Virus record (IMG/VR): IMGVR_UViG_3300049988_000286
Coordinates: 256,001-320,000 of that record
Origin: a virus
Taxonomy: Duplodnaviria; Caudoviricetes
Length of the DNA stretch: 64,000 bases
Direction: 5' to 3' (one strand)
Shown: positions 1 through 64,000 of the stretch, piece by piece
How positions within the stretch are numbered: position 1 is the stretch's first letter
Layout of the letters: the number at the start of each line of letters is the position of its first letter
Translations under genes and position numbers: made by a program
The notes under the pieces: generated by a model
Seen by the model: the letters and a program-made list of their open reading frames with translations, nothing else
The model's database searches: none
Told to the model about the DNA's origin: nothing

Positions 1-164
1 CACTCCGATCGCGACGAGGATGTATTTGCCATAATGCTTGAGGAAGCCTTTGACACGGAGCAGAAGAGCAGTGGCGGTAACGGGGTCGATCATGAGAAAT
101 CTCCTTTCCGGTATTTAGTCCATACCTTTCTCTTGATATTACGCAGTTCTATGGTAGGCCTCTG

Positions 165-653
165 GTGAGAGGACGAATAATGCGTTTCACCATCTGGACC
201 TTCTTTGGTCTGATCTTTTTCGGCGTAGTGGCCATGAACGCGACCAAATCGTTCGCGCCATTGGAGCGCCTGTACGTCAACCTCGGCTTCATCACCGATC
301 CTAACACGATCATGACCAACATCGGAACTGTGCAGTGGCGCGGTGAAGAGCGAACGTTGCTGGTCTCGGTCAGCAACACGACGAGCGAGCCTTACCATAG
401 GTTCAACCTTGACTGTGAGACACACGAAGGACGTATCTTCTCCATTCTAGATCGATCCGGCATCCGTCCTGACCGACAGAATGATGTGCGGGTCTACCGG
501 CTATCAAATGCGGCGATCTCCAACGCGAAGTTCTGCGTCACTGCCGATGTGGAGAGGGGCAAACCCACACCATGGCTTCCCGGAATGGAGCCGCGTGATA
601 ATGATGATCGGTTGGCGATCACGGATGCAGAGATTCCCGAGGACATTGAATGA
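165..653 (+). CDS. Hypothetical exported/membrane-anchored protein
   Basis: 162-aa ORF with an N-terminal hydrophobic segment (IWTFFGLIFFGVVAMNA); no recognisable family motif. Confidence 0.6.
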   Translation: MRGRIMRFTIWTFFGLIFFGVVAMNATKSFAPLERLYVNLGFITDPNTIMTNIGTVQWRGEERTLLVSVSNTTSEPYHRFNLDCETHEGRIFSILDRSGIRPDRQNDVRVYRLSNAAISNAKFCVTADVERGKPTPWLPGMEPRDNDDRLAITDAEIPEDIE

Positions 654-654
654 G

Positions 655-1215
655 GTGTGTTCGCTAGCGCTCACACGACCTATGATCACTCATTTGTGTT
701 CAGCAAGCTTCACACAAACAATATGATCAACTGACAATACAGAGATGAGGTCATCATCCTCGGGAAGAATGGAACTTTCTATCCCCCTCCATGACCGATA
801 CGCTTTTACAAGCAGACAATCTCTCGATTGCTCGACCATGGAGGGGGAAAGTAGCATCATCCTGCGGTTGTGAATGGCTCTCGCTGGCAGCTTCGGCGTC
901 TATAGCCTAGCAGGTGGTCGCCCGTGACCCTGCATTACTGCCCTTTCCTGACACCTTTCGGTATCACGACGGTTATCTCATTTGAGAAGCGATACCGCCA
1001 AGCCGCGAATAATTGACCGGGCGGGATCGAAGAGTTGTCGGTTAGACATAGCTCTTCTCTTTACATGTGTCTCTTGTGTCCACCCTTGGTGGGACCGGCA
1101 ACACTCCCCGGTCGGCTACTCCGCCTAACGCCTTCCCGGAACACGGCCCCCTAGAGCGCCTTCAAAGTCCATCGAGCATGTCACTGATCAGGCGCGAGGC
1201 CCTTGAGTAATTTGA
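655..1215 (-). ncRNA. Putative large structured non-coding RNA, family unknown
   Basis: ORF-poor interval with many nested inverted repeats (782-793/837-848, 693-699/712-718, 1093-1098/1108-1113, 1156-1161/1190-1195). Three stems are capped by GNRA loops only when read on the minus strand (GAAA 956-959, GAGA 822-825, GTAA 806-809). A minus-strand TTGACA promoter lies upstream. Confidence 0.55.
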
Positions 1216-1221
1216 GTCCTG

Positions 1222-1250
1222 TTGTAGAATCCTGCTCCGAGTCGTGTCAA
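1222..1250 (-). promoter_or_regulatory. sigma70-type promoter pointing into the structured region
   Basis: TTGACA at 1250-1245, 16-17-nt spacer, then TCTACA/CTACAA. The -35 overlaps the inverted repeat TCAAAT-ac-ATTTGA (1247-1260). Confidence 0.55.
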
Positions 1251-1267
1251 ATACATTTGAGACAATA

Positions 1268-1281
1268 GCCCTAAATAGAGG
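1268..1281 (+). promoter_or_regulatory. Late promoter (TAAATA) inside a short inverted repeat
   Basis: ccct-AAATAG-aggg; TAAATA at 1272-1277 upstream of the holin-like gene. Confidence 0.6.
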
Positions 1282-1308
1282 GAACTATTTCTTGAGAGTA
1301 CCCCGAGC

Positions 1309-2082
1309 GTGAACGCGATCATCGTAAGTCTTCAAAGTTTGATTGTGACCGTCCGCCGGAACTTCATGTCCAGCGTGGCGACCATGTTCATGCTTATCGC
1401 GGTGATCGTCGTTTGGAGCGCACGCGGCAACATTGCGACGTTCCTTGAGCGTAACCCCACCGCCGCGCAGGAGAAGGATCGTTTCGACCAGTCGATCGTC
1501 GCCGACGCACAGATCAACGAGACGTTGGAGCACATCCGCGCGACCATCAACGCCGATCGTGTGCTGATCCGCCAGTTCCACAATTCGAAAACCGATCTCA
1601 CGGGGCTGCCGTTCGCGAGCGTGTCCACGACCTATTACGCGTTCGGGCCGGGCATCACACTGACACCGGGAAGCTTCAACCCCTTCCCGCTTTCGACCGT
1701 GAACGAGGTTCTCGCGCAGATGTTTCAGCCCCATACGGAGCCCCAGTGTGCGATGACCACCACCTCGCAGATTCGCAACTCCGCCTACCAGCGGCTCCTT
1801 ATCTCGAACGGCGTCGCCCTCTTCTACTCGTGCCCGATCATGAACCTCCGTGGGCAACCGATCGGCTTCATCCTTGCCAGCTACCTTTCTGCGGAGAAGA
1901 AGCGGCCCAAGGACGACGCCATCAAGGCAATCATCGGCAACACCGGTGAGCGGGTGGTAGGCTACCTAGACGATGTGATCGCCAAGGAGAAGAAGCCTTG
2001 GTGGCAAGCGATCTTCGGCGGCAGTGAGAGGAAGAAGATCGAGCCACCGGTGTCATTGGAAACATCCGAAGTGAATAAATAA
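1309..2082 (+). CDS. Holin candidate, T4 gp t-like (single TM plus GAF-like periplasmic domain)
   Basis: One N-terminal TM (VATMFMLIAVIVVW), then ADRVLIRQFHN and LFYSCPIMNLRGQPIGFI. The latter resembles the YSCP-x-x-NL-x5-G-x-I motif I recall from the T4 T holin C-terminal domain. A late promoter lies upstream. The start could be GTG 1309 or a later ATG. Confidence 0.55.
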   Translation: MNAIIVSLQSLIVTVRRNFMSSVATMFMLIAVIVVWSARGNIATFLERNPTAAQEKDRFDQSIVADAQINETLEHIRATINADRVLIRQFHNSKTDLTGLPFASVSTTYYAFGPGITLTPGSFNPFPLSTVNEVLAQMFQPHTEPQCAMTTTSQIRNSAYQRLLISNGVALFYSCPIMNLRGQPIGFILASYLSAEKKRPKDDAIKAIIGNTGERVVGYLDDVIAKEKKPWWQAIFGGSERKKIEPPVSLETSEVNK

Positions 2083-2085
2083 TTT

Positions 2086-2286
2086 ATGCAAAACTCGCTC
2101 GCCAAACCGGAGACCAAGATGAAGGCCTCTACCAAGTTGCTCATTTCTGGCCTCCTCACCGTTCTGGCGGTCATTCTCGCGGGGACGATCTTTGATGGAC
2201 TGGGTGTCCTGTTTGGCCCTGAAGCGGCTGGTATGTCGGGCATCGCGGGATTGATCGCATCCTTCCGTCTCCTCTCCGGCACCTGA
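2086..2286 (+). CDS. Small two-TM late membrane protein
   Basis: Two hydrophobic stretches; TAAATA (2076-2081) sits 4 nt before the ATG. Confidence 0.65.
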   Translation: MQNSLAKPETKMKASTKLLISGLLTVLAVILAGTIFDGLGVLFGPEAAGMSGIAGLIASFRLLSGT

Positions 2287-2324
2287 ATATTGCGACGCGG
2301 GGTTCGGCCTCGTAGGATCACTGC

Positions 2325-2636
2325 ATGGAATACCTGATTGCCGCCATATTCTTCGCAGCCGGTTGGGGCGTGGGACGCCGCCGCACCGCGCCAAATCTTT
2401 TGACCGAGATCGTCAAGGAGCAGTTGACTACACTGCGCCTTGAGGAAATGGTAGAAGAGCGGCTTGCCACCATCGAGCCCCGCGTTGAGATCGACACCCA
2501 AGCCGTCTTCCACGCCAGCGCCGCCCTCGATCTAATCGAGACCCACGTTGAGGAGACCGGTATTCCGCTCTCCGTGGAGCATCAGGCAATCGTAGATGAG
2601 ATGCGTCCCTTTTATACAATTGAAACCACTCATTGA
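2325..2636 (+). CDS. Hypothetical protein with N-terminal membrane anchor
   Basis: TTGCGA-17-TAGGAT promoter ends 6 nt before the ATG; hydrophobic N-terminus. Confidence 0.65.
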   Translation: MEYLIAAIFFAAGWGVGRRRTAPNLLTEIVKEQLTTLRLEEMVEERLATIEPRVEIDTQAVFHASAALDLIETHVEETGIPLSVEHQAIVDEMRPFYTIETTH

Positions 2637-3259
2637 GTCAGTGGGTTGACTTAGACGGGGCGGGTGGTCATTTCTCGGCGGAACAACTTCGGGTACCGCG
2701 ATCTCAAACTCTACATCTACGGGTTGATCAGCTTATTGCTTTGTATTGGCCTACGGTGTCGATACAATTGATCAGAGCTAACATTCCTATGATGCTCAGT
2801 TGGACCATCAACTGTTTGAAGTCCACGAGGCATTTCCATGCGGCACTATCTAGAAATAAGTGTCGTCAGTTACGATACCTTTTGTCATGTCCCACTACCG
2901 TTCGGTATAGCTGGGAGCAAGCAGGACGTGACCTAGCGAAGACGCTGGATGCAGCGGGTATATTGTATTCCTCTTGCGAAGATGGGCAATTTATACCTCT
3001 AGATAAACCCCCTCGTTTTATGAATTCTAAAAAATACACAAGTGGTTCTCGCGCAGTCAGAAGAACGTACAGTATGCACGCGCCAGTTGAAAGTTGGCCA
3101 GATATTGTCCGCTATCAACCCTCCTGTATATGGACGGCTAAAGCAGCCCATGTGATCGATAACGGTGTCGTGAAAACTTGGTTCCGATACACGTTTGATC
3201 GGAAATACGAGCGCGCTGCGGCTAAATTGAGCACCTGTCACACAGTAATATTGCCGTAA
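2633..3259 (+). CDS. Hypothetical protein, visibly AT-richer than its neighbours
   Basis: 208-aa ORF fills the gap between two co-oriented genes; the true start is uncertain. Confidence 0.45.
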   Translation: MSQWVDLDGAGGHFSAEQLRVPRSQTLHLRVDQLIALYWPTVSIQLIRANIPMMLSWTINCLKSTRHFHAALSRNKCRQLRYLLSCPTTVRYSWEQAGRDLAKTLDAAGILYSSCEDGQFIPLDKPPRFMNSKKYTSGSRAVRRTYSMHAPVESWPDIVRYQPSCIWTAKAAHVIDNGVVKTWFRYTFDRKYERAAAKLSTCHTVILP

Positions 3260-3286
3260 AGGATTCGATTCCGGTATGGTAAAGCC

Positions 3287-3814
3287 ATGTCGAATTGGGA
3301 ATACGTCGTGTGGGATATCGAAGCCAATGGCTTCCAACCTTCGACGATCTTCTGCATCTGTATCACTGATCTCTTGACGCAAGAGCAGCGGATGTTCACC
3401 GGTGACGAAATCGCCGATGCTTGTGTCTTGCTCCAAGAGGCCAAGATGATCGTGGGTCATTACATCCGGGGTTACGACTGCCCCGTCATCGAGCGCCTCA
3501 CCGGGGGTATGATCAAGTTCAAACCCGAGACGATCGTTGATACCCTCGATATGTCGAAGAAGCTGACCTCGCATAAGAAGCACGGGTTGGAGTTCTGGGG
3601 TGAGCGTTTCGGACTGCCTAAGATGCCCTCGCCGTTGTTTGAGCGCTACACCCCGGAGTTACTCCCGTATTGTCGCCGCGACGTGGACATCAACGTCAAG
3701 CTGTTCTTCCACCTGCTCGAAATCTATCTGGAGGCCCCTGTGGCAGAGTTTCGCAACCATGAGCGTCTTGCGCTCTTTGTCGAGGCCTTCGCGGCCCATA
3801 TCGCCAATGGGTGA
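3287..3814 (+). CDS. Standalone 3'-5' exonuclease (DnaQ-like, T7/PolA proofreading-domain type)
   Basis: ExoI VWDIEANG, ExoII GHYIRGYD, ExoIII YCRRDV; also DTLDMSK and HGLEFWG motifs. Confidence 0.85.
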   Translation: MSNWEYVVWDIEANGFQPSTIFCICITDLLTQEQRMFTGDEIADACVLLQEAKMIVGHYIRGYDCPVIERLTGGMIKFKPETIVDTLDMSKKLTSHKKHGLEFWGERFGLPKMPSPLFERYTPELLPYCRRDVDINVKLFFHLLEIYLEAPVAEFRNHERLALFVEAFAAHIANG

Positions 3815-3968
3815 GATCAACCCCCGGTTTTCAATCGGCTACGAGACCGGTTTTGGTTGGGTGCTCCGTTGTGATGGGCGGATGATCGACCGCAGCGTCT
3901 GTGAGTATGATCTCCTCCATATTGCGCTTGATCCTCGAACCTTGCAGCAGATCGACGGTGGGAACTAA
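3807..3968 (+). CDS. Small hypothetical protein
   Basis: MGEINPRFSIG... overlaps the exonuclease stop and ends at the terminator. Confidence 0.5.
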   Translation: MGEINPRFSIGYETGFGWVLRCDGRMIDRSVCEYDLLHIALDPRTLQQIDGGN

Positions 3969-4000
3969 AAAGGGGAGCGCGAGCGCTCCCCTTTCCATTT
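3967..4000. terminator. Bidirectional intrinsic terminator
   Basis: AAAAAGGGGAGCG-cgag-CGCTCCCCTTT between convergent genes. Confidence 0.8.
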
Positions 4001-4015
4001 CTGCGCCTTGTCGGA

Positions 4016-4891
4016 TTAGAGGCGCAGCATGGTCTTGATCATCTCCCAGTCGGCGGGATCGAGGGTGACATTGACCACCTGCTCGTCGCCGTCGCCGACC
4101 GTCTCGACCTGATCGGCATCGATCGCGGCCTTGAGGATGTTGGTCATCGCGGCCTTGAGCGACGGGCCGGTGGTGAGGGTCTTGGCGGTCACGCGGGCCT
4201 TGCCGGTGCTCGCCGCCTTCTTCACACCCTCCGCCAGCGCGTCAGCCGTCTTCGAGTCGTCGAAGCCGTTGGCCCGAGCAACCGACAGGGCGGTAGTGGA
4301 CGAAACCGTGCCGTCCTTGATCAGCGCCTTGACCTCGGTGGACAGCCCCGCGATATCGAGAAGCTGGGTGACACGCTGCTTCGACATGCCCGCCCGGTCC
4401 GCGATCTGCTGATCGGTCCAGCCGTGACCCTTGAGGCGCTTGATGACCGACGACTTGCCCAGCGGGGTGAGGGCGAGACCCGAGTTCTCGGTCAGGATGC
4501 CGAGCACCGAGTCGGCGTCGCTCTCGCTGCGGGCGGTCAGCTTGACCGGGATGGTGGCGATCTCCGCGCCGTAGACATCGATCGCCCGGATGGTGGCACG
4601 CAGACGGCACTCACCGTCCTTGAGGAGGAGGCGACCGCCCTTGTTGCGAACGGTGAGGGGACGCTGGATGCCGATCTCGGCGATCGACTTGGCGAGACCG
4701 TCGATGTGCTCGGCGACCTCGGCGGTCTCGAAGTCACGGACGTTGAAGCCGTCCTCGACCTCGATCAGGAGCGGGTTGATCTGGAAGATGTCGCTGCGGC
4801 CCTCGGCAAGCTGCTTGATGCCGCCGGTGCGCTTCGCAGCGAGGGTGGCGAGGTTCTGGCCGAAAGCGGAAGTGGGGGTCAGGCTGGTCAT
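4016..4891 (-). CDS. ParB/Spo0J-like protein
   Basis: FNVRDF...LAKSIAEIGIQRPLTVR...LKDGECRLRA (ParB N-domain) followed by an HTH (WTDQQIADRAGMSKQRVTQLL). Confidence 0.8.
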   Translation of the reverse strand: MTSLTPTSAFGQNLATLAAKRTGGIKQLAEGRSDIFQINPLLIEVEDGFNVRDFETAEVAEHIDGLAKSIAEIGIQRPLTVRNKGGRLLLKDGECRLRATIRAIDVYGAEIATIPVKLTARSESDADSVLGILTENSGLALTPLGKSSVIKRLKGHGWTDQQIADRAGMSKQRVTQLLDIAGLSTEVKALIKDGTVSSTTALSVARANGFDDSKTADALAEGVKKAASTGKARVTAKTLTTGPSLKAAMTNILKAAIDADQVETVGDGDEQVVNVTLDPADWEMIKTMLRL

Positions 4892-5022
4892 CGTGCAATT
4901 CCCTCATAGGAGCGTTGATAGTGATGCTCATCTACTCGGTAGTTCGGTAGCGGTCAAGCGCTATTTGAATAAAAAATGCGCCGGGAAACGATTTTTGTTC
5001 GCAGGGGCATGGTTGACGCCGT

Positions 5023-5343
5023 TTGGTTGACCCGAAAATGCAGAGTCGTTACAGGCAAGTCATGAAACCTCCCCGTCAGACCGCCCGCGCAGTCCTATCC
5101 CGGTATCTCAACCAGCCCATTGGCGAAGAGAACCGCTTTGATGGCTCGCGTACTCGGCTCGCTATCTATTTCGCCAAAGGGTTCTACTGGTCGGCCCCGC
5201 CGGTGAGCGAACGACCAGTTACGGGTTGGGAATGGACACATATGGGCGATCATGAGGGTAGGCCGATCTTTCGCGCCACCATGCCCCCGGAGCGGCTCTG
5301 GTACACGAAGTCAGGCGTCCTGCAAGTCACCCTACCCGGTTGA
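5023..5343 (+). CDS. Hypothetical protein
   Basis: 106-aa ORF divergent from the ParB-like gene. Confidence 0.55.
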   Translation: MVDPKMQSRYRQVMKPPRQTARAVLSRYLNQPIGEENRFDGSRTRLAIYFAKGFYWSAPPVSERPVTGWEWTHMGDHEGRPIFRATMPPERLWYTKSGVLQVTLPG

Positions 5344-5513
5344 GTGTCGCGGCCAGAATCCCGATTCTCCACTGGCTCTTCTTGATTGCCGATCTCGCGA
5401 TAGCGGCCACCCGCGTGGGGTGAGTAAACAAGCGTGCAATTTATGGATCGTATCTTAATGCCCCTCTGGGGATCACCACACCACGCGACAACACGGTGAT
5501 ACCCCACCGTCCC

Positions 5514-5780
5514 CTATTGCGCAATAATGATCGCCAGCGCGGCCTCGGCATAGCGCCGCCCACGTTCATCGACGGGTAGTCGATGAACTGATTTCGCTGT
5601 ATCGCCCCGGAGGATCGACTGGCGTTCTGCCACCCGTGCGATATGGCTGCCGGACAACTCACCCTTGTTGATTGCTCTGATACTCTGATCGATGAACCAT
5701 AGCCGCCTTCCCACAACGGGGAGAGCCGCCTCCGTCTCCAACATCGCCCGCGCCTGACTGGCGATGACTTCAGTTTTCAT
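5514..5780 (-). CDS. Hypothetical protein
   Basis: 88-aa ORF coupled to the upstream minus-strand gene. Confidence 0.55.
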   Translation of the reverse strand: MKTEVIASQARAMLETEAALPVVGRRLWFIDQSIRAINKGELSGSHIARVAERQSILRGDTAKSVHRLPVDERGRRYAEAALAIIIAQ

Positions 5781-6972
5781 TTGGCATCGGCATCACATAG
5801 CCGAGCACGGTATGCTCTTGGACCTCCTCCGGGAAGAGAAAGAACACTTGGTTCGCGGGACGCCCATCGGTAGCGGGTTGCTCTCCCCGGAACATGACCG
5901 AGTACATGAAATGGATACCCGACGCGCCGGGGGTACCGCCAACATAGCATTGGTTCATCAGCATCCCGTTCCAGCCGCTGGCCCTCACACCCACGACTTC
6001 AACCTCATAGGCGCGTTCGATGAAGTCAAGCTTCTCGCGAATATCTCGCTTCGCATAGTCGGGGATGCGCCCCTGTGGCTGTCTCGTGCGTACACCTTTC
6101 AGATAGTTCTTCACGAAGACACCGCGCCAGTAGAGGAAATCACCGGTTCGGCCAAAGGAGGCTCGCAGCTTCGTCCCGATCTTCACCTTCGGGCTGGGAA
6201 GATCATAGGCGCGACCCTTCGGTCTCCGAGGATCGGGTGAGTAGGCCTTCTGTGGCGGCGATGGTGGGGGAGGCGGCGCGGGGGCGAGCATCGAGGCGAT
6301 TGCCTGACGAACTGATCCCCCACCGCTAAATGTTTGCTGGCGACTGCGCCGATAGCGAGCCTCGAACAAGGCTTCTCGCCGCCGCTTAATGTCACTGCCA
6401 GTCGATTTCCAAAGAGGCTTGTGCCAGTAGGAGCGCAGTTCATCACCACGCTCACTCTCTTTGATGGTTTCCAACCGCGTAATCAGCCGCCGCGCTGCCG
6501 CGTACTTTGGTGGTAGAAGGAGAGTGTCATTGTAGACGTGTCCCCCCTCAAGGTCGCGCGCGGCGTTTGCAATGGTGTATAGCCGCAGAGATGCCGCTGT
6601 GGTGATGTTCCCCCAAGCGTCATACCCTTCGATGAGCAACATGACTTCATCGCCGCTCGACCGGAATAGACCTTCGCGACGCGCACCCTGCGTGTTTGGC
6701 TCGGGGCCGCGATCCAGCCACCCCTTCACCTTGGCGTAGAGGCTCATCTGCTCGGCAGCGTAGTCCATCTGCTTGGTGGAGTAGTCGCTGTCCAAGTCAG
6801 GGAATGAAAATTCATCCATTGCCCGGTGCTGCATCGCGAGATGGATCATCACGCTGATCTGCTCGGTGGTAAGCCCGGCAATGCCAGAGAGATACCCCTC
6901 GACGGGATCGCCATCCTCGTCCACCTCTGCGGTATCGATCTTCATGAAGATGGGGCGCGGTTTGAATCTCAT
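5770..6972 (-). CDS. Hypothetical protein (~400 aa)
   Basis: Start revised from 7125 to ATG 6972 (MRFKPRP): a minus-strand TTGACA at 7007-7002 gives a -10 ending 6 nt before this ATG, and this removes the overlap with 7043-7450. Confidence 0.65.
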   Translation of the reverse strand: MRFKPRPIFMKIDTAEVDEDGDPVEGYLSGIAGLTTEQISVMIHLAMQHRAMDEFSFPDLDSDYSTKQMDYAAEQMSLYAKVKGWLDRGPEPNTQGARREGLFRSSGDEVMLLIEGYDAWGNITTAASLRLYTIANAARDLEGGHVYNDTLLLPPKYAAARRLITRLETIKESERGDELRSYWHKPLWKSTGSDIKRRREALFEARYRRSRQQTFSGGGSVRQAIASMLAPAPPPPPSPPQKAYSPDPRRPKGRAYDLPSPKVKIGTKLRASFGRTGDFLYWRGVFVKNYLKGVRTRQPQGRIPDYAKRDIREKLDFIERAYEVEVVGVRASGWNGMLMNQCYVGGTPGASGIHFMYSVMFRGEQPATDGRPANQVFFLFPEEVQEHTVLGYVMPMPNEN

Positions 6973-7042
6973 CCTTGGCGTATCGCTGATGAGCGACGAA
7001 CTGTCAATTGACTTCTCGACCACGTAGCGGTTAGATCGCGGG

Positions 7043-7450
7043 ATGAATGTCGATCTCGACCTATACGCGATCTCGGGAGATTTCTCGTTCCTGTGCGCGG
7101 CCCTCGGCCTCTGCGACGATAGCAAAATCGATTACTTGGAAACGTCGAGCTACCCGAGCATCTACCCGGATGAGACGCGATATTGTGATGCGTGGATCGC
7201 GCATCGGTTGTGCACCAGTGATCACACTATCGCGTGGTGTGTGCCGCATTATCAGCAAGGCAATGTCAAACGGCGCATCGAGGCGATCACTGATCAGATC
7301 GGACATCGACGTGGGCGGTTGCTCATTCGCAGCACTGGCCCCTACTCGGTTGTGGGAATGACGTTCGACATCGCAGTTGCGCAGCGATGCAACCTTGCTG
7401 TGAAGAAAAACCTCATGGCGCGATCGAACCAGATGATCACCATCGTCTAA
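7043..7450 (+). CDS. Hypothetical protein
   Basis: TTGACT (7008-7013)-18-TAGATC promoter just before the ATG. Confidence 0.6.
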   Translation: MNVDLDLYAISGDFSFLCAALGLCDDSKIDYLETSSYPSIYPDETRYCDAWIAHRLCTSDHTIAWCVPHYQQGNVKRRIEAITDQIGHRRGRLLIRSTGPYSVVGMTFDIAVAQRCNLAVKKNLMARSNQMITIV

Positions 7451-7457
7451 ATACCTG

Positions 7458-8399
7458 ATGAGAAAATGGATCGACCTCCTCAACGAGAACGCAGAGGTGC
7501 ATCACAAGTCGTTCAAGAACGAGTTGGGCAACGAGATCGAAGCCCGCGTGACGAAGTACGATGACGGTCGCAAAGAGCCCGTGAAGCTGCAACTCATCGG
7601 TCCCGACTCGGAGTCGGAGAACGACATCACCACCAAGGAAGCAGAGGTGGTTCACGCCCTGTTGACCAATGCCCTCTATCCCGAGCAGCTAGAGGAAGAG
7701 GCGCTCGACTTCGACGATTCCCATTACAGGGATGAGCACGGCAGTCCCAATTACGAGACGCGCGCACACGCGGTCATCGCCTCGGTGAAGGACTTCGCTG
7801 GACCCCTCCCCATCACCGTTGAGTTGCAGCCCTACCGAAATTATTTTACCCACGCTGTGCAGGGTGTGACGCTGACCGATCTCTACGCTCGCGAACCCGG
7901 CTCCGGCACCGGCTCGGCGGTGATGCGCCACATGTGTGAGATCGCCGACCGTGCAGAGATCAACCTCTACACCGATCCCGAGGGACCGCGCTCCAAGGCC
8001 TTCTATGAGAAGTTTGGGTTCGAGCGCAACCGGAACAACTCCCCGATGCTGGTCCGATACGCGGACGTGCCGGTCTGGGATGACGATGAGGGATTGATGG
8101 AAGGCAGCACCCCCACCCTCTACCCCGCGATCAGGATCGGGCGTAAGCTCTTCACAGCGAGGGATCAGGGCGCGACGCACTTCGATGCCCTTGATCTCAT
8201 CACTGATCCACAAGCGCGCGGCGCTGCGATGCTCGACGGTGACAATCGCGGGTTCGTGGATGAGCGGGGCCGGTGGAAGAACCGTGCCAAGGCAGCCCAA
8301 TACGCGCGCGACTACCAGCTATTCGACACACAGCATCCCGAATACCGCGCTTGGATGAAGGACGCGTATGAACTCTCCTCGGAGACGCCGCTCCGATAA
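7458..8399 (+). CDS. Late multidomain protein with a GNAT acetyltransferase domain; probable internal head protein
   Basis: GSGTGSAVMRHM...AFYEKFGF GNAT motifs; leader MRKWIDLLNE; TAAATA 7448-7453 lies 4 nt before the ATG. Confidence 0.7.
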   Translation: MRKWIDLLNENAEVHHKSFKNELGNEIEARVTKYDDGRKEPVKLQLIGPDSESENDITTKEAEVVHALLTNALYPEQLEEEALDFDDSHYRDEHGSPNYETRAHAVIASVKDFAGPLPITVELQPYRNYFTHAVQGVTLTDLYAREPGSGTGSAVMRHMCEIADRAEINLYTDPEGPRSKAFYEKFGFERNRNNSPMLVRYADVPVWDDDEGLMEGSTPTLYPAIRIGRKLFTARDQGATHFDALDLITDPQARGAAMLDGDNRGFVDERGRWKNRAKAAQYARDYQLFDTQHPEYRAWMKDAYELSSETPLR

Positions 8400-8458
8400 T
8401 GGGGAAGATCGCCTCGTTCTAAATTGCAGCACAGGCAGGGATGAGGTAACTACCCTGA

Positions 8459-8926
8459 ATGGTTGACCTCACCCGCTTGTGCGCCCTCGCAACGACGATC
8501 ACCAAAGAATTCGGCACGAGGGCATTTCCCAGTCCCCACCATCTTTGCAACCGAGACGCATTGTTCGGCCCTTTGGAGATGCTGTCTTGGCTCGACCTGA
8601 CCAATGATGGCAGATACCAATATAGCACGCGCGGCATTGGTAGCCTTCACTACACATTCAAGCATGACATTGCCGAAGTCTATATTCGACACCAAGGACG
8701 CACCGAGCAACTGGGAAATAACTATAAGGTGCGATCGGGACCGTGGGAAGCCATGATCGAGGAGCACCTCTGCTGGTTCGAGGCTGATGTGGAAGCCGCT
8801 GTGATGATGCGGCAACAAGTCATTCGCGACGCCGAGGCGGCGCAGAAACAACATGAAGCAGATAGAGAGGTGGCTCATCAGCGAGCCTTGGTGGAGTTTT
8901 GGGAAGAATCGATCAAACCCGCGTGA
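8459..8926 (+). CDS. Hypothetical protein
   Basis: 155-aa ORF with a charged helical C-terminus. Confidence 0.6.
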   Translation: MVDLTRLCALATTITKEFGTRAFPSPHHLCNRDALFGPLEMLSWLDLTNDGRYQYSTRGIGSLHYTFKHDIAEVYIRHQGRTEQLGNNYKVRSGPWEAMIEEHLCWFEADVEAAVMMRQQVIRDAEAAQKQHEADREVAHQRALVEFWEESIKPA

Positions 8927-9206
8927 GATCGTCGGCGAACATCAGCCGGAACAGTGTCCAATCCTCCAAGGTGCGGAAACCAATCTCGCGCTTGTCCAGT
9001 CCCCGCGCATAGAAGGTGCAGGGAGCATAGCCGAGATTGTCCCACCCCCATATCGCATACCGCTCGTCGAGGATGAGTCGCATGTAGCGGTTGGCAGTAA
9101 GCATCCGCCATGGAATCTCTACCCAGATCGTGATGTCGGGATAGCCGTGCCGCCGCGTCCATGCGGAGAGGAAAGGTTCGTTGATCATCGATAGTTCATG
9201 AAGCAT
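8913..9206 (-). CDS. Small protein of the dispersed F-x-x-x-x-D-A-x-L family
   Basis: C-terminal IGFRTLEDWTLFRLMF. Confidence 0.6.
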   Translation of the reverse strand: MLHELSMINEPFLSAWTRRHGYPDITIWVEIPWRMLTANRYMRLILDERYAIWGWDNLGYAPCTFYARGLDKREIGFRTLEDWTLFRLMFADDLTRV

Positions 9207-9544
9207 AGCAGCGCGTCACTCTCATGCTTGAACGACATGCCCCAGAAACGAAGATTGCGCTCAATCGTCTTTGGGGTGATGTCGAGCATGTCGAGGAGCC
9301 ATTGCGTAACCTCCACACGACCATCCTCCGATAGATCGCAGTAATGACCTTCCGCGCTTACCTCGGACAACGAGACGATCCAGATATGATCTTCAACTTC
9401 GCTCATCCCGGTTGCAGTAACGCGATATGGACCAAACGATCCCCGGTTGCGAAAATGTCCCATCCCGGCTTGATAGATCAATGATGAAGTTCGGTCAAGG
9501 TGAAGCGAACGCGACACGGTGGTGATCAACTCCACTCCCCTCAC
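9185..9544 (-). CDS. Small protein of the dispersed F-x-x-x-x-D-A-x-L family
   Basis: C-terminal MSFKHESDALLCFMNYR. Confidence 0.6.
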   Translation of the reverse strand: MRGVELITTVSRSLHLDRTSSLIYQAGMGHFRNRGSFGPYRVTATGMSEVEDHIWIVSLSEVSAEGHYCDLSEDGRVEVTQWLLDMLDITPKTIERNLRFWGMSFKHESDALLCFMNYR

Positions 9545-9668
9545 GGGGGGTTGCGACTCGCGCCCGCTTCAATGCCGGGGTAGCGCAAACCCGCCAGATT
9601 GACAACATGGCGAAAATAATCCTTGCGCTAATCGTTTATCCGAACTATTGGAGAGGCAGGAGAACGAC

Positions 9669-9947
9669 ATGACCGACGACAACTTCATCGGCCCGCGCGA
9701 GCCCATCGATTGGCGCGCCCTGCTTCACTCTCACCTTCGTGACGCGATGGGCCTCACCCCCAGCGAGGGAAAGTCGTGGACGTTCGACCTGTCCGACACG
9801 GCTCCTGATCAGGTCTACCGTAAGGGTCGTGGTGGAACCGAATTGCGGCCTGTCGTCGTCGATGTTGTGCCCGGACTGGTGCTCATCATTACCGACGATG
9901 ACACGGACTACGCCACGCCGATGGAGACGATCGAGAATCGTCGCTGA
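9669..9947 (+). CDS. Hypothetical protein
   Basis: SD AGGAG before ATG MTDDNF; TAATCGTTTAT box upstream (9629-9639). Confidence 0.6.
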   Translation: MTDDNFIGPREPIDWRALLHSHLRDAMGLTPSEGKSWTFDLSDTAPDQVYRKGRGGTELRPVVVDVVPGLVLIITDDDTDYATPMETIENRR

Positions 9948-10093
9948 TGGCGCTCGCAGACGAAGATCGCGCCCGCTACGATCGCCTCCGCGCGCTCGAA
10001 AAGATCGCCCGTGATGAGCGCTCGGAGGCGGATCAGGCTGAAATCGATCTCCTCCTCGACGCCCTTCGGGAACGCTTCCCCGGCGCGTTCTGA
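9947..10093 (+). CDS. Small charged helical protein (48 aa, not in the ORF track)
   Basis: MALADEDRARYDRLRALEKIARDERSEADQAEIDLLLDALRERFPGAF; TGATG coupling with the upstream gene. Confidence 0.55.
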   Translation: MALADEDRARYDRLRALEKIARDERSEADQAEIDLLLDALRERFPGAF

Positions 10094-10112
10094 AAATTAT
10101 CATGAGAGACCT

Positions 10113-10349
10113 ATGAGCAAGATCGACACCACACTCGCCCGCGAGATCGCACGCCGCCTCCAGCAAGGCATCGTGCATCCCTCCATGGAAGCGGGGATCG
10201 CCCGCGCCATCGAAGTGATCGAGGCGACCTGTGCACACGCAGAGAAGGTAGAGCACTGGCACCGGTACGGTGGCGTCTACGTCTCGAAGGAAGCCGCCGA
10301 TGCAGAGAAGCTGCGACTTTCGAAGCCGAAGACCGATAAGCTGTTTTGA
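10113..10349 (+). CDS. Hypothetical protein
   Basis: MSKIDTTL... in an operon-like run. Confidence 0.6.
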   Translation: MSKIDTTLAREIARRLQQGIVHPSMEAGIARAIEVIEATCAHAEKVEHWHRYGGVYVSKEAADAEKLRLSKPKTDKLF

Positions 10350-10561
10350 CCATGAACGCCTTCTACGACGCTGCAACGACACGTCTGATCAGCGTCGCGG
10401 CGCTGGCAGTGATTAACCGCATCGAAACCAAGCAGATCAGCGTGGCTGAAGCCGATGCGGAGATCGACGCCATTGCGATCCGTTATCCCGGCGCAGAGCG
10501 TCAGCAGCGCTTCTATGCGGCGATGAAGGCACTCGCCCGCAAGGTCGATGATGTCGATTGA
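10346..10561 (+). CDS. Hypothetical protein
   Basis: 71-aa ORF whose start overlaps the upstream stop codon. Confidence 0.55.
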   Translation: MTMNAFYDAATTRLISVAALAVINRIETKQISVAEADAEIDAIAIRYPGAERQQRFYAAMKALARKVDDVD

Positions 10562-10586
10562 ATAATTTCGGACTTACAGCTATAAT
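10558..10586 (+). promoter_or_regulatory. Near-consensus sigma70 promoter
   Basis: TTGAAT (10558-10563)-17-TATAAT (10581-10586). Confidence 0.75.
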
Positions 10587-10592
10587 TGCTGG

Positions 10593-10730
10593 ATGACATC
10601 TGATGACATTAACAAAATATACGCCGATCTCTTCAAACTCGGGCGCGAAATGCTGGCCGATGAGGATTACTATGACGGGATCGGGTATTTTCGCGATGAA
10701 GCTTTGAAAGTATTAGCTCAACGCAAATAG
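10593..10730 (+). CDS. Small AT-rich leaderless protein (45 aa, not in the ORF track)
   Basis: MTSDDINKIYADLFKLGREMLADEDYYDGIGYFRDEALKVLAQRK; ATG at the expected +1 of the promoter above. Confidence 0.6.
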   Translation: MTSDDINKIYADLFKLGREMLADEDYYDGIGYFRDEALKVLAQRK

Positions 10731-10834
10731 AGCACGCATTTTTATCAACATGCTCGCGCGTAGCGATAATCATCTACTCACGCTGGCGTCACTACTGTGA
10801 GCGATGCGGCGTCTTACTGGGCAAACGTGGGCGG

Positions 10835-10875
10835 AAAAATAATTGTTGACACTGCACGACCCGCGCTAGAAACCA
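10835..10875 (+). promoter_or_regulatory. Early promoter with AT-rich UP element
   Basis: AAAAATAATTGTTGACAC (10835-10852), identical to 11604-11621. Confidence 0.7.
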
Positions 10876-10897
10876 CCGCTAACAAGGGTGGTAGCTG

Positions 10898-11611
10898 ATG
10901 CCGTGGCGATTTTCCAAACGTGTTAAGATCATGCCCGGAGTTACTCTAAACTTCGGTAAACGAGGTGTGTCGGCGTCGGTAGGTCCACGCGGCGCAAAGC
11001 TGAACTTTGGATCGAAGGGCGTGAGGGGCTCGGCTAGCATTCCCGGCACGGGCTTGAGCGCATCGACCATGCTCTACGGTCGAAAGAGGAGCCCATCGCC
11101 ACTCGGAACGCTCCTGTCTTCGCGGAAAAGTCCGTCACGCAGATTAGCTGGGTGTGGATCAGTTCTTGTTGGACTGGCGCTGCTTGGCCTTGTGTCAACC
11201 TGTATGCGCGGAGTTTCGTCATCACCAGAAGCTGCGGCGATCGTTGACATGCCAGCGCTTCTCGACGTTTCGGGCAAAGAGGCCCGAAGTGCCTTGGGTG
11301 CACCATCGGAATGCGACGTTTCAAAGAAGGGCGAGACTTGTCGCTATCGCTTCAAGGAGCGAGATGTAGAGCTTTACTTCCAACGCGGTGCGAGTGCGTC
11401 CGTTACGGTCAGCGGAGTAGATGAGCATTTCGGGTCGTCTTCGTTGCCGGTATTCGGAATCAGAGAGCGCACTCTGACCACCGCGACGCCGATCGTCATC
11501 AGAGCAGATACTACGGTGCGAGGCAAGGCCGCAGCAGTGAGCATGTTCCCACGGAAGGATAACCGTGTCGATTACGTCTATCTCAAAAAAGCGACATTGA
11601 ACAAAAAATAA
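10898..11611 (+). CDS. DUF4236-domain membrane protein
   Basis: N-terminal WRFSKRVKIMPGVTLNFGKRGVSASVGPRG...SIPGTGLS is typical of DUF4236; then a TM and a C-terminal extracytoplasmic domain. Confidence 0.75.
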   Translation: MPWRFSKRVKIMPGVTLNFGKRGVSASVGPRGAKLNFGSKGVRGSASIPGTGLSASTMLYGRKRSPSPLGTLLSSRKSPSRRLAGCGSVLVGLALLGLVSTCMRGVSSSPEAAAIVDMPALLDVSGKEARSALGAPSECDVSKKGETCRYRFKERDVELYFQRGASASVTVSGVDEHFGSSSLPVFGIRERTLTTATPIVIRADTTVRGKAAAVSMFPRKDNRVDYVYLKKATLNKK

Positions 11612-11644
11612 TTGTTGACACCCGCGACGCCCTGTGACTAAATA
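11604..11644 (+). promoter_or_regulatory. Promoter region of the tRNA cluster (TTGACA plus late TAAATA)
   Basis: TTGACA 11615-11620 with UP element; TAAATA 11639-11644. Confidence 0.65.
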
Positions 11645-11811
11645 AGTGCATGTCCACGATGACTCTCTCGACGCGAAAGCGCAAACGCCTCTAAAAGAGA
11701 GCCGCCATGCTGCGCGCTCTCGAAGCAGCCAGCGTGGGAGAGACGATCAGAGATCGTCGGTGTGACAATTCCCAGATTTTGCGCTGTGCTGCTCCCCAGA
11801 GAGGGTTGAGT

Positions 11812-11886
11812 AGGCCATTAGCTACAATTGGTCAGAGCGGCGGTCTCTTAAATCGCGGGTTGTGGGTTCGAGTCCCACATGGCCTA
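11812..11886 (+). tRNA. tRNA-Lys(CTT), no encoded CCA, acceptor stem extended to 21 bp
   Basis: Cloverleaf: acceptor AGGCCAT/ATGGCCT, anticodon arm GCGGT-ctCTTaa-ATCGC, T arm GTGGG-TTCGAGT-CCCAC. Confidence 0.8.
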
Positions 11887-11909
11887 CTCAACCCTCTCTC
11901 TACTTTGAT

Positions 11910-11986
11910 GGGTCCGTAGTTCAATAGGTTCAGAACAACCGGTTCTTACCCGGTATGTCCCCGTTCGAGTCGGGGCGGACTCACCA
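11910..11986 (+). tRNA. tRNA-Lys(CTT)
   Basis: Acceptor GGGTCCG/CGGACTC plus ACCA; anticodon arm ACCGG-ttCTTac-CCGGT; T loop TTCGAGT. Confidence 0.85.
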
Positions 11987-11998
11987 TCTCATCTTTGT

Positions 11999-12075
11999 GG
12001 GCGCATAGTTCAATAGGTCCAGAACAACCGGTTTTTACCCGGTATGTCTCCGTTCGAGTCGGAGTGCGCTTACCA
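11999..12075 (+). tRNA. tRNA-Lys(TTT)
   Basis: Acceptor GGGCGCA/TGCGCTT plus ACCA; anticodon arm ACCGG-ttTTTac-CCGGT; near-duplicate of 11910-11986. Confidence 0.85.
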
Positions 12076-12106
12076 TCACGCGCAAACGCCTATATGGACC
12101 CTTCCC

Positions 12107-12277
12107 ATGACCGACCCCACCATCCCCGACCTCTCCCTCCTCACCCTTGACCTAGAGATCGACCCGGAGGGCGACTCCGACTATCTCCGCGTCACGCTCC
12201 GCTACGATGGCGAGACCCTGACCAGCGATTCGGTGCAGTTGCCGAGACGGCGTGACTCCGCGTCGTACTACTACTAA
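12107..12277 (+). CDS. Small acidic hypothetical protein
   Basis: MTDPTIPDL... directly after the tRNA cluster. Confidence 0.55.
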   Translation: MTDPTIPDLSLLTLDLEIDPEGDSDYLRVTLRYDGETLTSDSVQLPRRRDSASYYY

Positions 12278-12282
12278 CAGTC

Positions 12283-12595
12283 ATGATCGATAGTACCACT
12301 CTGGTCGGATCGTACCGAGATTTAGCTGCCATCCTCTACTCGCTGTTTCGAACAGAATGTGAGATGATACTGCCTTCAAGACGTAGGCGGGTAAACTCTG
12401 GCATCTACGTATAAATTTGCGTGCCAAGGATATTCGATTGCAGTGTTGACTTCTATTCGGGATGGGACATGTCCTGTTCGCCGCTATTACCTTCGATTCA
12501 GCAATGCGGTTGTAGTTTGCGAGGAAACCGCTCAAAAAGGCATGATGCTGCTTCGAGGCGATGACCATACCCTCACGCTGGCATCGCTCCTCTAA
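12283..12595 (+). pseudogene. Frameshifted first member of the GDEH-LTLA array
   Basis: The frame from ATG 12283 stops at 12412-12414; the +1 frame reads ...RYYLRFSNAVVVCEE...LLRGDDHTLTLASLL* to 12595. Confidence 0.6.
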
Positions 12596-12632
12596 CCCTT
12601 GACCCCATAGTTCGCCCCTGCTATGCCGAGCC

Positions 12633-12920
12633 ATGGCCCCAGAATTCCATCTACTCGTTCGCCTGATCCGCCAAGCCAAATCGCTGGACCTTGGTCGCTC
12701 CCGGCGGCTAGGCCCGTGGGGCGAGGCGCTCGCGCACTCTTTGGTGGGTAGCGGTTATGCCTTGATGGTCTTCTCGCTCTGGAAAGGCGATGTGCCGCTC
12801 GGGCACCGTCACTACCTCCGGTTCAATGGCATGTTGTTGGTCATCGATGAGAGCGGTGGGGGTGATTTCTCGTATCGGCGCGGCGACGATCATACCTTCA
12901 CTTTAGCGGCACTGCTATGA
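12633..12920 (+). CDS. GDEH-LTLA array paralog
   Basis: RHYLRFNGMLLVIDE...YRRGDDHTFTLAALL*; TTGACC-17-TATGCC promoter just upstream. Confidence 0.75.
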   Translation: MAPEFHLLVRLIRQAKSLDLGRSRRLGPWGEALAHSLVGSGYALMVFSLWKGDVPLGHRHYLRFNGMLLVIDESGGGDFSYRRGDDHTFTLAALL

Positions 12921-13192
12921 CCGACGCTATTTTCCACCGGTTGATCAAGCAGTTATGCGCTAGCACGATCTTTGTTTCCACCAGAGCCTTGAAGGATGGC
13001 GAAATTCGTCTTTATTCTAAAGATGCGGGACACTATAGCGTGCACATCATTTCTACGCGTCTACTGGATCGTTTCGCCTATCGTTACAATATCTGCTTCT
13101 CTGGCCACCGCGTCGCGATTGCGATGTCGCAGGGTGGCTTGCGGCTAGTGCACGGTGACGAGCACGCCCTCACCTTGGCGGCACTGCTATGA
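12917..13192 (+). CDS. GDEH-LTLA array paralog
   Basis: RYNICFSGHRVAI...LVHGDEHALTLAALL*; ATGA overlap. Confidence 0.75.
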   Translation: MTDAIFHRLIKQLCASTIFVSTRALKDGEIRLYSKDAGHYSVHIISTRLLDRFAYRYNICFSGHRVAIAMSQGGLRLVHGDEHALTLAALL

Positions 13193-13503
13193 TCGATCTC
13201 GAAGCCCTCATGGACCGTCTCACCTCCACAACGCCAGTGCGCGTTAGTGAGAGGGATGGTAAGAGGAAGCTCTTCGGTAATCGTCACCGCCTATACTGCT
13301 ACGGGGGCAGTGACGGTAGCTTCTGCCTCTTCTGCACAACCGTTGACAGTTTTAATGGTACTTCTTGTCACTATCGGTACAATCTTGTCTTCTCGGGGGA
13401 GCGACTGGTTATTGAGGTGAGGTTTGATCGGCCAACTGATAAGCGGACCTTCACGATGATCCGGGGCGATGATCACGTCCTCACTTTGGCAGCCCTCCTT
13501 TAG
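13189..13503 (+). CDS. GDEH-LTLA array paralog
   Basis: RYNLVFSGERLVIEV...MIRGDDHVLTLAALL*. Confidence 0.75.
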   Translation: MIDLEALMDRLTSTTPVRVSERDGKRKLFGNRHRLYCYGGSDGSFCLFCTTVDSFNGTSCHYRYNLVFSGERLVIEVRFDRPTDKRTFTMIRGDDHVLTLAALL

Positions 13504-13538
13504 CTTGACCGTTGAGGTTAAGTAGATCATACGACAGT

Positions 13539-13856
13539 ATGGCACGCACACTTTGCCCGCTTGGACGGATGGTCGAAGACCTTGGGTCGCGCCATGCCGC
13601 GACGCCAGTCACGGGCAAGGCACAAAGGCAGTTCAGGGGTGGGTTGGTCAATCGTCTTCGTATCATTGCCGATGTCTACACCTTGGTAGGCCTGACGCAG
13701 CGGAACGAGAAAGGGGCCGTGATCGCCCATCGCTACCACATCCGCTTTTCCGGATATTGCGTCACCGTTGAGGAAATACTTCACGGCTATGGTCTATCCA
13801 GCTTTCGCCTCTACCGTGGCGACGATCATGCCCTCACCCTCGTGGCGCTATTGTGA
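13539..13856 (+). CDS. GDEH-LTLA array paralog
   Basis: RYHIRFSGYCVTVEE...LYRGDDHALTLVALL*; start revised to ATG 13539 behind TTGACC 13505-13510. Confidence 0.75.
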   Translation: MARTLCPLGRMVEDLGSRHAATPVTGKAQRQFRGGLVNRLRIIADVYTLVGLTQRNEKGAVIAHRYHIRFSGYCVTVEEILHGYGLSSFRLYRGDDHALTLVALL

Positions 13857-14125
13857 TGGAGATATCACCCGATCATATCCTTTTGCGGCGGATACGCGGC
13901 ACAGCGCAGTTCAAACTCATCGGTCGTCGAGGAATCTTTTCCCTGTATCGTAGCGACAGTCTGGTAGGCGCGTATATCCATTACCTCTATTACGGACTGG
14001 TCCGATATAGATACAATATTGTCCTTGATGGTTGCCGCGTAGTAATCAAGGCCGATCCAGAAACGGATCACTACACGCTCGTCCACGGTGATGAACACAC
14101 CCTCGTGCTCGCCTCCCTACTCTGA
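13853..14125 (+). CDS. GDEH-LTLA array paralog
   Basis: RYNIVLDGCRVVIK...LVHGDEHTLVLASLL*. Confidence 0.75.
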   Translation: MMEISPDHILLRRIRGTAQFKLIGRRGIFSLYRSDSLVGAYIHYLYYGLVRYRYNIVLDGCRVVIKADPETDHYTLVHGDEHTLVLASLL

Positions 14126-14163
14126 CGATTGACCGTAGAGTTCGGCAATGATAGAGGCGGGGT

Positions 14164-14520
14164 ATGAGTATGTTCTCCGCCCTCCGCCGCGCGATATTCG
14201 GTCCTTGCATCCCCGTTCCGGCAACCCCGGCGGAATCGGAAGTGATGGTCGAAGACATCACGCCCATCTACCTCGACATCGAGACCGATCGTGGCACCTA
14301 CCGCTGTCACAAGTGCTCGCAGATGCGCGCCGGGGAGATTATCCACATGCCAGATGGTGTGGGCCAGTTTGGCGACACGGGCGAGCATCTCGTCGAGGTC
14401 ATGCGCTACCATCAGGCATCGTGGAACACTCATTCATCGGGATGGTGTGTCGCGTGTGTGCGCAAGATCATCGCGCGCAACTCGCTTCAGCGCTTCTTCG
14501 TCCTGCGGCGTCGCGGGTGA
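14164..14520 (+). CDS. Hypothetical protein with CxxC pairs (possible Zn binding)
   Basis: CHKC and CVAC; TTGACC-17-TAGAGG promoter ends 6 nt before the ATG. Confidence 0.6.
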   Translation: MSMFSALRRAIFGPCIPVPATPAESEVMVEDITPIYLDIETDRGTYRCHKCSQMRAGEIIHMPDGVGQFGDTGEHLVEVMRYHQASWNTHSSGWCVACVRKIIARNSLQRFFVLRRRG

Positions 14521-14855
14521 GGTTTCCGCGCATCACCGAGAAGGTATTGCTGGCGCGTGGTGTGGACATTGATCACCGCCACCACATCTTCCGTGTCTTC
14601 GATCAGATGCGTCTTGGCTGGCAAGAGCGCCAGCCGATTGTTTCGAGAGGCTGCACCCTTTACCGCTACAGCGATGGGGTGAACCACTATTGCGAGTTGT
14701 TCTTCTACGTGCACCACACAGTATTTGTTCGAGCCTCCCTCATTATGCAGGGCTTGCCCCGGATAGTCATCATCGAGCGGACGAATGCAATTGAGAACGG
14801 TTGCCGTCTCGTCCAAGGTGATGAACACGCTCTTGCACTGGCGACGCTGCTATGA
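14517..14855 (+). CDS. GDEH-LTLA array paralog
   Basis: GTG 14517 overlaps the upstream stop; ends LVQGDEHALALATLL*. Confidence 0.7.
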   Translation: MRFPRITEKVLLARGVDIDHRHHIFRVFDQMRLGWQERQPIVSRGCTLYRYSDGVNHYCELFFYVHHTVFVRASLIMQGLPRIVIIERTNAIENGCRLVQGDEHALALATLL

Positions 14856-15139
14856 TTTCCATGACGATGCCGCAAAGTCGGCGCTGTGCCGTCACCCTGA
14901 ACGGGCGAGAAATTGTCTTGCGCAAAGGCGAGCACGCCGTGTTGGAACTGCTTTTACTCGCCCGCCCGCATCCTTTATCCACGGAGCGTATCATCGACCT
15001 CCTCTGGCCCATTGCTGATGACGAGCCAGAGTGTGTCCGGCGGACTATCCAGATACGGCTGGCGCGGTTACGCCATCGTGGCTTCCCCATTTCGAAGTGG
15101 GAACTTGCCGGTTATCGCATCGTGGGAGATCAAGCATGA
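14852..15139 (+). CDS. Standalone OmpR/PhoB-type winged-helix DNA-binding protein
   Basis: VLRKGEHAVLELLL...PLSTERIIDLLW...VRRTIQIRLARLRHR...GYRI matches the Trans_reg_C pattern. Confidence 0.7.
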   Translation: MISMTMPQSRRCAVTLNGREIVLRKGEHAVLELLLLARPHPLSTERIIDLLWPIADDEPECVRRTIQIRLARLRHRGFPISKWELAGYRIVGDQA

Positions 15140-15450
15140 ACATGGCGGATTTTATGAAGCGTGGCGAGGATGATCGTCGCATTGATCAATGTTTATTCGA
15201 TCACCTCGCGGACAGCGTGCGGGAGGTAGTGATCAAGCCCGAGAGGGCCTTGGAAGTAGTGGAGGGGCAGAGCTACACCCTCTGGATCACATCCGTGAAC
15301 TTCGGTTCCTCCACTCTAGCCCGGTTCAATCTCCTGTTCGCGGGCGGGCGACTTGTCGTCGAAGGGTTTGGAGAAAAGGATGACGAGGAGCCGGTCATCC
15401 GTTTGATCCGGGGCAGTGATGAAGAGATCATGCTCGCCAAGCTATTATGA
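15136..15450 (+). CDS. GDEH-LTLA array paralog (divergent)
   Basis: RFNLLFAGGRLVVEG...LIRGSDEEIMLAKLL*. Confidence 0.7.
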   Translation: MNMADFMKRGEDDRRIDQCLFDHLADSVREVVIKPERALEVVEGQSYTLWITSVNFGSSTLARFNLLFAGGRLVVEGFGEKDDEEPVIRLIRGSDEEIMLAKLL

Positions 15451-15734
15451 CCCGCAATCTGCACATCATCCTCCAAGGTGAGCAGACCGCGCTTGCGATG
15501 ACGATCCTCGACATGCGGGCACAAGGACTCCCGTTCCTCGTCTACTCTCGTCGCTGGACGGCCCTTTTCGGTATAGTAGGTCGAGTCATTTCATCTCGTC
15601 TGCTGGCAGCAGCAGAGTACTCGATCGCGCTGGGTAAGTATCAGGGGTTGATGATCAGGCGACACGATCTCGAACTGGTCAAGCTGCTATCGCGGGTTTC
15701 TGTCACGATCGAGGGATCGGAGCGGAGGCGGTGA
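15447..15734 (+). CDS. G(I/L)PF-family small protein
   Basis: NLHIILQG...MRAQGLPFLVY...IRRHDLELVKL, similar to 19129-19392 and 19389-19646. Confidence 0.6.
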   Translation: MTRNLHIILQGEQTALAMTILDMRAQGLPFLVYSRRWTALFGIVGRVISSRLLAAAEYSIALGKYQGLMIRRHDLELVKLLSRVSVTIEGSERRR

Positions 15735-16045
15735 CTGAAGAGGAATTCGCACTGCGGCCCGGCCGCGTTATCGAACGTGATTGGTGGCATCGGATCGGCG
15801 ATCTCATGGATCGTACCGGGATGGTGCGTGAGGTGAAGTTTTCGCAATCGCTGCGCTGCGGACTAGAGACCTACCGCAATGACGATCACATAATCTTCTG
15901 TCTAGATATTAGCAACCTCGATCGCTACAGCGTCACCTTCCCCGGCGGGCGCGTGGTGTTTGAATTCCTACACCGCTATCCCGAGATTCACGCGCGCGTT
16001 GTCGTCGGTGAGGATCAACTCACACTGCTCGCCCTGTATCTGTGA
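15731..16045 (+). CDS. GDEH-LTLA array paralog (divergent)
   Basis: RYSVTFPGGRVVFEF...VVVGEDQLTLLALYL*. Confidence 0.7.
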   Translation: MTEEEFALRPGRVIERDWWHRIGDLMDRTGMVREVKFSQSLRCGLETYRNDDHIIFCLDISNLDRYSVTFPGGRVVFEFLHRYPEIHARVVVGEDQLTLLALYL

Positions 16046-16224
16046 GGGGGTGTCGCGGTGGCTGCTGGACTCTAACCAGCTTACCTTCCGTCCAGTGGCT
16101 GCTCATTTACGCGGGGCATGTCTCCCGCTAGCGCTTTCTTCCACCGCAACGACTACCGTTTACCAGATTTTCCGCACCACGCAAGTAAATTGTTTTCGCA
16201 ATCATAGTCGGCTATAACACCACG

Positions 16225-16488
16225 ATGCCGCTACGCGCCATCGATGTTGTTCCCCGCGACGCCTACGTGGTGTCGTGGTTTCCGTCATGCCGAGCGTGGC
16301 GGGTGTTGTTCGGCTTCGAGCGCGGTATCTATGATAGCTTGGATGCGTGGCTGGCAGAGAACGGCATCTCTGCCGACAACGTATCGATCAGCCGATGCAG
16401 TGCGTCGTTCGACAGTCAACTCGACGCTTTGCTTTGCTATTGGGCCTTCCGCGAGGTAAAGCGCTGCGATGACCCAAGCGGAACTTGA
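16225..16488 (+). CDS. Small protein of the dispersed F-x-x-x-x-D-A-x-L family
   Basis: ASFDSQLDALLCYWAF; TTGTTT-17-TATAAC promoter ends 6 nt before the ATG. Confidence 0.65.
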   Translation: MPLRAIDVVPRDAYVVSWFPSCRAWRVLFGFERGIYDSLDAWLAENGISADNVSISRCSASFDSQLDALLCYWAFREVKRCDDPSGT

Positions 16489-16777
16489 TCTCTATGGCTT
16501 GATGGAAGCTGCCGCGAAGGCGGCGAAGCGCGATTCGTCCCTGTATATGAAGCACTGGTCAGAGCGCGGTCTATTTTTGCGGCGGTACCGTCACATGACC
16601 TTTATTCGCCGCTGGTATGAGCGTGATCAACGCGTCGATCGTCATATCTTCACCGTTGGGGGCGCGCGAGTAGTAGTCGATGCGTTCGTTGGTAAAGTCG
16701 ATGGTATTATGACGCTGCGTAGCGTGCGTCTCACGAGGGGGCAGGAGAGTGACCTCGTGCTTGCCGCTTTGCTGTGA
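16469..16777 (+). CDS. GDEH-LTLA array paralog (divergent)
   Basis: RHIFTVGGARVVVDA...LTRGQESDLVLAALL*. Confidence 0.7.
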   Translation: MTQAELDLYGLMEAAAKAAKRDSSLYMKHWSERGLFLRRYRHMTFIRRWYERDQRVDRHIFTVGGARVVVDAFVGKVDGIMTLRSVRLTRGQESDLVLAALL

Positions 16778-17142
16778 ACATCGAGGCGGCGCTTGAGCGG
16801 TATTGGGAAGCCGCGCGTCCTCACCCTGCGGTCAACGAAGCTTTGGTGAAGAGAATAATGCGCTTGAGTGCGGGCAATCCTTATCAGGAGCGCCGCGCTT
16901 ATGTAGGACGCTCGATATGGCACCACGATCTTCGCACCCTGCATATGCAATGGTGGTATCGCGACGATTGGACCACGGGAGAGCGAATACAATTTCGACG
17001 TTTCAACATCGTGCTTCATTGCGCGCACCGGCTAGTGGTCATCAATCGAAATTATCGCGCGTGTTGGCCATCAGATATCACGGGTGAGTATCGGCTCGTT
17101 TTCGGTGATGAGCACAGTCTGACCATGGCGTCGCTGCTATGA
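16774..17142 (+). CDS. GDEH-LTLA array paralog
   Basis: RFNIVLHCAHRLVVIN...LVFGDEHSLTMASLL*. Confidence 0.7.
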   Translation: MNIEAALERYWEAARPHPAVNEALVKRIMRLSAGNPYQERRAYVGRSIWHHDLRTLHMQWWYRDDWTTGERIQFRRFNIVLHCAHRLVVINRNYRACWPSDITGEYRLVFGDEHSLTMASLL

Positions 17143-17390
17143 AGGTGACACAGGAATTGATACAGAAGTTTGTGACTACTTGCACCAAGGATCACAAACG
17201 GGGCATTTGGGGAATGCGAACCTTCCGACAAGGAGCAAGCACGACCTTCCTTATCCACCAGAGCCCCCGCCGTTGGGCGCGGTATGTCATACGCTTTAAC
17301 GATGAACGACTTGTCGTTGAGTTTCGCGACGAGGAGTTCCACGTTCGCAGTGGCGGGGAAGATGTAGTCGTGCTAGCACACTTGGTCTAG
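17139..17390 (+). CDS. GDEH-LTLA array paralog (divergent)
   Basis: RYVIRFNDERLVVEF...VRSGGEDVVVLAHLV*. Confidence 0.7.
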   Translation: MKVTQELIQKFVTTCTKDHKRGIWGMRTFRQGASTTFLIHQSPRRWARYVIRFNDERLVVEFRDEEFHVRSGGEDVVVLAHLV

Positions 17391-17399
17391 GAGACTGCG

Positions 17400-17804
17400 A
17401 TGAACCCCGCCAACACTGATCCGACCGTCACCAAAGCCATCGAGGCGCTCGGTGATCCATACGCCACCTTGATGCTCCGCATGTTGGAGGGATGGGTGGT
17501 CGATTGGAACAAAACCAGCGACAAGGATACGCGCTCTTCCTTCCTCGCGGTCACAGGCGGAAACCAAGTTCATGCCGCGATCCTCGATCTCATGGGTCAC
17601 TGGGGCAACGATCTCGCCTCCATCGCGGAAGAGGCCTATGGTCTGCGGATCGTCAATGAAGCCGGGATCGAACTGATGGGCAGCGACACGAGCCGCTACG
17701 TCGCTACCGGCGAGCACATCCATGTCGAGCTTGTCCCCGTGGGTGAGCAAGCGTATTTCGAACGTCGTGGCTGGGCTTGGCCAGCGGAACAGGAAGATCA
17801 GTGA
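17400..17804 (+). CDS. Hypothetical protein
   Basis: 134-aa ORF with an SD-like GGAG upstream. Confidence 0.65.
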   Translation: MNPANTDPTVTKAIEALGDPYATLMLRMLEGWVVDWNKTSDKDTRSSFLAVTGGNQVHAAILDLMGHWGNDLASIAEEAYGLRIVNEAGIELMGSDTSRYVATGEHIHVELVPVGEQAYFERRGWAWPAEQEDQ

Positions 17805-18388
17805 TGCTCAACAGTTTCTATCGCTCGCTCGTGCCCGTCTCGCTGCCCTTCCGGGGGCGGGATCGCTACATGCATGGCTTCGACCTTGCCGCGCCCCGGA
17901 TGGCGGAAGGTTTCGAGGACTACCTCGAACCCGTGACTGCATTGTGCCGCGCCGCCGGGGCGTTGGTGGGTAAGGCCTATATGACGGTGGACGAGAAGAT
18001 CGTTCAGCCGGGCCGTAGCCAGCGGCGACCGGGACCGCATGTCGATGGCCAGTTTCTGCCAGAGAGCGCGTCGTGGGGCCACGATGGCGGCGGCGGTTGG
18101 AACCACATCTGCAACAACGTCCCGATGGCGAGGATGCCGGTCATTGTCGCGGCATCGGCGGTAGGATGCCGGGTGTGGGATGGCGACTTCGATGCTCAAC
18201 CAGCCCCTGATGGCGATCTCTCCCATATCGTTGATCGCCTCGGAGAGGGTGAGATCGTTCCGGCGGGGATGGGCTATCTCCTGTCGCCGGATTGTGTCCA
18301 TGAGAGCATGGTGTTCGAGGCTCCGACGCAGCGTAGCTTCCTCCGCATCGCGCTACCGATCGCGTTTGGCGAGGCGATGCGGCGCTGA
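17804..18388 (+). CDS. Possible 2OG-Fe(II) oxygenase/cupin-like protein
   Basis: RRPGPHVDG (HxD), distal CVHES, then RSFLRI, consistent with an HxD...H...R triad. Confidence 0.45.
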   Translation: MLNSFYRSLVPVSLPFRGRDRYMHGFDLAAPRMAEGFEDYLEPVTALCRAAGALVGKAYMTVDEKIVQPGRSQRRPGPHVDGQFLPESASWGHDGGGGWNHICNNVPMARMPVIVAASAVGCRVWDGDFDAQPAPDGDLSHIVDRLGEGEIVPAGMGYLLSPDCVHESMVFEAPTQRSFLRIALPIAFGEAMRR

Positions 18389-18831
18389 TGGACTGGCGCG
18401 CCTTCAGGGATGAGCGACCGCAGGGGAGTGGCACGGTGCTGCTCTCCACTGCGTCGGGGTGGACTCGACTGGCGTCAGCCAACGCGATCCCCGATGATGG
18501 CGTGTTGGACGGCATCGTTTTCGTGCACTTCTGTTACATCGATCACCCCTATTCGATCCCTGACGAGCACGACTTCTCCTCCATCTGTCTTCTCAATGAT
18601 GGCGCAGCAGATGACAAGGTGCTCGCGCTGCGGGAAACCTTGGCACCAATGGGGCTAGCGGAAACGTGGTTAGAGTTCATCGCCGAGGGGAGGCTCTTTC
18701 TCGGTCAAGCGAGAAGCACCGAGACTTGGATGTGCAGCAACGATTTCGTTCTCGTTGCAAAGACCGATAGTGAACTCACGCTTGCCGTCATCGTAATCGG
18801 TAATCCCGCGACTGCTATCAACGATGCGTGA
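18388..18831 (+). CDS. Hypothetical protein
   Basis: 147-aa ORF coupled by TGATG. Confidence 0.6.
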   Translation: MDWRAFRDERPQGSGTVLLSTASGWTRLASANAIPDDGVLDGIVFVHFCYIDHPYSIPDEHDFSSICLLNDGAADDKVLALRETLAPMGLAETWLEFIAEGRLFLGQARSTETWMCSNDFVLVAKTDSELTLAVIVIGNPATAINDA

Positions 18832-19138
18832 TCTGCGTTTTCGCATCCGCCTCGTCGATATGGACGTGCCGATGGAGCGTGAGCGGTGCAGCGATCGATT
18901 TCTTGCGCGCGAGTTGTTTGACCGAACGGCGTTGAGTGCTTTCTTGCAAGAAACGCGTTCATCGTATTTCTTGTCGCAAGTCGTGAGTAGCAACTTCACG
19001 CCCTCGTATAACATCGGTGGGGGTGTTGTTCAGCTTAACACAGCGTTGATCATCTATGCGATCTTCATCGCCAAGGTCACTGATGTCAACGAGGTGCTAT
19101 TGCGCCTTGATGAATATGAAGGCGTGACTTGGTTGTGA
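18824..19138 (+). CDS. Hypothetical protein
   Basis: 104-aa ORF in the same run. Confidence 0.55.
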   Translation: MRDLRFRIRLVDMDVPMERERCSDRFLARELFDRTALSAFLQETRSSYFLSQVVSSNFTPSYNIGGGVVQLNTALIIYAIFIAKVTDVNEVLLRLDEYEGVTWL

Positions 19139-19392
19139 ACATAGTGATAGAGATCACTGGTACTTACTGTGATGTTGCGGCCAGTCTTGCAGCGTTGAGG
19201 CGATCGGGCATACCGTTCATCGACTACCGGCGCGTGGGCTCGCGAGCCATCGTCGAGGACTTTGAAAAATATGCATCATTGGCAAGTTGGACAGTCGAGG
19301 TTCGCTACACGATTCGTGAGCGGGATTTTGATCTAGCCCGTCTTGCGTGCACCGCCACCACGAGAATCAGTGAGCCGTGGCCAATTGAATGA
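19129..19392 (+). CDS. G(I/L)PF-family small protein
   Basis: NIVIEITG...RRSGIPFIDY...IRERDFDLARL. Confidence 0.65.
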   Translation: MVVNIVIEITGTYCDVAASLAALRRSGIPFIDYRRVGSRAIVEDFEKYASLASWTVEVRYTIRERDFDLARLACTATTRISEPWPIE

Positions 19393-19646
19393 ATATCACC
19401 ATCTCGCTGATCGGTAACTCCAAGAGTATAGGCGGATCGATGAAGTCGTTCCGGCGCGCCGGTATTCCCTTCCTCTACTTTTCAAACCTTAATCGGACAG
19501 ATGTGCCAAGATATGTCGTTGGTTCGCGCACGCTCATTCGTAAATGGTCGAAGCGAAACCTTGTGAACCGCTACGAGTGCCGGGTAATGATCAGGGAGCG
19601 TGATTACGCTGTCGCCGTCTTGGCTGCAAAGTCATATACTAGGTAA
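19389..19646 (+). CDS. G(I/L)PF-family small protein
   Basis: NITISLIG...RRAGIPFLYF...IRERDYAVAVL. Confidence 0.65.
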   Translation: MNITISLIGNSKSIGGSMKSFRRAGIPFLYFSNLNRTDVPRYVVGSRTLIRKWSKRNLVNRYECRVMIRERDYAVAVLAAKSYTR

Positions 19647-20718
19647 TGATCTGAATCATCTCTGGCGGGATTGTGCCCTGATATGCGATCTGGGCGAAGT
19701 CAGAGAGGGAGTGCCGCCAGTCGCGCGGATCAGCGGGAGTGCCCGCGCGAGCCATCTTCCCCATGTAATCGTCATCGGCGAACAGGTGCTTGAACTCGCG
19801 TCGCGGTAGAACGATCTGGAGAATGACGGGCTCGATCTTGTCCGCGTGTCCGCGCAGCTTCTCGATGATCTCTTTGGCTCGTGTGGCCTTCTCCAGTTTG
19901 TCCTGCCACTTCGCCCGCTCTTTGTCGGTCTTCGCATACGGGATGCTGTTGCGCGCAAAGCCCTCGTTCCCACGGGCGGTAGCCCAGCCGTGGTAGGACA
20001 GGCGGCGGCGATCAACCTGTGTGGCCTTCCGGGCGTAATAGTCGGCTTGGTTGCGACTGGCGGTTAGGTAAATGCAGTCGGCGCGATGATCGGGGGAGTT
20101 CTTGTCTTTGTTCCAGACCCGCTGACTCGCCGACAAGGGAGCAAGGCCTTCCTCCATGATCACCTTCGCGCGAGCATTCGAGGTGCCGTGGTAGAGGATA
20201 AGGCGGCTGGGTGTCTGCGCGGTGTTGAGGATCGCGGAAACTGACCCCATGAGATCACCGTCCTCGTCCCGACGAGCCCAATTGCCGACAAAGACGGGAG
20301 TGCGGGCATTGACGATATCGAGGTCGAGCAACCGGGCCACGATGGTGCGGATATCCTCGGAATAGCGATTGCGATTACCGTTCCAAGACGGGCCTTCGCG
20401 CCACAACCCGATCTGCACACCCTTGGGGGTAAAGCGGATCATCAAGGTGTCGTCCTGCACGCTGGTGTCCATCTCGCGTCGAACCATCTGCATGACGCCC
20501 TCGCCCTGACCGGGATCGTCGTGGGTGCTCCACGGAATGCGATTCTCCTTGCCGTGATTGAAGCTTCCGCCGGGATAGGCGAAGATGATCGCGCCGTGAT
20601 CCTTGGTGAGGACGACGTGCGTCTCCTGATTGGGAGTCTTGCCGGTGCGGAGATCAATGACGCGGTTGCTGCCCGGATGATCCAGCATCACGCGCTCAAA
20701 GAGTTGTTGTAGTAGCAT
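19639..20718 (-). CDS. Late protein with an ADP-ribosyltransferase-fold domain (HGT class); probable internal head protein
   Basis: LYHGTS...IMEEGL...IYLTASRNQADYYA...VILQI...GTIPPEMI; leader MLLQQLFE; TAAATA (20728-20723) lies 4 nt before the ATG. Confidence 0.65.
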   Translation of the reverse strand: MLLQQLFERVMLDHPGSNRVIDLRTGKTPNQETHVVLTKDHGAIIFAYPGGSFNHGKENRIPWSTHDDPGQGEGVMQMVRREMDTSVQDDTLMIRFTPKGVQIGLWREGPSWNGNRNRYSEDIRTIVARLLDLDIVNARTPVFVGNWARRDEDGDLMGSVSAILNTAQTPSRLILYHGTSNARAKVIMEEGLAPLSASQRVWNKDKNSPDHRADCIYLTASRNQADYYARKATQVDRRRLSYHGWATARGNEGFARNSIPYAKTDKERAKWQDKLEKATRAKEIIEKLRGHADKIEPVILQIVLPRREFKHLFADDDYMGKMARAGTPADPRDWRHSLSDFAQIAYQGTIPPEMIQIIT

Positions 20719-20764
20719 CGCTTATTTATTGCGAACTATCACGCAGTTAGAGCATGGTCCCTGC

Positions 20765-20938
20765 ATGAAGACTGATAAAGAACTCATCGAGGAGTATCTC
20801 GCCGCCGGTGGCACTGTCACCCGCCTCCCTTCCACCCGCGTCAATCGCGATGACCTTATCCCCAAGGCGACCAAGGATCAGCAAATCCTTGACGACCTCA
20901 TCCGGCGCGCCGGGGTGGATGATGTCCTCGGAGGCTAA
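20765..20938 (+). CDS. Small phage protein (EYLAAGGTVTRLP type)
   Basis: MKTDKELIEEYLAAGGTVTRLPS, a motif I recall as common in large-phage small proteins. Confidence 0.55.
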   Translation: MKTDKELIEEYLAAGGTVTRLPSTRVNRDDLIPKATKDQQILDDLIRRAGVDDVLGG

Positions 20939-21176
20939 TGCATGGCGGGCCAGCATCGCGTGGGCGAAGATGACCACCACGGCATGGGACTTGGAACAGA
21001 TGCGCGCCCGGCTTGACCGGGAAGGCCCGCCCCTCCATCCCACCGCGAAGGAACAAGCAGCGATCGAGATTCTGGCGAGGGGATTGGTGTGAACTGCTCT
21101 CTCCGAGGAACTACCAGCGTCCGCCTTTACTTCGGATAATATCGCAACCTTGGTATCGTTGTGATATTCATATTGG

Positions 21177-21184
21177 TATAAATA
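21177..21184 (+). promoter_or_regulatory. T4 gp55-type late promoter TATAAATA
   Basis: Exact T4 late consensus at the head of the structural run. Confidence 0.75.
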
Positions 21185-21199
21185 TCGCAATGGAGAATA

Positions 21200-21475
21200 G
21201 TGGTGAATAGTAGCAATGGTGCAGCGGGTCATTTTGAACCCGAGGTCACTCACACGTTCCTGCCCGGTTGTCGGGAGTGTGGTGGCTCGCATCCTTTGGC
21301 CCGCAAGCCCCAGCAGTCGCCTGATCGCTGCCCCGATTGCGGTGCCCCCGCTGGAAAGATCGGGCCGACGATCCGCGAAGGCGCGGTGCTGTCGGGATAT
21401 TCCCCCGCTGCTCTGTTCAGCCGTGCCACGCTCGCAATCGGTGCAGCGTTGACCAACCTTTCGAAGAGGATTTAA
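21200..21475 (+). CDS. Zn-ribbon protein
   Basis: CRECG...CPDCG. Confidence 0.6.
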   Translation: MVNSSNGAAGHFEPEVTHTFLPGCRECGGSHPLARKPQQSPDRCPDCGAPAGKIGPTIREGAVLSGYSPAALFSRATLAIGAALTNLSKRI

Positions 21476-21479
21476 CCAA

Positions 21480-21713
21480 ATGATGCAGATCAAGTACACG
21501 GTCTCGTCGTGCACCGAGAACGAAGTGGCCGTCAAGGCAACTGTTGCCGGGCGCGAAGTCGAGGCAAAGATTCCCGGACTCGTCGTCGAACTCATGTCAG
21601 AGGATGGCGGCATGGGCCACACCTATCGCCTCACCCCCGATGACTTCGAAGCCGCCAAGGACTTCTTCACCATTGGCGAAGATGTCATCCTCACGTTCAG
21701 CAAGCCCGAGTAA
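21480..21713 (+). CDS. Small late hypothetical protein
   Basis: 77-aa acidic ORF with strong codon bias. Confidence 0.65.
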   Translation: MMQIKYTVSSCTENEVAVKATVAGREVEAKIPGLVVELMSEDGGMGHTYRLTPDDFEAAKDFFTIGEDVILTFSKPE

Positions 21714-21722
21714 AGGAGCCAA

Positions 21723-22190
21723 ATGCCCGCTATTGCCCGTCCCCTTCCCCAGCCCACCACCGGTGACCGTATCGCGGATGCGATCCGGGGTGGCCTCGTC
21801 TCGCTCGCCACGGTATTCACCAACGCGGGCACCTCGATCGTGACCAACCGGATCATTCAGGCCGGTACCGCGCCCAAGAACATCGGCTGGGGCACCGGCA
21901 CCACCGCCGCCGCCGTCACTGATACCGCGCTCGTCACCGAAGCCGCCCCCACCACTGGTGGTGGTCGCACGGTTGGCACGGAGTCGCGCACGACGATCAC
22001 CGTCACTAACGACAACTATCAGGTTGTCGGCACCGTGACCGCCGTGTCGTCGCTCGCCATCACCGAAGCGGGCCTGTTCGATGCAGTGTCGGGCGGAAAT
22101 CTCCTGATCCGCTCGCAGTTTGCGGCGATCAACGTCTCGGCTGGCGATTCCATTGCCTTCACAGTTGGTCTGCGTTTCGTCGCTTCGTAA
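21723..22190 (+). CDS. Virion structural protein (Gly/Thr/Ala-rich beta protein)
   Basis: IGWGTGTTAAAVTDTAL...ITEAGLFDA...DSIAFT, a pattern typical of tail/baseplate-associated structural proteins; SD AAGGAG. Confidence 0.65.
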   Translation: MPAIARPLPQPTTGDRIADAIRGGLVSLATVFTNAGTSIVTNRIIQAGTAPKNIGWGTGTTAAAVTDTALVTEAAPTTGGGRTVGTESRTTITVTNDNYQVVGTVTAVSSLAITEAGLFDAVSGGNLLIRSQFAAINVSAGDSIAFTVGLRFVAS

Positions 22191-22217
22191 AGACTAGCAC
22201 TCGGGTTTATGAAAGCG

Positions 22218-22248
22218 AAGGGTCGGTCTCCACCGGCCCTTTTCTTTT
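22218..22248 (+). terminator. Intrinsic terminator
   Basis: AAGGGTCGG-tctcca-CCGGCCCTT followed by a T-rich tract. Confidence 0.75.
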
Positions 22249-22293
22249 GCTCTAAATAGACGACACGGCGTAGATCAAGTATCTTGGAGACAA

Positions 22294-23448
22294 ATGAGTA
22301 AGCTCGCAAATCGCGTCAAAGTAGGCATCACCTCAACGGGCACGGGAACACTCTCGCTCGCCACTACCGCTGACACCGGATACCAGACATTCGCCGCCGC
22401 CGGTATCGTCGCCGGTGATATCGTCTCCTACGTCATCGAAGACGGCACCGCGTGGGAAGTCGGAACCGGCACCTATAGTTCCACCCCAACGCTGACCCGC
22501 ACCGTGATCAATAGCAGCAACGCCAACGCTGCTATCGCTGCCACCGCTACGGCCAAAGTCTTCATCACCCCCAACGTGGCGGACTTCGACAGCCCGGAGA
22601 TACGATCGAGCGTCGCCACTGCACCACAGGCTAACGCGGTCAAGCTTTATCGCAAGGACTTCGGCGGTCGGCAGATGATCGGTGTGGTCGATGCCTCCGG
22701 CCTCGACTGGACTGTGCAGCCCCACATCCATCGCAATCCTATCTCCCTCTGTGTGCCCGCCGGTGCGGCATCTACTACGTGGTCAACAGTAGGGATCGCT
22801 GCGCCCGTGACGGCAGGAAGCGCGACGGCGAGACTTCCCTCCGCCACGAACCTGTTCACTCGCGCTAGACGCATCGGCTACACTACTTCCACTACAGCAG
22901 GTACTCTCGCCTATCTGCTGTTCGGCTCACCAACTTGGACGATCGGCGACGGAGCGAACACGGGCGGGTTCCACCTTCATATGCGTTTTGGTCAAGCGGA
23001 CGGCACCGTGCAATCGGGGAGCCGTTTCTTTGCGGGTATCTCGTCCAATACTGCTACTCCAACTAACGTGGAACCCAATACGCTTACGCAGACGATTGGC
23101 ATTGCGAAACTCGCGTCCACTACCAACTATTACATCGTTTACGGGGGCTCAACAGCACAGACAGCAATAGACCTCGGATCGAGTTTTTCCGCCGCCACTA
23201 CCTCCGCCGACATGATCGACCTTCAAATCTACTCCTCTCCGATGGTGGCCAACACCGTCTACTATCGGGTGGAAAAAATAGGGACCACCTCAACCGTCGT
23301 GACGGGCACGTTGACAGCAGCCACCGCAGGGACGCAGCTACCCGGATCGTCAACGTTCCTTGTGCCCCGAATTTGGAAGACCAACAACGCTACTGCGGCG
23401 GTTGTTGGCTTCGATGTGATGGGCGTTTTGGTCGAAGCAGACAATTGA
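22294..23448 (+). CDS. Tail fibre/receptor-binding-like protein
   Basis: N-terminal LANRVKV..TSTGTGTL...YVIEDGTAWEVGTGTY...TLTRTV..SSN anchor module; beta-rich C-terminal domain; TAAATA 22253-22258 upstream. Confidence 0.7.
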   Translation: MSKLANRVKVGITSTGTGTLSLATTADTGYQTFAAAGIVAGDIVSYVIEDGTAWEVGTGTYSSTPTLTRTVINSSNANAAIAATATAKVFITPNVADFDSPEIRSSVATAPQANAVKLYRKDFGGRQMIGVVDASGLDWTVQPHIHRNPISLCVPAGAASTTWSTVGIAAPVTAGSATARLPSATNLFTRARRIGYTTSTTAGTLAYLLFGSPTWTIGDGANTGGFHLHMRFGQADGTVQSGSRFFAGISSNTATPTNVEPNTLTQTIGIAKLASTTNYYIVYGGSTAQTAIDLGSSFSAATTSADMIDLQIYSSPMVANTVYYRVEKIGTTSTVVTGTLTAATAGTQLPGSSTFLVPRIWKTNNATAAVVGFDVMGVLVEADN

Positions 23449-23455
23449 TCCTTAG

Positions 23456-26400
23456 ATGGTCGGCTTCAATCCTCTTGGTGGATCGCCGCTAGCTGATCCA
23501 CCCAGTATCGCGGCACCGGTAGTCACGCCGGTGTCGTGCCTTGCCGCGACCGCTCCCGCCGACAGTTTCACGATGAGCACTGCCCCGGTTCTGCGCGGGA
23601 TTGCCGCCGCAGCCAAATCGTTTTTCAACCGAGTGGGCAAACTCATCCCGCAGTCCTCGGCTGTCGTTGCGACAGCGTTCGATCGCAACAACCGCTCGAT
23701 CACGGCAACCACCGCCCCGGCTGACAGCATGAACCTGCGGACCAGCCGCACTGTGGTGACGCCGGTTAGCGCATCGACGCTCCTCGCGTCGGCGAAATCC
23801 TTCTCGATCAAAACGCAAAATGCCGCCTCGGTGCTCGTCGCTGCCACACGCGCAAACCTGCGTTCCATTCGCACCAGCATCTCTTCGTTGACGCAAGTCT
23901 CTTCGCCAACCACTCGTTCCCGTTCACTACCCACCAGCGCGACACCGAGTGCGACGCTCATCCCATCGAACCGCTTGAACCGCGCCCTTCTCGTTTCCAC
24001 GACAGCGGCTCGATCACTCTCGTTGGCGATCATGTCGCGGATAATGACGAGCAGCGCTCCGCTTGGAAGAGCCAGCGACACGACCTCGCGAACCATCCCG
24101 GTGCTCGTCGGCGCGCAAGCCACCAATCGTTTCCTGTCGGTCCGTCGCCTCAACGCCTTGGTGGGAAACATCGCCGTGTTGGTGAGCAGCGCGCGCAAGA
24201 CGATCAACACGTCGGTTTCCAGCATAGCGATTGATTTGGGGAGCGTCCGTAAGTCAATCGTTACTATGGTCACGCTTGTTCCTACCAGCATGGACACTAT
24301 CCGCAAGTCGATCATCGCCACGGGGATGAGCGTGGCTTCCGATATCATCAATGTGCGCAAGACGATCAACACAGCAGTAGTCGCGTTTGCATCCGAGTTC
24401 ACGCGCAACCTTCGCACGTTATTGGTCCCATCCACCCCGATGGCGGTGATGTTCACGCGTCAGCAATTACTCCGCAGTGTGTTCGTGACAACGACCCCCA
24501 CGAGGACTTGGTTGAACCGGACGAACAAGGGCGCGCAAGCAGCGGTGTCGTTGGATGAGCCACCGATGGTCATTCTCGGCATCCCCATGGGGGGCAGCAA
24601 GGGCGCGACCATGACCATGCGCTACATGAAGGGCTTGCAGATCGTCGCCACCGCGACATCGACGATCATCGAGCGTTTCAGTCTTGTTCGTGCCCTCAAT
24701 GCGGCGAGCACACCTCTGACCCGCAGCATGGACGTTCTGGCACGAAGCATTACTGTCGAGGTCGCGGCGGCGGCGAGGAACATCGCGAGGGTGCCGCGAA
24801 CCATCGTTGCAACGACCCAGCCACGCATGATTTGGTTCGCCACCATCGCGACGACCCTGCGCGCCACTGTCTCTCCGGTGCCCCGCCAGACCATCTCTGA
24901 TCGCGCCACGATGCTGGCGCGCGCCCAGACCATCTCGACTTCGAGCACGATCGCACAGCGCTTCCGCACCTTGCTGGCATTGGCACAACCCCTCGCCCGT
25001 GTTCGCACGGTCGCTGGGGTGTCGTTCAAGACAGCGGTGATGAGTGCCGCGAGCGTGACGGGATTGTCGCGTCGATTTGTTTCGATCACATCTACGACCA
25101 CGGCTGCCCCGGTGCTGAAAACAATCGCTGCGCGCTTCGTAGCGCTGATGGCGATGGTCACTGGTTCATCATCGCAGACACGATCGAACATGCGGTATCT
25201 CGCGGCTATGTCGGGCTCGGTGAGTTCCGCCACGCGGGCGATCGTGGACAGCATCACCCAAACCGTTGGCGTGAGCGCGGCGATGAGCCGATCGATCACC
25301 GACCGCATCATCGCTGCGACCGTGCCCCTAGCAATATCTCGTGCCACCACTGTCGTGCAGGAAAGTGCCACCGCGAGCGTGATCAACCGCGTTGATGTTC
25401 TACCCGGCCATGCCTTCTACACTTCCGTGTTGTCCTCTGCTGTGCAGATGAGCCGCGTTGGTAAATTGATTCGGGGCGATGCCTTGGGGGCGGGCACGAT
25501 ACTCCGCTCGATTACAGCAAGAATGATCGCGGTCGCGCCCGGTAGTGCGCGTGTCGTTGTGGAACTCGCCCGTGCGCTGCGCGCTGTCACCACCACGATC
25601 GCAACGATGTCGCGGCGAGTCCCCATGTCGTTTGGTGTTGCGGCCCCGGTATGGGTGATGACGCGCGTCAATGCCGTCGTTGCCCTTGCCGCAACGGTGC
25701 GTCCGCTACCCCTCACAGTGCGCTCGATCATCGAACGATACACCGCCACGGTGGGCACCATCACCGCCACCACGATGCGCACCACCGCCAAACGCGCCGC
25801 CGTTGTGGGCACCAGCACGCGCAACACGGTCCGGACCACGGCTGTTCGCCGCGTCGCGACGACGGCGCTTTCGAGGATGAGGTTCAACGTTCGACCCATC
25901 CTCCGGGGTGCAGTTGCAGCATCGAGCACACTCTTGCGCGCCGTCGCCGCAAGGGTCATCGCCGCCTCTGTGGCAAATGCCCGCCTCGCTTCCATGATCG
26001 CCCTGACGGCTCGACAGAACGCCGCGCTCGCCGCTTCTTTGGCCATCACATCGCTGCGATCGTTGATGGCCAGCACCTCAACGGTCACGAGCCGTAGTGA
26101 AATGGATGGCCACGATATCCGGGCCAGCGCGCCTGTGGTGGCCTCATCGACGCGCCTCCGCGCCTCGTCGATACTGGCGAGTGTCTCGCCGCTAGTGAGC
26201 CGCACGATCCAGACCATGAACCGCATCAGCACCATGATGCTCCCGATCGCCGATGCGATCAGGTCCACCGCGCGAACGACCCTCGCCGACACCATCTCCG
26301 TCCCGGTATCTCGGATAGTGCGCGACCTCACTACGGCTACCGTGGTGCGTGGCAATGCTGCGACGCGAGCGGCTTCCGATCTCGTTATAGCGGTTCGGGC

Positions 26401-26926
26401 GACGCTCGCCTCCATGGTGGCCCGCTCCAATGCCGTTTTGGTGTCGCGTGAGGTCGAGACTACAGCGATTGGACAAAGCCGCGTCGCGGTGTCGAAACAA
26501 AGCCGGGTTGAGAATGAGTCACGCCTGACCGGAGGGCATCGCAGTATCGCGGAGATGTTCGCACAAAGCACGGGAGCGGGTAAATTCTCTTCCCGGTTCG
26601 CGATCATGGCACGCGCGCGCGCCGCGCTCGAAGCAGCGATCGATCTCTTACCAGCGTTCCGGCCCCGCGCCCATGGTGGTGGGTTCCCCCGCCCGGCGGT
26701 TGATTGGTCGAGGGCCAAACCAAAACGCTCAACGCCCACGCCGGAGATCACCATATCGATCCGTCTCAACGGTCGCGCCGATGTCAAGCGTTATCCGATC
26801 AACGACGCTGTGATCAAGATCGGGATAAATATCCGTAAGACTGTTGCGGGCATTCTGGTGAAGATCACTCGATTGTTTAAGCAAGAAACCAAAGCCACCG
26901 TGAGGATTAGAGATGATCGAGATTAA
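23456..26926 (+). CDS. Long repetitive fibre-like structural protein (degenerate ~18-aa repeats)
   Basis: 1156 aa rich in A/T/S/R/V; RKTINT, RKSIVT, RKSIIA and RKTINT are spaced exactly 18 aa apart; N-terminal GFNPLGGSPLA. Confidence 0.7.
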   Translation: MVGFNPLGGSPLADPPSIAAPVVTPVSCLAATAPADSFTMSTAPVLRGIAAAAKSFFNRVGKLIPQSSAVVATAFDRNNRSITATTAPADSMNLRTSRTVVTPVSASTLLASAKSFSIKTQNAASVLVAATRANLRSIRTSISSLTQVSSPTTRSRSLPTSATPSATLIPSNRLNRALLVSTTAARSLSLAIMSRIMTSSAPLGRASDTTSRTIPVLVGAQATNRFLSVRRLNALVGNIAVLVSSARKTINTSVSSIAIDLGSVRKSIVTMVTLVPTSMDTIRKSIIATGMSVASDIINVRKTINTAVVAFASEFTRNLRTLLVPSTPMAVMFTRQQLLRSVFVTTTPTRTWLNRTNKGAQAAVSLDEPPMVILGIPMGGSKGATMTMRYMKGLQIVATATSTIIERFSLVRALNAASTPLTRSMDVLARSITVEVAAAARNIARVPRTIVATTQPRMIWFATIATTLRATVSPVPRQTISDRATMLARAQTISTSSTIAQRFRTLLALAQPLARVRTVAGVSFKTAVMSAASVTGLSRRFVSITSTTTAAPVLKTIAARFVALMAMVTGSSSQTRSNMRYLAAMSGSVSSATRAIVDSITQTVGVSAAMSRSITDRIIAATVPLAISRATTVVQESATASVINRVDVLPGHAFYTSVLSSAVQMSRVGKLIRGDALGAGTILRSITARMIAVAPGSARVVVELARALRAVTTTIATMSRRVPMSFGVAAPVWVMTRVNAVVALAATVRPLPLTVRSIIERYTATVGTITATTMRTTAKRAAVVGTSTRNTVRTTAVRRVATTALSRMRFNVRPILRGAVAASSTLLRAVAARVIAASVANARLASMIALTARQNAALAASLAITSLRSLMASTSTVTSRSEMDGHDIRASAPVVASSTRLRASSILASVSPLVSRTIQTMNRISTMMLPIADAIRSTARTTLADTISVPVSRIVRDLTTATVVRGNAATRAASDLVIAVRATLASMVARSNAVLVSREVETTAIGQSRVAVSKQSRVENESRLTGGHRSIAEMFAQSTGAGKFSSRFAIMARARAALEAAIDLLPAFRPRAHGGGFPRPAVDWSRAKPKRSTPTPEITISIRLNGRADVKRYPINDAVIKIGINIRKTVAGILVKITRLFKQETKATVRIRDDRD

Positions 26927-27608
26927 GCTTGAAGAGAGCACGAACCTGACACTGGAGATGAATGTCGAGGGCGCGCGCGATTCCAAGCCGGAACTTCGTT
27001 TCAGCGTCATGGTGGAAGGGTTGCGTATGAGCTTCCCCGGCACCCTCAAGGAGAAGGGTGTTTACGAGATCACCTTCCCGAAGCTGCTCGGTCGCATCAC
27101 CGAGGGGAAATACGAGGCGGAAGTCGAAGTGATCGTTGATGGCAAGCACTTCACGCCCCTGACTGAAACGGTCGAGTTCACCAAGGAGGTGAAGCCCACT
27201 GTGTCCTTGAAGGAGACGATGCGGCAGATCGAATCAACGGTGAAGATCACGCGGCCCGTCGTGACCAAGATCGTCGAGGCGAAGCGCGTCGATGATGTTC
27301 GCGGCCTCTTGGTTGCTTTACGCGAGGGCGGAGAAATCGACACCAGCTTCGCGATCCGTTGCGTCGAGGGTCTGGCGAGCGGCCAAGGCTTCACCGATCA
27401 GGGACTGCGCATCGCGCCTTCCCGCACCCTATCGGAGGCGGAGGCAGTTGTTGCCTTGCGTCTCATCCGCGAACATGGATCGGACATCGAGGGCGCGTTC
27501 GAATGCGCGACGCTGCGTGATCTCTCCACTGCGGTTCGTGCAGAACTTCGCGAGACGCTCGTTGATAAGGGTGCGTCGAAGAAAGTGCTCCTCCATCACG
27601 GTCTTTGA
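26913..27608 (+). CDS. Late hypothetical protein (probably structural)
   Basis: Overlaps the fibre gene end; beta-rich N-domain (IKLEESTNLTLEMNVEG...YEAEVEVIVDG). Confidence 0.65.
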   Translation: MIEIKLEESTNLTLEMNVEGARDSKPELRFSVMVEGLRMSFPGTLKEKGVYEITFPKLLGRITEGKYEAEVEVIVDGKHFTPLTETVEFTKEVKPTVSLKETMRQIESTVKITRPVVTKIVEAKRVDDVRGLLVALREGGEIDTSFAIRCVEGLASGQGFTDQGLRIAPSRTLSEAEAVVALRLIREHGSDIEGAFECATLRDLSTAVRAELRETLVDKGASKKVLLHHGL

Positions 27609-27655
27609 TTGACTTAAACTCGAACTGTGGTATCTCGGGGCATAGGAGCCCAGAG

Positions 27656-28081
27656 ATGACCGATCAGAACACCGCCTTCATCGACGACCAGACGAAGGCC
27701 GATCATCTCGCCGCCATTCGCGGTGAGTTGCTTCGTCTACTCGACGGAGGCACGTTCAACGAGGCATTCTTCCAGAAGCTGTTCGGCCCGTCGCGCGACG
27801 AGATGTATCGTCTCCAGCGCGAACGCGACGGTGAACTCGGTCTTCTGCGCGCAGAGGTTACGATCGCCACCGCACCGGCGAGCACGGGCGACGTTCGCGC
27901 GCTGCGCGAATTGCGCAAGGCCGAGCGTCGCGTGAAGAAGTTCGAGGGCGTGTTGCGGGCGCGTAAGTCACTCCGCGCTATCGATCCCATCAATGCGGAG
28001 TGGCAGAGGAGCGTCGCTTACATATCTTCGGCCCGCGAGGCGGCAGTCCATATCCAGCGTATCCACCACGCGCTGAAATGA
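27656..28081 (+). CDS. Hypothetical coiled-coil protein
   Basis: SD GGAG before MTDQN; TTGACT promoter at 27609. Confidence 0.65.
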   Translation: MTDQNTAFIDDQTKADHLAAIRGELLRLLDGGTFNEAFFQKLFGPSRDEMYRLQRERDGELGLLRAEVTIATAPASTGDVRALRELRKAERRVKKFEGVLRARKSLRAIDPINAEWQRSVAYISSAREAAVHIQRIHHALK

Positions 28082-28299
28082 CGATCACGGACGAATTCGA
28101 GGAAGATGGCCATCATTACTGCTATCTTCCTCGAATTGACGAGGCGGATTGTGACGCTCTGATCGCTTTCTGCAACCGGTCCTACGCGCCCGGTTCATGG
28201 GGTTTTCAGTTTGACCCCTGCACCCATTTGTCACACGCTATTCAGTTGTGGTTCCTCGACGCCAATGATATGATGTTGTTGAAGCTATGGCTGGCATGA
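28078..28299 (+). CDS. Small protein of the dispersed F-x-x-x-x-D-A-x-L family
   Basis: WFLDANDMMLLKLWLA*. Confidence 0.65.
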   Translation: MTITDEFEEDGHHYCYLPRIDEADCDALIAFCNRSYAPGSWGFQFDPCTHLSHAIQLWFLDANDMMLLKLWLA

Positions 28300-28532
28300 A
28301 GATCACACAGGACTGGACCAAGCGCGACATCGGAGATACCTTCGTGTCACGCGAGATCACAGTCAAGACGCCGAGTGAGTGGCGTGAGGAGATGCGGTGC
28401 CGCAGCGGCATCGAGCGATGGTTGTTAGACAATGCATCGTCACTCTATCTCACTACCGTGGGGATCAGCCGCTTCACCGTGATCTTCTACGAGGACGACG
28501 ACGCCACGCTATATCGGTTGTGGCTCGCGTGA
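28296..28532 (+). CDS. Small protein of the dispersed F-x-x-x-x-D-A-x-L family
   Basis: IFYEDDDATLYRLWLA*. Confidence 0.65.
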   Translation: MKITQDWTKRDIGDTFVSREITVKTPSEWREEMRCRSGIERWLLDNASSLYLTTVGISRFTVIFYEDDDATLYRLWLA

Positions 28533-28744
28533 TCCACCGCGACGAAACCGAGTGTAACCCGGATGGCTCGTTCGGGGTCAGGAAGGTGTGGTTGCTCAAT
28601 TCAGAGAATGACAATGATGCGATAGCGCGCTGGTGCGAGGAGAGTCTCACCGGCGATTGGCGGCACGTGCCTCGACCCATGATCGATTATTTTTGCTTCA
28701 ACTCGGATGAGGATGCTACCTTGTTCGTGTTGAGGTGGTCATGA
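28529..28744 (+). CDS. Small protein of the dispersed F-x-x-x-x-D-A-x-L family
   Basis: CFNSDEDATLFVLRWS*; GTGA overlap start. Confidence 0.65.
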   Translation: MIHRDETECNPDGSFGVRKVWLLNSENDNDAIARWCEESLTGDWRHVPRPMIDYFCFNSDEDATLFVLRWS

Positions 28745-28989
28745 TCGTATCGAAGTATTTGTCTCCTTGGATCAAGTTCCGAGCATGGATGGGGCAGCGT
28801 CGCCTCGCTGCTTATCAGCACCACTGCTGTCCCGACTGTGGATGCGAGATCAAGCGGTGCGCCGCTATCCCCGGCTGTCGGACGGAGCGTAGTTGCACGG
28901 TTTGTCATCATCGCTGGAAGTCCTGTTACTATTCTACACTCGATCACGGCCAAACCATTTTACTTGCGCGGATCATTGAGCGCTGCTAA
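28741..28989 (+). CDS. Cys-rich small protein
   Basis: CPDC...C...CTVC. Confidence 0.55.
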   Translation: MIVSKYLSPWIKFRAWMGQRRLAAYQHHCCPDCGCEIKRCAAIPGCRTERSCTVCHHRWKSCYYSTLDHGQTILLARIIERC

Positions 28990-28998
28990 CCACCAGCG

Positions 28999-29295
28999 AT
29001 GAGCATCGCGGAGCAGCTTGAGGAAGAAGCGCGAGCACGCGTGGTCGCGCATGTCGCCGGTCCCATGAGCCTGAAACCGCCCATGATCTGCTGGATCGAT
29101 GGTGAACTCTGGTGGCGCGTAGAGGCAGATCATGCTGGAATGCTTCGGCACGCTCGGAAGAGCTTCGTCGTCGGTCACATGCGCCCATGGGCGCGCGACA
29201 ACGCAGTGGAGCATTACGCCCATTACGGTATCGGATCGATGATCTTCCGATCCCACGACGACGCCATGCTGTGCTATCTGGCGGTCGCGCCTTGA
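28999..29295 (+). CDS. Small protein of the dispersed F-x-x-x-x-D-A-x-L family
   Basis: IFRSHDDAMLCYLAV. Confidence 0.65.
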   Translation: MSIAEQLEEEARARVVAHVAGPMSLKPPMICWIDGELWWRVEADHAGMLRHARKSFVVGHMRPWARDNAVEHYAHYGIGSMIFRSHDDAMLCYLAVAP

Positions 29296-29325
29296 CGAAC
29301 CGTCACGAGCGCGTCACAAACCCGT

Positions 29326-29712
29326 ATGCGCTCAAACAAAGTCTTCGTGTTCATCGCCACGCAGAGCGGTGAAGTGAGTTTCACCAAGTCGCTGATGTGC
29401 TGCGATGAGGCCCAACGCCTTTATGACAGCATGGATGTCGGTGGTGCCATCGCCGCTGTGGAATTGGCGCGTGATGGTCTCACGATCGCGCGTAAGTCGT
29501 CGGCGCGCCCGGTAGTGGAGGATGAGCCGGAAGAACCCGAGGTGTTCGAGCCCGAGCCTTTGGTGCTCGTCATACCGCCCGAGGTCACGGCGGAGATTGT
29601 GGCCAGACTACCGCCACCGAAAGCGTGCCGTAGCTGTGAACGGCAGATGACCCGCGCTGACCTTGATCAGCACGGGCGTCTCTGTATCGATTGTGCGGCG
29701 GTCTACGCCTGA
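29326..29712 (+). CDS. Hypothetical protein with C-terminal Zn finger
   Basis: CRSC...CIDC. Confidence 0.6.
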   Translation: MRSNKVFVFIATQSGEVSFTKSLMCCDEAQRLYDSMDVGGAIAAVELARDGLTIARKSSARPVVEDEPEEPEVFEPEPLVLVIPPEVTAEIVARLPPPKACRSCERQMTRADLDQHGRLCIDCAAVYA

Positions 29713-29713
29713 A

Positions 29714-29962
29714 TCATTTCGGCCGCTTTCGGATGAGCATGATCGAAATATCGACCAGCGCCCACAGGCCGATACCGATCGCCCCGATGATCATAAAGCC
29801 GACGATGACCGCGATGCCGAGCCACAGCGGCGACAGCACCCAGAGCCACGACCAGTCGATGACGTGAGCAAGCTTGAGTCCGATGAACAGGATGGTGAGC
29901 GCACCGAGGAAGGTGATGCCGCCACTGCGTTGAGCGGGGGTGGTGGATTTCTTGGTAGCCAT
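29714..29962 (-). CDS. Small multi-TM membrane protein
   Basis: GITFLGALTILFIGLKLAHVIDWSWLWVLSPLW, a motif I recall from phage membrane proteins. Confidence 0.75.
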   Translation of the reverse strand: MATKKSTTPAQRSGGITFLGALTILFIGLKLAHVIDWSWLWVLSPLWLGIAVIVGFMIIGAIGIGLWALVDISIMLIRKRPK

Positions 29963-29986
29963 GTCTGATCTCCCAGAGAGTTGATA

Positions 29987-30613
29987 TCAGGCGGTCATCG
30001 CGTCGCGGAACGCGTACTCGCTGACGTAGGTGTTGGGCCTGATGAACTCCGCGAGCCCCGTCCGCTGGAGGGCGTAGACGCGCATGTCGGCGAAGTCGAT
30101 GTTCGGCCGGAATGCGGTGTAGATGTCCCTGCTGACCGCTACGACGATATTCTTCCGCAGCGCCTCCGCGACGAGTTCCTTCTTGTCCTCCAACTCGGCA
30201 GGGTTTCCGAGTTGGCGCAGATCATCGTTGAACTTCTGATTGACCTCCGTGAAGCGTGCCGTCTGCACTCCCTCGTCGTACTTCGACATGATGAAGTCGA
30301 AAATCTCCTTCGAGCGCGCGACGAGGGTCTGCTCCGTGACGAGATCGGCATCGTCCTCGCTCACGGCGGTGATGTCTTGGATCGAAACAGTTAGCGTCTT
30401 CGCGCCGCCGGTGAAGCCCTTCTCGTTCTTGGTGCAGACAACGGTTACCTTATCGCCATAGACCTTCTCGATGATAGTGATACCGCTGATGGTCACCGTG
30501 TTGGCGAGCAGAAGGCTGACCGTGCGGCCGGGATAATCGTTGAGATAAGCCTCCGCGCCGTTAATTGCGTTGCGGATGGTCTTCTCGCGATCGGCAGTCC
30601 GGAACTTGTCCAT
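29987..30613 (-). CDS. Hypothetical protein
   Basis: SD GGAG; TTGACA-N8-TAATCGTTTAT promoter at 30674-30650. Confidence 0.75.
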   Translation of the reverse strand: MDKFRTADREKTIRNAINGAEAYLNDYPGRTVSLLLANTVTISGITIIEKVYGDKVTVVCTKNEKGFTGGAKTLTVSIQDITAVSEDDADLVTEQTLVARSKEIFDFIMSKYDEGVQTARFTEVNQKFNDDLRQLGNPAELEDKKELVAEALRKNIVVAVSRDIYTAFRPNIDFADMRVYALQRTGLAEFIRPNTYVSEYAFRDAMTA

Positions 30614-30717
30614 GGTTGATCTCCGTTGGGTGTCTCTGATGACCCTGCTATAAACGATTATAGCGAACTGTCAACAGGAATATCGCTGAAGGTAATTCAG
30701 CGCGGTAGACTACGGGA

Positions 30718-31464
30718 ATGATAACTTCCGGCCTCCATCACGGCGACTGCATCGCGTTGATGAAACAAATTCCAGACCAGTCGATTGACCTGATTCTTGC
30801 CGATCTCCCCTACGCTACCACGTATGCGGAGTGGGATCGTCTCATCCCCATGGAGGCGCTGTGGGGCGAATATCTGCGCATCGCAAAGCCCGACACCGCG
30901 ATCGTCCTCACCGCAAATCAGCCCTTCACCTCCATGCTGGTGATGAGCCAGCCCAAGCTGTTCCGCTGCGAATGGGTGTGGGACAAGACGAATGCGAGCA
31001 ATTTCGCCAATGCGAAGAAGCAGCCGTTGAAGCAGCACGAGACGGTGTTGGTCTTCTCGAAGAAGCCAACGCGGTACTTTCCCCAGATGGTGCAGGGAAA
31101 GCCCAACCACAAACAGGGCGCAAGCAGGAGCAATCGCTCGGACACTAGGTTGATCTCGGGTAGGAGCCCTGATGATCTTTCCGGTCTCAAGTACCCAAAG
31201 ACGATCTTGAACTTCCCCAAGCATTCTAGCCAAGTCGGTCTTCATCCCACCCAGAAGCCCGTGGCACTATTCGAGTACCTGATCCGGACCTATAGCGCGG
31301 AGGGCGACCTTGTGCTCGATAATTGCATCGGAAGTGGCACCACCGCCATCGCGGCCATCAACACGCGACGACGGTGGATCGGGATGGAGCAAGATCGAGC
31401 CTACCACGAGGTGGCGGAACGCCGCATCGCCGAACATCAGCGCGACGATGGGATCACCGTTTAG
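30718..31464 (+). CDS. DNA methyltransferase, N6/N4 (beta class), orphan
   Basis: GDCIALM...DLILADLPY (DPPY-like motif IV)...HPTQKPVALFEYLIRTYS..GDLVLDNCIGSGTT (motif I). Confidence 0.9.
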   Translation: MITSGLHHGDCIALMKQIPDQSIDLILADLPYATTYAEWDRLIPMEALWGEYLRIAKPDTAIVLTANQPFTSMLVMSQPKLFRCEWVWDKTNASNFANAKKQPLKQHETVLVFSKKPTRYFPQMVQGKPNHKQGASRSNRSDTRLISGRSPDDLSGLKYPKTILNFPKHSSQVGLHPTQKPVALFEYLIRTYSAEGDLVLDNCIGSGTTAIAAINTRRRWIGMEQDRAYHEVAERRIAEHQRDDGITV

Positions 31465-31736
31465 CGACGGAGTGCGGCACCAAGGTCGGACATCGAGATC
31501 AACGTCGCTCCTTCGTTGATACGGTGAGCCACGACGGCGGCGAGGTAATCGCTGGCGATGGTATCCCATCGGGGATCACGTGCCGATGCCGACAAGGTGA
31601 TCATGCCTTCGAACTCATTCTCCACCACGAAACACTCGATCGGATGATCCCGTGTGCTCCTACTCGTGTAGCGGTGAACTTCACGCCGCCGGGGCTTTGG
31701 TAGCAGGGTGCCATCGGCGAGTTTGAAGTCACTCAC
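31461..31736 (-). CDS. Hypothetical protein
   Basis: GTG 31736 overlaps the upstream stop; the longer track ORF is an upstream extension. Confidence 0.55.
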   Translation of the reverse strand: MSDFKLADGTLLPKPRRREVHRYTSRSTRDHPIECFVVENEFEGMITLSASARDPRWDTIASDYLAAVVAHRINEGATLISMSDLGAALRR

Positions 31737-32347
31737 GCGCCCGCTCCCTGAAGCTTCGCGAGCCGCTCCTGCGCTACCGCGAGGTGCTGCGCTGCCTCCG
31801 CCTTGCTCTCGTCGGCGTTTTTGATCCTCGCCTCTTCCCGCGCGATCTCTCGCTTGGTATCGGCGATCTCGGTGGTGAGGGCGGCACGCTCGACCTCCTC
31901 GCGCCACTCATCGCCCCATAGCCAGCGATCCTCGAAGTAGAGGTGCATCGAGCGCTTCGCGTAGTGATCTTCGTAGCGATCGTCGTAACGATCCTCGTCA
32001 TCGATCGCCTCATCGTCGCGTAGATCACGCTCGCTGATCTCGTATTGGATGGTGACCGAAATCTTCTCATTGGAAGTCGGGTTCCAGTCCTTGACGAAGA
32101 TGTGTTTTGCGCGCTCATCGTGCGCAAGAGCGAAGGCTCTCGCGATCTCGTTGATGCGCATACCGAACCTACGGAGTTGTGCATACGCGGCCTTGGTAGT
32201 GGTGAGGTCCGTGGCCTCGCGCTCCTTCTCCTTTCGGGTCAACGCCGCGTGGGCGTCCTCGAACAGTTTGGTCATGCTACCCAGCATGGGGTTGTCGCGG
32301 TTAGCGGCAATCGCTTCGGCGAGTCTCGTAACGATGTTACTCTTTGC
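31733..32347 (-). CDS. Hypothetical charged/coiled-coil protein
   Basis: MAKSNIVT... after SD GGAAAGG. Confidence 0.65.
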   Translation of the reverse strand, partial: AKSNIVTRLAEAIAANRDNPMLGSMTKLFEDAHAALTRKEKEREATDLTTTKAAYAQLRRFGMRINEIARAFALAHDERAKHIFVKDWNPTSNEKISVTIQYEISERDLRDDEAIDDEDRYDDRYEDHYAKRSMHLYFEDRWLWGDEWREEVERAALTTEIADTKREIAREEARIKNADESKAEAAQHLAVAQERLAKLQGAGA

Positions 32348-32349
32348 CA

Positions 32350-32736
32350 TCATATATCCTTTCCATCGAGGTCGGGGGCGAGGCCAGCAAGATGATAGCC
32401 GCGCTGTACTTGGCGGGGGTAATAGCGAGACCACAGTCGCGAGAAAATACCCTTCGTGGTCTCCACCGCGCATTGATAGGCGGGACGCCGTTCATCGTAG
32501 CGATCATAGGTGATCACCACGTAGAGGACTTTCGCCCGCATAGCCTTGCCCGTCCCGTTATCGACGAAGATCACGTCACCGGGTTTATAGGGGAGTGCGG
32601 CTTTCCACGCGAGGACGCTCGTTCCCATCTCGGCGAGATCGTCTTCGGGACCATCGTAGTCCCACGTGTAGCGATGAGGAGCGACATCGAAATCTTCGAC
32701 GCGCTCCTCCTGCCAGTTACGAATGACTCGGCTCAC
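32350..32736 (-). CDS. Hypothetical protein
   Basis: 128-aa ORF in a coupled run. Confidence 0.65.
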   Translation of the reverse strand: MSRVIRNWQEERVEDFDVAPHRYTWDYDGPEDDLAEMGTSVLAWKAALPYKPGDVIFVDNGTGKAMRAKVLYVVITYDRYDERRPAYQCAVETTKGIFSRLWSRYYPRQVQRGYHLAGLAPDLDGKDI

Positions 32737-33185
32737 TTAACCTCTTCCCACGCGCGGTAAGCGGTATCGACACGAGAGCCCACGCTGCCGTCCTTCTTGC
32801 AGATGCGGATGAACAGCGAGCCGATCAGCGGGAGACCGTACCTCATGTTCAAGGGGAACCGCGTTTCCGCTACCCGCATTTCAAGGATGCCGAACGTCGT
32901 CTCCGTCTCCTGCTTCGAAGACCAGCGATTGACGAACCGGGTCGTCGTCTTCTGCATCTTCTTGCCGATCATGGGGTTCTTCGCTGCCATCTCGGCGACA
33001 CGCGCATCGTCGAGTGCCCGCTGCGCGGCGGAACAGGCGACGTTCGCGTCGTGGAGACGGTCGCGGTTCGCCTCGTGGATAGCGTCAGTCGCGGCCCGGA
33101 TCGCAGCACGGATTTCGTCCTTGATGCGATCCACCTCCTTCTCGGCGGCGCGATAGTCGGTCTGGCGGTCCTCGACGTTCGACAT
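32733..33185 (-). CDS. Hypothetical protein
   Basis: SD GAGGAG before MSNVEDR; TTGACA-N8-TAATCGTTTAT promoter at 33232-33208. Confidence 0.7.
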   Translation of the reverse strand: MSNVEDRQTDYRAAEKEVDRIKDEIRAAIRAATDAIHEANRDRLHDANVACSAAQRALDDARVAEMAAKNPMIGKKMQKTTTRFVNRWSSKQETETTFGILEMRVAETRFPLNMRYGLPLIGSLFIRICKKDGSVGSRVDTAYRAWEEVK

Positions 33186-33244
33186 CAATGTTCTCCTCAC
33201 CGCCCTGATAAACGATTATAGTTCGGTGTCAACTAAATATTTGC

Positions 33245-33613
33245 ATGTTGGGGGTCGAGTTTTCAGCCGTGTATGACGCGCGCCTAGATCAGGTGGATAT
33301 CTCCGCTCGACTCGGTGATGAGCAACTCGGCTACATCTGGATCGATGATGTTAGTCGCCACCCTGTTGTCGGGTATGCGAGCACTGGACCCAATGTCTAT
33401 CGATCGATCAGGGACAATCGTCGTCGCGGCGTCGGCGTGCAACTCTATGTTTTCGCCTCCATCTGGCTTCTCAATAATCAACATGGATCGCGTCTCTACG
33501 CCTCCCAGACACAGACCAGCGATGCAAAATCGTTTTGGCTGCGTCTTTGTGATCGTGGTTGGGCGCACGACGATGGCACCGGGCTTCATCTGGATGTCGA
33601 TCGCATCGCCTAA
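33245..33613 (+). CDS. GNAT-like protein (late)
   Basis: RRRGVGVQLY...LYASQTQTSDAKSFW; TAAATA 33234-33239 lies 5 nt before the ATG. Confidence 0.55.
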   Translation: MLGVEFSAVYDARLDQVDISARLGDEQLGYIWIDDVSRHPVVGYASTGPNVYRSIRDNRRRGVGVQLYVFASIWLLNNQHGSRLYASQTQTSDAKSFWLRLCDRGWAHDDGTGLHLDVDRIA

Positions 33614-33620
33614 ATAGAGC

Positions 33621-34676
33621 ATGGCAAGAATCCAACTCTGGAACCACGGGGCGAAGAACGCCGATTATCGCTTCACCGATCGCACCATCTTGGAATTCTT
33701 CAATGCGAGCGGCACCGGTCTATTCGTTCACCTGTACCTCGGCACCTACGGGCAGGACGGTCAACCCGATAAAGGCGTGACTGAAATCCAAGATGTGGTC
33801 TTTCAGGAGAACCGTGACCGCCGCTATTCTTCCGAGGTTTATGAGATTCGCGGCACCTACAATGTCGCGGACAGTGACTTCGACCTTCGCCAATTCGGTC
33901 TCTTCCTCACTGGTGATACGATCTTCATCGAGGTTCACTACAATGAGATGCTGCGCCTCCTCGGCCGCAAGCTGATGAGTGGCGACGTGATCGAGTTGCC
34001 CCACTTGCGCGATGATGCCCTCCTCGACGAGGGCAAGGCCATTAACAAGTTCTACACCGTGGAGGATGCGAGCCGTGCCACCGATGGCTATGGCTCCTCG
34101 TGGCTCCCTCACATCTGGCGGATCAAGGTCGCTCCGATGACCAACAGTCAGGAATACGCCGACATCCTCGATCAGGCCAATCGCGATCCCTTCGGCCTCG
34201 AAACAGGAGGGACGTTGGGTGATCTCATTGGAATGCTCAATGCCGACATGGCCACCAACGAGGCGATCATCGACGAGGCGGAAGTGCACGTGTTCGCACG
34301 CAACTTCGACACGCGCCAGTTCTATATGTGCCCCGGTGACGAAGAGACTAACAATCCCAATTCGTGGATTTTCTCCGGCGACGGCACGCCCCCGAACGGT
34401 GCAGTGGCTATTGGTTCCGGTGATGCCTACCCCGATGATGTGGAGCCGGGAACTTATTTCCTGCGCACCGACTATCTCCCCAACGCTCTCTTCATGCGGA
34501 CAGGGACGGGTTGGAAGATGATGGAGTTGGATTATCGCCGTGGACGGTGGAGTGCTGCTACCCGTCTCTTGGAGGATTTCTTCAACAATACGGAATCGAC
34601 GACACTCGAAGACGGCACGGTCATCAAGGCGCGTCAGGCTCTCTCGAAGACAATCAAGCCGAGCGCAGATTTTTAA
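33621..34676 (+). CDS. Neck/head-completion protein (T4 gp14-like, large-phage type)
   Basis: DYRFTDRTI.EFF..SGT..FVHLYLG, IQDVVFQENRDRRY, DLRQFGLFL, GRKLMSGDVIELPHL, WLPHIWRIK; late promoter 33611-33616. Confidence 0.65.
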   Translation: MARIQLWNHGAKNADYRFTDRTILEFFNASGTGLFVHLYLGTYGQDGQPDKGVTEIQDVVFQENRDRRYSSEVYEIRGTYNVADSDFDLRQFGLFLTGDTIFIEVHYNEMLRLLGRKLMSGDVIELPHLRDDALLDEGKAINKFYTVEDASRATDGYGSSWLPHIWRIKVAPMTNSQEYADILDQANRDPFGLETGGTLGDLIGMLNADMATNEAIIDEAEVHVFARNFDTRQFYMCPGDEETNNPNSWIFSGDGTPPNGAVAIGSGDAYPDDVEPGTYFLRTDYLPNALFMRTGTGWKMMELDYRRGRWSAATRLLEDFFNNTESTTLEDGTVIKARQALSKTIKPSADF

Positions 34677-34730
34677 CTTGCCTCGACAGTAAACCGGCGG
34701 CTATGGCGGGCTTCGATCAGAGGAGATCGT

Positions 34731-35846
34731 ATGCCCAAGAATTTCAGTTTCGATCCACCACCCGCTCCCGTCCCCGCTCCGGTCGCCTTTGCGCCGCCGA
34801 TTCAGGCCACGCCGATTCAGGTCGCACCCGCCCCCACCGCTGCGACCGCCATCGCGGTACCGCAGGGTAGCACCGACCTGTCGGTCCTGACCGGTCGTCC
34901 CGGCAAGGCGCTCACCATGGAGGAGATCGGTAACTACGGTGGTCGCGCGCAGGGGCAGCTTGCCTCGGTGACCGACAAGATTACCGGCGTCGCCAAGACC
35001 AGCGACATGGACGAGGTGGGCAAGCTGCTCACCGACACCATCATGGCGGCGAAGGGCTACGATCCCTCGAACCTGTTCAAGAAGGGCTTCATGAGCTTCT
35101 TCAAGGGCAAGGCCACCCAGATGCAGATGAAGTTTGATTCCGTCGATTCGACGGTCAATCGGCTCGTCGGCGAGATCGACAAGCGGATCAACCTGTTCCG
35201 CTCGCGCATCGGCGATCTCGAACAACTCGCCATCCAGAACCGCGCCTTCCATGACTCGCTCGACGACGAGATCGCCGGGGTGAACGAACGCGCCGACTGG
35301 ATGGAGGCCAACCTTCCCGAGGTCGATCCCGCTGACCCCATGTCGGCCACCACGCGCAACCAGTGGATCACGGTCGTCAACTTTGCGCGCAAGCGTGCCG
35401 ACGATCTCCGCCGCGCGCAGGTGCTGGCGCAGCAGCAGCAGGCGCAGATCAGCCAGATGGCCGACAACTCCGGCGCGCTGGTGATGACGTTCGCCGACAT
35501 CAAGCAGACCACCGTCCCCGCGATGAAAACGACCTTCTCCCTCTATGTGCTGAACATGGAGCAGAAGTCGGGCGCGGAGTTCGCCACGATGACCAAGGAC
35601 TTGAACGACGATGTGATCAAGCGCAACGCGGCGCTGCTGGGTCAGAACACGACCCTGATCAACACGGCGCTCACCCGGTCGAACGTGTCGTTGGAAGCCC
35701 TACAGGCGAACCACGACTCCGTGATCAAGAGCCTCGAAGAAGTCGAGCGCATCCGCACGGAAATGAAGACGCGCATCGCCGCCGAAGCGCCACGTCTGGA
35801 ACAACTTAGTTCGGACTTGACAAAGCGGCTGGCGCAGAAGAAGTAA
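34731..35846 (+). CDS. telA: Toxic anion resistance protein TelA/KlaB family
   Basis: Pro-rich N-terminus, then MDEVGKLLTD...FDSVDSTVNRL and TTVPAMK...AEFATMTKDLNDDVIKRNA helical pattern; first gene of the Ter cluster. Confidence 0.75.
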   Translation: MPKNFSFDPPPAPVPAPVAFAPPIQATPIQVAPAPTAATAIAVPQGSTDLSVLTGRPGKALTMEEIGNYGGRAQGQLASVTDKITGVAKTSDMDEVGKLLTDTIMAAKGYDPSNLFKKGFMSFFKGKATQMQMKFDSVDSTVNRLVGEIDKRINLFRSRIGDLEQLAIQNRAFHDSLDDEIAGVNERADWMEANLPEVDPADPMSATTRNQWITVVNFARKRADDLRRAQVLAQQQQAQISQMADNSGALVMTFADIKQTTVPAMKTTFSLYVLNMEQKSGAEFATMTKDLNDDVIKRNAALLGQNTTLINTALTRSNVSLEALQANHDSVIKSLEEVERIRTEMKTRIAAEAPRLEQLSSDLTKRLAQKK

Positions 35847-35870
35847 CCCTCGAACTACAAAGGAACGAAG

Positions 35871-36602
35871 ATGTCTGGTATTTCTCTCCAGAAGGCAACC
35901 GAGCGCAGCGAAAAGGTCGGCAAGATTCTGCTGACCAAGGGTGTCTCGGTGGCACCCACCATGCGCTGCGGTCTCGCGATCGATATCTCGGGGTCGATGG
36001 GTGGCTATTTCGCCCGTGGAACCGTCCAGAAGAGCGTCGATCAGTTGGTCGGCGTATCGCTCAAGTTCGACGACAACGGCGAACTCGACATGTTCAAGTT
36101 CAACACCGGCTGTGATTACGTCGGCACCGCCAATGTGAACAACTACGACACCTTCATCGCGGACAATCGCGTGTCGGCGAACGGCGGCACCGCCTACATT
36201 CCGATCGTCGAGGAGGCGGTGAAGTTCTTCTTCGCGGGCCAGAAGAAGTCGAGCGGTGGGTTCCTCGGTTTCGGCAAGAAGACCGAGGTGGTCGCTGGCG
36301 ACGATTCGCCCGTGCTCATGATGGTCCTCACCGATGGTGAGCCCAATGAACGTGTCAACGACATCCTGCGTGCCTTCAAGGACGCGGCCCAGCACAACAT
36401 CTACTTCCACCTCGTTGGCATCGGCGGTGATCGTCGCAGCTTCCCCACGATCGCGCGCATCGCCGATGATCTCGACAATGTGGGCGAGGTCTATCTCCCG
36501 ACGCTCGACATGACCGACGACGAAATCTACGCCCAGATCATCGGTGATGAACTGGTCCAGTGGATCAAGACCCATGGTGGTTCGCAGCGCGCGACCGCCT
36601 AG
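35871..36602 (+). CDS. vWA-domain protein of Ter clusters (TerF/TerY-associated)
   Basis: MIDAS LAIDISGSM, FDDNGELD, GGTAY, VLTDGE. Confidence 0.85.
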   Translation: MSGISLQKATERSEKVGKILLTKGVSVAPTMRCGLAIDISGSMGGYFARGTVQKSVDQLVGVSLKFDDNGELDMFKFNTGCDYVGTANVNNYDTFIADNRVSANGGTAYIPIVEEAVKFFFAGQKKSSGGFLGFGKKTEVVAGDDSPVLMMVLTDGEPNERVNDILRAFKDAAQHNIYFHLVGIGGDRRSFPTIARIADDLDNVGEVYLPTLDMTDDEIYAQIIGDELVQWIKTHGGSQRATA

Positions 36603-36609
36603 TTCACAC

Positions 36610-36639
36610 GAGTGAGGGCGGGGAAACCTGCCCTCATTC
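36610..36639 (+). other. Intercistronic GAAA-capped stem-loop
   Basis: GAGTGAGGGCGGG-GAAA-CCTGCCCTCATTC without a U tract. Confidence 0.6.
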
Positions 36640-36654
36640 CTCCCTGAAACCATA

Positions 36655-37740
36655 TTGGATAATCATATGGAAACGCTGAACAAATACTACCGATGGTCCT
36701 TCATCTTCGCGATCGTCGCCCTCTTCGCCGGGGCGGGTATCGGCTGGCAGCAGGGCGGTCTCCCGAGCGCGCTCTCGGTTGCCCTCACGGTTGCGATCCT
36801 CGCCGTGCTGGAAACCAGCCTGTCCTTCGACAACGCGGTGGTCAACGCCAAGATTCTCTCCAACTGGGATCATCGCTGGCAGCAAATCTTCCTCACGTGG
36901 GGGATTTGGATCGCGGTGTTCGGTATGCGGATCGTCTTCCCGATCGCTATCGTGTCCGTCGCGACCGGTATCGCGCCCTTCTACTTCCCCGGCTGGTTCG
37001 GTATGGATCAGAATGTGCTCTCGCTCGCACTGTTCGCACCCGAGCAGTACGCGGAGCAGTTGCGCAGCGTCCATCACGAGGTCGCGGGTTTCGGTGGTGC
37101 GTTCCTCTTCATGGTCGCGTTCGGTTTCTTCTTCGCGGAAAAGCACGTCTATTGGCTCGAAGCCATCGAGACGCGCCTCACCAAGCTGGGGCAGATCGAG
37201 GGTGTGTCGGCAGCGCTGACGCTCATCATTCTGCTCGTCGTCTCCAAGCTGTTCGACAACGCGGAGGAGGGCACGCAGTTCTTCATCTCGGGAGTCTGGG
37301 GCGTGGTGACCTTCATCCTCGCACATGGTCTGGGCTCGGTGCTCGGTGGCGAGGGTGACGAAACGGGCGAGAAGATCGTTCGTGCTGGACTGGCGGGCTT
37401 CCTCTATCTCGAAATCCTCGATGCCAGCTTCTCGTTCGACGGCGTGATCGGTGCGTTCGTGCTCACCAATTATCTGCCCGTGATCGCGCTCGGTCTTGGT
37501 GTTGGTGCGTTCTTCGTCCGCTCCATGACTATCCATCTGGTCGAGAACGGCACGCTCGCCGAGTATCGTTACCTCGAACATGGTGCCTTTTACGCAATCT
37601 TCGCCCTCGCCGTCTTGATGTTCGGCAGCGGCGTGGGCTATGAGCTTCCCGAGTGGGCGACGGGGCTCATCGGCGCTGCCTTCATCGGCGTCGCCTTCAT
37701 CAACTCGCTCTCCTACAACCGCAAGAATGGGAACGCATAA
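36655..37740 (+). CDS. DUF475 (TerC-like) integral membrane protein
   Basis: VLETSLSFDNAVVNA, WGIWIAVFGMRIVFP, YLEILDASFSFDGVIGAF, YRYLEHGAFYAI. Confidence 0.9.
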   Translation: MDNHMETLNKYYRWSFIFAIVALFAGAGIGWQQGGLPSALSVALTVAILAVLETSLSFDNAVVNAKILSNWDHRWQQIFLTWGIWIAVFGMRIVFPIAIVSVATGIAPFYFPGWFGMDQNVLSLALFAPEQYAEQLRSVHHEVAGFGGAFLFMVAFGFFFAEKHVYWLEAIETRLTKLGQIEGVSAALTLIILLVVSKLFDNAEEGTQFFISGVWGVVTFILAHGLGSVLGGEGDETGEKIVRAGLAGFLYLEILDASFSFDGVIGAFVLTNYLPVIALGLGVGAFFVRSMTIHLVENGTLAEYRYLEHGAFYAIFALAVLMFGSGVGYELPEWATGLIGAAFIGVAFINSLSYNRKNGNA

Positions 37741-37743
37741 GTC

Positions 37744-38394
37744 ATGACGATCAGTCTCAAGAAGGGTGAGGGCATCTCCTTGAAGAAGGAGGCCCCCGGC
37801 ATCACCAAGTTCTACATCGCGCTCGGCTGGGATGAGGAGCGCGGCGTCGATCCCGACGTAACGGCGTTCTGCTGCAAGACCGATGCGTCGGGCAATCCCG
37901 TGCTCTATCCCAACACCGCCGCCACCGAGCAGTCGGCAATCGACTACGGCAACCTCGTGTTCTTCAACAATCCGAAGAGCGCCGATGGTGCGGTGGTGCA
38001 CGGCGGAGACAATCGCACGGGCAAGAACAACCCCGCGCTGGCGGGCACGGCGGCGGCGGATGATGACGAGCAGATCGTCGTCGATATCGCCAAGCTGGAC
38101 CCGAACATCGATGAGATCGCGATCGTGGTCACCATCGACAAGGTGAAGGAACTCGGCCTCGACTTCTCGCGCGTGCGCAATTCGTTCATCCGCATCTGCC
38201 AGAACGATGCCACCGGCCGCGAACTCGCGCATCACAAGATCACCGAGGACTATGCGTCTGCTACTGCCGTGGCGTTCGGCTCGCTGCTCAAGGACCAGAA
38301 CGGCGACTGGGACTTCACTGCTGCATCGCAGGGGTTCGGATCGAAGAAGAACGTCGTTGATTTCGAGGCCGTCGTCGGCCAGTACCTCAAGTAA
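37744..38394 (+). CDS. terD: TerD-family stress protein
   Basis: MTISLKKG...LGWD...VFFNNPKSADGAVVHGGDNRTG...DDDEQIVVD...SFIRI...WDF.A..QG. Confidence 0.9.
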   Translation: MTISLKKGEGISLKKEAPGITKFYIALGWDEERGVDPDVTAFCCKTDASGNPVLYPNTAATEQSAIDYGNLVFFNNPKSADGAVVHGGDNRTGKNNPALAGTAAADDDEQIVVDIAKLDPNIDEIAIVVTIDKVKELGLDFSRVRNSFIRICQNDATGRELAHHKITEDYASATAVAFGSLLKDQNGDWDFTAASQGFGSKKNVVDFEAVVGQYLK

Positions 38395-38397
38395 GCG

Positions 38398-39270
38398 GTG
38401 CCGAAGAAGTTCGACTTCGGTAACGGGGAGGTGGTGCCAGCGGCACCGCCTCCCTCACCTGTGCGCCGGGGAAAGGCGTTCGATTTCCCCGAAGCCACCG
38501 CTCCTGTGGAAGAGGCTGCCCCGCCACGGCGCGGCAAGTCGTTCGACTTCTCCAACCTGCCCGCCGAAATTCCCACACCAGCCGAGCCCAAGCGCCAGCC
38601 CAAGGTCATCGTACCAGAGGGTCGGGGAGAGGTTCGTTACCAGCGTGCAGCCCGTGAGCGCACGCTCACCGATGCCCTGATGGACAAAGCGCGGACGATC
38701 GCTCCGGGTATGCAGATCGACCGCCTCCGGGGACGCATCGATCAACTGCTCGTCATCGACATGGAGGCGCTGACGAAGTGGGGCGACCTCAATCTCCTTC
38801 CCTTGCAGCAAGCGAGCGGCGTTCAAGCCGATATCGCCGCCAAGCTACAGAGCATCGATGCGGTTGGGCGTCTCAAGGAAGCCCACGACGCGGTATGTCG
38901 CCCGGTGACTTTCTTCGACCGTGTGGCGGGCCGTAAGCCCGAGCATTACGAGCAGAGCCTCGCGACGGCAAAGCGCGGTTTGCAGGAGTTGATGCTCAAG
39001 TCGGAGGCGCAGCGCCGCGAATTTGAGCCCGAGGTTATCGATCTCCACCTCGACGCTATCGCGCTGTCGGTGACCTTGACCGAGTTTAGTAATCCCAGCA
39101 TGGGGAACATCGCAAACTCTCGAACCAAGACGCTGTTGCTCGCGCACCAGACGGGCACCATGCTCCTGCAAGTGCTCACTAATACGATCGAGCAATGCGC
39201 GACATTCTTGGGCCAGATCGATTCGTTGATCAACGTCACTATCCCACAGTGGAAGCTGTCCCAGCGATAA
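38398..39270 (+). CDS. Ter-cluster helical protein with Pro-rich N-terminus (possibly KlaA/TelA-related)
   Basis: Last gene of the cluster; three FDF motifs in the N-terminal region, then a helical C-domain. Confidence 0.55.
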   Translation: MPKKFDFGNGEVVPAAPPPSPVRRGKAFDFPEATAPVEEAAPPRRGKSFDFSNLPAEIPTPAEPKRQPKVIVPEGRGEVRYQRAARERTLTDALMDKARTIAPGMQIDRLRGRIDQLLVIDMEALTKWGDLNLLPLQQASGVQADIAAKLQSIDAVGRLKEAHDAVCRPVTFFDRVAGRKPEHYEQSLATAKRGLQELMLKSEAQRREFEPEVIDLHLDAIALSVTLTEFSNPSMGNIANSRTKTLLLAHQTGTMLLQVLTNTIEQCATFLGQIDSLINVTIPQWKLSQR

Positions 39271-39290
39271 GAGTCCGATGAAGGGTCAGT

Positions 39291-39306
39291 TCCCCTAAAT
39301 AGGGGA
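39291..39306 (+). promoter_or_regulatory. Late promoter in a perfect hairpin
   Basis: TCCCCT-AAAT-AGGGGA; TAAATA 39296-39301; ATG 39306. Confidence 0.75.
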
Positions 39307-39923
39307 TGACCTTCACTGTCCAAAAACTCCGCGCTATCTTCCCGACAACGAAAAACGAGGTTCTCGAAACCTTTGTAGCGCCCCTTAATGCCACCTGCGC
39401 ACGCTTCGACATCTCGACGGTCGCGCGCCGCGCCGCCTTTATCGCACAGGTGGGTCACGAGAGCGGCAACCTTACTGCCATGAAGGAGAACCTCAACTAC
39501 GGCCAGAGCGGCCTGTTGAAGGTATTCCCGAAGTATTTCCGTGATGCCGCCACCGCGTCTCGGTACGCCCGTAACCCAAAGGCTATCGCCAATCGCGTCT
39601 ATGCGAACCGGATGGGTAACGGCGACGAGGCGAGCGGAGATGGCTACCGCTATCGTGGTCGTGGTCTGATCCAGATCACCGGCTCGTATAACTACCACGC
39701 GTTCGCGACCGTCATGAAGATCAGCGTCGCTGATGCTTGCACCTACATGGAGACGCTGGAAGGTGCGGCTATGTCGGCGGGTTGGTTCTGGTCACAGGCC
39801 GGGCTCAACGCGATGGCGGATCAGACGCGCTTCACCGACATTACACGGAGGATCAACGGTGGTGTAAATGGTTTAGCGCACCGGAAAGAACTCTGGGCGC
39901 TAGCCCTCAAGGCGTTGGCTTAA
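39306..39923 (+). CDS. Endolysin, glycoside hydrolase family 19
   Basis: FIAQVGHESG, ENLNY, YRYRGRGLIQITGSYNY, SAGWFW, ITRRINGG.NGL..R. Confidence 0.9.
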   Translation: MTFTVQKLRAIFPTTKNEVLETFVAPLNATCARFDISTVARRAAFIAQVGHESGNLTAMKENLNYGQSGLLKVFPKYFRDAATASRYARNPKAIANRVYANRMGNGDEASGDGYRYRGRGLIQITGSYNYHAFATVMKISVADACTYMETLEGAAMSAGWFWSQAGLNAMADQTRFTDITRRINGGVNGLAHRKELWALALKALA

Positions 39924-39961
39924 TTAATGCGTGGGCGGAAACGCCTCGCTATATCACTCCA

Positions 39962-40090
39962 ATGACCAAGCCCCTTGATCCCGCCCTCGCCCAGAAGATC
40001 GAGCAGATTCTCGATCGCCACGTCGATGATCGCGTCATGCACGCGGTCATGCATCGCCTTGCCGTGGCCTTGGAGCCGCACCTCAAGTAA
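39962..40090 (+). CDS. Small hypothetical protein
   Basis: MTKPLDPALAQKIE...; a -10-like TATATC ends 6 nt before the ATG. Confidence 0.5.
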   Translation: MTKPLDPALAQKIEQILDRHVDDRVMHAVMHRLAVALEPHLK

Positions 40091-40347
40091 TGATTACCGA
40101 CATCCCCATTGACCGCCTCGAAGCGCAAGGGGTGCGTTGTGGTACCGACGCGCAAGCCGTCGCGGTCAAGTTGCCGCCACGGATGGTGCGCTGGATGCGC
40201 GACCATTCCGCTGATCCCTATCGCTTCGAGATCGTTGAGGGCGAGGGTCTCAAATGTGGTGAAATCGTTATTCCGGTCGCGGTAGCATGTCGCCTTCATG
40301 CTTCGGAGAATGACGCCATTCTATTCCGGATCAGATTCGGTTTTTGA
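40090..40347 (+). CDS. Small protein of the dispersed F-x-x-x-x-D-A-x-L family
   Basis: HASENDAILFRIRF. Confidence 0.6.
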   Translation: MITDIPIDRLEAQGVRCGTDAQAVAVKLPPRMVRWMRDHSADPYRFEIVEGEGLKCGEIVIPVAVACRLHASENDAILFRIRFGF

Positions 40348-40362
40348 CCACCTAAATAGGTG

Positions 40363-41703
40363 ATGATCACACGATACGATTATTTTTGCGACTACCAGAT
40401 CAAGCGCTTCATCATGCAAGTGGTTCGCGCCTTTTCGGGTTTCCAGTATCAAACCGGTGCACGCGGCGACAAAGCACCAGAACTTCGCTTGGTGCCTTGC
40501 CTCCCTGCCAGCCGCAACCGTCAGGCAGCCGCTATCCGCCGTAACATGTCGGAGAACACCCTTCTATCTGTTCCTCTGATCACGGTGGATATGATCAGCT
40601 TTGAGCCAGATCGCGATCGTGTGCAAAGCCCAGATCACATCGACACCGTTCAGGTGCGCGAGCGCGAGCGGGATGCCATCACGGGCGATTACACAGGTCG
40701 AGCCGGAAACGCCATGACGATCGAGCGTATGATGCCTCGCCCTTACACGATGACGATGCAGGTCGATATTTGGACTGCGAATATGGATCAGAAGCATCAA
40801 TTGCTCGAACAGATCGACATCTACATCAATCCGTCTTTCGACATCCAGAACAGTGATAATCCCCTTGATTGGACCGCACTCACCACTGCCTTCATGGAGT
40901 CGCAAACTTGGTCCTCCCTCTCGATCCCGATTGGCACCGAGAACGAGATCGATGTGGCGACGATTACGCTCAAGATTCCCATGTGGCTCACACCACCCGC
41001 TCGTGTTTCCCGCCAGACCCTGATCCATCAAGTGGTTACCAATATCGCAACCGCAGATCGTGACGAACACGGCGTGATCCGGACTGGCGAAACCTTGATT
41101 GAGCACGTCACGACACCGGATGACTGTCATGTTCGTGTCGAGCGCGGCGTCCTCACGCTCCTTGGTAGCGGGGGTGAAGAGACGCGAGCCGATGGGAGCA
41201 CGTTCTCATGGCACGCCCTTTTGGGGAAGATGGGCGCGATCCTTCATCCATCAGAGACTCAAATCCGAGTGCGCTGCGATAACCGTGATATCATCGGCGT
41301 CATTCAGCCAACCGACGACGACAATCGGGTGATCTGGCAGACAGACATTGATACCCTTCCCCATAATACGCTGTCGCCCATTGATCGCGTCATCGATCCC
41401 CGGCGACACGTCCCCGGTGAGGGTAACATGGCCGCGCCCAGCGATGGTCAGCGTTACCTCCTGCTCGAAGACCTTGCGAGTAATTCGCTGGTCTGGGGGG
41501 CAATTACCGCACGCGAGGGCTCGATCATCGAGCGCCGAAATGGCGCGTGGGTTGTCGTCTTTTCCGGCACGAGCGATCAGTCCGAGTATGTGGTCAATCG
41601 CACCAGCGGGAGACAGCTTCGTTGGGTCGCGGATACCAAGGAGTGGGTCATCGCTATCGATGGTATCTACTCGCCGGGTGAGTGGCGTATCGGGATCGTT
41701 TGA
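40363..41703 (+). CDS. Tail terminator/sheath stabiliser (T4 gp15-like) with C-terminal extension
   Basis: YDYFCDYQIKRFIMQVVRAFSGF, IERMMPRPYTMTMQVDIWT, QLLEQI...NPS, EIDVATITL; CACCT-AAAT-AGGTG late promoter 4 nt before the ATG. Confidence 0.7.
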   Translation: MITRYDYFCDYQIKRFIMQVVRAFSGFQYQTGARGDKAPELRLVPCLPASRNRQAAAIRRNMSENTLLSVPLITVDMISFEPDRDRVQSPDHIDTVQVRERERDAITGDYTGRAGNAMTIERMMPRPYTMTMQVDIWTANMDQKHQLLEQIDIYINPSFDIQNSDNPLDWTALTTAFMESQTWSSLSIPIGTENEIDVATITLKIPMWLTPPARVSRQTLIHQVVTNIATADRDEHGVIRTGETLIEHVTTPDDCHVRVERGVLTLLGSGGEETRADGSTFSWHALLGKMGAILHPSETQIRVRCDNRDIIGVIQPTDDDNRVIWQTDIDTLPHNTLSPIDRVIDPRRHVPGEGNMAAPSDGQRYLLLEDLASNSLVWGAITAREGSIIERRNGAWVVVFSGTSDQSEYVVNRTSGRQLRWVADTKEWVIAIDGIYSPGEWRIGIV

Positions 41704-41746
41704 CAACTCGGTAGTTCGCTGCTAACTGATCTTCAAGGAGATCACG

Positions 41747-42124
41747 ATGCCGCAGAAGAAGACCGAAATGGAATCCGGAGATATTTCTGCGGAGAGCGGT
41801 TATGTCGCGCATACCCCGGAGCAGATGCGCCAACTCGCGATCGATGTCGCCGCAGGGAGCGTGTTCGGTTCGTGGCAGCTTCCCGAACACGATATGCAGC
41901 ACGTGAACCTGATCTTCATGCCACTGATGTTCATGGATGATATCATGGTCAAGGAAATGCAGCGCGACGGTGCTATGCACTTCTACGGCCATATGCGCGA
42001 CTCGTTTGATCGCGGCATCAACGGCTACCCGATCTTCATGTCGGTACGCGTGATCGATGCCGCTGACTGCGCGCGCCTCAATCAAATGCTCAAAGCCTTG
42101 GAGGCTCTCAATGAGGGTAACTGA
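41747..42124 (+). CDS. Hypothetical protein
   Basis: SD AAGGAG; TTGACA 41700-41705. Confidence 0.7.
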   Translation: MPQKKTEMESGDISAESGYVAHTPEQMRQLAIDVAAGSVFGSWQLPEHDMQHVNLIFMPLMFMDDIMVKEMQRDGAMHFYGHMRDSFDRGINGYPIFMSVRVIDAADCARLNQMLKALEALNEGN

Positions 42125-42404
42125 TCGCAAGCTTGGCGGCGAGGCCAATTTCGTCGGTGGAACCGCGCTCACCAACGAGCAGTGGCGTGCGCAGCTTCCG
42201 CCCATCCACTGGCATCGGCTGAAGTTCGCTTCATGGACCGAATCCCACTACGCCCTCGCCTACCGGTGGGCGGCGACGAACAGCGTCGGCTGGGTCTACT
42301 TCAGTGATGAGACCTACTATTTCGGCGACTCCGGTGACGCGGCGCTGTTCATGCTTTGGGTGACGGAGAGCGGCGTCGAGGACGACAGCGGCACGATCGC
42401 ATGA
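42111..42404 (+). CDS. Small protein of the dispersed F-x-x-x-x-D-A-x-L family
   Basis: YFGDSGDAALFMLW. Confidence 0.6.
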   Translation: MRVTDRKLGGEANFVGGTALTNEQWRAQLPPIHWHRLKFASWTESHYALAYRWAATNSVGWVYFSDETYYFGDSGDAALFMLWVTESGVEDDSGTIA

Positions 42405-43063
42405 TGCGCGTCGCCCACATGGCGGTCAGGGACTTTCGAGCTATTCGGAAGTTCGACCGGCGCTTCGATCCCAGCCACCAGATCATCGTCGGCCCAAACG
42501 GTTGCGGGAAGACGACGCTCCTCAACCTCTTGGCGATGGCAGCGGGAAGCGACCGCGCCTCGGGGCTGTTTGCGGGCGAGAGGATCGGTCATCTCTCCGT
42601 GACTCTCGTCAATGACGGTTGCGAATATACGATCGAGATCGGGGATCGCCTTGATCCCGACTATTTCGACGAATGCAAGGCTGCGTTGCCGCAGCGGGTG
42701 AACTTCGCCTTTGACGAGGATTACAGCGATTGGCTGGCGAACGGCAAGATCGATGTCGAGGAGGCGGAGCGCTTGATCGATGCATATCGGGTCCGTGAGA
42801 ACCTCGACACCAACGTCTTCGGGCGTCGCGGCCAGACGGTTCAGGCGTGCTTCGGTGACGGGTCGAAGCAGGGCATACGCCTTTGCCTGTGCGCGGCAAT
42901 GCGGGATGGCCCGCTCCTCTTGGATCAACCAGCACGCCACCTCCACATCGTGGTTAAGCGCTTCATGGGCATCATGTTCGCAAAGACTCCCCAGCAGGTG
43001 ATTTCCGTCACCCATGATCCGGAGTGGATTGCCGAATCCATGAACTCCGCGTTTAGTCTGTGA
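42401..43063 (+). CDS. Standalone ABC/SMC-type ATPase domain (AAA_21/AAA_15-like) with Walker-B E-to-Q
   Basis: VRDFRAI, Walker A GPNGCGKTT, signature-like FGDGSKQ, Walker B LLLDQPARHLH, H-loop VTHDP. Confidence 0.75.
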   Translation: MMRVAHMAVRDFRAIRKFDRRFDPSHQIIVGPNGCGKTTLLNLLAMAAGSDRASGLFAGERIGHLSVTLVNDGCEYTIEIGDRLDPDYFDECKAALPQRVNFAFDEDYSDWLANGKIDVEEAERLIDAYRVRENLDTNVFGRRGQTVQACFGDGSKQGIRLCLCAAMRDGPLLLDQPARHLHIVVKRFMGIMFAKTPQQVISVTHDPEWIAESMNSAFSL

Positions 43064-43102
43064 AAAATAGTTGTTGACAAGTCTTTCCAGTATCCTATTT
43101 GA
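43063..43102 (+). promoter_or_regulatory. Early promoter with UP element
   Basis: AAAAATAGTTGTTGACA (43063-43079), nearly identical to the 10835 and 11604 elements. Confidence 0.65.
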
Positions 43103-43134
43103 CGCCGGGTCGGAACAGCAACAGGAATTTCTAC

Positions 43135-43701
43135 ATGAACGACAATGCAAATCAGGCGATCGATCAGAGCCTCGACATCGCGTCGCGTATCGTCATCGCC
43201 TACGTGGGCAACTCGCACAACCACCTCAATACCGATGCGCTCAACACGCTGATCACTGCCACCTACTCGACTGTGCAGGGTCTCGCCGGTACGGCCGCGC
43301 CCGTCGCCGCCACTGCCGAGGTCGAGGAGGAGATGCGTCCTGCGGTCTCGGTCCGCAAGTCGATCGCCGATCCCGAGTTCATCATCTGTCTCGTCGATGG
43401 CCAGAAGGTCAAGGTGCTCAAGCGCTACATTCGCACGCGCTTCGGCCTGACGCCCGAGCAGTATCGCGAGAAGTTCAACCTCCCCGCCGACTACCCGATG
43501 GTCGCCCGCGCCTATTCGGATCGTCGTCGCGAACTCGCCAAGACGATCGGCCTCGGCACCAAGGGCCGTGTTCGCCAGTCGGCCGTCGAGGCGCTCGCCG
43601 ATATGACCGGCGAGAGCGCGGATACGATCAAGGCAGAGATGGACGGCAAGAAGCCGGGCCGCAAGCCGCGCGCCAAGAAGGCCGAGATGGCGGACGCCTA
43701 A
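43135..43701 (+). CDS. mucR: Ros/MucR-family nucleoid-associated regulator
   Basis: IVIAYVGN, PAVSVRKSI...IICLVDG...LKRYI...GLTPEQYREKFNLPADYPMVARAYS..RRELAK.IGLG. Confidence 0.9.
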   Translation: MNDNANQAIDQSLDIASRIVIAYVGNSHNHLNTDALNTLITATYSTVQGLAGTAAPVAATAEVEEEMRPAVSVRKSIADPEFIICLVDGQKVKVLKRYIRTRFGLTPEQYREKFNLPADYPMVARAYSDRRRELAKTIGLGTKGRVRQSAVEALADMTGESADTIKAEMDGKKPGRKPRAKKAEMADA

Positions 43702-43720
43702 TCGGCCTCGTCTGAATAAT

Positions 43721-43755
43721 AAAAGCCTCGGTGTCTTGCGACGCCGGGGCTTTTT
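43721..43755 (+). terminator. Intrinsic terminator
   Basis: AAGCCTCGGTGTC-ttgc-GACGCCGGGGCTT followed by T's. Confidence 0.8.
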
Positions 43756-43770
43756 CTATATCTTCCCATT

Positions 43771-44358
43771 ATGGAACCGAGCATTGCTGCACTGAATGTC
43801 TCCCCCTCGATCGCGGACGCGTGGCTCGCGGAATTATCGGCTCCGCACCGCTTCTACCACAATGAGCGGCATATTCGCGCCATCGTGGCTAATTACGATC
43901 GTCTCTTCGGTGGTGGCAACCCGATCATCTACGCCACCGCGTGGCTTCATGACATCCGTTACGATGCGCAGCGCGCCGACAATGAGGAACAGTCTGCGGC
44001 AGTCGCCGAGCGCGATCTCGACGGGACTGGGATCGACATCCCCGCCGTCACCGCTCTGATCCTCGACACCAAGTTGCATCGTGGCGGCACACCACTCTCG
44101 AATATCTTCAACGATCTCGACCTCGCGATCCTCTCCGAGCCGTGGGAGGTCTATCTCGAATATGCGAGGGGGATCAGGAACGAGTATCGCTTCGCCCCGC
44201 TTGAGCAATATGCAGAGAGGCGGGCTGCTGTCATGCAGGGATTCAACCGACATCAGCTTTACCGCACCACTGCCTTCATGGCTCGTGAAGCGCGTGGCCA
44301 CGACAATCTGCAACGTGAGATCGACCTCCTTCTCTCCAATCCGGCGATGATCGATTGA
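43771..44358 (+). CDS. HD-superfamily metal-dependent phosphohydrolase (COG4339-like)
   Basis: RFYHNERH, WLHDIRYD..RADNEEQSA, DLDLAIL, IRNEY; TTGCGA-17-TATCTT ends 6 nt before the ATG. Confidence 0.8.
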   Translation: MEPSIAALNVSPSIADAWLAELSAPHRFYHNERHIRAIVANYDRLFGGGNPIIYATAWLHDIRYDAQRADNEEQSAAVAERDLDGTGIDIPAVTALILDTKLHRGGTPLSNIFNDLDLAILSEPWEVYLEYARGIRNEYRFAPLEQYAERRAAVMQGFNRHQLYRTTAFMAREARGHDNLQREIDLLLSNPAMID

Positions 44359-44397
44359 CATTCTCGTAGTTCGTCTGTATCTAGGATGCAGGAGACT

Positions 44398-44952
44398 ATG
44401 ATGGACAAGCAGCTTATCACCGAGAGCATTGCGCGCGTCGTTGCCGCATCGCCGCGTTTCGCCGCCCTCGACGGCATCGAGGTCCGTTTCGTGGACAATC
44501 TCGATCCCTACTCCCCGCTTCGGCTGCGCGAGGATTCGTTCGTGCTCGAAGTCGCTGATGACATGAGCGAGGACTATCGCGCGGAGACGCTCGATTACCT
44601 CGTCGCCATCATGGCGGTTCGTCACGACGAGATCGGCCAGCGCGGCGATCGTGACCAGCGTATCTGGAACATGGCGGGCTGCATCCGCGCCGCCGCCGTG
44701 GTGGGTGCCGAGAACATCGGCGATCCCCTCGCGTCGTCCTTCTACCTCGACGGTCTCGACCCCGCGAAGTCGGTCGCGGAGGTGTACGACGACCTCCTGA
44801 TCGGTATGGTCGGCGGAGAGATCATGGTCAACATCGTTGGCATCGGTGAGTATGGCATTGCCCTTGATGCCATCCCGGTGGAGAGTGACGACATCCACTC
44901 CACCGAGCAACTTGCCGCTGATCGAGCGCGGATTGCGGCGGAGCGCGCATGA
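44398..44952 (+). CDS. Hypothetical protein, weakly resembling vWA/MoxR-associated peptidase-like N-domains
   Basis: RHDEIGQRGDRDQRIWNMAG; lacks an intact HExxH. Confidence 0.5.
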   Translation: MMDKQLITESIARVVAASPRFAALDGIEVRFVDNLDPYSPLRLREDSFVLEVADDMSEDYRAETLDYLVAIMAVRHDEIGQRGDRDQRIWNMAGCIRAAAVVGAENIGDPLASSFYLDGLDPAKSVAEVYDDLLIGMVGGEIMVNIVGIGEYGIALDAIPVESDDIHSTEQLAADRARIAAERA

Positions 44953-45410
44953 GTTTCGAACTCCTCGCTCCTTACCGAATTGTTGGCGTCGATGTAGATG
45001 ACACGTTGCTCGATAATGGGCGACCAGCCGATTACGCGCGCTTCTGGGAGTTTATCGAGACCAATCCCTATGATCAGGTCTTCCACATCATCACCTTCCG
45101 TTCAGGCGGCTGGGAGAAAATGGTGTGGAGCGATCTGCGCTTCTCGGGCTCGACGCTGACGGAGGATCACTTCGCGTCAGTGCAAAGCGTTCCCCACAGC
45201 GTGTGGGCGCTATCGCAGGGTAGTGCGCCGCGTATCATCACATCGATGTCGCAACTCGACGAAGACCCCTACATGCTCTGGAAGGGCAAGGTTTGCGCTG
45301 AACTCGGCTGCGAGGTGCTCATCGACGATATGACCGAGCACGTCATCCGTGGCTGTGATCAGTATGGGGTGAAGCACATCCACCCCGACGAGCTATTTGG
45401 TCAGGGATAG
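44949..45410 (+). CDS. HAD-superfamily phosphatase/nucleotidase
   Basis: VGVDVDDTL (motif I), ITFR (motif II), K...VLIDD (motifs III/IV). Confidence 0.7.
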   Translation: MSFELLAPYRIVGVDVDDTLLDNGRPADYARFWEFIETNPYDQVFHIITFRSGGWEKMVWSDLRFSGSTLTEDHFASVQSVPHSVWALSQGSAPRIITSMSQLDEDPYMLWKGKVCAELGCEVLIDDMTEHVIRGCDQYGVKHIHPDELFGQG

Positions 45411-45662
45411 TCGAACAAGGGTGCGGTCGGTTTCGTCGCGGAACATCGCGACAAAGTAGCCGTCCTTTATCTTGCTCGACCACGCCCCAGCTATCGCTTG
45501 TGGGCCGCATATCTCCTGCGTGCGCTGGATGATTTCACGTTCCTCATCCTGAAGGTAGCACTGTATCCAGAAGGGATAGGGTGAACCTTTTTCGCCATGC
45601 TGGGCGGGATCGAGAAGGCGGATGGCCATGATTGTTGATAACTGATCTTGCGTCAGAGTCAA
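45393..45662 (-). CDS. Small protein of the dispersed F-x-x-x-x-D-A-x-L family
   Basis: MFRDETDRTLVRL. Confidence 0.55.
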   Translation of the reverse strand: MTLTQDQLSTIMAIRLLDPAQHGEKGSPYPFWIQCYLQDEEREIIQRTQEICGPQAIAGAWSSKIKDGYFVAMFRDETDRTLVRLSLTK

Positions 45663-45673
45663 CTAAATAGTCG

Positions 45674-47080
45674 ATGCAAGACCTGATGGAATATGAGTTC
45701 ACGCATCGCACGACGCTGATGCGCGATGTTGCCAAGTATGTCGGTCAGGGCCTCTTTATTCATTTCGGCACTACACCGAAGTTGGGCATCAATCCGACAG
45801 CGACGCACGGTGATCCCGCTGGGGTCTACTTCTATCCCTTGGACTGGCTGGTCGCACAAGGCAAGTTCCTTGAAGGCAACCAATATGCGGTAGATCGTCC
45901 CTTTTGGACAATCGTGCGCCTCACTGCCACCAACGGAGTGGTCTTCTCGAAGCTGAACGAATTCGAGTTGGAGAACATCGCGGCTCGACAGAATTGGCCC
46001 GACTGGGCCGCGTTCAAAGCCTCGCACAGTGTGTCTGGAAAGCCCGAAGGATGGGCGTCGCTGTTCTGGATGAATGTGACCCGCCTCAATCGCAGCCTTT
46101 CTCCCAACCGGGCGCTTCGCGGTATCCCCTACATCTACGATGATGGCTTTGGTATTATCCACGGTGGCGAGCGCGCGCAGCTTCTCGTCATTGATCCCCG
46201 CGCTATGCAGGTTGTCGCGACGGGCAAACAGTCGAGCGGTAACAACAAGCTGATGAATGACCACGAGCACAGCTTCGTGCAGATGCTCAAGCGCTTTCGT
46301 GGTGAGTTCGGTGGCACACTGTTCTGGAAGCGCAAACTCCCCACATTGTCGTTCGACCATCGCGGCGCACACTTCGACTTCACATGGTTCGCCAGCAGCT
46401 TCGCGGCCTACCTCAAGATCGATGCCCGTTGGGGTCGTGCCACCAAGCAGATCACCATGACGGAGTATAATTTCTCCCAGAAGCCGATGGCGGAGACGGA
46501 GCAGTTCTTCCGAGACTTCATCGAGCGCATCGCGACTCTTGCCGCGAAGAAGCGTGACCTGTTCTTCACTCCCATTCTCACAGAGCAGCAGTGCCGAGAT
46601 GGTCTCGCAAAGGTGATCGATCCCTCGATGTTCGAGATCGTCACCGAGATTGACAATGAACGTCATGAGATGACAGTTACTGCTACCCGCAAAGTAGTCG
46701 AGGACAAGCTAGAACTCACCACCATGGTCTATGTCATTAATGGTGATGAGACTTTTGGTAAAAAGGGGTCTGGAACAGTCAAGTGGTATGCTAGTGTTAA
46801 ATCACAGCCATACACCCTCACTGCTGCTCGTAATTGGGAGGTCGAGCAACTTCCGCTCGGTATCGAGACAGCCTTTCAAGAAACCATCACCAACGTTGCC
46901 AAAGATAGTGACGGCTCGCCCAAGTTCTATTATGAAGAAGATCACCGCGCTTTTGTGGGCTTCGTCGCCAAGGAGTCGGGCATCCGCTCTCTGGCGGAGG
47001 ACCACGCCGACGAGATCGCCGCTTATGAGGCTTACCCACAGAAGGCGAGGCTCTACCGCGAAATCAAACGCGTTTTCTGA
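45674..47080 (+). CDS. Late protein, probable internal head protein
   Basis: TAAATA 45664-45669 lies 4 nt before the ATG; leader MQDLME; FIHF...KLGINP...PAGVYFYP N-domain. Confidence 0.7.
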   Translation: MQDLMEYEFTHRTTLMRDVAKYVGQGLFIHFGTTPKLGINPTATHGDPAGVYFYPLDWLVAQGKFLEGNQYAVDRPFWTIVRLTATNGVVFSKLNEFELENIAARQNWPDWAAFKASHSVSGKPEGWASLFWMNVTRLNRSLSPNRALRGIPYIYDDGFGIIHGGERAQLLVIDPRAMQVVATGKQSSGNNKLMNDHEHSFVQMLKRFRGEFGGTLFWKRKLPTLSFDHRGAHFDFTWFASSFAAYLKIDARWGRATKQITMTEYNFSQKPMAETEQFFRDFIERIATLAAKKRDLFFTPILTEQQCRDGLAKVIDPSMFEIVTEIDNERHEMTVTATRKVVEDKLELTTMVYVINGDETFGKKGSGTVKWYASVKSQPYTLTAARNWEVEQLPLGIETAFQETITNVAKDSDGSPKFYYEEDHRAFVGFVAKESGIRSLAEDHADEIAAYEAYPQKARLYREIKRVF

Positions 47081-47088
47081 AAGGATTC

Positions 47089-48150
47089 ATGAAGTCTAAC
47101 ATCTATATTTCGCGCAAGGTTCTCAACAAGCAGGACATTATTGACTACGCCACGGATTGTGGTTTCACATCGATGATGCCCGCCGATAGTCTCCACGTAA
47201 CTGTCGTCTATTGTAAGCGCGAAGTTGACTGGAACATCGTTGATCGTGACCAGCCCGAAATGCTCATCATCGAGAGTGCCGAGGACGAGAGCGAGCGGTC
47301 GATCCACAACTTTGACGGTGGGGCTTGCGTCCTAGAGATTACCTGCCCGGAATTACAGGAACGCAACGATGCGCTCCGGGAGCAGGGCATCCATTCCAAG
47401 TTCCCCGATTATCGTGCGCACATCACCCTCACGTACAAGAAACCGAAGAAGATGTCGGTCAAGAAGATCAAGCCCTACATGGGTGCGATCGTGCTCGGAC
47501 CGGAGATCATCGCGCCCGCGAGTTCTGGATGGCAAGAGGAATACAAGGAGGTCAAGCTGATGAAAAGAGAAGTGATCAAAGAGGCTCGTCTCGACGATCT
47601 TGACATCGATGCCACCTATGAGGTTTTTCGTTCCAGCTATGAATCCACGACTGGGCAGTCATGGACTCGCGAGAAGTTTGAAGATCGCGCCCGCAACTGG
47701 ACTTTCTACGGGGACGCGACAGGTTTCGTGGCCTTCCGCGAACAGGCCAGTGGGATGCGTAAACTCGTCGGTGTCGCCGGGGATACCAGCGGCGTCGTCA
47801 TCGGCCTGAAACAACTCGTTGATGAGGGTAAGCCGACATGGGGTGCAGTGAGCGAGAAGATCGCCCGCGCGGCCAAGCGCTTCGGTTTCATCGCCCCCCA
47901 CACCTACCTCGGTGGGGCGCTGGTGATGCGGCTGATCATGAAAGCCATTCCGGCGAGTGTCTTTGGTGGGGTGAAGCCGGAAGTCAATGGCAAGGGTGGC
48001 GTCACCCTCTCGTATGAGGATTTGGGCGAGCAGACGAAGTTTTTCATCGCGAACAAGGCCTACTTCGGTGAACTACTCAACAATCCCTCGTTCTCCGAGC
48101 ATGTCCAGAACCCGGTCGTGAAGAAATTTATCGAGGCGGTTTTGAAATAA
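47089..48150 (+). CDS. 2H phosphoesterase (T4 57B/Acb1-like) fused to an unknown C-terminal domain
   Basis: SLHVTVVY and YRAHITLTY (two HxT motifs), VLEI...ELQER, IVLGPE; a second ~185-aa domain follows. Confidence 0.7.
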   Translation: MKSNIYISRKVLNKQDIIDYATDCGFTSMMPADSLHVTVVYCKREVDWNIVDRDQPEMLIIESAEDESERSIHNFDGGACVLEITCPELQERNDALREQGIHSKFPDYRAHITLTYKKPKKMSVKKIKPYMGAIVLGPEIIAPASSGWQEEYKEVKLMKREVIKEARLDDLDIDATYEVFRSSYESTTGQSWTREKFEDRARNWTFYGDATGFVAFREQASGMRKLVGVAGDTSGVVIGLKQLVDEGKPTWGAVSEKIARAAKRFGFIAPHTYLGGALVMRLIMKAIPASVFGGVKPEVNGKGGVTLSYEDLGEQTKFFIANKAYFGELLNNPSFSEHVQNPVVKKFIEAVLK

Positions 48151-48184
48151 TGCAGCGCTGGGATGGCGCTGATACCATCCCGGC

Positions 48185-49066
48185 ATGATTATCGATTCAT
48201 TGATCTCGAAGAACCTCATCCACCCACCGAAGTGGATGCCCGCCAATACTCACTTTCTCACGATGATGGGCAGTCACGCCTATGGCGTCGCGAGCGAAGG
48301 GTCGGACATGGACATCTACGGGTTCTGCATCCCTCCCAAGGATATGGTGTTCCCACACCTCGCCGGGGAGATCGAGGGCTTTGGAACACAGAAGAAGCGG
48401 TTCGAACAGTGGACGGAAGCCCACATCCACGATGGACCCAAGGAGTACGACTTCTCCGTCTATGGCATCGTCAAGTTCTTCCGGCTCTGTATGGAGAACA
48501 ACCCCAATATGACAGATGCCCTCTTCGTGCCTCGTCGTTGCATCATCCACTCGACCAAGGTTGCCGAGCACGTCAGGGACAATCGCCGCATCTTCCTCCA
48601 CAAAGGATCGTTCCACAAGTTTCGCGGCTACGCCTTCTCCCAGATGGCGAAGATCAAGACGAAGAAGCATGAGGGTAATGCCGAGCGTAGTGCCGATCAG
48701 GAGAAGTTCGGCTACTCGACCAAATATGCCTACCACCTCGTGCGCCTTGCACTCGAAGCAGAGCAGATTCTTGTTGAGCACGATCTCGTTCTCGACAACA
48801 ACACCGCGATCCTCCGCAGCATCCGCAACGGCGAGTGGACCCTCGACGATATCGAGAACTGGTTCAAGGTCAAGGAAGCGGCGTTGGAGACCCTCTACTC
48901 CACTTCCACACTACGAAGCCACCCCGACGAAGCGGCAATCAAGAACCTCCTCTTGGAGTGCTTGGAGATGCATTGGGGGACGCTCAATGATGCGGTGAAG
49001 GTTGAGCGTCCCGCCGACCTGATCCTGCGCGAGATGCAGTCAGTGATCGATCGTTACAAAGGATAA
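48185..49066 (+). CDS. Nucleotidyltransferase, Pol-beta superfamily (PF10127-like)
   Basis: MGSHAYG...SDMDIYG (GS...DxD), NNPNMTDALF, KYAYHLVRL. Confidence 0.85.
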   Translation: MIIDSLISKNLIHPPKWMPANTHFLTMMGSHAYGVASEGSDMDIYGFCIPPKDMVFPHLAGEIEGFGTQKKRFEQWTEAHIHDGPKEYDFSVYGIVKFFRLCMENNPNMTDALFVPRRCIIHSTKVAEHVRDNRRIFLHKGSFHKFRGYAFSQMAKIKTKKHEGNAERSADQEKFGYSTKYAYHLVRLALEAEQILVEHDLVLDNNTAILRSIRNGEWTLDDIENWFKVKEAALETLYSTSTLRSHPDEAAIKNLLLECLEMHWGTLNDAVKVERPADLILREMQSVIDRYKG

Positions 49067-49072
49067 AGGAAT

Positions 49073-49285
49073 ATGCCCGAGTATGCAGAATATCAAGACG
49101 CCATCCAGTGTATCAGAGCCAAGGCCGCATTGGTTCTGGGAAGCCAAGATCGGGCAGAGGAATGGATGGATCATACCAGTGCTACGCTGGGTGGGAAGCC
49201 GCGTGATCTCGCGCACACCCCGGATGGGACGATCGCTGTCCTCCTCCATCTGGCGGCGATTTCGCGGCATTCGTTGAGCGACTAA
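49073..49285 (+). CDS. Orphan Xre/MbcA/ParS antitoxin C-terminal domain (DUF2384-like)
   Basis: VLGSQDRAEEWMDHTSATLGGKPRDLAHTPDGTIAVLLHL matches FG....A..W....ALGG.P.DL..T..G...V..L. Confidence 0.7.
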   Translation: MPEYAEYQDAIQCIRAKAALVLGSQDRAEEWMDHTSATLGGKPRDLAHTPDGTIAVLLHLAAISRHSLSD

Positions 49286-49455
49286 CCCTCGCCGCCACCG
49301 CCCATATCACCACCATCGGATGGTTCGCCGGGAGCGGGATCGGGAATGCCTCCGCGTCCGCTCCCCCAGCCGTACCAGCCGCCCACGTAGTAGCGTGGAC
49401 CAGCGCGGCGGCGCTTTCGCTTCTTGCGTTCAGTGATGATCTCGGTGATGCGCAT
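49282..49455 (-). CDS. Small late basic/Gly-rich protein (57 aa, not in the ORF track)
   Basis: MRITEIITERKKRKRRRAGPRYYVGGWYGWGSGRGGIPDPAPGEPSDGGDMGGGGEG; TAAATA (49465-49460) lies 4 nt before the ATG. Confidence 0.75.
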   Translation of the reverse strand: MRITEIITERKKRKRRRAGPRYYVGGWYGWGSGRGGIPDPAPGEPSDGGDMGGGGEG

Positions 49456-49505
49456 CGGATATTTAGCCGTGGCGGCTCCATGGCCTCGGAGGGGTAAATA
49501 CCCCT

Positions 49506-49757
49506 ATGGGGATCATCGATCAAATTTTCGCACTAAAGGCACTCGGAGGACTGGGGTTGTTGATCCCACTGCTCTGGGGCTATCGCGTCATCATGCTCTA
49601 TTGCAAGGAGACTCGGGAAAATTACCGGGATCGCCTGACCGCGACGGTGCTGGAATTGGAGGAACAGAAAACGATCAACATCAGGCTGGAGCTTCGCATC
49701 CAGACGATGGAGTTCCTCCAATCGATGCGTGAAGGCAAAGCAAATCAGCCAATCTAA
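49506..49757 (+). CDS. Late single-TM coiled-coil protein (possible lysis accessory)
   Basis: TM ALGGLGLLIPLLWGY; AGGGGT-AAAT-ACCCCT late hairpin promoter 5 nt before the ATG. Confidence 0.6.
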   Translation: MGIIDQIFALKALGGLGLLIPLLWGYRVIMLYCKETRENYRDRLTATVLELEEQKTINIRLELRIQTMEFLQSMREGKANQPI

Positions 49758-49813
49758 TTGCGGCGGATATAGCTGTGATTGAAAAAGGGCAGCGCATCGC
49801 GGCGCTGCCCCAT

Positions 49814-49981
49814 TCAAGCGATCAACTCAAGCACGTCCCAAGACCACCACAAGCGGTCCTGATCAAGCGCTTGCTGCTCATCGCAGTAGCGGCGTGCTTC
49901 TTCTTCGGAAGCCTTGTAGCCCTTGAGTTCGTCGCAGTCAGAGCACGACTTGAGGCCACGGATAATCACATATACAGTCAT
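49814..49981 (-). CDS. Small hypothetical protein
   Basis: MTVYVIIRG...; SD GGAG; TTGACA-N8-TAATCGTTTAT promoter at 50054-50030. Confidence 0.6.
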   Translation of the reverse strand: MTVYVIIRGLKSCSDCDELKGYKASEEEARRYCDEQQALDQDRLWWSWDVLELIA

Positions 49982-50050
49982 ATTCAATCTCCCAATAAAC
50001 ACACCGGAACATCGGGAGATGAGCGCCTTATAAACGATTACCCGTTACTG

Positions 50051-50611
50051 TCAAGCGTATAGTTCCATGATGGCGCGCTCACCATCTGGATTCAGTTCAC
50101 GGCTGCCGATCCCAGCGTAGACCCCCGTGGGGCGCGGCGGAGCAATGATGGGACACCAAGCCCCCTTCCACTGATACCATTGCTGTGAGTTCTGATCAAA
50201 GACGTAGCAGCGACCATCGGGATGCATGTCTGTGAACATCTGCGTCGCCCACGCTGTGCCGCCTTTGACGAGACCGTTCTTGTCCAAGGCGGAGATCGCG
50301 TAACAGGAATCGCTCCACGCCACCTGATAATAGTTGCGGCGCAGAAGGCTGGCGACAAAGTTGTTCGCGACAGGCCAGCGGCGTTTGAGCGTTAGATTCG
50401 CGTGTTCGAGATAGGGGTCGGCAACAAGGAGTTGATCCGGCGCGAGCACGACGATCTGTGATGCCGAAGCCTTGGAACGATGACCCCGGAACGTCCAGTG
50501 GACGACCGAGTGCCCATAGGCGGCGGCGGAAGTGCCCCAAGCCAGATCAGCGCCATCAGCGCCTCCGCTCAAGCAGACATCTTCGGTATCGAGGGCTGGA
50601 ATGACTTGCAT
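50051..50611 (-). CDS. SLOG-superfamily (DprA/YspA-like) protein
   Basis: CLSGGADGAD..W, GGTAWA, YAGIGSR. Confidence 0.6.
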   Translation of the reverse strand: MQVIPALDTEDVCLSGGADGADLAWGTSAAAYGHSVVHWTFRGHRSKASASQIVVLAPDQLLVADPYLEHANLTLKRRWPVANNFVASLLRRNYYQVAWSDSCYAISALDKNGLVKGGTAWATQMFTDMHPDGRCYVFDQNSQQWYQWKGAWCPIIAPPRPTGVYAGIGSRELNPDGERAIMELYA

Positions 50612-50659
50612 CCGAGGATATAATCAGGTAGGCGGTGGGGCGTCAATATTGGAATCACG

Positions 50660-51115
50660 ATGTATTACGTTCGTCGCATCCGTCAGTTGCCACTCTCCAA
50701 GGTGCTCGCGGATGGCTTCCGTATCGAGGCGAGTTGGAAGCGTGGCCGACGATTGTCTATCATGTTCCACGACGAAACGGTATGGTCGGTGCGCCTTGAC
50801 CAAGATCGCGATGGTTTCATACCTGTTTATCTCCACCATGTCTTTCGCCTATGCTGCGATTACCTCAACACGCCGCGAGCCGAATTGCTCGAATTTCGAT
50901 CGCCAAAACAGTGGAACGGCGCGTGCTCGGTGCTGGCAACCATCTTACCGCTGATCGATCGCCGAGTGGGCAAGTTTCAACTCTCCTCCTTGCTTTTCGC
51001 CACCGATGATCCGATCGTGCGGCGCATTGTAGCCCTACGGTTTAGGAAGTCGTTATGCTCCCCAATTTCATCACCCTCACCGGCATCGATAACCGAACCG
51101 ACTTGCGCCGCGTAG
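50660..51115 (+). CDS. Hypothetical protein
   Basis: 151-aa ORF divergent from the SLOG gene. Confidence 0.5.
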   Translation: MYYVRRIRQLPLSKVLADGFRIEASWKRGRRLSIMFHDETVWSVRLDQDRDGFIPVYLHHVFRLCCDYLNTPRAELLEFRSPKQWNGACSVLATILPLIDRRVGKFQLSSLLFATDDPIVRRIVALRFRKSLCSPISSPSPASITEPTCAA

Positions 51116-51696
51116 CCGATCTCTCGGCTGCCTTCCATGTCGAATTCGGCATCCTGTTCTCGCGAAATCGGCAAGGGCTGGACAATCGCTACCCCGATGA
51201 GACAACGATCGCGGAAGCATTGTCGGTCGCGGGTGTCGATTACGCGGCCCATTTGTGCGGTAAACATGCCCATGAAGTCATGGACGGAGTGTTCGATCGC
51301 GATAGCCTCCCTCTCGATCCTTTCCGCCGCATTCAGGTCAACCACGTTGCGCCCGATTGTCAGCGCCTTCGCGACTTTGCTCGTGATCAGGTAGTCATCG
51401 CGCAATGGCGAGACGAGAACGCCTTTCCGACGACGGATGAAGGAGTATCTTGGCTCTATGATCCCAGTGGCGGTCGCGGCGTAGCGCCAACACGGTGGCC
51501 GATCAATCAGTCGCCCCGTATAGTCGGCTACGCGGGCGGGATCACGCCGGAGAATTGCCGGTCTGTTCTTGATCAGGTTGGAGAGTTGTCCCAGCAGGGC
51601 TTCTGGCTAGATATGGAGAGCGGAGTCCGCACTGATGATTGGCTCGATCTCGACAAATGCACATCAGTGCTCGAACAAGTCGGTAGGCGTCGGTGA
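51055..51696 (+). CDS. TIM-barrel, phosphoribosylanthranilate isomerase-like protein
   Basis: ITLTGID, VEFGILFS, AHLCG, RIQVN, LYDPSGGRG, GYAGGITPEN, WLDMESGVR. Confidence 0.65.
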   Translation: MLPNFITLTGIDNRTDLRRVADLSAAFHVEFGILFSRNRQGLDNRYPDETTIAEALSVAGVDYAAHLCGKHAHEVMDGVFDRDSLPLDPFRRIQVNHVAPDCQRLRDFARDQVVIAQWRDENAFPTTDEGVSWLYDPSGGRGVAPTRWPINQSPRIVGYAGGITPENCRSVLDQVGELSQQGFWLDMESGVRTDDWLDLDKCTSVLEQVGRRR

Positions 51697-51986
51697 GGCT
51701 GACGGAGACCGGCCACGGGGGGCGGGTGGTATTTCATTTCCGGGAGGCAGATGTCGTAGATTGCGAAGACATCATCTCATGGTGCCAGCGCTCCTTGGAC
51801 GAAGAAGCACACTGGACAGTCTGGACGCCCATCGTGAAAGTATCGGGCCACCGATGGAGCCGCACTGGACAGCGGATGTTTGATCTTCTTAATGCCAGCG
51901 GTGATTTTCTCTTGTTTGTCCCCGGTGAGGAAGCCCCGCTAGTCAGGCTAGAGTGGGGCCATCTTGAGCGGATGGCTTTTCAATGA
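51693..51986 (+). CDS. Hypothetical small protein
   Basis: GTGA coupling; C-terminal FVPGEEAPLVRLEW. Confidence 0.5.
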   Translation: MRLTETGHGGRVVFHFREADVVDCEDIISWCQRSLDEEAHWTVWTPIVKVSGHRWSRTGQRMFDLLNASGDFLLFVPGEEAPLVRLEWGHLERMAFQ

Positions 51987-52596
51987 GGCGATCAATCTGC
52001 CTGTAGAGGGCAGGAAGGTCTGTGCTATTGTCGAGGACATGATCGGGCTCCTCCGCCATCCAGAGCCACTCGCTCTCATGGACGCGGAAGACGGTTCGCA
52101 TCCGCTCGGCCGCGATGGCGTCGCCGGATAGAGCGGAGACGGCGATCGGCTGCCATGCGGGATCGTCACCGCGACGGACGCGAAGAATGGTGCCACCGAG
52201 TTTGCGGGTCATCTTCAACTCGTTGGGGAAGCGCCCATCGGTGAGCACCACTGGCCCCTCTGCGTTGCTGAACTTGCGCTCGGTGTTGAGAATCCAGATA
52301 TCGTCGTGAAACCACTTGCGCATCACATCGGTGCCGAAGTTCGTCATCGCGAACCGTGGTGTAAAGTGCGGGATACCAAGGCGAGACGCCCACCAAGCAT
52401 CGACTTCCTCGCGCCAAAGTCGCGATTCAGGAGTACGCCCTTCCAGCATGGCACGATCCCAGTCGAATATTACAGCTAGACAATCCTTTAGACTGTCCGC
52501 GAACGAGAAGGTCCGGTAGCCGTAATGATCATGTAGGTATTGCCCAACGGTGTCTTTACCCGCACCCGCGAGGCCGCATAGTGTAATCAACTTCAT
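51943..52596 (-). CDS. Deoxynucleoside monophosphate kinase (T4 gp1-like)
   Basis: GLAGAGKDT, FADSLK, WDRAMLEG...SRLWRE, TPRFAM..FGTD, DGRFPNE. Confidence 0.85.
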   Translation of the reverse strand: MKLITLCGLAGAGKDTVGQYLHDHYGYRTFSFADSLKDCLAVIFDWDRAMLEGRTPESRLWREEVDAWWASRLGIPHFTPRFAMTNFGTDVMRKWFHDDIWILNTERKFSNAEGPVVLTDGRFPNELKMTRKLGGTILRVRRGDDPAWQPIAVSALSGDAIAAERMRTVFRVHESEWLWMAEEPDHVLDNSTDLPALYRQIDRLIEKPSAQDGPTLA

Positions 52597-52659
52597 TGCA
52601 TGACTTTACCGCGCCGGGTTTCCCGTTGACAATAAAACTCGATAGTGTAGACAAGGGTT

Positions 52660-53301
52660 ATGAGCACAACCACCCTCCTCTTCCGCTGGGGCGCACTACC
52701 CGAGCAGCGCTTCGCCTTCGAGAGTCTCGATGCCGCCCTCGACGCTTTGTGGGCGATGGCCAGTCTTGGCGGTGCAGCCGTCGATAGCAGCGATGGATGG
52801 CGCGAGGATCGGCGTCGCCGCCTCGAAGCCGGTGAAGTCATTCCGTTCAACGGCTTCACGGCAGAGATCGACACCGCTCTCGGAGTGACCGAAGAACAGG
52901 AAGCCGTCGATGGGCTGATCTGCTACCAGTTGGTGCGCAGCGATGTGCCCTCCTATGTCGTCGGTAAGGCGCTCGCTCAAGCCAACCACTGTGGCACCGC
53001 GATGGTTATCCGGGCACTCAAACGCGATGATCGCACCAACCTCGACCTCCTGCTCGAATGGGCGGAGGAGGCGGATGGTTTCGGAACCTGCATCACGCTG
53101 GAGGTCACGCTTCCGGTCGCGCGCCAGATCGTCTCGCTCGCCAACCTCTCGGGGCTCTACTCGGAGATGATCAACGATCCCACCTATCCGATTCGCGATG
53201 GGGACACGATCAAGACGCTACCGGTGGACACCTGCGCCTTCGTCTTCGGACGCCAATCGCGGGCGAAGGCTGTAGTGCGTGGCCTGAACCTCTTCCCATG
53301 A
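52660..53301 (+). CDS. Pth2-like peptidyl-tRNA hydrolase candidate with N-terminal extra domain
   Basis: VRSDVPSYVVGKALAQANHC (GK..AQ..H), W...GFGTCITL, DTCAFVFG; TTGACA 52626 promoter. Confidence 0.5.
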   Translation: MSTTTLLFRWGALPEQRFAFESLDAALDALWAMASLGGAAVDSSDGWREDRRRRLEAGEVIPFNGFTAEIDTALGVTEEQEAVDGLICYQLVRSDVPSYVVGKALAQANHCGTAMVIRALKRDDRTNLDLLLEWAEEADGFGTCITLEVTLPVARQIVSLANLSGLYSEMINDPTYPIRDGDTIKTLPVDTCAFVFGRQSRAKAVVRGLNLFP

Positions 53302-53696
53302 ACAGGGAAGACTTCGACCGACTACTGGAGTGCAAACCCTATGTTGCACCCTTCCACCTCGCGGTACCACTGTTCTCGTCCAATTACGACGACAGAACGC
53401 TGCTCTACGGCTACGATGTCGATCGGGCGACGTGGCACCTCTACGTCGAGGACGGCGAAGTCTTGCTTCATCGTTACCGGATGGAAGCGTCGATACTGCG
53501 GATCAATTTTCGCCACGCCGTGTTCCCCGAGGGTGAGATCGAGCGCCTCGTCGTTCCGAACAAACGCCTCTACCCCGAGCGGTGCGACTTCGAGTTCTGC
53601 CAATGGGCTCGACAGATGAAGCACTGGCATCTACCGTTCACCAAATGGGACGAGACCTTCGCCCATAATGGGTGCACTTACTTCGGGGAAACATGA
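53298..53696 (+). CDS. Hypothetical protein
   Basis: MNREDF... start overlapping the upstream gene's 3' end. Confidence 0.6.
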   Translation: MNREDFDRLLECKPYVAPFHLAVPLFSSNYDDRTLLYGYDVDRATWHLYVEDGEVLLHRYRMEASILRINFRHAVFPEGEIERLVVPNKRLYPERCDFEFCQWARQMKHWHLPFTKWDETFAHNGCTYFGET

Positions 53697-53953
53697 TGGT
53701 GGAACACTGGCAGACGCGCGATTATGGCGGCGCGGAGGGTAAGGCCGTGTCGTTGTCCAAGAAGGGACTGGGAGAGTTCTTCTTTCACCTCTTCTCCATG
53801 CAGGGACGGTTGGTGTCGAGTTTCTGCCTCAACGCAGCATACCACGGTTCTTACGTGCAACTCCTGATCGAGCTTCCCGAAGGCATGAAGGAGAAGTTCG
53901 AGCAGGAGAGTGGCTTCGCCCTTGAGAAACCGGCAAGGATTCAAGTAGCATGA
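53693..53953 (+). CDS. Hypothetical protein
   Basis: ATGA coupling. Confidence 0.6.
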   Translation: MMVEHWQTRDYGGAEGKAVSLSKKGLGEFFFHLFSMQGRLVSSFCLNAAYHGSYVQLLIELPEGMKEKFEQESGFALEKPARIQVA

Positions 53954-54162
53954 TGATGACCGGTAGCGAAATCCTCTCTGCTGTGCGAGCCGGGCAATAC
54001 CTCCTTGAGGAACCCGACCTCAATCAATTGGTGCAAATCTTTGAGGCGGCGCGCTCCGAGGCACAGCCGGGTGATGAATTCACCGCCGATCCCGCGAAGT
54101 GGCCGGTGGTTCGTGGGATCACGGCAGTCAGGGACGTGATGAAGGCAATTCGGGGCGACTAA
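53950..54162 (+). CDS. Hypothetical protein
   Basis: ATGA coupling. Confidence 0.6.
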   Translation: MMMTGSEILSAVRAGQYLLEEPDLNQLVQIFEAARSEAQPGDEFTADPAKWPVVRGITAVRDVMKAIRGD

Positions 54163-54195
54163 ATAGCTGATGCTATTTTATGTCGCGGAGAAGTC

Positions 54196-55803
54196 ATGCG
54201 CCTGAACGAATTCAAGATCACCCCCATGTCGTTCAAGGGCGTCCTCACAGGGCTGCAACAGCGCTTCGGCTTGAAGCGGGTTGGCGGCAATCAGCGCATC
54301 TACCGCGTCGGGGATGAACTCGGTGTTGTCTACCTTGTGCGCGGTGGGCCGAAGGCGGTGGGGTTCACGTGGCAGCACGGTGACGCGACCCTCCGCCGCG
54401 TCTATCTCTGGAACAACTTCAACGCCTCGCACTCGCCCGATCTGGTTGTCGATATCCCCCCTACGCTCGATCTGGAAAATGGTTTGCGCGAACTCGCCAC
54501 CTTCATCGATGGTCCTCGAACCGGCGTCTTCGAGGCCGCTGCTCCCATCACGACGATCGCAGCCTTGGTGGCACTCGTGAAGGCAGAGGGGCGCGATCCC
54601 AAGGCGATCAGCGCCGAGGAACTCAACCGCATCGTGGGTTCAACCGGCCATATTCTGTCCGCGCATCTGGCGGATCATCTCCCCGCCACCGGGACGATTG
54701 ATCTGACTGCCGAGGTGGAGCGTCCGATGGCGGTCACCATCATGGCGCGCGCTGCCAATGGGGTGATGTTCGAGGTTCCCGGTAGTGCCGAGATTGCGTC
54801 GCGGGTAGCCAAACAGATGGCTGCGGCGGCGGGCGGTTCCGGCGAAACTATGGAGCAGCAGTATGAGAAACTGCGCGCCAAGGTTCGCCTCGTCGCATCG
54901 GGCAAGTCCTCCTACATCAAATCACTTCTCATCACTGGCGCACCATCGGCGGGCAAGACCTACTCGGTCATGCAGGTTATCAAGGAGTTGGGCCTTCAGG
55001 AAGGGTCCGACTACATCGTGATCAAAGGCTCGATCACCGATGTGGCGTGTTACCAGACCCTCATCGAGCAGATCGATGGGCTGACGATCTTCGACGATTG
55101 CGACTCTGTTGTGAGCACAGTCAACGGCAAGAACATGATGAAGAACGCGCTCGACACCTACGCGATTCGTGACATCAATCGTCCGACCAATAACAGCATC
55201 AACACCAAGGTGATGCCCGAGGAAGAGCGCACGATCTTCGTTGACGCGATGTCGCGAGTGTTGCGCGGTGTTGCATCCGCTGATGATCTCCTCCACTTCG
55301 AACGCTTTGCGGTCAAGAAGAAGAAGGACGAGAAGGCTCCGAAGAAATCACCCTACATCAACGATGATGGCGATTTCTTCATTCCTGATCTTACGGGAGA
55401 GCTAGAGGTTCTCGACGACGATAATGCATCGTTACAAGATCGTATGCACGAGCTACAGCAGTACTTCAGCAAGCATCTTCCGAACAAAATTGATTACCGT
55501 GGACGAATCATCTTCATCTCCAATATGATGGAGTCGGATTGGGACTCCGCGATCTTGACCCGCGCCTTCCGCCAGAACATGAACTTTGCCGATGGTGAGA
55601 TGTTGGACTTCCTCGACAAGATCAAGGATACCATCGCGGCACCCGGTCTCTCGTCGAGCGACAAGGCAGAAGTGATGGCACACATCCGCACCATGTATGA
55701 GGCGGGTCAGCTTCACTCGCCGATCAACTTCCGCCTTGTTCAGCAGTGCTATGATCTTCGCCTGACCGGCGACGGATGGCAGCAGATGATGATCGGGCTT
55801 TGA
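54196..55803 (+). CDS. Late P-loop AAA-type ATPase with N-terminal extension
   Basis: Walker A GAPSAGKT, Walker B TIFDDCD, KNALDT, RGRIIFISN, AILTR; leader MRLNEF; TAAATA 54160-54165. Confidence 0.8.
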   Translation: MRLNEFKITPMSFKGVLTGLQQRFGLKRVGGNQRIYRVGDELGVVYLVRGGPKAVGFTWQHGDATLRRVYLWNNFNASHSPDLVVDIPPTLDLENGLRELATFIDGPRTGVFEAAAPITTIAALVALVKAEGRDPKAISAEELNRIVGSTGHILSAHLADHLPATGTIDLTAEVERPMAVTIMARAANGVMFEVPGSAEIASRVAKQMAAAAGGSGETMEQQYEKLRAKVRLVASGKSSYIKSLLITGAPSAGKTYSVMQVIKELGLQEGSDYIVIKGSITDVACYQTLIEQIDGLTIFDDCDSVVSTVNGKNMMKNALDTYAIRDINRPTNNSINTKVMPEEERTIFVDAMSRVLRGVASADDLLHFERFAVKKKKDEKAPKKSPYINDDGDFFIPDLTGELEVLDDDNASLQDRMHELQQYFSKHLPNKIDYRGRIIFISNMMESDWDSAILTRAFRQNMNFADGEMLDFLDKIKDTIAAPGLSSSDKAEVMAHIRTMYEAGQLHSPINFRLVQQCYDLRLTGDGWQQMMIGL

Positions 55804-55842
55804 TGCTTGCGCTGCGAGATACGGCATGGTATCTTCGCGGAA

Positions 55843-56346
55843 ATGAAAATATCAGTTGATACAGAAGCGAGCGGGCCTTGCCCCACTCTGGGTGATCTAA
55901 TCAGTTTCGGCGCGGTGGTGATCGAGCCGGGTTTGGAGCGGACCTTCCGCTCCCCCGACATGCGACCAACCTGCGACGCCTTTCAAGAAGGCGCGTATCG
56001 CTCGATCGGCCTGACCCGTGAAGAGCATCTCGCCTATACGGCTACTGTTGAGGATGGCTTTCGCCTCTTCGATGAATGGCTGTCGGGGCTGCGGGGCAAC
56101 CGTTACACGCTCGTGACCGACAATCCCGCTTTCGATTGGCAGTGGATTAACTGGGGGTTCCACACCTATCTGGGCCGCAACCCCTTTGGTCATAGTGCTC
56201 GTCGCATCGGAGACATGGCGGCTGGCTTGTCGGGGAAGGTCAACGACCATTCGAGTTGGAAGCGGCTTCGTCGCACACGCCACACGCATGATCCACTCGA
56301 TGATGCGAAGGGCAACGCAGAGGCGTTTCTCGCGCTGTGGAATTAA
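55843..56346 (+). CDS. DEDDh 3'-5' exonuclease
   Basis: VDTEASG, DNPAFDW, HTHDPLDDA. Confidence 0.85.
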   Translation: MKISVDTEASGPCPTLGDLISFGAVVIEPGLERTFRSPDMRPTCDAFQEGAYRSIGLTREEHLAYTATVEDGFRLFDEWLSGLRGNRYTLVTDNPAFDWQWINWGFHTYLGRNPFGHSARRIGDMAAGLSGKVNDHSSWKRLRRTRHTHDPLDDAKGNAEAFLALWN

Positions 56347-56681
56347 TCCCCCATAGCCGCGACCCCCATGACATCGCGCCGTGGCGCAGTCGTGATGAGA
56401 TCGACTTCTCCGAATCGATCCTCTGGTTCCCGAACAGCAGAACGCTGATCTGTGGTAGGAGGCGTGATGACCAGCGCGGCGACATCCCTGTTGCCGCCCC
56501 CTTTTTTGCTGTCATGCACGCCAGTCGCGTTTGGACGTGCTCTTCCACGCACTGGTTCGATGATATCTATAGCAGCAAGAACTGGCCTCGTGAGTTCCGG
56601 ATGCATAAAAATCGGCATGGACCAGTTGACCCAAATCCTTTCTTTCTCTCACATGCTCGGTTCCTCATCTCTGTGATGTGA
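56337..56681 (+). CDS. Hypothetical protein
   Basis: Overlaps the exonuclease stop; codon usage is more gene-like than the antisense ORF. Confidence 0.45.
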   Translation: MELIPHSRDPHDIAPWRSRDEIDFSESILWFPNSRTLICGRRRDDQRGDIPVAAPFFAVMHASRVWTCSSTHWFDDIYSSKNWPREFRMHKNRHGPVDPNPFFLSHARFLISVM

Positions 56682-56685
56682 ATGA

Positions 56686-57228
56686 TCACGCTTTCAACAT
56701 CTTGTTAGGTCTTGCCACGATGTTCCCATTGCCGTCTGCAACGCTGGTAAGGAACACGTCACCCATTACGGTAATTTCGTGTTCGTGAGGGTGAGAGAAA
56801 TGCTGCTGGAACGTTGTGGGCCAGTGAATCACGGTTGGTCGAACCTGTGCGGTGAGAAGTAGCCTTGTTTCTAATGCGGCTTCGCTGTGATACTCGCAAC
56901 TAGCACTACTACGATCATAGCTCCAGTGAACACCCAATGGCCTATGATCAAGCACCCCTAACCAATCATGCACATCTGCGACCGAAATCTCTCGGAACAA
57001 AGTAATGGTGCCATCACGTATGATCGAGGTGAAGCGGGACACACAGAAATCGAAGTAAGCCTCCTCCGCATTGTCTTCATCAAAATCAGCCACTTCGTCG
57101 TAGATGCCATCATGATCAACATCAACACCGGGGTTTTGTAGAAAGTCGTCTTTGGCGTTAATCATTTCTTGCAAACTGCCGCTATTCATCCAGTCCACAG
57201 CTTCGAATAGGGCGATCCATTTGCGCAT
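56686..57228 (-). CDS. Late protein with R-S-E ADP-ribosyltransferase-like motifs; probable internal head protein
   Basis: TLFREI (R), GVHWS (S), HEHEITV (ExE); leader MRKWIALFEA; TAAATA (57238-57233) lies 4 nt before the ATG. Confidence 0.55.
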   Translation of the reverse strand: MRKWIALFEAVDWMNSGSLQEMINAKDDFLQNPGVDVDHDGIYDEVADFDEDNAEEAYFDFCVSRFTSIIRDGTITLFREISVADVHDWLGVLDHRPLGVHWSYDRSSASCEYHSEAALETRLLLTAQVRPTVIHWPTTFQQHFSHPHEHEITVMGDVFLTSVADGNGNIVARPNKMLKA

Positions 57229-57283
57229 TGGATATTTATCGTGAATATTGCGAGGCCGGGAGCAGCCCCTCTACGCTGCTCCA

Positions 57284-57664
57284 ATGACTCGTATCAATGT
57301 TGTCCCCGCAGAAGAATTGTCACAGCTTCACTTGATTGCAGAATACCGCGAGCTTCCTCGCATCTTCAACCTAGTGCGTGCCGCTGTTGCGAGGGGTGAG
57401 CGTCCCGATGATCGCCGCAATCCCGTGCTCTATTGTCTTGGGAGCGGTCACTGCCGGTTCTTCTATCCCCGTTTGGGATGGCTGCGAGAACGCCAGCGCG
57501 CTCTCGTCGCGGAGATGTTGGCGCGCGGTTACCAACCCAACTTCACCGACATCGAAGGGCTCACTGCCGGTATCCCGGATGAGTGGTGTCAGGATTGGCA
57601 ACCCGACGACCTCGCGCTAGCGCTCAACCGGGGCCGGATCGAGGAACGCACCCCTAAACAATAA
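57284..57664 (+). CDS. denV: Pyrimidine dimer DNA glycosylase (T4 endonuclease V)
   Basis: MTRINVVP.EEL...HLIAEYRELPRIF...LGSGHCRFFY.RL.WL.ER...L..EM..RGY. Confidence 0.92.
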   Translation: MTRINVVPAEELSQLHLIAEYRELPRIFNLVRAAVARGERPDDRRNPVLYCLGSGHCRFFYPRLGWLRERQRALVAEMLARGYQPNFTDIEGLTAGIPDEWCQDWQPDDLALALNRGRIEERTPKQ

Positions 57665-57702
57665 TCTTGCCCTGCCCCGAACTTTGGGGTAAATAAACGA
57701 TC

Positions 57703-58275
57703 ATGGCTGACGTTCTATGCCTCAATGCCGACATGGCACCCATCAACCTATTGAAACTTTCTGTCATGGATTGGCAGGAAGCCATCAAGGCTGTCTTTCT
57801 CGATACCGTCACCGTCGTGGAGGAATATCCGGACTGGCAGGTTCACTCGCCTAGCGTCACGATGAACGTCCCCTCGGTCATCATGGCCAAGCGCCACGTG
57901 CATTTCACGCGCCTCGTTTCCTTCTCGGAGGACAATGTGAAGCTGCGTGACCGCTACACCTGCCAATATTGTCACCGCGTGTTCCCGGCCTCGAAGCTGA
58001 CGATGGACCATGTGCTGCCTCGCAAGCATGGTGGCCGGACTGCGTGGGACAACATCGCATCCGCGTGCGGGCCGTGTAACTTCCGCAAGGGACACAATCG
58101 CAAGATCGTGCCCCGGCTGTTGCCGCGTCGTCCCAGCTATTGGGAAATGGTGTCGATCGTCAAAGAGTATCCGCTCACCATTCCGTGTGAGACTTGGGTC
58201 GAATATTTGAACTGGCCCGAGGACAAGTTGTTCGTTGGTGGTCAAAAGATATTGCGGACCAGTCTAGCTGCTTGA
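57703..58275 (+). CDS. HNH endonuclease (McrA-like)
   Basis: VLCLNAD...WQEAI...PSVI...LRDRYTCQYC...TMDHVLPR..GG...WDNIASACGPCNFRKG; TAAATA 57690-57695. Confidence 0.9.
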   Translation: MADVLCLNADMAPINLLKLSVMDWQEAIKAVFLDTVTVVEEYPDWQVHSPSVTMNVPSVIMAKRHVHFTRLVSFSEDNVKLRDRYTCQYCHRVFPASKLTMDHVLPRKHGGRTAWDNIASACGPCNFRKGHNRKIVPRLLPRRPSYWEMVSIVKEYPLTIPCETWVEYLNWPEDKLFVGGQKILRTSLAA

Positions 58276-58278
58276 TAT

Positions 58279-58315
58279 TATCTCCTGATAGAGCCAACAA
58301 CCCTATCAGGAGATA
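58279..58315. repeat. 13-bp perfect inverted repeat
   Basis: TATCTCCTGATAG (58279-58291) / CTATCAGGAGATA (58303-58315). Confidence 0.75.
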
Positions 58316-58364
58316 AATGACTACTTGGCCATTACCTTCTGATCACAACCAGAAGGTCTAATAC

Positions 58365-58979
58365 ATGCAGATCACCAAGCATATCGGTATCGAGCCCTCG
58401 ACGAACTCGCGTATCGCCCTCATCATCCCGGTGCTGGAAGGCACTGACCATTGCCTGATCGTTTATGTCGATCGGCTTCCGCGTGACCTCAAGGACGGCT
58501 TTGATCACGTCCTCAACTCATCGGAGGGTCAGGCCGCGCAGAAGCTCGCCGATGTCCTCTCGCGCCGCCTCTACAGCGACACGAAGTCCGACTACCTCGC
58601 CACGCTCCATAACTACAAATTCCTCGTCAAGGCTCCGATTGATTCGATCGAGATGACGCCGATGCCTTCAATCAAGCTACCGCTGCGCACCGTGCTCGTC
58701 GAGAGCGGGCTGATCCCGCGCCCGATCGCAGAGGCGGTGGACAAGTTCAACCCGCACCTCCACAACTCGACCGCAGCCACCCATGGCGAGACGCTCGGTA
58801 CTGCTCGTAACATGCTGATCGAGGCCAAGATGCTCGAAGACGCTGCACGGACGAAGCGCGACGAAGCCTATCGTCTCGCGCCGTCGCTGCGCCCGGAGGA
58901 GCCCACCACGGCCCCGCAGATCATCGCCGACGAGGCAAATGCCGATAAGGCAAGTGCCGATCAGGCCGCAACGGGTTGA
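58365..58979 (+). CDS. Hypothetical protein
   Basis: 204 aa with strong codon bias. Confidence 0.75.
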   Translation: MQITKHIGIEPSTNSRIALIIPVLEGTDHCLIVYVDRLPRDLKDGFDHVLNSSEGQAAQKLADVLSRRLYSDTKSDYLATLHNYKFLVKAPIDSIEMTPMPSIKLPLRTVLVESGLIPRPIAEAVDKFNPHLHNSTAATHGETLGTARNMLIEAKMLEDAARTKRDEAYRLAPSLRPEEPTTAPQIIADEANADKASADQAATG

Positions 58980-59233
58980 TGCAACCCGTTGACCTGATCC
59001 TTGCGGAGCGCGAACGGCAGTTCAACCTGCCGGGGACGGAGCACGATGCGAGAAAGTCACCCAATGACTGGATCACCACCATCGTGTCCATCCTCGGTGA
59101 AGGGGTTGAGCGCAGCGGTATCCCTCCGACGAAGCAGGACTTCGAACGATCCATCACGAAAGCAGCAGCGGTATGCCTTGCAGCACTTGAGCATACCGCG
59201 CTGATGAGTGAGCAGAAGAAACTAACCCTCTAG
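58976..59233 (+). CDS. MazG-like all-alpha small protein
   Basis: ILAERERQ...EHD...DW..I...LGE...KAAAVCLAALE. Confidence 0.5.
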   Translation: MMQPVDLILAERERQFNLPGTEHDARKSPNDWITTIVSILGEGVERSGIPPTKQDFERSITKAAAVCLAALEHTALMSEQKKLTL

Positions 59234-59237
59234 GGGT

Positions 59238-59271
59238 GATGGGGTGTGCTTCGGTGCTCCCCATCTTTTTT
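59238..59271 (+). terminator. Intrinsic terminator
   Basis: GATGGGG...GC-TTCG-GT...CCCCATC-TTTTTT. Confidence 0.75.
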
Positions 59272-59294
59272 ATCATATGCGTAATAGAAACATC

Positions 59295-59570
59295 ATGCAG
59301 ACGATCGACATGTTCCGTGATTTGATTCAAGAACTCGATGCCACGGAGATACCGGTGAAGTATATCGCGGCTGCGTGTCACACCGACGAAGACGGGAACG
59401 AGAATGTGGTCACTGGCGACGACCTCGACAACCTCATGGATAGGAGCCATCCCTATGAACGAGTCATGGATGTTCAACTCCTCCTCGATCTCCGGGTAAT
59501 CGCCATCGATGTCGGACTAGAAGTCAGAGAACTATTCGATCGAGTTTTGGACCGGTTGGCTGTGGAGTAA
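59295..59570 (+). CDS. Acidic hypothetical protein
   Basis: MQTIDMF... Confidence 0.6.
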   Translation: MQTIDMFRDLIQELDATEIPVKYIAAACHTDEDGNENVVTGDDLDNLMDRSHPYERVMDVQLLLDLRVIAIDVGLEVRELFDRVLDRLAVE

Positions 59571-59608
59571 TATTGCCCGCTAGGGTGTCACTCCTGTACC
59601 ATCACGAA

Positions 59609-60559
59609 ATGAATAACGAAACCACTTATCTCGATCTTCTTCGAGATGTTCTTGACAATGGATTGGATCGCCCGGATCGAACCGGCACTGGTGTTCGCGG
59701 CGTGTTCGGCCGTCAGGCGCGATACGATCTCTCCACCTTCCCGCTCCTCACCACGAAGAAACTCGATCTACGCTCCATTGCAAGCGAGTTGCTGTGGTTC
59801 ATCGAAGGATCGGGCGATGAGCGTCGCTTGGCAGAAATCCGCTATGGGCGGGATCGTAGTGAACTCGCGGACAAGCGGACGATCTGGACCGACAATGCCC
59901 AAGCCCCCTACTGGCGCGACAAGGCCCGGTTCGAAGGCGATCTCGGTCAAGTCTATGGCGTGCAGTGGCGCAACTGGGAGACGCACACGCGCTACGAGTC
60001 CAGTGATGAACTCTCCCGTCTCCTTGATGCCGGATCGGGAAATTTCCTGCCCGATCCGATGGGGACAGGCGGTGTGGCGTTCCGCAAGACCGACCAGATC
60101 AAAGACCTGATCGATGGTCTGCGTCGCGATCCCTTTGGTCGTCGCCACATCCTCACCGCATGGAACCCCGGCAAGCTGTCCGAGATGGCGCTACCGCCCT
60201 GCCATGTCATGTCACAGTTCTATGTCGGTCAGGGGAAGCTGTCCTGTATGCTGACGCAGCGCAGTAATGATTTATTTTTGGGGACGCCCTTCAACGTCAG
60301 CAGTTATGCCCTATTCACTCATATGATCGCACAGGTGGTGGGTCTCAAAGCCGGTGAACTCATCCATTCGATGGGTGACGCACATATCTACAGTGATCAT
60401 ATCCCGGCCGTCGAAGAACAGCTTGCTCGCACGCCTCGATCTGCACCCTTCCTCTACGTCGATCCGGGCGTGAAGGAGATCGATCAATTCAATATGGATA
60501 GCTTCGAGATCATGGGTTATGACCCACATCCCGCTATTAGAGCAAAGATGGCCGTATGA
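59609..60559 (+). CDS. thyA: Thymidylate synthase
   Basis: DRTGTG, FPLLTTKK, ELLWFI, LGQVYGVQWR, MALPPCH, QRSNDLFLGTPFN, GDAHIY; start revised to ATG 59609. Confidence 0.97.
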   Translation: MNNETTYLDLLRDVLDNGLDRPDRTGTGVRGVFGRQARYDLSTFPLLTTKKLDLRSIASELLWFIEGSGDERRLAEIRYGRDRSELADKRTIWTDNAQAPYWRDKARFEGDLGQVYGVQWRNWETHTRYESSDELSRLLDAGSGNFLPDPMGTGGVAFRKTDQIKDLIDGLRRDPFGRRHILTAWNPGKLSEMALPPCHVMSQFYVGQGKLSCMLTQRSNDLFLGTPFNVSSYALFTHMIAQVVGLKAGELIHSMGDAHIYSDHIPAVEEQLARTPRSAPFLYVDPGVKEIDQFNMDSFEIMGYDPHPAIRAKMAV

Positions 60560-61014
60560 TCACACTCATTGCTGCAATGGATGAAGCTCGCGTCATTGGT
60601 GCAAACAATGCCCTGCCGTGGCACCTTCCGGCAGACTTCGCGCATTTCAAAGCCACGACGATGAAGCAAACCATTATCATGGGGCGTTTGACGTTTGAGA
60701 GTCTGCCGTTGAGGCCGCTCCCGCATCGTCGCAATATTGTCGTGACGCGTGATCTCGATTATACCCGCAACGGTATCGAGGTCGCGCATTCCTTGGATGA
60801 AGCCTTCGAACTCGCGGGATCGGAATGCTTCGTCATCGGTGGACAGAACATCTACGAGCAGACGATCGACCGCGCTCATCGTCTGCTCATCACCCATGTC
60901 TCCGGGGTTCATGAGGGCGACGCCTTCTTCCCCGAGATTGGCGAGCGATGGTCCAAAGCGCGGGTGCTCGGCGCGGGGGAAAAATACCGCATCGTGGAGT
61001 ATATGGCGATTTAG
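60556..61014 (+). CDS. folA: Dihydrofolate reductase
   Basis: LIAAM...IG.NNALPWHLPADF..FK...IMGRLTFESL..RPLP.RRNIVVT...VIGG...GDAFFP. Confidence 0.97.
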   Translation: MITLIAAMDEARVIGANNALPWHLPADFAHFKATTMKQTIIMGRLTFESLPLRPLPHRRNIVVTRDLDYTRNGIEVAHSLDEAFELAGSECFVIGGQNIYEQTIDRAHRLLITHVSGVHEGDAFFPEIGERWSKARVLGAGEKYRIVEYMAI

Positions 61015-61088
61015 ATGTTGACATCCCTACACGGGCGCGTATCAGCACCCTTGCGTATCAAGCAAGTGTGACTGTGTAGGAATCCCAT

Positions 61089-61676
61089 ATGCCGATTTTT
61101 AACGCCCATCCGCGTGACCGGGTAACCGTGTTCATGGATGGCAACAATCTCTACGCTACCCTGCGCGCGCTCGATCTCAAGATCAACTACAAGCGCTTCA
61201 TCGCGCTCTTGCGAGAAGAGACGCGCCTCGTCCGCGTCAATTATTTCACCACGGTGCGCCCCCCGGCCGACGAGCAGATCGATCCCGCCCGCGCGCAGTC
61301 CGATTCACAGCTACGCCGTGTCCTCGATATGATGAGCTTCAATGGCTATCAGGTCGAGATGCGCGAGATGCGCGAATACGGTGACGATTTCGGCAACGTG
61401 CGCTTCAAGGGGACGGTGATCCCTGACATGATCGTCTCGATGATCGACGCCGCTGATGCCAACACTGATCACATCGTGCTGATCAGCGGCGATGGTGATC
61501 TCACCGCTGCCGTGGAGGCGTGCAAGCGCCGTGATGTTCGTGTCACCGTCGTATCGTCGGAGCACGCTGATGTCATCTCCGAGAACCTGCGGCGCTCGTG
61601 TGACCAGTATATCGATATCGAGGATTTGCCCGAGGACGTGATCCTCGACAGCAGCCAGCCTTTCCCCAACGATTAA
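61089..61676 (+). CDS. NYN-domain (LabA/DUF88, PIN-like) protein
   Basis: VFMDGNNL, HIVLISGDGDL...G/DVRVTV...LRRSCDQYIDI; TTGACA at 61018. Confidence 0.85.
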   Translation: MPIFNAHPRDRVTVFMDGNNLYATLRALDLKINYKRFIALLREETRLVRVNYFTTVRPPADEQIDPARAQSDSQLRRVLDMMSFNGYQVEMREMREYGDDFGNVRFKGTVIPDMIVSMIDAADANTDHIVLISGDGDLTAAVEACKRRDVRVTVVSSEHADVISENLRRSCDQYIDIEDLPEDVILDSSQPFPND

Positions 61677-62683
61677 ATCGAGGTTCCCAGTCTTCCAATA
61701 AATCCGTCACGGCCCACAAAGCCGATGAGGGTCTGGATGCACTCGTTGGTCTTGAACAAATTCTGCATGGCGTTTGCGGCACCGAGTTTGCGCAGCAGCG
61801 AAGTGGCCTGATTGGCGTGGGTGAGTTCCCGCCCAATCATGTCGAAGATGCTGGCGCGACCGGCGCTGATCTTCGCCACCGCAGAGTTGACGCTTGCCTT
61901 CTTGTTGAAGAAGTTGTTGAGCGTTGGGGTAAGGAACACGGCGATCTCGCTGCGGACCTGTGTAGCCGTCGCAGAGTCCTTGGCAAAGCCACCCTCGATC
62001 AGAATGGCGTCTACCTGATCCTGAAGACCCGTCCCCTTGACCACGCGGCTCAAGATCGTGTTGTTGACGCGACCGGTAAGGATTTGCACTACCTTGTCGT
62101 CGAAGGTGTTGATCTCACTCTGAATTTGAGTCTTGATCTGCTTCACCTCGGTGAAGACGTTCTGGATGTCGTTCTTGGCCGCGAAGAAACCCGCATAGGC
62201 TTCCTTTCCCGTTGACAGGATCGAGCCGAAGTTCTCCACGAGGCCTCCGCATCCAGCGCTCTGTCCGAGCGCGTTGCGGACGCTCTGCGAAGACGCATAG
62301 AGGGACATCCGATCCGAGAGATTGGCGAAGTGGCTGGTGACATGATTGCGGAACATGCCCGTCATACCACGCGGAAGGCCCACCAAGGCTTGTTTCATCT
62401 CTGCGCTGAATGGGACACCCGAGGAGTCGCGGATGTCCAGCGAGGAGAAATCGTCGAGGGTGAGAGGGGTCTCATCAACGGCGAGCACCACGTTGTCGAA
62501 CTGGGTAGTCGTTGGCGAGAAGCTTCCCATCACCGTGGAGTATTCGACCTTCTTGGCTGCAATCCCGGCGAGATCGGTGCGCAGCGTTGATAGCTGACCC
62601 GACAGGCTATCGTCGAATGCCGTTCCATTGGTGAGATCATCGATGATCCCCTTGGTGTTGTCGGGAATGGAGAAAGTGGCCAT
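61673..62683 (-). CDS. Hypothetical protein (probably baseplate/tail-associated)
   Basis: 336-aa helical protein directly downstream of the PAAR gene. Confidence 0.65.
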   Translation of the reverse strand: MATFSIPDNTKGIIDDLTNGTAFDDSLSGQLSTLRTDLAGIAAKKVEYSTVMGSFSPTTTQFDNVVLAVDETPLTLDDFSSLDIRDSSGVPFSAEMKQALVGLPRGMTGMFRNHVTSHFANLSDRMSLYASSQSVRNALGQSAGCGGLVENFGSILSTGKEAYAGFFAAKNDIQNVFTEVKQIKTQIQSEINTFDDKVVQILTGRVNNTILSRVVKGTGLQDQVDAILIEGGFAKDSATATQVRSEIAVFLTPTLNNFFNKKASVNSAVAKISAGRASIFDMIGRELTHANQATSLLRKLGAANAMQNLFKTNECIQTLIGFVGRDGFIGRLGTSI

Positions 62684-63649
62684 TTAGTATCGGTATCCTG
62701 AATTATAGGCTCCACCCGCCCACCAGCAAATTCGCTTGGCGGAATTCACGCCATTGCGGCGACAGGCTAGATGCAGCCAAGAGTTATTTTCGTGGATGAT
62801 CTGGGTAAACGGTAGCTTGAGCGTGTTGATGATGATCTTCTCGATCTCATCAAGTTTGCGTCCATCGGCCTTCTTACCATTGAAGCGAAACTGCACATCG
62901 CACGCCGAACCGATGTTGTGATCCGACCCATTACTCGCCCGTCGAAACCCTGACGTGATGATCATCGATGACCGACCAAACTTGTCCGCGACTGGATCGA
63001 GGAGATTGGTGGCGAGGTGGCGAAGGTTGCAGATGATCTCGGCCCGGCTCAAACCGCGATTGGCCAGCACCGCGCCCGAAGATGCCCCTCCTCCGCGTGC
63101 GCACGCCGCACCGGAACTCAAATCGGCAAGGGTGAAGTGGCGAGAAATCCGGAGGGAACCGGGGGCATTCTCCGGGATGTCGCGGCACGCGACCGGGGTG
63201 GCTTGGGTCACAGGAGCACCATCGGCGGGCGTGGGCTCACTATCCTGATCGCCACCAGCAGCGGCCATTAGCGCGCGGGATCGCGCTTGAGCGGCCGGAG
63301 AGGCACCAGAGAGGCCTCCGCCGTCCACGCCCTCGTCGAGGGTATCGTCATTTTCCATCAAGGCCTGATCAGCAGCGGAGACGCCGCTGGCGGGCGAGGG
63401 GTTGTTGAAGATGCTCGGGAGGATCATGGCCCCACATGCCGCCAATGCGGTCTGGTGGGCGGTGGCGCGACCATCCGTGAGCGGCATGTTGGGGATGATC
63501 TGGACGATCGGATTCCGACCGTGGATGGGGCAGTCCACCATGTCGCCCATGCGAGCAACGGGCTGGCCGTTGACGCGGCGGGTTGATGATCCTGTGACGA
63601 TCTTGGCATTGTGGGTGCACAGGTCGCCCATCACGGAGGTGGTGAGCAT
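62684..63649 (-). CDS. PAAR-domain protein fused to a peptidase M15-like domain
   Basis: N-terminal PAAR (GDLCTH...VNGQPVARMGD...CPIHG...ACGA); acidic/Gly-Ala linker; C-terminal ITSGFR...SDHNIGSACDV...WLHL. Confidence 0.8.
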   Translation of the reverse strand: MLTTSVMGDLCTHNAKIVTGSSTRRVNGQPVARMGDMVDCPIHGRNPIVQIIPNMPLTDGRATAHQTALAACGAMILPSIFNNPSPASGVSAADQALMENDDTLDEGVDGGGLSGASPAAQARSRALMAAAGGDQDSEPTPADGAPVTQATPVACRDIPENAPGSLRISRHFTLADLSSGAACARGGGASSGAVLANRGLSRAEIICNLRHLATNLLDPVADKFGRSSMIITSGFRRASNGSDHNIGSACDVQFRFNGKKADGRKLDEIEKIIINTLKLPFTQIIHENNSWLHLACRRNGVNSAKRICWWAGGAYNSGYRY

Positions 63650-63900
63650 CAGAGAGCCAATTCCCTGATCTCACTGGGGGTCTGGGAGACCACCATCGTC
63701 TGACCGTTGACGCCGATCATGGTGCCGTAATTGTAAGGGCACGGCGACAGGTAGATGATATCCTCGAACGCGACTTCGAACGAGGACCGCCTTGATACCT
63801 GCCACTCGTATCGGGGACAGAATACAGCCGCGATGCGCCCACACAGCGACGCGGGCGCGACGCAGCAGCGACGGAAGTGAAGGCGCTCCAGCGTAATCAC
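63649..63900 (-). CDS. Hypothetical small protein
   Basis: Coupled to the PAAR gene by TGATG. Confidence 0.55.
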   Translation of the reverse strand: MITLERLHFRRCCVAPASLCGRIAAVFCPRYEWQVSRRSSFEVAFEDIIYLSPCPYNYGTMIGVNGQTMVVSQTPSEIRELAL

Positions 63901-64000
63901 AGCAGCGGGCTGCTCGGCGCGAGATCGAGGCCCGAGGTCATCTTCACATAGGCGGCAACGAGTTCGTCACGCGGGCGCATGGCCTCGATGAGGATCGCCG
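63897..64000 (-). CDS. Partial CDS (3' end only)
   Basis: ...AILIEAMRPRDELVAAYVKMTSGLDLAPSSPLL*; continues beyond the window. Confidence 0.55.
   Translation of the reverse strand, partial: AILIEAMRPRDELVAAYVKMTSGLDLAPSSPLL

Follow-up and report, generated by a model that had tools for sequence, protein, structure and literature searches.

A probable large non-coding RNA of a family outside Rfam, carried in four copies by a phage and singly by bacterial defence islands

We find that a phage genome very probably carries, on the minus strand from position 1214 to about 655 of the DNA analysed here, the gene of a large folded non-coding RNA whose family is not in Rfam. The DNA in question, hereafter the window, is a stretch of 64,000 nucleotides (positions 256,001 to 320,000) of an IMG/VR virus record of 499,572 bp that is rated complete. 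The RNA is predicted to be roughly 470–560 nt long, and between 655 and 1250 no open reading frame (ORF) of either strand exceeds 56 codons. An initial annotation, made from the letters of the DNA, had placed here a large functional RNA that might represent a new class, and the absence of any Rfam match, strong covariation and the lack of a coding signal bear this out. Its description of the region as the longest gene-free stretch of the window holds roughly, a tRNA-bearing gap at 11611–12281 being equally long when ORFs of at least 90 aa are counted. The coordinates of the gene, its copies and its elements are collected in Table 1.

Table 1. Copies of the gene in the phage record (record coordinates, C1) and elements of the present copy (window positions).
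Feature	Position	Strand	Remarks
Gene copy	C1:103834-104300	+	
Gene copy	C1:257250-256779	-	present window
Gene copy	C1:338217-338679	+	
Gene copy	C1:471084-470605	-	
-35 box TTGACA	1245-1250	-	(near-)invariant at the 5' edge in the four phage copies and contig L137
-10-like box TACAAC	1221-1226	-	18 nt past the -35 box; conserved in copies c1-c3
Conserved core	750-1214	-	about 465 nt; nhmmer aligns the four phage copies and all homologs over this span
5' domain	1114-1211	-	closed by a long-range helix, UACUC (about 1205-1209) with GAGUA (about 1115-1119)
Hairpin GACCGG/CCGGUC with conserved loop	1093-1113	-	covaries: GCGG/CCGC in L153, CUGG/CCAG in L139
Purine-rich helix GAAGAG/CUCUUC around AUGUC...GACA	1029-1057	-	compensatory changes in 5 of 6 pairs
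Invariant single-stranded GAUAACCGU	969-977	-	nine bases invariant in the 13 sequences examined
GAAA-capped hairpin	950-965	-	3' of GAUAACCGU; covaries
Three-way junction	887-941	-	most conserved element; hairpin GGGUC-NCGGGN-GACC, then ACC, then hairpin GC-UAUARAC-GC
3' arm	751-863	-	long hairpin with arms 836-847 and 783-794 and a variable tip
Direct repeat AGGAUGAUG flanking the long 3' hairpin	R1 855-863, R2 752-760	-	
Non-conserved 3' tail	655-749	-	two hairpins, 683-729 and 655-676

BLAST followed by nhmmer finds exactly four paralogous copies in the phage genome, all of full length (E = 1e-124 to 5e-137). They are 57–68% identical over the aligned gene and 71–73% over the BLAST-aligned core, lose their similarity about 470 nt in and have unrelated flanks. 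Spaced 153, 81, 133 and 132 kb apart, the copies alternate in strand, and the genes next to them are mutually unrelated and receive no function from Pfam or PHROGs, so that lysis or holin neighbours and the late holin promoter read into the present locus find no support. The nearest tRNA genes lie 1.6–2.5 kb from copy c2 and 10–18 kb from c1, c3 and c4. As a separate observation, two tRNAs with a CUA anticodon (amber suppressors, labelled 'tRNA-Pyl' by ARAGORN) flank c2 at C1:102238 (+) and C1:106351 (-), and TAG may be recoded in part of the phage genome; there are 41 tRNA calls in all, and ARAGORN also calls a permuted tmRNA at C1:15556.

The gene begins with a promoter that is common to its copies. 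The TTGACA box said to point into the region is present and occupies the same position in all four genomic copies, where the conserved block reads TTGACA, an 18-nt spacer with conserved CGACTCG and GATTC, and then TACAAC; the -10-like box takes variant forms in c4 and in the metagenome contigs L137 and L138. The conserved block GATTCTAC resembles an alphaproteobacterial housekeeping -10 element of the CTANAWC type. A generic promoter scan missed TACAAC because it lacks a T at position 6. In the bacterial homologs, separate -35 and -10 boxes occupy the equivalent position, for example TTGACC-17-TATAAA in L163. Judged from the promoter, the RNA would start at about 1213–1214, 7 nt past the -10 box. 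On the opposite strand, a promoter-like TTGAGT-16-TAGAAT at 1203–1230 (+) overlaps the promoter of the RNA, its TAGAAT being the reverse of the invariant GATTCTA block, and the two sites may be coupled divergent promoters.

At the other end, the conserved part of the RNA stops past the second GA-rich repeat, and about 100 nt past R2 lies a GC-rich hairpin that differs from one phage copy to the next. The non-conserved tail of the present copy ends just past the stop codon (651–653) of a convergent ORF on the other strand (165–653) and is probably the end of the primary transcript; a T-run terminator was looked for at the RNA 3' end and none was found.

The helices named in the initial annotation are present, at or within one base of where they had been placed: the 12-bp arm, put at 782-793/837-848, lies at 783-794/836-847, and the pairings GAAGAG/CTCTTC around TGTC/GACA (1029–1057) and GACCGG/CCGGTC (1093–1113) are found as described. 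It had also noticed mismatches that become G-U pairs on the minus strand only. Indeed, several helices have C-A on the plus strand where the minus strand has G-U, as in GACACC/GGTATC at 950–965, a hairpin which on the minus strand is closed by a GAAA loop. The minimum free energy of the minus strand is -226.1 kcal/mol (z = -4.8 against dinucleotide shuffles, 0 of 100 being as good), and the plus-strand fold has z = -2.15.

Covariation among homologs had been named beforehand as a check on the RNA; homologs were found, and their covariation is strong. Thirteen family sequences are known, several of which form close pairs, and a consensus structure was obtained with RIBOSUM-weighted RNAalifold and scored on an 11-sequence full-length alignment (A3). 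It comprises 99 pairs in 19 helices, with standard pairs in 88.0% of cells and compensatory changes on both sides in 46 of the 99 pairs, and its covariation score is 0.340 versus 0.183 in column shuffles (0 of 500 shuffles reach the observed value), pairing and covariation figures that lean in favour of the structure since it was derived from the alignment on which it was scored. When partners are slid by 1–3 columns, covariation is 0.07–0.15 and 35–50% of cells are paired. Read on the minus strand, alignment A3 contains 113 G-U cells versus 24 A-C cells, and the structure thus belongs to the strand that is transcribed by the conserved promoter; asymmetry and promoter together back the minus-strand reading of the initial annotation.

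The helices that score best are those of the three-way junction, the purine-rich helix at 1029–1057, the GAAA-capped hairpin, the long 3' arm and the long-range helix closing the 5' domain. The 5' domain, whose closing helix has compensatory changes in 3 of 4 pairs over 12 sequences, encloses a variable hairpin and the invariant AUGGACUUUG (1163–1172) and GCCGUGUUCCGGG (1135–1147). In the three-way junction 100% of cells are paired and 6 pairs show compensatory changes, and the long hairpin of the 3' arm has such changes in 10 of its 16 pairs. The direct repeats R1 and R2 that flank this hairpin change in step: the sequence is GGGAAUGACC twice in L153 and UUGCAG, a Watson-Crick palindrome, twice in L163, and in L139 and L141 the two are non-identical yet Watson-Crick complementary (UGGU/ACCA). 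All variants can pair antiparallel, by Watson-Crick pairs in some and elsewhere by tandem sheared G-A pairs around A-U or U-U. Since R1 and R2 covary and stay pairable, they most likely form the closing helix of the 3' arm, in the present copy through tandem sheared G-A pairs. Palindromic repeats would also allow pairing between molecules, and palindromic or quasi-palindromic motifs, the only hints of a cage-like assembly of the ROOL/GOLLD kind, occur both in R1/R2 and in the UAUA of the invariant loop. The variable parts of the RNA are hairpin tips, not single-stranded guides.

The RNA is under purifying selection. Contigs of close strains from leaf metagenomes show no difference over 916–1228 (run X2) and 964–1148 (run X3), and the same contigs have 13–22 differences (2–3%) in the flanking ORFs. 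The one trace at the RNA level comes from a soil RNA library (run X18), in which a 151-nt contig has 49 bases identical to window 890–938. Its flanks are unlike the phage yet conform to the consensus of the family, the upstream hairpin being capped by GCAA and the closing helix compensated. It hints that a distant family member is expressed, a hint and not proof because RNA libraries can contain contaminating DNA. Of the words sampled from the present stretch, next to none occurred in the metatranscriptomes of the study of run X2.

A protein-coding gene is out: there is no conserved ORF, no codon periodicity (variable columns are even across the three codon positions, p = 0.79) and no preference for indels in threes, 46 of 232 gap runs having a length that is a multiple of three. 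This agrees with the expectation, set out before the analysis, that a functional RNA should lack a conserved coding signal. No long ORF appears under code 11, under TAG=Q or under code 4, the latter two having been checked because the phage has two CUA-anticodon tRNAs.

Homologs were sought with a pattern of 23 bases that represents the three-way junction, the best conserved part of the RNA. The pattern led to L137 and L138 and to five bacterial genomes, namely Qipengyuania vulgaris, Pelagerythrobacter marinus, Sphingomonas panaciterrae, a Sphingomonadaceae MAG and an alphaproteobacterial MAG; a second pattern gave one 17.5-kb IMG/VR contig, and a covariance model of the 3' domain gave a more divergent member in a sixth genome. 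The nhmmer alignment of all homologs covers essentially the whole length of the RNA. Bacterial genomes have one copy each, and in samples of Sphingomonadales 1 of 151 and 3 of 151 genomes gave a match, query genomes included; hence the RNA is rare and patchy, as expected for mobile DNA. GenBank phages contain no homolog of the RNA and no close DNA relative, the 72,556 plasmids of PLSDB give no match to the RNA, and pattern scans of IMG/VR returned mostly chance matches, bar one true homolog. The phage is T4-like in having a gp15 tail sheath stabiliser, and this gp15-like tail protein has one distant relative in IMG/VR. Phage sequence occurs in leaf and phyllosphere metagenomes, a habitat that fits a Sphingomonas-type host, and the hosts of the phage are probably Sphingomonadales. 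Among the carriers of the RNA, Sphingomonas panaciterrae KCTC 42346, Qipengyuania vulgaris DSM 17792 and Pelagerythrobacter marinus H32 are cultured.

The bacterial copies sit in variable defence islands. Of the seven bacterial or IMG/VR loci, six have genes for restriction or DNA modification in the vicinity of the RNA: type I restriction (L140, L153), type ISP restriction (L157), an MmeI-type enzyme with a Schlafen-like ATPase and a helicase (L143), GIY-YIG with a C5 methylase (L141) and a T5orf172-domain, GIY-YIG-like protein (L142), several loci also having an HTH-Dam methylase; in the seventh, L163, there is a Schlafen-like ATPase and the RNA lies between two integrase genes. Six of these loci (L139/L157, L140, L141, L142, L153 and L163) also encode a small serine recombinase (Resolvase plus HTH_7, about 180 aa) no more than about 1.5 kb from the RNA, divergently upstream in five and downstream in one. 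Spacing and orientation of the RNA relative to the recombinase vary, and the intervening genes are unrelated between loci. Two copies on long contigs (L140, L142) are about 3 kb from a chromosomal tRNA-Thr gene, and these neighbours, or the integrases in L163, mark the loci as chromosomal islands. The Qipengyuania vulgaris contig L157 has perfect terminal inverted repeats of 1,122 nt (1–1122 and 10981–12102), each with a recombinase gene, which bracket 9.9 kb holding the RNA, a DUF6626 gene and the type ISP restriction enzyme; the bracketed segment could be an invertible or composite element.

Phage and islands were compared for a protein that might go with the RNA. A conserved protein partner was not recovered, all-against-all BLASTP of the neighbouring ORFs giving pairs from close relatives only. 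When all ORFs of the islands and of the other homolog contigs were run against the phage by tblastn, no homolog of an island protein appeared; the matches are the RNA itself, core metabolic genes from beyond the islands, and one ORF beside c2 that also occurs in L137, a phage-like contig. The upstream ORF common to c2 and L137 has no other relative among 5.8 billion proteins. The phage encodes no resolvase, which rejects that protein as a general partner, yet the recombinase link in six of seven bacterial loci means that the RNA could have a partner there after all.

Searches for known families gave nothing at this locus. At gathering thresholds, Rfam finds in the whole window only three tRNAs (11812–12072); over positions 500–1450 with E up to 10 the best match is sul1, at 24 bits versus a threshold of 36 and on the wrong strand; and the seven homolog loci give no match at gathering thresholds and one chance miRNA match at E up to 1. 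The families of Rfam 15, including ROOL, GOLLD, OLE, HEARO, raiA, RNase P, tmRNA, 6S and the group I and II introns, are thus not matched at gathering or permissive thresholds, the outcome that the initial annotation had singled out as bearing on novelty. ARAGORN finds no tRNA or tmRNA gene in 400–1500. Full-text searches of the literature turned up no description of such an RNA.

The closest comparison is with ROOL and GOLLD, phage and prophage RNAs that have no known partner protein and form RNA-only nanocages (PMC12286853). Like these, the present RNA has several hundred nucleotides, many helices and conserved loops and junctions, is carried by phage or mobile DNA and has no known partner protein. 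Unlike these, it matches neither Rfam model, occurs in four copies per phage, lies apart from tRNA clusters in c1, c3 and c4 though not in c2, which sits between two CUA-anticodon tRNAs, and is found in Alphaproteobacteria in defence islands beside a serine recombinase rather than in recognisable prophages. It resembles OLE, raiA and HEARO, the omega RNA of IscB, in size and complexity and in having its own gene. OLE and raiA differ in belonging to the chromosomes of Firmicutes and Actinobacteria. HEARO adjoins its IscB nuclease and carries a guide, whereas the present RNA has neither an adjacent nuclease nor a guide-like variable segment, and a guide RNA of the omega, tracrRNA or bridge type was rejected, a Pfam scan of the flanking ORFs giving no TnpB, IscB, Cas or IS110-type gene. 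The CAGGAUG-like repeat recalls the CsrA-binding repeat of CsrB/RsmZ-type sponges, but unlike those the RNA has only two such repeats and only two or three exposed GGA motifs. A CsrB-type sponge was rejected, with no CsrA (PF02599) above the Pfam cut-off in the phage or in four carrier genomes; a better account of the repeats is that they pair with each other as a single G-A-rich helix.

How might such an RNA work? Host RNA polymerase would transcribe it from a promoter of the housekeeping type, and so probably early in infection, with the four phage copies giving a high dosage. Since phage and islands have only the RNA in common, it would act in trans as a folded particle and need no protein encoded by the element; it would then either have some conserved component of the host as partner or substrate or operate by itself, perhaps assembled into a homo-oligomer as ROOL and GOLLD are. 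Only its company in defence islands suggests a role in conflict, and our guess is that it serves the conflict of mobile elements, rival phages and host, where it could decoy or modulate a host machine or a DNA-restriction-type defence. Taken jointly, a new RNA gene, transcribed by the host polymerase, acting in trans without an element protein and serving conflict, is our best explanation, and we regard it as about evenly poised between right and wrong. More speculative, and in our judgement unlikely, is that it is a protein-independent RNA machine common to phages and defence islands, acting in their arms race and possibly forming a higher-order particle. If true, defence and counter-defence would have a new layer made of RNA only, for instance one that blocks or redirects restriction-type defences or rival phages.

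To our knowledge, few large and intricately folded RNAs of bacteria and phages exist in the record, and those found so far have all been either core machines or puzzles of long standing (RNase P, tmRNA, self-splicing introns, OLE, GOLLD, ROOL, HEARO, raiA). The present RNA combines strong covariation with stretches in which a phage and distant bacterial islands agree in every base. It is also easier to approach than ROOL and GOLLD, with cultured carriers and with telling company (restriction systems, a serine recombinase, four copies in a giant phage), and thus offers a direct experimental route to the role of large RNAs of mobile elements.

Several other functions have to be weighed against this best explanation. 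The first, which we consider unlikely, makes the RNA specifically a modulator that tunes or delays the restriction systems of the islands and that the phage has captured and amplified as a counter-defence decoy. The restriction and modification genes at six of seven island loci and the four phage copies fit it, and it has precedents in the known phage RNAs that mimic defence RNAs, in the cases of the ToxI antitoxin and of anti-CRISPR repeats. The restriction types differ between loci, however, so that a single molecular target is hard to name, and the company may merely reflect that the RNA rides in defence islands.

We think it distinctly unlikely that the RNA is a ribozyme which processes itself or acts on RNA or DNA of the host. 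Its size, the many invariant unpaired junction nucleotides (in GAUAACCGU and the junction at 887–941) and the missing partner protein would suit catalysis, but it matches no ribozyme or intron family of Rfam, and neither a conserved cleavage-site signature nor a processing product was seen. Being a ribozyme would overlap with our best explanation and does not exclude it.

Very improbable, to our minds, is a replication-primer or R-loop origin RNA of the ColE1 RNA II or T4 oriF/oriG type, which would remain bound to its template as a primer for DNA synthesis and by which the phage would have four origins and the islands would replicate after excision. Like ColE1 RNA II and the origin transcripts of T4, the present RNA is structured, has about 500 nt, is led by a promoter and lies on mobile DNA, and it would require host enzymes only; the host-type promoter, the lack of an encoded partner, the spread of four copies over the genome on alternating strands, the T4-like character of the phage (gp15), the G-rich 3' arm and the neighbouring resolvase of the bacterial copies, which could resolve multimers, all speak for this function. 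Unlike those transcripts, it has no plasmid homolog and its bacterial copies are chromosomal: nothing in PLSDB matches, and the copies on long contigs are near a tRNA-Thr gene (L140, L142) or between integrases (L163), which rejects a primer RNA of the ColE1 type. Moreover, the cumulative GC skew is flat, with no turn at three of the four copies. The conservation far exceeds what priming needs, and the invariant loops and junctions, among them 49 bases that are unchanged in a distant homolog, are more in keeping with specific recognition than with an R-loop.

A similarly small probability attaches to an RNA tied to the serine recombinase, as guide, cofactor or structured site for the inversion or resolution of islands, by analogy with IS110 bridge RNAs. 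The Resolvase plus HTH_7 gene close by in six loci and the inverted recombinase regions that bracket RNA and cargo in L157 argue for such a tie. Against it, the phage keeps four selected copies and has no resolvase, spacing and orientation vary with unrelated genes in between, and no region of the RNA varies as a guide would.

Hardly credible, finally, is a messenger or translated element in which a Shine-Dalgarno-like run and the AUG at 1029–1057 (-) would yield a micro-peptide or a site for ribosome loading: the GAGGAG-like run does lie 4–6 nt ahead of an invariant AUG, and in 9 of 13 members a stop follows in frame after 2–4 codons in spite of varying loop lengths (5, 6, 8 and 9 nt), but both run and AUG are inside covarying helices, c1, L138 and L163 have long and unrelated frames, and codon periodicity is absent. 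This AUG is also the start of the 23-codon ORF noticed earlier, which exists in the present copy, is peculiar to it and is not conserved.

Elsewhere in the window, three tandem tRNA-Lys genes (tRNAs by Rfam, Lys by ARAGORN) lie at 11812–12072 (+), and a ParB-like protein with ParB HTH and N-terminal domains is encoded at 4016–4891 (-). TelA-like and TerC/DUF475-like genes, for membrane proteins of the tellurite-resistance type, are at 34731–35846 (+) and 36655–37740 (+), and an ORF at 47089–48150 (+) has an Acb1 anti-CBASS domain (Pfam E = 1.9e-28).

Follow-up and report, generated by a model that had tools for sequence, protein, structure and literature searches.

Two roles are now assigned to phage tRNA genes, namely codon supply and protection against defences that target tRNAs. 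The question of which role applies is raised by a locus of three tRNA-Lys genes, two of them with altered anticodon loops, in a phage from a leaf metagenome. The window, that is, the whole stretch of 64 kb that was analyzed, comprises bases 256001–320000 of a 499,572-bp virus record that was rated as complete by CheckV. In the explanation that we favor, with reasonable though not high confidence, the three genes (K1, K2 and K3) form the lysine operon within a phage tRNA set that is nearly complete and fronted by leaders, and K2 and K3 are of a type that recurs in phages and is devoid of the determinant for the modification t6A.

Three tRNA-Lys genes in the window

ARAGORN and Rfam (RF00005) detected exactly three tRNA genes in the window, all of them tRNA-Lys on the + strand. 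The genes, as located by ARAGORN, Rfam and an Infernal alignment, are as follows:

11812–11887, + strand: K1, tRNA-Lys(CUU), anticodon at 11847–11849
11910–11986, + strand: K2, tRNA-Lys(CUU), anticodon at 11945–11947
11999–12075, + strand: K3, tRNA-Lys(UUU), anticodon at 12034–12036

The RF00005 scores of K1, K2 and K3 were 56.6, 61.4 and 60.3 bits, all above the gathering score of 29. According to the Infernal alignment, the anticodon arm of K1 is GCGGU-CUCUUAA-AUCGC, a canonical loop with C32 and A38. The arm of K2 is ACCGG-UUCUUAC-CCGGU (U32 at 11943, C38 at 11949) and that of K3 is ACCGG-UUUUUAC-CCGGU (U32 at 12032, C38 at 12038). Positions 36–41 thereby read UAAAUC in K1 and UACCCG in both K2 and K3. 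At the top of the acceptor stem, K1 has A1–U72, K2 has G2–U71, and K3 has both G1–U72 and G2–U71; CCA is encoded in K2 and K3 and not in K1. An earlier reading of the locus from its letters alone (the sequence-only reading) had reported three genes with the anticodons CTT, CTT and TTT, an arm common to K2 and K3 with U32 and C38, and G–U pairs at the acceptor top. The coordinates, anticodons, loop bases and G–U pairs obtained here agree with that description. The identity elements of LysRS are U35, U36 and the discriminator A73, and all three genes have A73 and a YUU anticodon with U35 and U36.

The lysine genes as part of a genome-wide tRNA set

In the whole record, ARAGORN detected 41 tRNAs and a tmRNA, and Rfam gave 40 tRNA matches; the set covers at least 17 amino acids. 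The genes are arranged according to amino acid, in Glu-Glu, His-His, Gln-Gln, Cys-Cys and Arg-Arg pairs, an operon for Leu/Pro and a region for Ser/Thr/Ile/Trp, unlike those of phage T5, which lie in one mixed region. The sequence-only reading had described the cluster as containing only tRNA-Lys, which is true of the window but not of the genome, where 38 further tRNA genes for many amino acids lie outside the 64-kb window. From this apparent restriction to lysine, it had argued for counter-defence, an argument that it would itself have given up if the genes were part of a fuller set; since they belong to a set of 41 tRNAs, the argument falls away.

An explanation by dedicated counter-defence would hold that the cluster mainly replaces tRNA-Lys cut by nucleases of the PrrC, RloC, AriB, VapC or MazF type, and that U32, C38 and the G–U pairs are resistance mutations. 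We regard it as rather unlikely, and the position of the lysine cluster as one of many in the set argues against it. The gene content of the phage fits it in one respect: besides a CCA-adding-type nucleotidyltransferase, the phage encodes two Rnl2-family RNA ligases, and RNA ligase is what T4 has against PrrC. No class II LysRS was found in the phage genome. Pfam searches of the ORFs next to the operon gave nothing related to tRNA, only DUF4236, GNAT-like and ParB-like proteins, and no relatives were found for the 1156-aa protein that adjoins the operon.

The sequence-only reading had also set counter-defence against codon adaptation. According to a crude gene call of the whole phage, AAG accounts for 3883 (76%) and AAA for 1209 (24%) of ∼5,100 lysine codons. 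Two genes with CUU and one with UUU match this usage, so codon supply is a plausible role. Under our preferred explanation, the operon would supply decoders of AAG and AAA in approximately the ratio of phage codon use.

The set also includes two CUA suppressor tRNAs, and TAG is the terminal codon of 81 of the 496 phage ORFs. No sign of stop-codon recoding came from a crude test, in which coverage increased to about the same extent whichever stop was recoded.

A stable-RNA promoter and a leader with lysine codons

Relatives of the operon were found on contigs from other leaf and phyllosphere metagenomes. Their match starts at 11604/11605, giving a conserved cassette from about position 11605; BLAST of the operon against cultured phages returned only generic tRNA matches to K1. 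The cassette contains the following features upstream of the tRNA genes:

11615–11644, + strand: promoter of the stable-RNA type (TTGACA at 11615–11620, an 18-nt spacer and TAAATA at 11639–11644), with an A-rich stretch upstream
11650–11694, + strand: leader ORF of 14 codons plus stop, with the translation MSTMTLSTRKRKRL
11695–11797, + strand: structured leader RNA (fold z = –4.65, with which constrained folds agree)

The motif TTGAC[ACG]-N15-19-TAAATA occurs six times in 500 kb, four times before tRNA operons (Lys, Pro/Leu, His and Glu) and once before the tmRNA; the Gln operon has the promoter motif with a 20-nt spacer. A generic sigma-70 promoter scan of positions 11300–12500 called nothing, the Lys promoter site included. 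We propose that a dedicated stable-RNA promoter would read the Lys operon, as it would the other tRNA operons and the tmRNA.

The ATG of the leader ORF lies 5 nt after TAAATA, and the Glu, Gln and His operons show the same layout with the same ATG offset. Given this distance, the Lys leader ORF is probably leaderless or nearly so. Its lysine codons are AAG at 11677–11679 and AAA at 11683–11685, which stand amid Arg codons; the transcript would thus begin with a very small ORF that holds the two codons that the tRNAs of the operon are predicted to read. The other leaders contain ..MERERSIG (Glu), ..AQRQQR (Gln) and ..SHHTYYHYHA (His), and a K residue appears only in the Lys leader. Cognate residues number 2 K, 2 E, 3 Q and 4 H, with 3 off-diagonal matches in 12 cells, and the true assignment of leaders to operons gave the top match among the 24 permutations of Lys, Glu, Gln and His. 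For the Lys leader alone, the chance of at least two K in 13 codons is ∼0.09.

The leader RNA forms a hairpin at 11697–11721 and a long irregular hairpin at 11724–11793, the latter enclosing an inner hairpin, GACGAUC-AGA-GAUCGUC, at 11742–11758, which in one relative is changed in the loop alone (11749–11750). Its sole U run (11777–11780) consists of four bases after an irregular hairpin and is shorter in one relative, and a terminator scan of positions 11300–12500 found no intrinsic terminator. Folds constrained by a ribosome, placed either at the stop or at the Lys codons, differed in no more than the first hairpin and a weak leader–clamp pairing; the relatives are too alike to yield a covariation signal on exclusive hairpins.

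The arrangement resembles attenuators of the trpL/hisL/thrL type, in which a very short ORF rich in cognate codons at the transcript start is followed by a structured RNA. It differs from them in that the Lys leader precedes tRNA genes rather than biosynthetic genes, offers two codons to be sensed and seems to start leaderless, and that a clear terminator/antiterminator pair was not found in the Lys copy. With two Lys codons, a chance level near the value given above, no canonical terminator found and a U run that one relative has in shortened form, gating of the operon by the leader is no more than a possibility. If it occurs, expression might be coupled to the decoding of lysine codons; such a leader would turn the operon on exactly at tRNA-Lys depletion, which would also suit dedicated counter-defence.

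A 21-bp helix around K1

The flanks of K1 pair with each other and extend its acceptor stem:

11798–11811, + strand: 5′ strand of the clamp, AGAGAGGGUUGAGU, extending the K1 acceptor stem
11886–11899, + strand: 3′ strand of the clamp, ACUCAACCCUCUCU, followed by a (CU)n run of variable length among relatives

The 14 bp of the clamp and the 7-bp acceptor stem give a continuous helix of 21 bp, inside which the discriminator position 73 is paired. The clamp pairing is kept in relatives despite the length variation of the (CU)n run beside it. Among the 41 phage tRNAs, such a clamp was found on K1 and tRNA-Pro(GGG), each of which is the first gene behind a leader, lacks an encoded CCA and has a 14-bp extension. 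The two clamp sequences are unrelated, which favors a role at the RNA level. A role as terminator is ruled out, as the clamp of tRNA-Pro(GGG) is followed by AAAAACAUCGU, an A run.

RNase III processing stems flank 16S and 23S rRNA, and phage T7 has RNase III sites. As in those stems, both flanks of a stable RNA pair at K1 in a helix of about two turns (21 bp). The K1 helix, a putative processing stem, differs in that it encloses a tRNA and continues the acceptor stem without an unpaired discriminator. The simplest reading is that the clamp is a processing stem, for which host RNase III is the candidate enzyme. Under our preferred explanation, K1 would be a tRNA with a canonical loop, a different stem and no encoded CCA, made within a 21-bp clamp that needs removal.

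A different possibility, which we consider rather unlikely, is that K1 is a clamped tRNA-shaped module for processing or regulation, in which the helix marks the cut between leader and array and K1 is perhaps never released or charged. The restriction of the clamp to two leader-fronted first genes without CCA, with a compensatory second instance, and the pairing of position 73 within the helix would fit such a module. So would a pairing that the 5′ strand of the clamp can form with leader codons 4–7 until the 3′ strand is made. The body of K1 is also like that of tRNA-Trp: Trp(CCA) was found in 31 of the best 34 alphaproteobacterial loci, at 81–86% over positions 8–65, and in one relative U33 is changed to C at 11846, which would be odd for a working tRNA. 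However, this last change comes from a single contig with a depth below 5. K1 moreover scores as a tRNA at the level given above, with the usual tertiary-pair positions, U33, A37–A38 and A73 all present, and the CCA-adding-type enzyme of the phage could complete it. No RNase III gene was found in the phage genome, so cutting would need the host. Charging of K1 with Trp is ruled out by identity rules, given the CUU anticodon and A73. The A1–U72 pair of K1 matches bacterial tRNA-Trp.

The lysine-codon leader and the clamped first tRNA would fit a picture of tRNA production regulated by the phage.

Comparison with cellular tRNA-Lys

The host of the phage is probably an alphaproteobacterium, a placement with which its permuted tmRNA and the closest cultured match to K1, from a Sinorhizobium phage, would be consistent. 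For the cellular comparison we sampled the class Alphaproteobacteria, and genome G043 was excluded from every count.

All 30 distinct alphaproteobacterial tRNA-Lys(CUU) sampled have the arm GCUGA-CUCUUAA-UCAGC, with A38 in every one, and 29 of the 30 have G1–C72 and G2–C71. The arm of tRNA-Lys(UUU), from one alphaproteobacterial genome, is UCUGA-CUUUUAA-UCAGA. Compared with these tRNAs, the loops of K2 and K3 are atypical, as the sequence-only reading had put it, and the loop of K1 is typical. Two C>U transitions separate the G–U pairs of K3 from the host-type acceptor stem GGGCGCA/UGCGCCC.

U32 and C38 occur together in 8 of the 41 phage tRNAs (Met, Val, Gln-UUG, Lys twice, Leu-CAA, Thr-GGU and Glu-CUC), which does not favor a lysine-specific defence; in tRNA-Val, this is the host-class state too. 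Across the set, approximately 13 of 24 comparable isoacceptors differ in the loop from the host class. This breadth of difference would be expected if phage tRNAs are brief and in excess, so that constraint is relaxed and U32, C38 and the G–U pairs represent drift or a lineage habit, and the few transitions that separate the K3 stem from a host-type stem point the same way. We consider this neutral explanation possible, at roughly a quarter of the weight; the evidence on position 38 that bears on it is given below.

Anticodon nuclease sites

tRNA-Lys is a target of PrrC and AriB, and T5 carries an AriB-resistant tRNA-Lys (PMC10264068, PMC12409363), so that the literature agrees with the facts on which the sequence-only reading had drawn. 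AriB cuts E. coli tRNA-Lys at U36AAUC|A41, and UAAU is common to all AriB targets (PMC12409363). The tRNA-Lys(UUU) of T5 neutralizes AriB, the nuclease of PARIS, and owes its resistance to stem positions 39 and 41 together with distal contacts (PMC11464382, PMC12409363): it carries U39>A and A41>C, of which U39>A alone abolishes cleavage, and when the AriB site was put back into the T5 tRNA, cleavage was not restored (PMC12409363).

The host-class tRNA-Lys has the exact E. coli site UAAUCA at positions 36–41, and UAAU (36–39) is missing from K1, K2 and K3. In K1, A39 and C41 are the same as in the resistant T5 tRNA, which reads UAAACC at these positions, and both observations would be expected under dedicated counter-defence, as would the pair of CUU genes, in which a canonical loop stands beside a variant one, an arrangement that resembles bet hedging. 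All phage tRNA stems differ from the host-class stems. With such a general difference, the absence of UAAU at 36–39 is expected by default.

The likeness to T5 consists in a phage tRNA-Lys that is unlike that of the host class at the AriB site. In contrast to K2 and K3, where the loop itself is changed (U32, C38), the T5 loop is the canonical CUUUUAA, and a resistant tRNA that has a canonical loop and stays uncut with its AriB site restored argues against reading the loop changes as resistance mutations. Moreover, DUF4435, the AriB-type domain, was found in just 3 of 101 sampled alphaproteobacteria, and no determinant of PrrC was found at position 32 or 38 in the literature searched. The counter-defence idea of the sequence-only reading therefore fared unevenly: the absence of UAAU, the loss of the t6A determinant in K2 and K3 and the recurrence of C38 (see below) speak for it, whereas the set of 41 tRNAs, the occurrence of U32 and C38 beyond lysine and the location of T5 resistance outside the loop speak against it. 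Any resistance of K1–K3 to nucleases would be a prediction.

The tRNAs of cluster C1 mycobacteriophages (van den Berg et al. 2023, PMC10264068) are similar in that their loops differ from those of the host at anticodon-nuclease positions and that a nuclease-proof supply has been proposed. That study related the mutations to known VapC determinants in a host that is itself known, whereas the change in K2 and K3 hits the t6A determinant. A link between a loop change in phage tRNAs and the t6A determinant was not found in PMC10264068 or in the further literature searched.

Loss of A38 and of the t6A determinant

Position 38 is where the phage and host tRNA-Lys differ in a concrete, checkable way, and the loss of A38 bears on both views of phage tRNAs. 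The modification t6A37 is essential in most bacteria. In recent structural work, the triplet 36-UAA-38 is described as its strict and universal determinant, strictly conserved in bacterial ANN-decoding tRNAs (PMC13276492). Consistently, A37–A38 was present in all 41 bacterial ANN-decoding tRNAs compared. Positions 36–38 read UAA in K1, where the determinant is present, and UAC in K2 and K3, where it is lost; K2 and K3 are thus predicted not to receive t6A37.

We scanned viral contigs with a search that treated A and C alike at position 38 and counted distinct genes, with the following results for ANN decoders:

Lys: C38 in 20 of 105 (∼19%)
Met(CAU): C38 in 24 of 70 (∼34%)
Arg(UCU): C38 in 11 of 29 (∼38%)
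Ile(GAU): C38 in 5 of 39
Thr(GGU): C38 in 2 of 21
Asn: C38 in 0 of 43; A38 in 43 of 43
Ser(GCU): C38 in 0 of 32; A38 in 31 of 32
Thr(UGU): C38 in 0 of 34; A38 in 30 of 34 and G38 in 4 of 34

C38 is therefore recurrent in phage tRNA-Lys, which dedicated counter-defence would predict. However, C38 is missing in Asn and Thr(UGU), which are AriB targets, and frequent in Met(CAU) and Arg(UCU), so that the pattern does not follow the AriB target set. The same table weighs on the neutral explanation, as A38 is kept in almost all Asn, Ser(GCU) and Thr(UGU) genes from the same phage loci. A tree was built from 112 phage tRNA-Lys after masking of the loop; 19 changes were needed to account for its 26 C38 genes, compared with 22–25 for shuffled labels. 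Such scatter indicates that the switch from A38 to C38 happened many times, and its nearness to the shuffled values is what drift would produce. Within a phage locus, C38 in Lys also showed no association with C38 in the remaining ANN decoders (Fisher P = 0.8), which again agrees with neutral loops.

Two further observations speak against drift. First, the arms of K2 and K3 were unchanged in a relative with a heavily altered spacer. This diverged contig of 461 nt corresponds to 11754–12222 of the window; its 46-nt spacer 3′ of K3 (12076–12121) has 12 substitutions as well as indels, and K2 and K3 are changed at one D-loop and one T-loop base, with stems and anticodon arms intact. It is on this low-depth contig that K1 carries the change of U33 to C. 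Second, very different tRNA-Lys of several other large phages, and of arrays on bacterial contigs, have exactly the 17-nt arm of K2 and K3 with its U32 and C38. For the arrays, at least 5 of the 120 bacterial-contig matches listed lie in tRNA-Lys, all of them within dense tRNA arrays, and the rest are mostly chance matches.

Under our preferred explanation, K2 and K3 would belong to a recurrent phage tRNA-Lys type with a change of A38 to C, to which a change of C32 to U is added here. The A38C change removes both the t6A37 determinant 36-UAA-38 and the UAAU motif of AriB-type nucleases, and K2 and K3 would for that reason be expected to work independently of depletion, cleavage or modification of the host tRNA-Lys. 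The C38 type may have been selected for escape from nucleases or for escaping or dispensing with the modification, or it may be merely tolerated. Tentatively, and with clearly less confidence than in the operon itself, we suggest that a sizeable share of phage ANN decoders has shed A38, that phages repeatedly evolve Lys decoders free of t6A37 that are unseen by AriB- and VapC-type nucleases and by the t6A machinery, and that in this phage their output is also tied to the reading of AAG and AAA through the leader. If t6A is indeed dispensable for the phage tRNAs of Lys, Met and Arg(UCU), a recurrent signature in phage tRNA arrays would be explained, the nucleases and toxins that these tRNAs escape could be predicted, and natural cases of ANN decoding without t6A would be at hand.

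Among other phages, the stem ACCGG/CCGGU and C38 of K2 and K3 are shared by tRNA-Lys of the cultured Pseudomonas phage phiK7A1 and of uncultured phages (for example, L001–L004, L231, L249 and L259), and the full 17-nt arm, including U32, by those of L001, L002 (with L004 and L007) and L003. Most of these C38 tRNA-Lys differ from K2 and K3 in having C32 rather than U32, in their unrelated acceptor, D and T arms, and in lying in mixed arrays without a Lys leader. The exact 22-nt arm pattern had no match in viral contigs, and a 33-nt arm query against cultured phages matched phiK7A1 and Ep020 only. In phiK7A1 (MT740307.1), the arm of tRNA-Lys(UUU) is ACCGG-CUUUUAC-CCGGU, and the loop of T5 tRNA-Met, UUCAUAC, provides a second cultured example of C38.

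Origin and flanking clamp of K1

The nearest match to the body of K1, the tRNA-Lys(CUU) gene that heads the lysine tRNA operon (window 11812-11887, +), was an alphaproteobacterial tRNA-Trp, and Trp(CCA) accounted for 31 of the 34 best loci, with identities of 81-86% across positions 8-65. Because the body is closest to tRNA-Trp, and because K1 has the A1-U72 pair also found in bacterial tRNA-Trp, K1 may derive from a Trp gene remoulded to read AAG.

Of the 41 phage tRNAs, K1 and tRNA-Pro(GGG) alone are enclosed by a 14-bp inverted repeat (a clamp), which extends the acceptor stem to a total of 21 bp. Both tRNAs head an operon fronted by a leader, a short ORF, and the sequences of their clamps are unrelated.

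Window 11798-11811 and 11886-11899: strands of the K1 clamp
Genome 350683-350696 and 350772-350785: strands of the tRNA-Pro(GGG) clamp, beyond the window

A (CU)n run 3΄ of the K1 clamp (window 11892-11901) differs by +1 or –1 repeat among relatives from other leaf metagenomes, in which the clamp pairing is retained.

Neither clamped tRNA has an encoded CCA. The phage carries a CCA-adding/poly(A)-polymerase-family enzyme and two Rnl2-family RNA ligases, all beyond the window, and together these genes are its predicted means of tRNA completion and repair.

Genome 98857-99225, –: CCA-adding/poly(A)-polymerase-family enzyme
Genome 324268-324723, –: Rnl2-family RNA ligase
Genome 5859-6305, +: Rnl2-family RNA ligase

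Distribution of the U32/C38 arm and of C38

Among the matches listed, the U32/C38 anticodon arm shared by K2 and K3, the second and third genes of the lysine operon, was also found in tRNA-Lys genes of dense arrays, with 5-21 tRNA genes within 8 kb, on bacterial contigs (L014, L055, L065, L082 and L088), which were assigned to Rhodoferax, Verrucomicrobiales, Roseibacillus and Chthonomonadales. These arrays are probably phage or prophage DNA.

Among phage genes of the IMG/VR contig sample (viral loci L230-L341), C38 commonly replaces the universal A38 in tRNA-Met(CAU) (24/70) and tRNA-Arg(UCU) (11/29), and no C38 was found in Asn, Ser(GCU) or Thr(UGU) tRNAs of this sample. The tRNA-Met of T5 and that of the present phage have a UUCAUAC loop in common.

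Other tRNAs and tmRNA

The genome also encodes, beyond the window, two tRNAs with the amber suppressor anticodon CUA and a permuted tmRNA.

Genome 102238-102314, +: tRNA with anticodon CUA
Genome 106351-106425, –: tRNA with anticodon CUA
Genome 15527-15913: permuted tmRNA, tag VNDNDIRMAIAA (ARAGORN)

A crude test based on ORF coverage yielded no indication of TAG recoding in the phage genome, where TAG is the stop of 81 of the 496 long ORFs.

Across the phage genome, many tRNAs of types whose variable region is ordinarily short (Met, Arg, Asn, Cys, Gln, Ile and Glu) measure 84-95 nt and contain a hairpin-like extra arm.

Genome 25686, 26983, 27717, 28227, 52274, 68172, 393055, 453376 and 453462: examples of 84-95 nt tRNAs

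Upstream of the tmRNA lies a TTGACA-N-TAAATA promoter, the same as that of the tRNA operons.

Follow-up and report, generated by a model that had tools for sequence, protein, structure and literature searches.

An old, lineage-specific family of small proteins encoded in an array downstream of the tRNA genes of a 500-kb leaf-associated myophage

What kind of gene family occupies positions 12283-17390 of the window (the whole 64,000-nt stretch analyzed), how it arose, and what its small products may do are the questions raised by this locus. The genome carrying the array is that of a 500-kb uncultivated Atu_ph07/Phosso-like myophage of the phyllosphere (leaf-associated). The array is surrounded by tRNAs and many small open reading frames (ORFs) on the same strand, and structural genes appear only from about 33 kb; this context, which includes interspersed members of other expanded families, is typical of an early or hyperplastic region. 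Three tRNA-Lys genes (CTT, CTT, TTT; 11812-12075, + strand, ARAGORN) lie directly upstream, themselves preceded by a putative promoter, TTGACA-N18-TAAATA (11615-11644, +), which was read from the sequence and is not called by the standard scan. A preliminary description placed the array right after the tRNA cluster; the tRNA genes are indeed upstream, but an acidic 56-aa ORF (12107-12277, +; pI 4.05) intervenes, which is not a member of the family (E 3 against the family profile, no match).

A profile of the family, searched against the whole 499,572-bp (499.6 kb) genome, gave exactly 12 matches, every one inside the array (E 2.6e-29 to 3.4e-17) and in agreement with local hmmsearch; 11 of the 12 run from profile position 1-6 to 97, and the family match is far beyond chance. 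The array thus comprises a single family in which 11 ORFs of 83-122 aa are intact and a further copy is truncated or frameshifted, all with the common ending G-(D/E-rich)-x-L-x-L-A-x-L-L. The earlier count of twelve ORFs holds for family sites but not for intact genes, since copy 1 is broken. All 11 C-terminal strings quoted for the other copies were found in the ORF translations where they had been placed, and a twelfth, GDDHTLTLASLL, closes copy 1 at 12595.

In copy 1 (12283-12595, +; profile E 3.4e-17, profile positions 33-97), the family match is restricted to 12404-12592 (last 63 codons in frame; GTG at 12443), and because the ORF at 12283-12414 sits in another frame, this copy is called frameshifted or truncated. 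The remaining copies are all on the + strand, and independent gene calls for array copies are present in the protein database. Copy 2 (12633-12920, 95 aa, …GDDHTFTLAALL) is supported by the ORF list, the profile and a database gene call; copy 3 (12917-13192, 91 aa, …GDEHALTLAALL; ATGA overlap with copy 2), copy 4 (13189-13503, 104 aa, …GDDHVLTLAALL; ATGA overlap) and copy 6 (13853-14125, 90 aa, …GDEHTLVLASLL; GTGA overlap) are supported by the ORF list and the profile. Copy 5 (13539-13856, …GDDHALTLVALL; ORF list, database gene call) most likely starts at ATG 13539, giving 105 aa; alternative starts are TTG 13512 (longest ORF) and 13569 (database gene call), and another strain lacks 1 nt at 13526, ahead of ATG 13539. 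Copy 7 (14517-14855, 112 aa from GTG 14517, GTGA overlap, …GDEHALALATLL) corresponds to database gene call P0001, while both the profile and database gene calls support copy 8 (15136-15450, 104 aa, acidic, …GSDEEIMLAKLL), copy 9 (15731-16045, 104 aa, …GEDQLTLLALYL), copy 10 (16469-16777, 102 aa, …GQESDLVLAALL), copy 11 (16774-17142, 122 aa, …GDEHSLTMASLL) and copy 12 (17139-17390, 83 aa, …GGEDVVVLAHLV).

Described at first as a tandem array, the locus is contiguous from copy 1 to copy 6, but five unrelated small ORFs interrupt it. A Cys-rich ORF (CxxC…CxxC, 118 aa; 14164-14520, +; no match to the family profile) precedes copy 7, and a stand-alone winged-helix ORF of 95 aa (14852-15139, +) lies between copies 7 and 8; its assignment to Trans_reg_C (Pfam PF00486) has E 8.8e-6 and 26.1 bits against a cut-off of 26.2. 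Two further interrupting ORFs belong to other expanded families of the same genome. The one between copies 8 and 9 (15447-15734, +) is a member of family 2 (RxQGIPF…VRERDLxLVRL; leave-one-out profile E 2.4e-12; blastp against genome positions 342869-343234, 32% identity, E 5e-7), which has about 37 copies with the main array at genome 341.7-348.2 kb. The one ahead of copies 10-12 (16225-16488, +) is a member of family A (W[LC]xxN…FxxxxDAxLFxL; leave-one-out profile E 1.8e-7), which has about 60 copies. Both families resemble the array family in genome, gene size, ATGA-coupled arrays and want of annotation, as well as in a similar ending of strand, acidic cap and hydrophobic helix, and each has one member inside the array. 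However, no homology to either was found (hhalign probability <2%; no cross-hits at E<=10), and the array family, whose predicted meander is a different topology from the ferredoxin-like fold reported for family 2, is confined to one locus and lacks diverged relatives of the kind that family 2 has in other phage contigs.

The genes are arranged in four or five units, each opened by a -35-like TTGACC/TTGTTT box 34-35 nt before an ATG. Candidate promoters read from the sequence (all +) are TTGACC-N17-TATGCC (12599-12627, 34 nt 5' of the copy 2 ATG), TTGACC-N17-CATACG (13505-13533, 34 nt 5' of ATG 13539), TTGACC-N17-TAGAGG (14129-14157, 35 nt 5' of ATG 14164) and TTGTTT-N17-TATAAC (16190-16218, 35 nt 5' of ATG 16225), the last in the only long gap of the array (179 nt). 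TTGACC occurs four times on the + strand of 12000-17500, and three of these boxes fall within the three short gaps between genes, 34-35 nt ahead of the following ATG in each case; the sites at 14129 and 12599 also share TTGACC-N2-A(T/G)AGTTCG. The claim that internal sigma70 promoters restart the array therefore stands as far as promoter-like restarts in the gaps are concerned, but the -10 boxes are weak (3/6 match) and the standard sigma-70 scan called no + strand site. The unit-opening ATGs have no Shine-Dalgarno sequence, which, with the box-to-ATG spacing, would fit leaderless transcripts. Nine gene junctions have 4-nt ATGA/GTGA overlaps, bearing out the earlier remark that most genes are coupled in this way, and such chaining within units implies translational coupling. 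No RNA runs containing the stretch were found.

Neither Pfam, PHROG nor NCBIfam contained a match to the family, nor did cultured phages, IMG/VR, JGI metagenomes, GTDB genomes or a set of 1.84 billion representative proteins yield a homologue. The profile search that had been proposed thus led to no already characterized family, and the preliminary view of an expanded paralogous family with a strongly conserved C-terminus holds. By the searches run, it is a previously undescribed family of ~100-residue proteins specific to this phage lineage.

AlphaFold2 modeling of copy 4 (pLDDT 81, pTM 0.72) gave the elements H4-13, E31-40, E43-53, E59-68, E71-80, E85-92 and H95-103, and copy 12, modeled at pLDDT 68, has the same order of elements, so that structure prediction, which the preliminary description had called for, yields a common arrangement. 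Each copy is predicted to form one compact domain, in which a five-strand antiparallel meander is flanked by an N-terminal and a C-terminal helix; the input to the family model was only 11 paralogues. The shared R-Y-x-I-x-F-x-G-x-R-V-V stretch corresponds to strands 3 and 4 of the predicted domain, an arginine of strand 3 being invariant and one of strand 4 conserved, and the G-D-(D/E)-H-x-L-T-L-A-x-L-L stretch to its last turn and C-terminal helix. Conservation is 0.80 in the C-terminal helix and 0.86 in the last turn, compared with 0.35-0.5 in the N-terminal elements. The N-terminal halves, initially regarded as unrelated-looking, hold most of the indels but align to the profile along their entire length and have a helix motif in common at the N-terminus, and are thus homologous. 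Nor do the models agree with a variable N-terminal specificity domain joined to a constant C-terminal docking element: they show a single compact domain, and since the C-terminal helix follows the last strand, the conserved C-terminus would most simply be part of the fold. The fold searches brought up no convincing structural relative. Ivy lysozyme inhibitor (1gpq), monellin/cystatin-like and SRPBCC/START-like folds are alike in general architecture, with one or two helices packing an antiparallel sheet, but gave background scores (Foldseek E 0.1-0.3, TM 0.3-0.48), and the best VIA Z (7.6) fell on unrelated sheets; no membership is claimed. Ivy and cystatins are protein-binding inhibitors.

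The C-terminus invites another explanation, in which …LAALL-COOH would be a signal that Clp proteases recognize or dock with, the phage's own Clp proteins among them, and the copies would be short-lived early proteins or a library of adaptors carrying different targets to the protease. Non-polar C-termini are Clp degrons (ssrA tag, ClpX C-motif 1), and this end resembles LAA-COOH, with which the ssrA tag closes. Conservation in the family is highest at the last five residues, which read L/A/x/L/L in at least 90% of copies. The phage also has genes for a CLP_protease (E 7e-61), for a 422-aa Clp ATPase bearing CxxC…CxxC at its N-terminus and for a 752-aa Clp ATPase of two domains, a set described as ClpX-like, ClpP and ClpA-like proteins. 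However, both models end in a helix straight after the last strand rather than in a flexible tail, the C-terminal block of copy 4 has pLDDT 83-91, and the acidic residues preceding the C-terminus look like a helix N-cap. We therefore regard a Clp signal as improbable.

The preliminary description called the array accordion-like, which would group it with recent genomic accordions such as T4 tifA, the SegB-driven repeats of T6 and poxvirus K3L; active diversification by a DGR or integron is a variant of the same idea. Tandem head-to-tail order and conserved 3' ends would suit such an origin, as would the tRNA-adjacent position. Like this array, the T4 tifA amplification (Srikant et al., 2022, PMC9391042) and the SegB-driven amplification at the T6 tRNA locus (Chihara et al., 2026, PMC13096335) represent viral tandem gene multiplication, thought to be counter-defensive, the T6 case also at a tRNA locus. 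In contrast, accordions are recent and near-identical, with variable copy number, whereas the copies here are ancient, with saturated divergence (17-39% pairwise amino-acid identity; star-like tree with end branches of 0.25-3 changes per site). The reported DNA-level conservation of the 3' ends was confirmed in that GCGGCACTGCTATGA is identical at 12906-12920 and 13178-13192, but these 15 nt are the only near-exact DNA repeat in the array; other 3' ends show 60-74% similarity over 61 nt, and no long DNA repeats were found. Short, low-depth contigs from two other phyllosphere samples/studies show the same gene order at 88-98% nucleotide identity, with no deletion joint observed within the array. 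The copy 1 region is poorly covered or unlike in both samples. The absence of reverse transcriptase and integrase, noted earlier for the window, extends to the whole genome (no RVT_1 or Phage_integrase), and the overlap of most genes leaves no space for attC-like sites. A recent accordion or active diversifier is thus contradicted by the repeat, identity, tree, order and enzyme results, and we consider it hardly tenable. Low identity, the star-like tree and the order kept in two other samples point instead to an old diversified family, which would have originated by ancient tandem duplication and divergence with no active diversifying mechanism.

Gene-family expansions of this kind have been described before in giant phages; the one here is genuine and old. 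Jumbo phages G and 121Q carry tandem arrays of >30 similar genes (Hua et al., 2017, mBio, PMC5646251), likewise head-to-tail paralogues in giant myophages and read as genome-expanding tandem duplication; those, however, are "very similar genes" (PMC5646251), whereas the present copies are highly diverged, have no homologue elsewhere and are interleaved with other families. As tandem duplication has been proposed to fill larger jumbo-phage capsids (Hua et al., 2017, PMC5646251), the array could also be mostly neutral baggage, that is, duplicated ORFans drifting apart in spare packaging capacity and having no individual function. The broken copy 1, the failure to find homologues outside the lineage and the extreme divergence of the copies are in keeping with this. 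Against it, 11 of 12 frames are still open at saturating divergence, fold-defining motifs are kept in every copy and 4-nt overlaps are retained. The reading frame survives the indels seen between strains (+6 at 15376; -3 at 15606; -1/-5 at 15839/15849; -1/+1 at 12721/12725), and within copies 3 and 11, 10 of the 15 differences among those listed (40 of 621, from short, low-depth contigs) fall at codon position 3 (binomial P 0.0085). As these indels and third-position differences are accompanied by GC1/2/3 matching that of structural genes, the copies are maintained as genes, and largely neutral drift appears very improbable.

As to what the proteins may bind, nine of the 12 copies are basic (pI 8.4-10.2), which would suit binding to nucleic acids as much as to proteins and is unlike typical acidic DNA-mimic anti-defense proteins. 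The copies could accordingly be small nucleic-acid binders (transcription factors or structural DNA/RNA binders) working with the winged-helix and Cys-rich proteins of the array, whose ORFs share translational coupling with copies 7 and 8. The invariant strand 3 arginine and its conserved strand 4 counterpart would suit such a role, and the ~35-copy zinc-ribbon family of Bacillus phage G, also a small-protein family expanded in one jumbo phage, was guessed to comprise specific transcription factors or DNA-binding proteins (Iyer et al., 2021, Viruses, PMC7824862). However, that family has a recognizable zinc ribbon, while the array family has no metal-binding motif or recognizable fold relative; searches detected in the copies no fold or motif known to bind DNA or RNA, two of them (copies 8 and 9) are acidic, with pI 4.7 and 5.5, and net charges are modest (+2 to +7). 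We judge this role unlikely.

Indels are concentrated in the helix-to-strand-1 linker, the strand 2-3 loop and the strand 4-5 loop, and the meander, its topology read off the predicted model from 11 paralogues, would place all three variable loops at one pole, giving one scaffold with a variable face. Each copy may then target a different host or competitor factor, in host takeover or counter-defense. We tentatively propose, as the best explanation, that the array is an old lineage-specific expansion that most likely provides this phage with a panel of early-expressed small binders of host or competitor factors.

The array of small paralogs at 12283-17390 was confirmed, and its interpretation in the preliminary description was supported in part. 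The profile of family 1, comprising the array proteins of about 100 residues with the conserved C-terminal motif G-D-(D/E)-H-x-L-T-L-A-x-L-L, matched exactly 12 places genome-wide, all of them within the 5.1 kb of the array (E 2.6e-29 to 3.4e-17), and 11 of these matches begin at profile position 1-6 and extend as far as its end. A local filter-free profile search agreed, the next-best ORF of the genome reaching only E 0.14, and every C-terminal string quoted earlier for the twelve paralogs is present in the ORF list. Numbered along the + strand, the copies lie at 12283-12595 (copy 1), 12633-12920 (copy 2), 12917-13192 (copy 3), 13189-13503 (copy 4), 13539-13856 (copy 5), 13853-14125 (copy 6), 14517-14855 (copy 7), 15136-15450 (copy 8), 15731-16045 (copy 9), 16469-16777 (copy 10), 16774-17142 (copy 11), and 17139-17390 (copy 12). 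Copy 1 is broken: its last 63 codons alone are in frame, and an ORF at 12283-12414 lies in another frame. At about 104 codons in total it has the length of a full copy with a frameshift, though the homology of its N-terminal part cannot be shown. Ten copies have been called independently as proteins in a public collection, and GC contents of about 0.6/0.4/0.65 at codon positions 1/2/3 match those of the phage's structural genes. The reported coupling by ATGA/GTGA was found as 4-nt overlaps at nine junctions, the remaining gaps measuring 8-38 nt. Inspection of the N-termini by eye revealed no L-x-E processing motif common to the copies.

The 499,572-bp virus record carrying the array is rated complete in IMG/VR and belongs to a giant myophage, as shown by the tail sheath and virion proteins recognized with PHROGs. 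Its sheath protein shares 34-40% identity with its counterparts in the cultured Sinorhizobium phage Phosso and Agrobacterium phage Atu_ph07, which makes the relationship a distant one. The DNA originates from a leaf metagenome, and stretches of it turn up again in two further studies, of which one is registered as a phyllosphere metagenome; no RNA runs containing the array stretch were listed. Outside the window, the phage encodes a Clp set (genome 85633-86901 and 92532-93131 on the + strand, 250322-252580 on the - strand), comprising ClpP (CLP_protease, E 7e-61), a ClpX-like Clp ATPase of 422 aa with CxxC…CxxC at its N-terminus, and a 752-aa ClpA/B-like ATPase.

Five small ORFs of the array region, all on the + strand, fell outside family 1 in the profile search: an acidic 56-aa ORF (12107-12277), a Cys-rich CxxC…CxxC ORF (14164-14520), a winged-helix protein (14852-15139) whose Trans_reg_C match, with E 8.8e-6, lies right on the Pfam cut-off, and x1 (15447-15734) and x2 (16225-16488), which belong to two other expanded small-protein families of the same genome, family 2 (leave-one-out E 2.4e-12) and family A (leave-one-out E 1.8e-7), respectively. 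The winged-helix protein is a stand-alone protein of the OmpR/PhoB type and has no receiver domain; both it and the Cys-rich protein are joined to the array by translational coupling. Directly upstream, and possibly co-transcribed with the array, lie three tRNA-Lys genes (two CTT, one TTT; 11812-12075). We found no terminator-like site between them and copy 1, and the terminator-like sites of the array region lie within ORFs and are no commoner than in shuffled sequence.

The internal sigma70 promoters proposed earlier to restart the array were borne out only as promoter-like boxes in the gaps, the -10 elements being weak and a generic sigma-70 scan of 11500-19000 returning no + strand site, as did a second promoter scan at a threshold of at least 9/12. 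Within 12000-17500 the + strand has just four TTGACC boxes, and the three short intergenic gaps contain one each, at 12599, 13505, and 14129, placed 34-35 nt ahead of the ATG codons at 12633, 13539, and 14164. The sole long gap carries TTGTTT-N17-TATAAC on the + strand, 35 nt ahead of the ATG at 16225, and none of these four starts is preceded by a Shine-Dalgarno sequence. Such box-to-start geometry would suit promoters with weak -10 boxes that give leaderless mRNAs. The extended motif TTGAC(C/A/G)-N2-A(T/G)AGTTCG, with a weak -10, is found at 12599-12614 and 14129-14144 and also at genome positions 374146 and 374674 (+) and 107764 (-), ahead of small genes, and may represent a phage-specific class of early or middle promoters. 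Five units are likely: the tRNAs, the 56-aa ORF, and copy 1; copies 2-4; copies 5-6; the Cys-rich ORF, copy 7, the winged-helix ORF, copy 8, x1, and copy 9; and x2 with copies 10-12, the last possibly continuing into the next genes. Judged from their sequence, the genes inside each unit are translationally coupled.

The preliminary description regarded the array as an accordion-like expansion, which is contradicted by the divergence of its copies. Pairwise amino-acid identity is 17-39%, and the maximum-likelihood tree is star-shaped, with end branches of 0.25-3 changes per column and only copies 1, 2, and 5 grouping, weakly. There are no long direct DNA repeats in the array. The 15-nt identity noted between 12906-12920 and 13178-13192 is real, though it is the sole near-exact repeat and the longest exact stretch, and the 61-nt 3' ends of the copies are 60-74% alike. 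A diversity-generating retroelement (DGR) was rejected, given no reverse transcriptase, no long direct repeats, and copies that differ throughout their length. An integron cassette array was likewise rejected, as there is no tyrosine-recombinase integrase and the junctions, with their overlaps and short gaps, leave no room for attC sites. The absence of both enzymes, previously stated for the window, extends to the whole genome, in which neither PF00078 (RVT_1; matched in control genomes) nor PF00589 (Phage_integrase) found a match.

Strains were compared by aligning short contigs (300-900 nt) from the two other studies, sequenced in runs X2 and X3, to positions 8000-22000. The contigs cover copies 3 and 7-12 and the interspersed ORFs at 88-98% identity, and gene order is kept wherever a contig bridges genes (15251-15641, 15680-16152, 16206-16811, and 16521-16837). 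No deletion joint was seen in the array in either sample, within the reach of short contigs that leave copies 1-2 uncovered or unlike; uncovered parts, among them copy 1 for run X3 and the stretch at 17.8-19.7 kb for run X2, were left uninterpreted. Strain divergence amounts to 2-12% per array piece, with its maximum in copy 3, resembling that of the small genes at 8-10.6 kb (5-8%) and exceeding that at 20-21.6 kb (1-2.5%). One contig around copy 3 carries unlike sequence on either side and copy 1 is poorly covered, so that the 5' end of the array may be mosaic in part. Upstream of the array, in 10800-11605, an X3 contig skips 804 bp and carries 38 other letters instead, and the X3-related strain is without the DUF4236 gene (10898-11611) located just upstream of the tRNA promoter. 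Indels between strains in coding parts preserve the frame, and of the 15 differences listed for copies 3 and 11, 10 are at third codon positions (P 0.0085). We conclude that the array is an old birth-and-divergence family under purifying selection, and not a current accordion, DGR, or integron.

Structure prediction from an alignment of the 11 intact paralogs yielded one predicted fold for both copies modelled; the lack of a common fold had been named earlier as grounds for refutation. The AlphaFold2 model of copy 4 (mean pLDDT 81, pTM 0.72) comprises a helix (residues 4-13), five strands (31-40, 43-53, 59-68, 71-80, and 85-92), and a C-terminal helix (95-103); in the less confident model of the most divergent member, copy 12 (pLDDT 68, pTM 0.52), the elements follow one another in the same order. 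In the model, R-Y-x-I-x-F-x-G-x-R-V-V forms the strand 3-4 hairpin, and G-D-(D/E)-H-x-L-T-L-A-x-L-L forms the last turn and the C-terminal helix. Group conservation falls from 0.80-0.86 for this last turn and helix to 0.5-0.6 for strands 3-5 and to 0.35-0.5 for strands 1-2 with the N-terminal helix. Indels cluster in the linker between helix and strand 1, the strand 2-3 loop, and the strand 4-5 loop. By topology rather than coordinates, these three indel-rich connections would lie at one pole of the meander, and the fixed-length strand 3-4 and strand 5-helix turns at the other. The family 1 protein is thus predicted to be a single domain whose core is conserved and one of whose poles varies, and the models, single domains ending in a folded helix, do not agree with the earlier division into a variable N-terminal domain and a constant C-terminal docking element. 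The acidic residues ahead of the last helix (GDDH, GDEH, GSDEE, GEDQ, GQESD, and GGED) vary as a helix N-cap would. Four copies lack the histidine of the C-terminal motif, and this speaks against a metal site or a catalytic one.

This invariant …L-A-x-L-L-COOH end could also be read as a handle for the phage's own Clp machinery, with the copies acting as degradation adaptors or as effectors timed for destruction. The variable pole would then bind different host proteins, and either these or the effector itself would be brought to the protease by the constant end; families 2 and A (about 100 further genes), whose ends are similarly acidic and then hydrophobic, could function in the same way. 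The phage does encode ClpP together with ClpX-like and ClpA-like proteins, and family 1 ends in …LAALL-COOH; however, in both AlphaFold2 models this end lies in a folded helix, and we regard such a role as improbable.

Family 1 is new, being without a match in curated families or in the databases searched, and the resemblance to an already characterized family that might have overturned the earlier reading was found neither in Pfam, PHROGs, NCBIfam, and PDB nor in fold searches. Scans of all copies gave best values of E 0.021 with Pfam, under its cut-off, and E 0.18 with PHROGs; in NCBIfam, a single copy matched RimP at E 0.0018 and no match was common to several copies, and a PDB sequence profile search reached E 0.065. 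Foldseek searches with a copy model produced no convincing relative in PDB (best E 0.12), AFDB clusters (0.016), BFVD (0.015), or Swiss-Prot models (0.098). The best Z of 7.6 in the wide VIA search equals the tool's stated background, and its list was topped by unrelated sheets. The fold matches in the ESM Atlas were mixed and none was convincing; those of the Atlas's own copy 4 model were ignored, as that model is poor (pLDDT 0.47). Weak matches to Ivy and monellin/cystatin (Foldseek E 0.1-0.3, TM 0.3-0.44) and to START-like and capping proteins have in common with the family 1 model only the general architecture of a helix on an antiparallel sheet.

An exhaustive HMM search of 1.84 billion representatives (about 15 billion proteins) recovered ten proteins only, all encoded by the window, and family 1 is in this respect lineage-restricted; word-seeded profile searches of 5.8 billion clusters likewise returned only the window's own proteins. 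No family 1 sequence was found in 50,697 records of cultured phages (blastn and tblastn), in Phosso and Atu_ph07 (HMM search), elsewhere in IMG/VR (peptide-pattern and DNA-motif scans), in JGI metagenomes (DNA-motif and peptide scans), or in GTDB genomes (DNA-motif scan). The sole other occurrences are those in the strain-level relatives of the two sequencing runs.

The family to which x1 belongs, family 2, was recognized by all-against-all comparison of the genome's ORFs. It comprises proteins of about 90 aa with the motif RxQGIPF…SSR…VRERDLxLVRL, encoded by about 30 or more ORFs genome-wide (about 30 below E 1e-4), with a main array of about 20 back-to-back copies at genome 341.7-348.2 kb and three members in the window (15447-15734, 19129-19392, and 19389-19646). 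Diverged relatives occur as ten tandem copies on a 2.9-kb Logan contig, and a 1.8-kb contig filed under an Oxalobacteraceae MAG (GCA_004144765.1, SECT01001256.1, 1841 bp) is nearly identical to part of the family 2 array and probably comes from a closely related phage, having been mis-binned. Family 1 is absent from both contigs. Family A, a dispersed family with the motif W[LC]xxN…FxxxxDAxLFxL, is the largest of the three, with about 60 ORFs across the genome by iterated profile; a jackhmmer search from one seed gave no matches. In the window it is exemplified by x2 (16225-16488) and the ORFs at 28000-28299, 28287-28532, 28999-29295, 40090-40347, and 42057-42404. Just as x2 sits in the family 1 array, a family A ORF at genome 347104-347349 sits in the family 2 array.

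All three families end alike, in a strand, acidic residues, and a hydrophobic helix. A shared origin on the basis of these endings was not borne out, and the families are treated as separate because hhalign probabilities were below 2% and there were no cross-matches, family 1 copies finding neither the family 2 nor the family A profile at E<=10. The genome ORFs 347104-347349, 340181-340471, and 340462-340743 and the N-terminus of x1, selected by eye as remote family 1 members, were rejected by hhalign and hmmsearch.

We propose that the copies are a putative panel of diversified binders, which would be produced early in infection. Pointing to this role are the use of one scaffold whose pole varies, the retention of numerous copies despite deep divergence, a location in a region of tRNAs and small ORFs, and the presence alongside of two other expanded ORFan families. 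In T4-like phages, early host-takeover genes are located in such hyperplastic tRNA-plus-small-ORF regions. Binding of nucleic acid by the copies is a serious rival to this proposal, as most copies are basic and two of their neighbors in the array resemble DNA binders.

As a phenomenon, arrays of this kind have been described in jumbo phages, and the present one, with 12 copies in 5.1 kb, fits the pattern of at least three adjacent same-strand homologs in a genome of more than 200 kb; the family itself is new, and the array is set apart by how deeply its copies have diverged and by the members of other families interleaved with them. The tandem arrays of phages G and 121Q consist of genes described as 'very similar' (Hua et al., 2017; PMC5646251), in contrast to the low identity among family 1 copies, and phage G also carries a zinc-ribbon expansion of about 35 copies (PMC7824862). 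Accordion-type amplification of counter-defence genes has been described in T6 (PMC13096335) and in T4 (PMC9391042), and such amplification has been discussed for large phages generally (PMC13359090). Near-identical DNA units would be expected of it, whereas the best exact stretch in the array is 15 nt long.

Much of the size of giant phages is due to genes without an assigned function, and the array illustrates a concrete route to such size, in which tiny single-domain proteins were duplicated in tandem long ago and have since diverged deeply. Family 1 provides a clean, self-contained case, with twelve copies at one locus and a confidently predicted scaffold with a variable pole, and the three families together, with their three small scaffolds, account for more than 100 genes and some 6% of the genome. 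If these proteins are host-directed binders, they would constitute a natural library of small protein inhibitors and a testable model of how megaphages respond to diverse hosts or defences.
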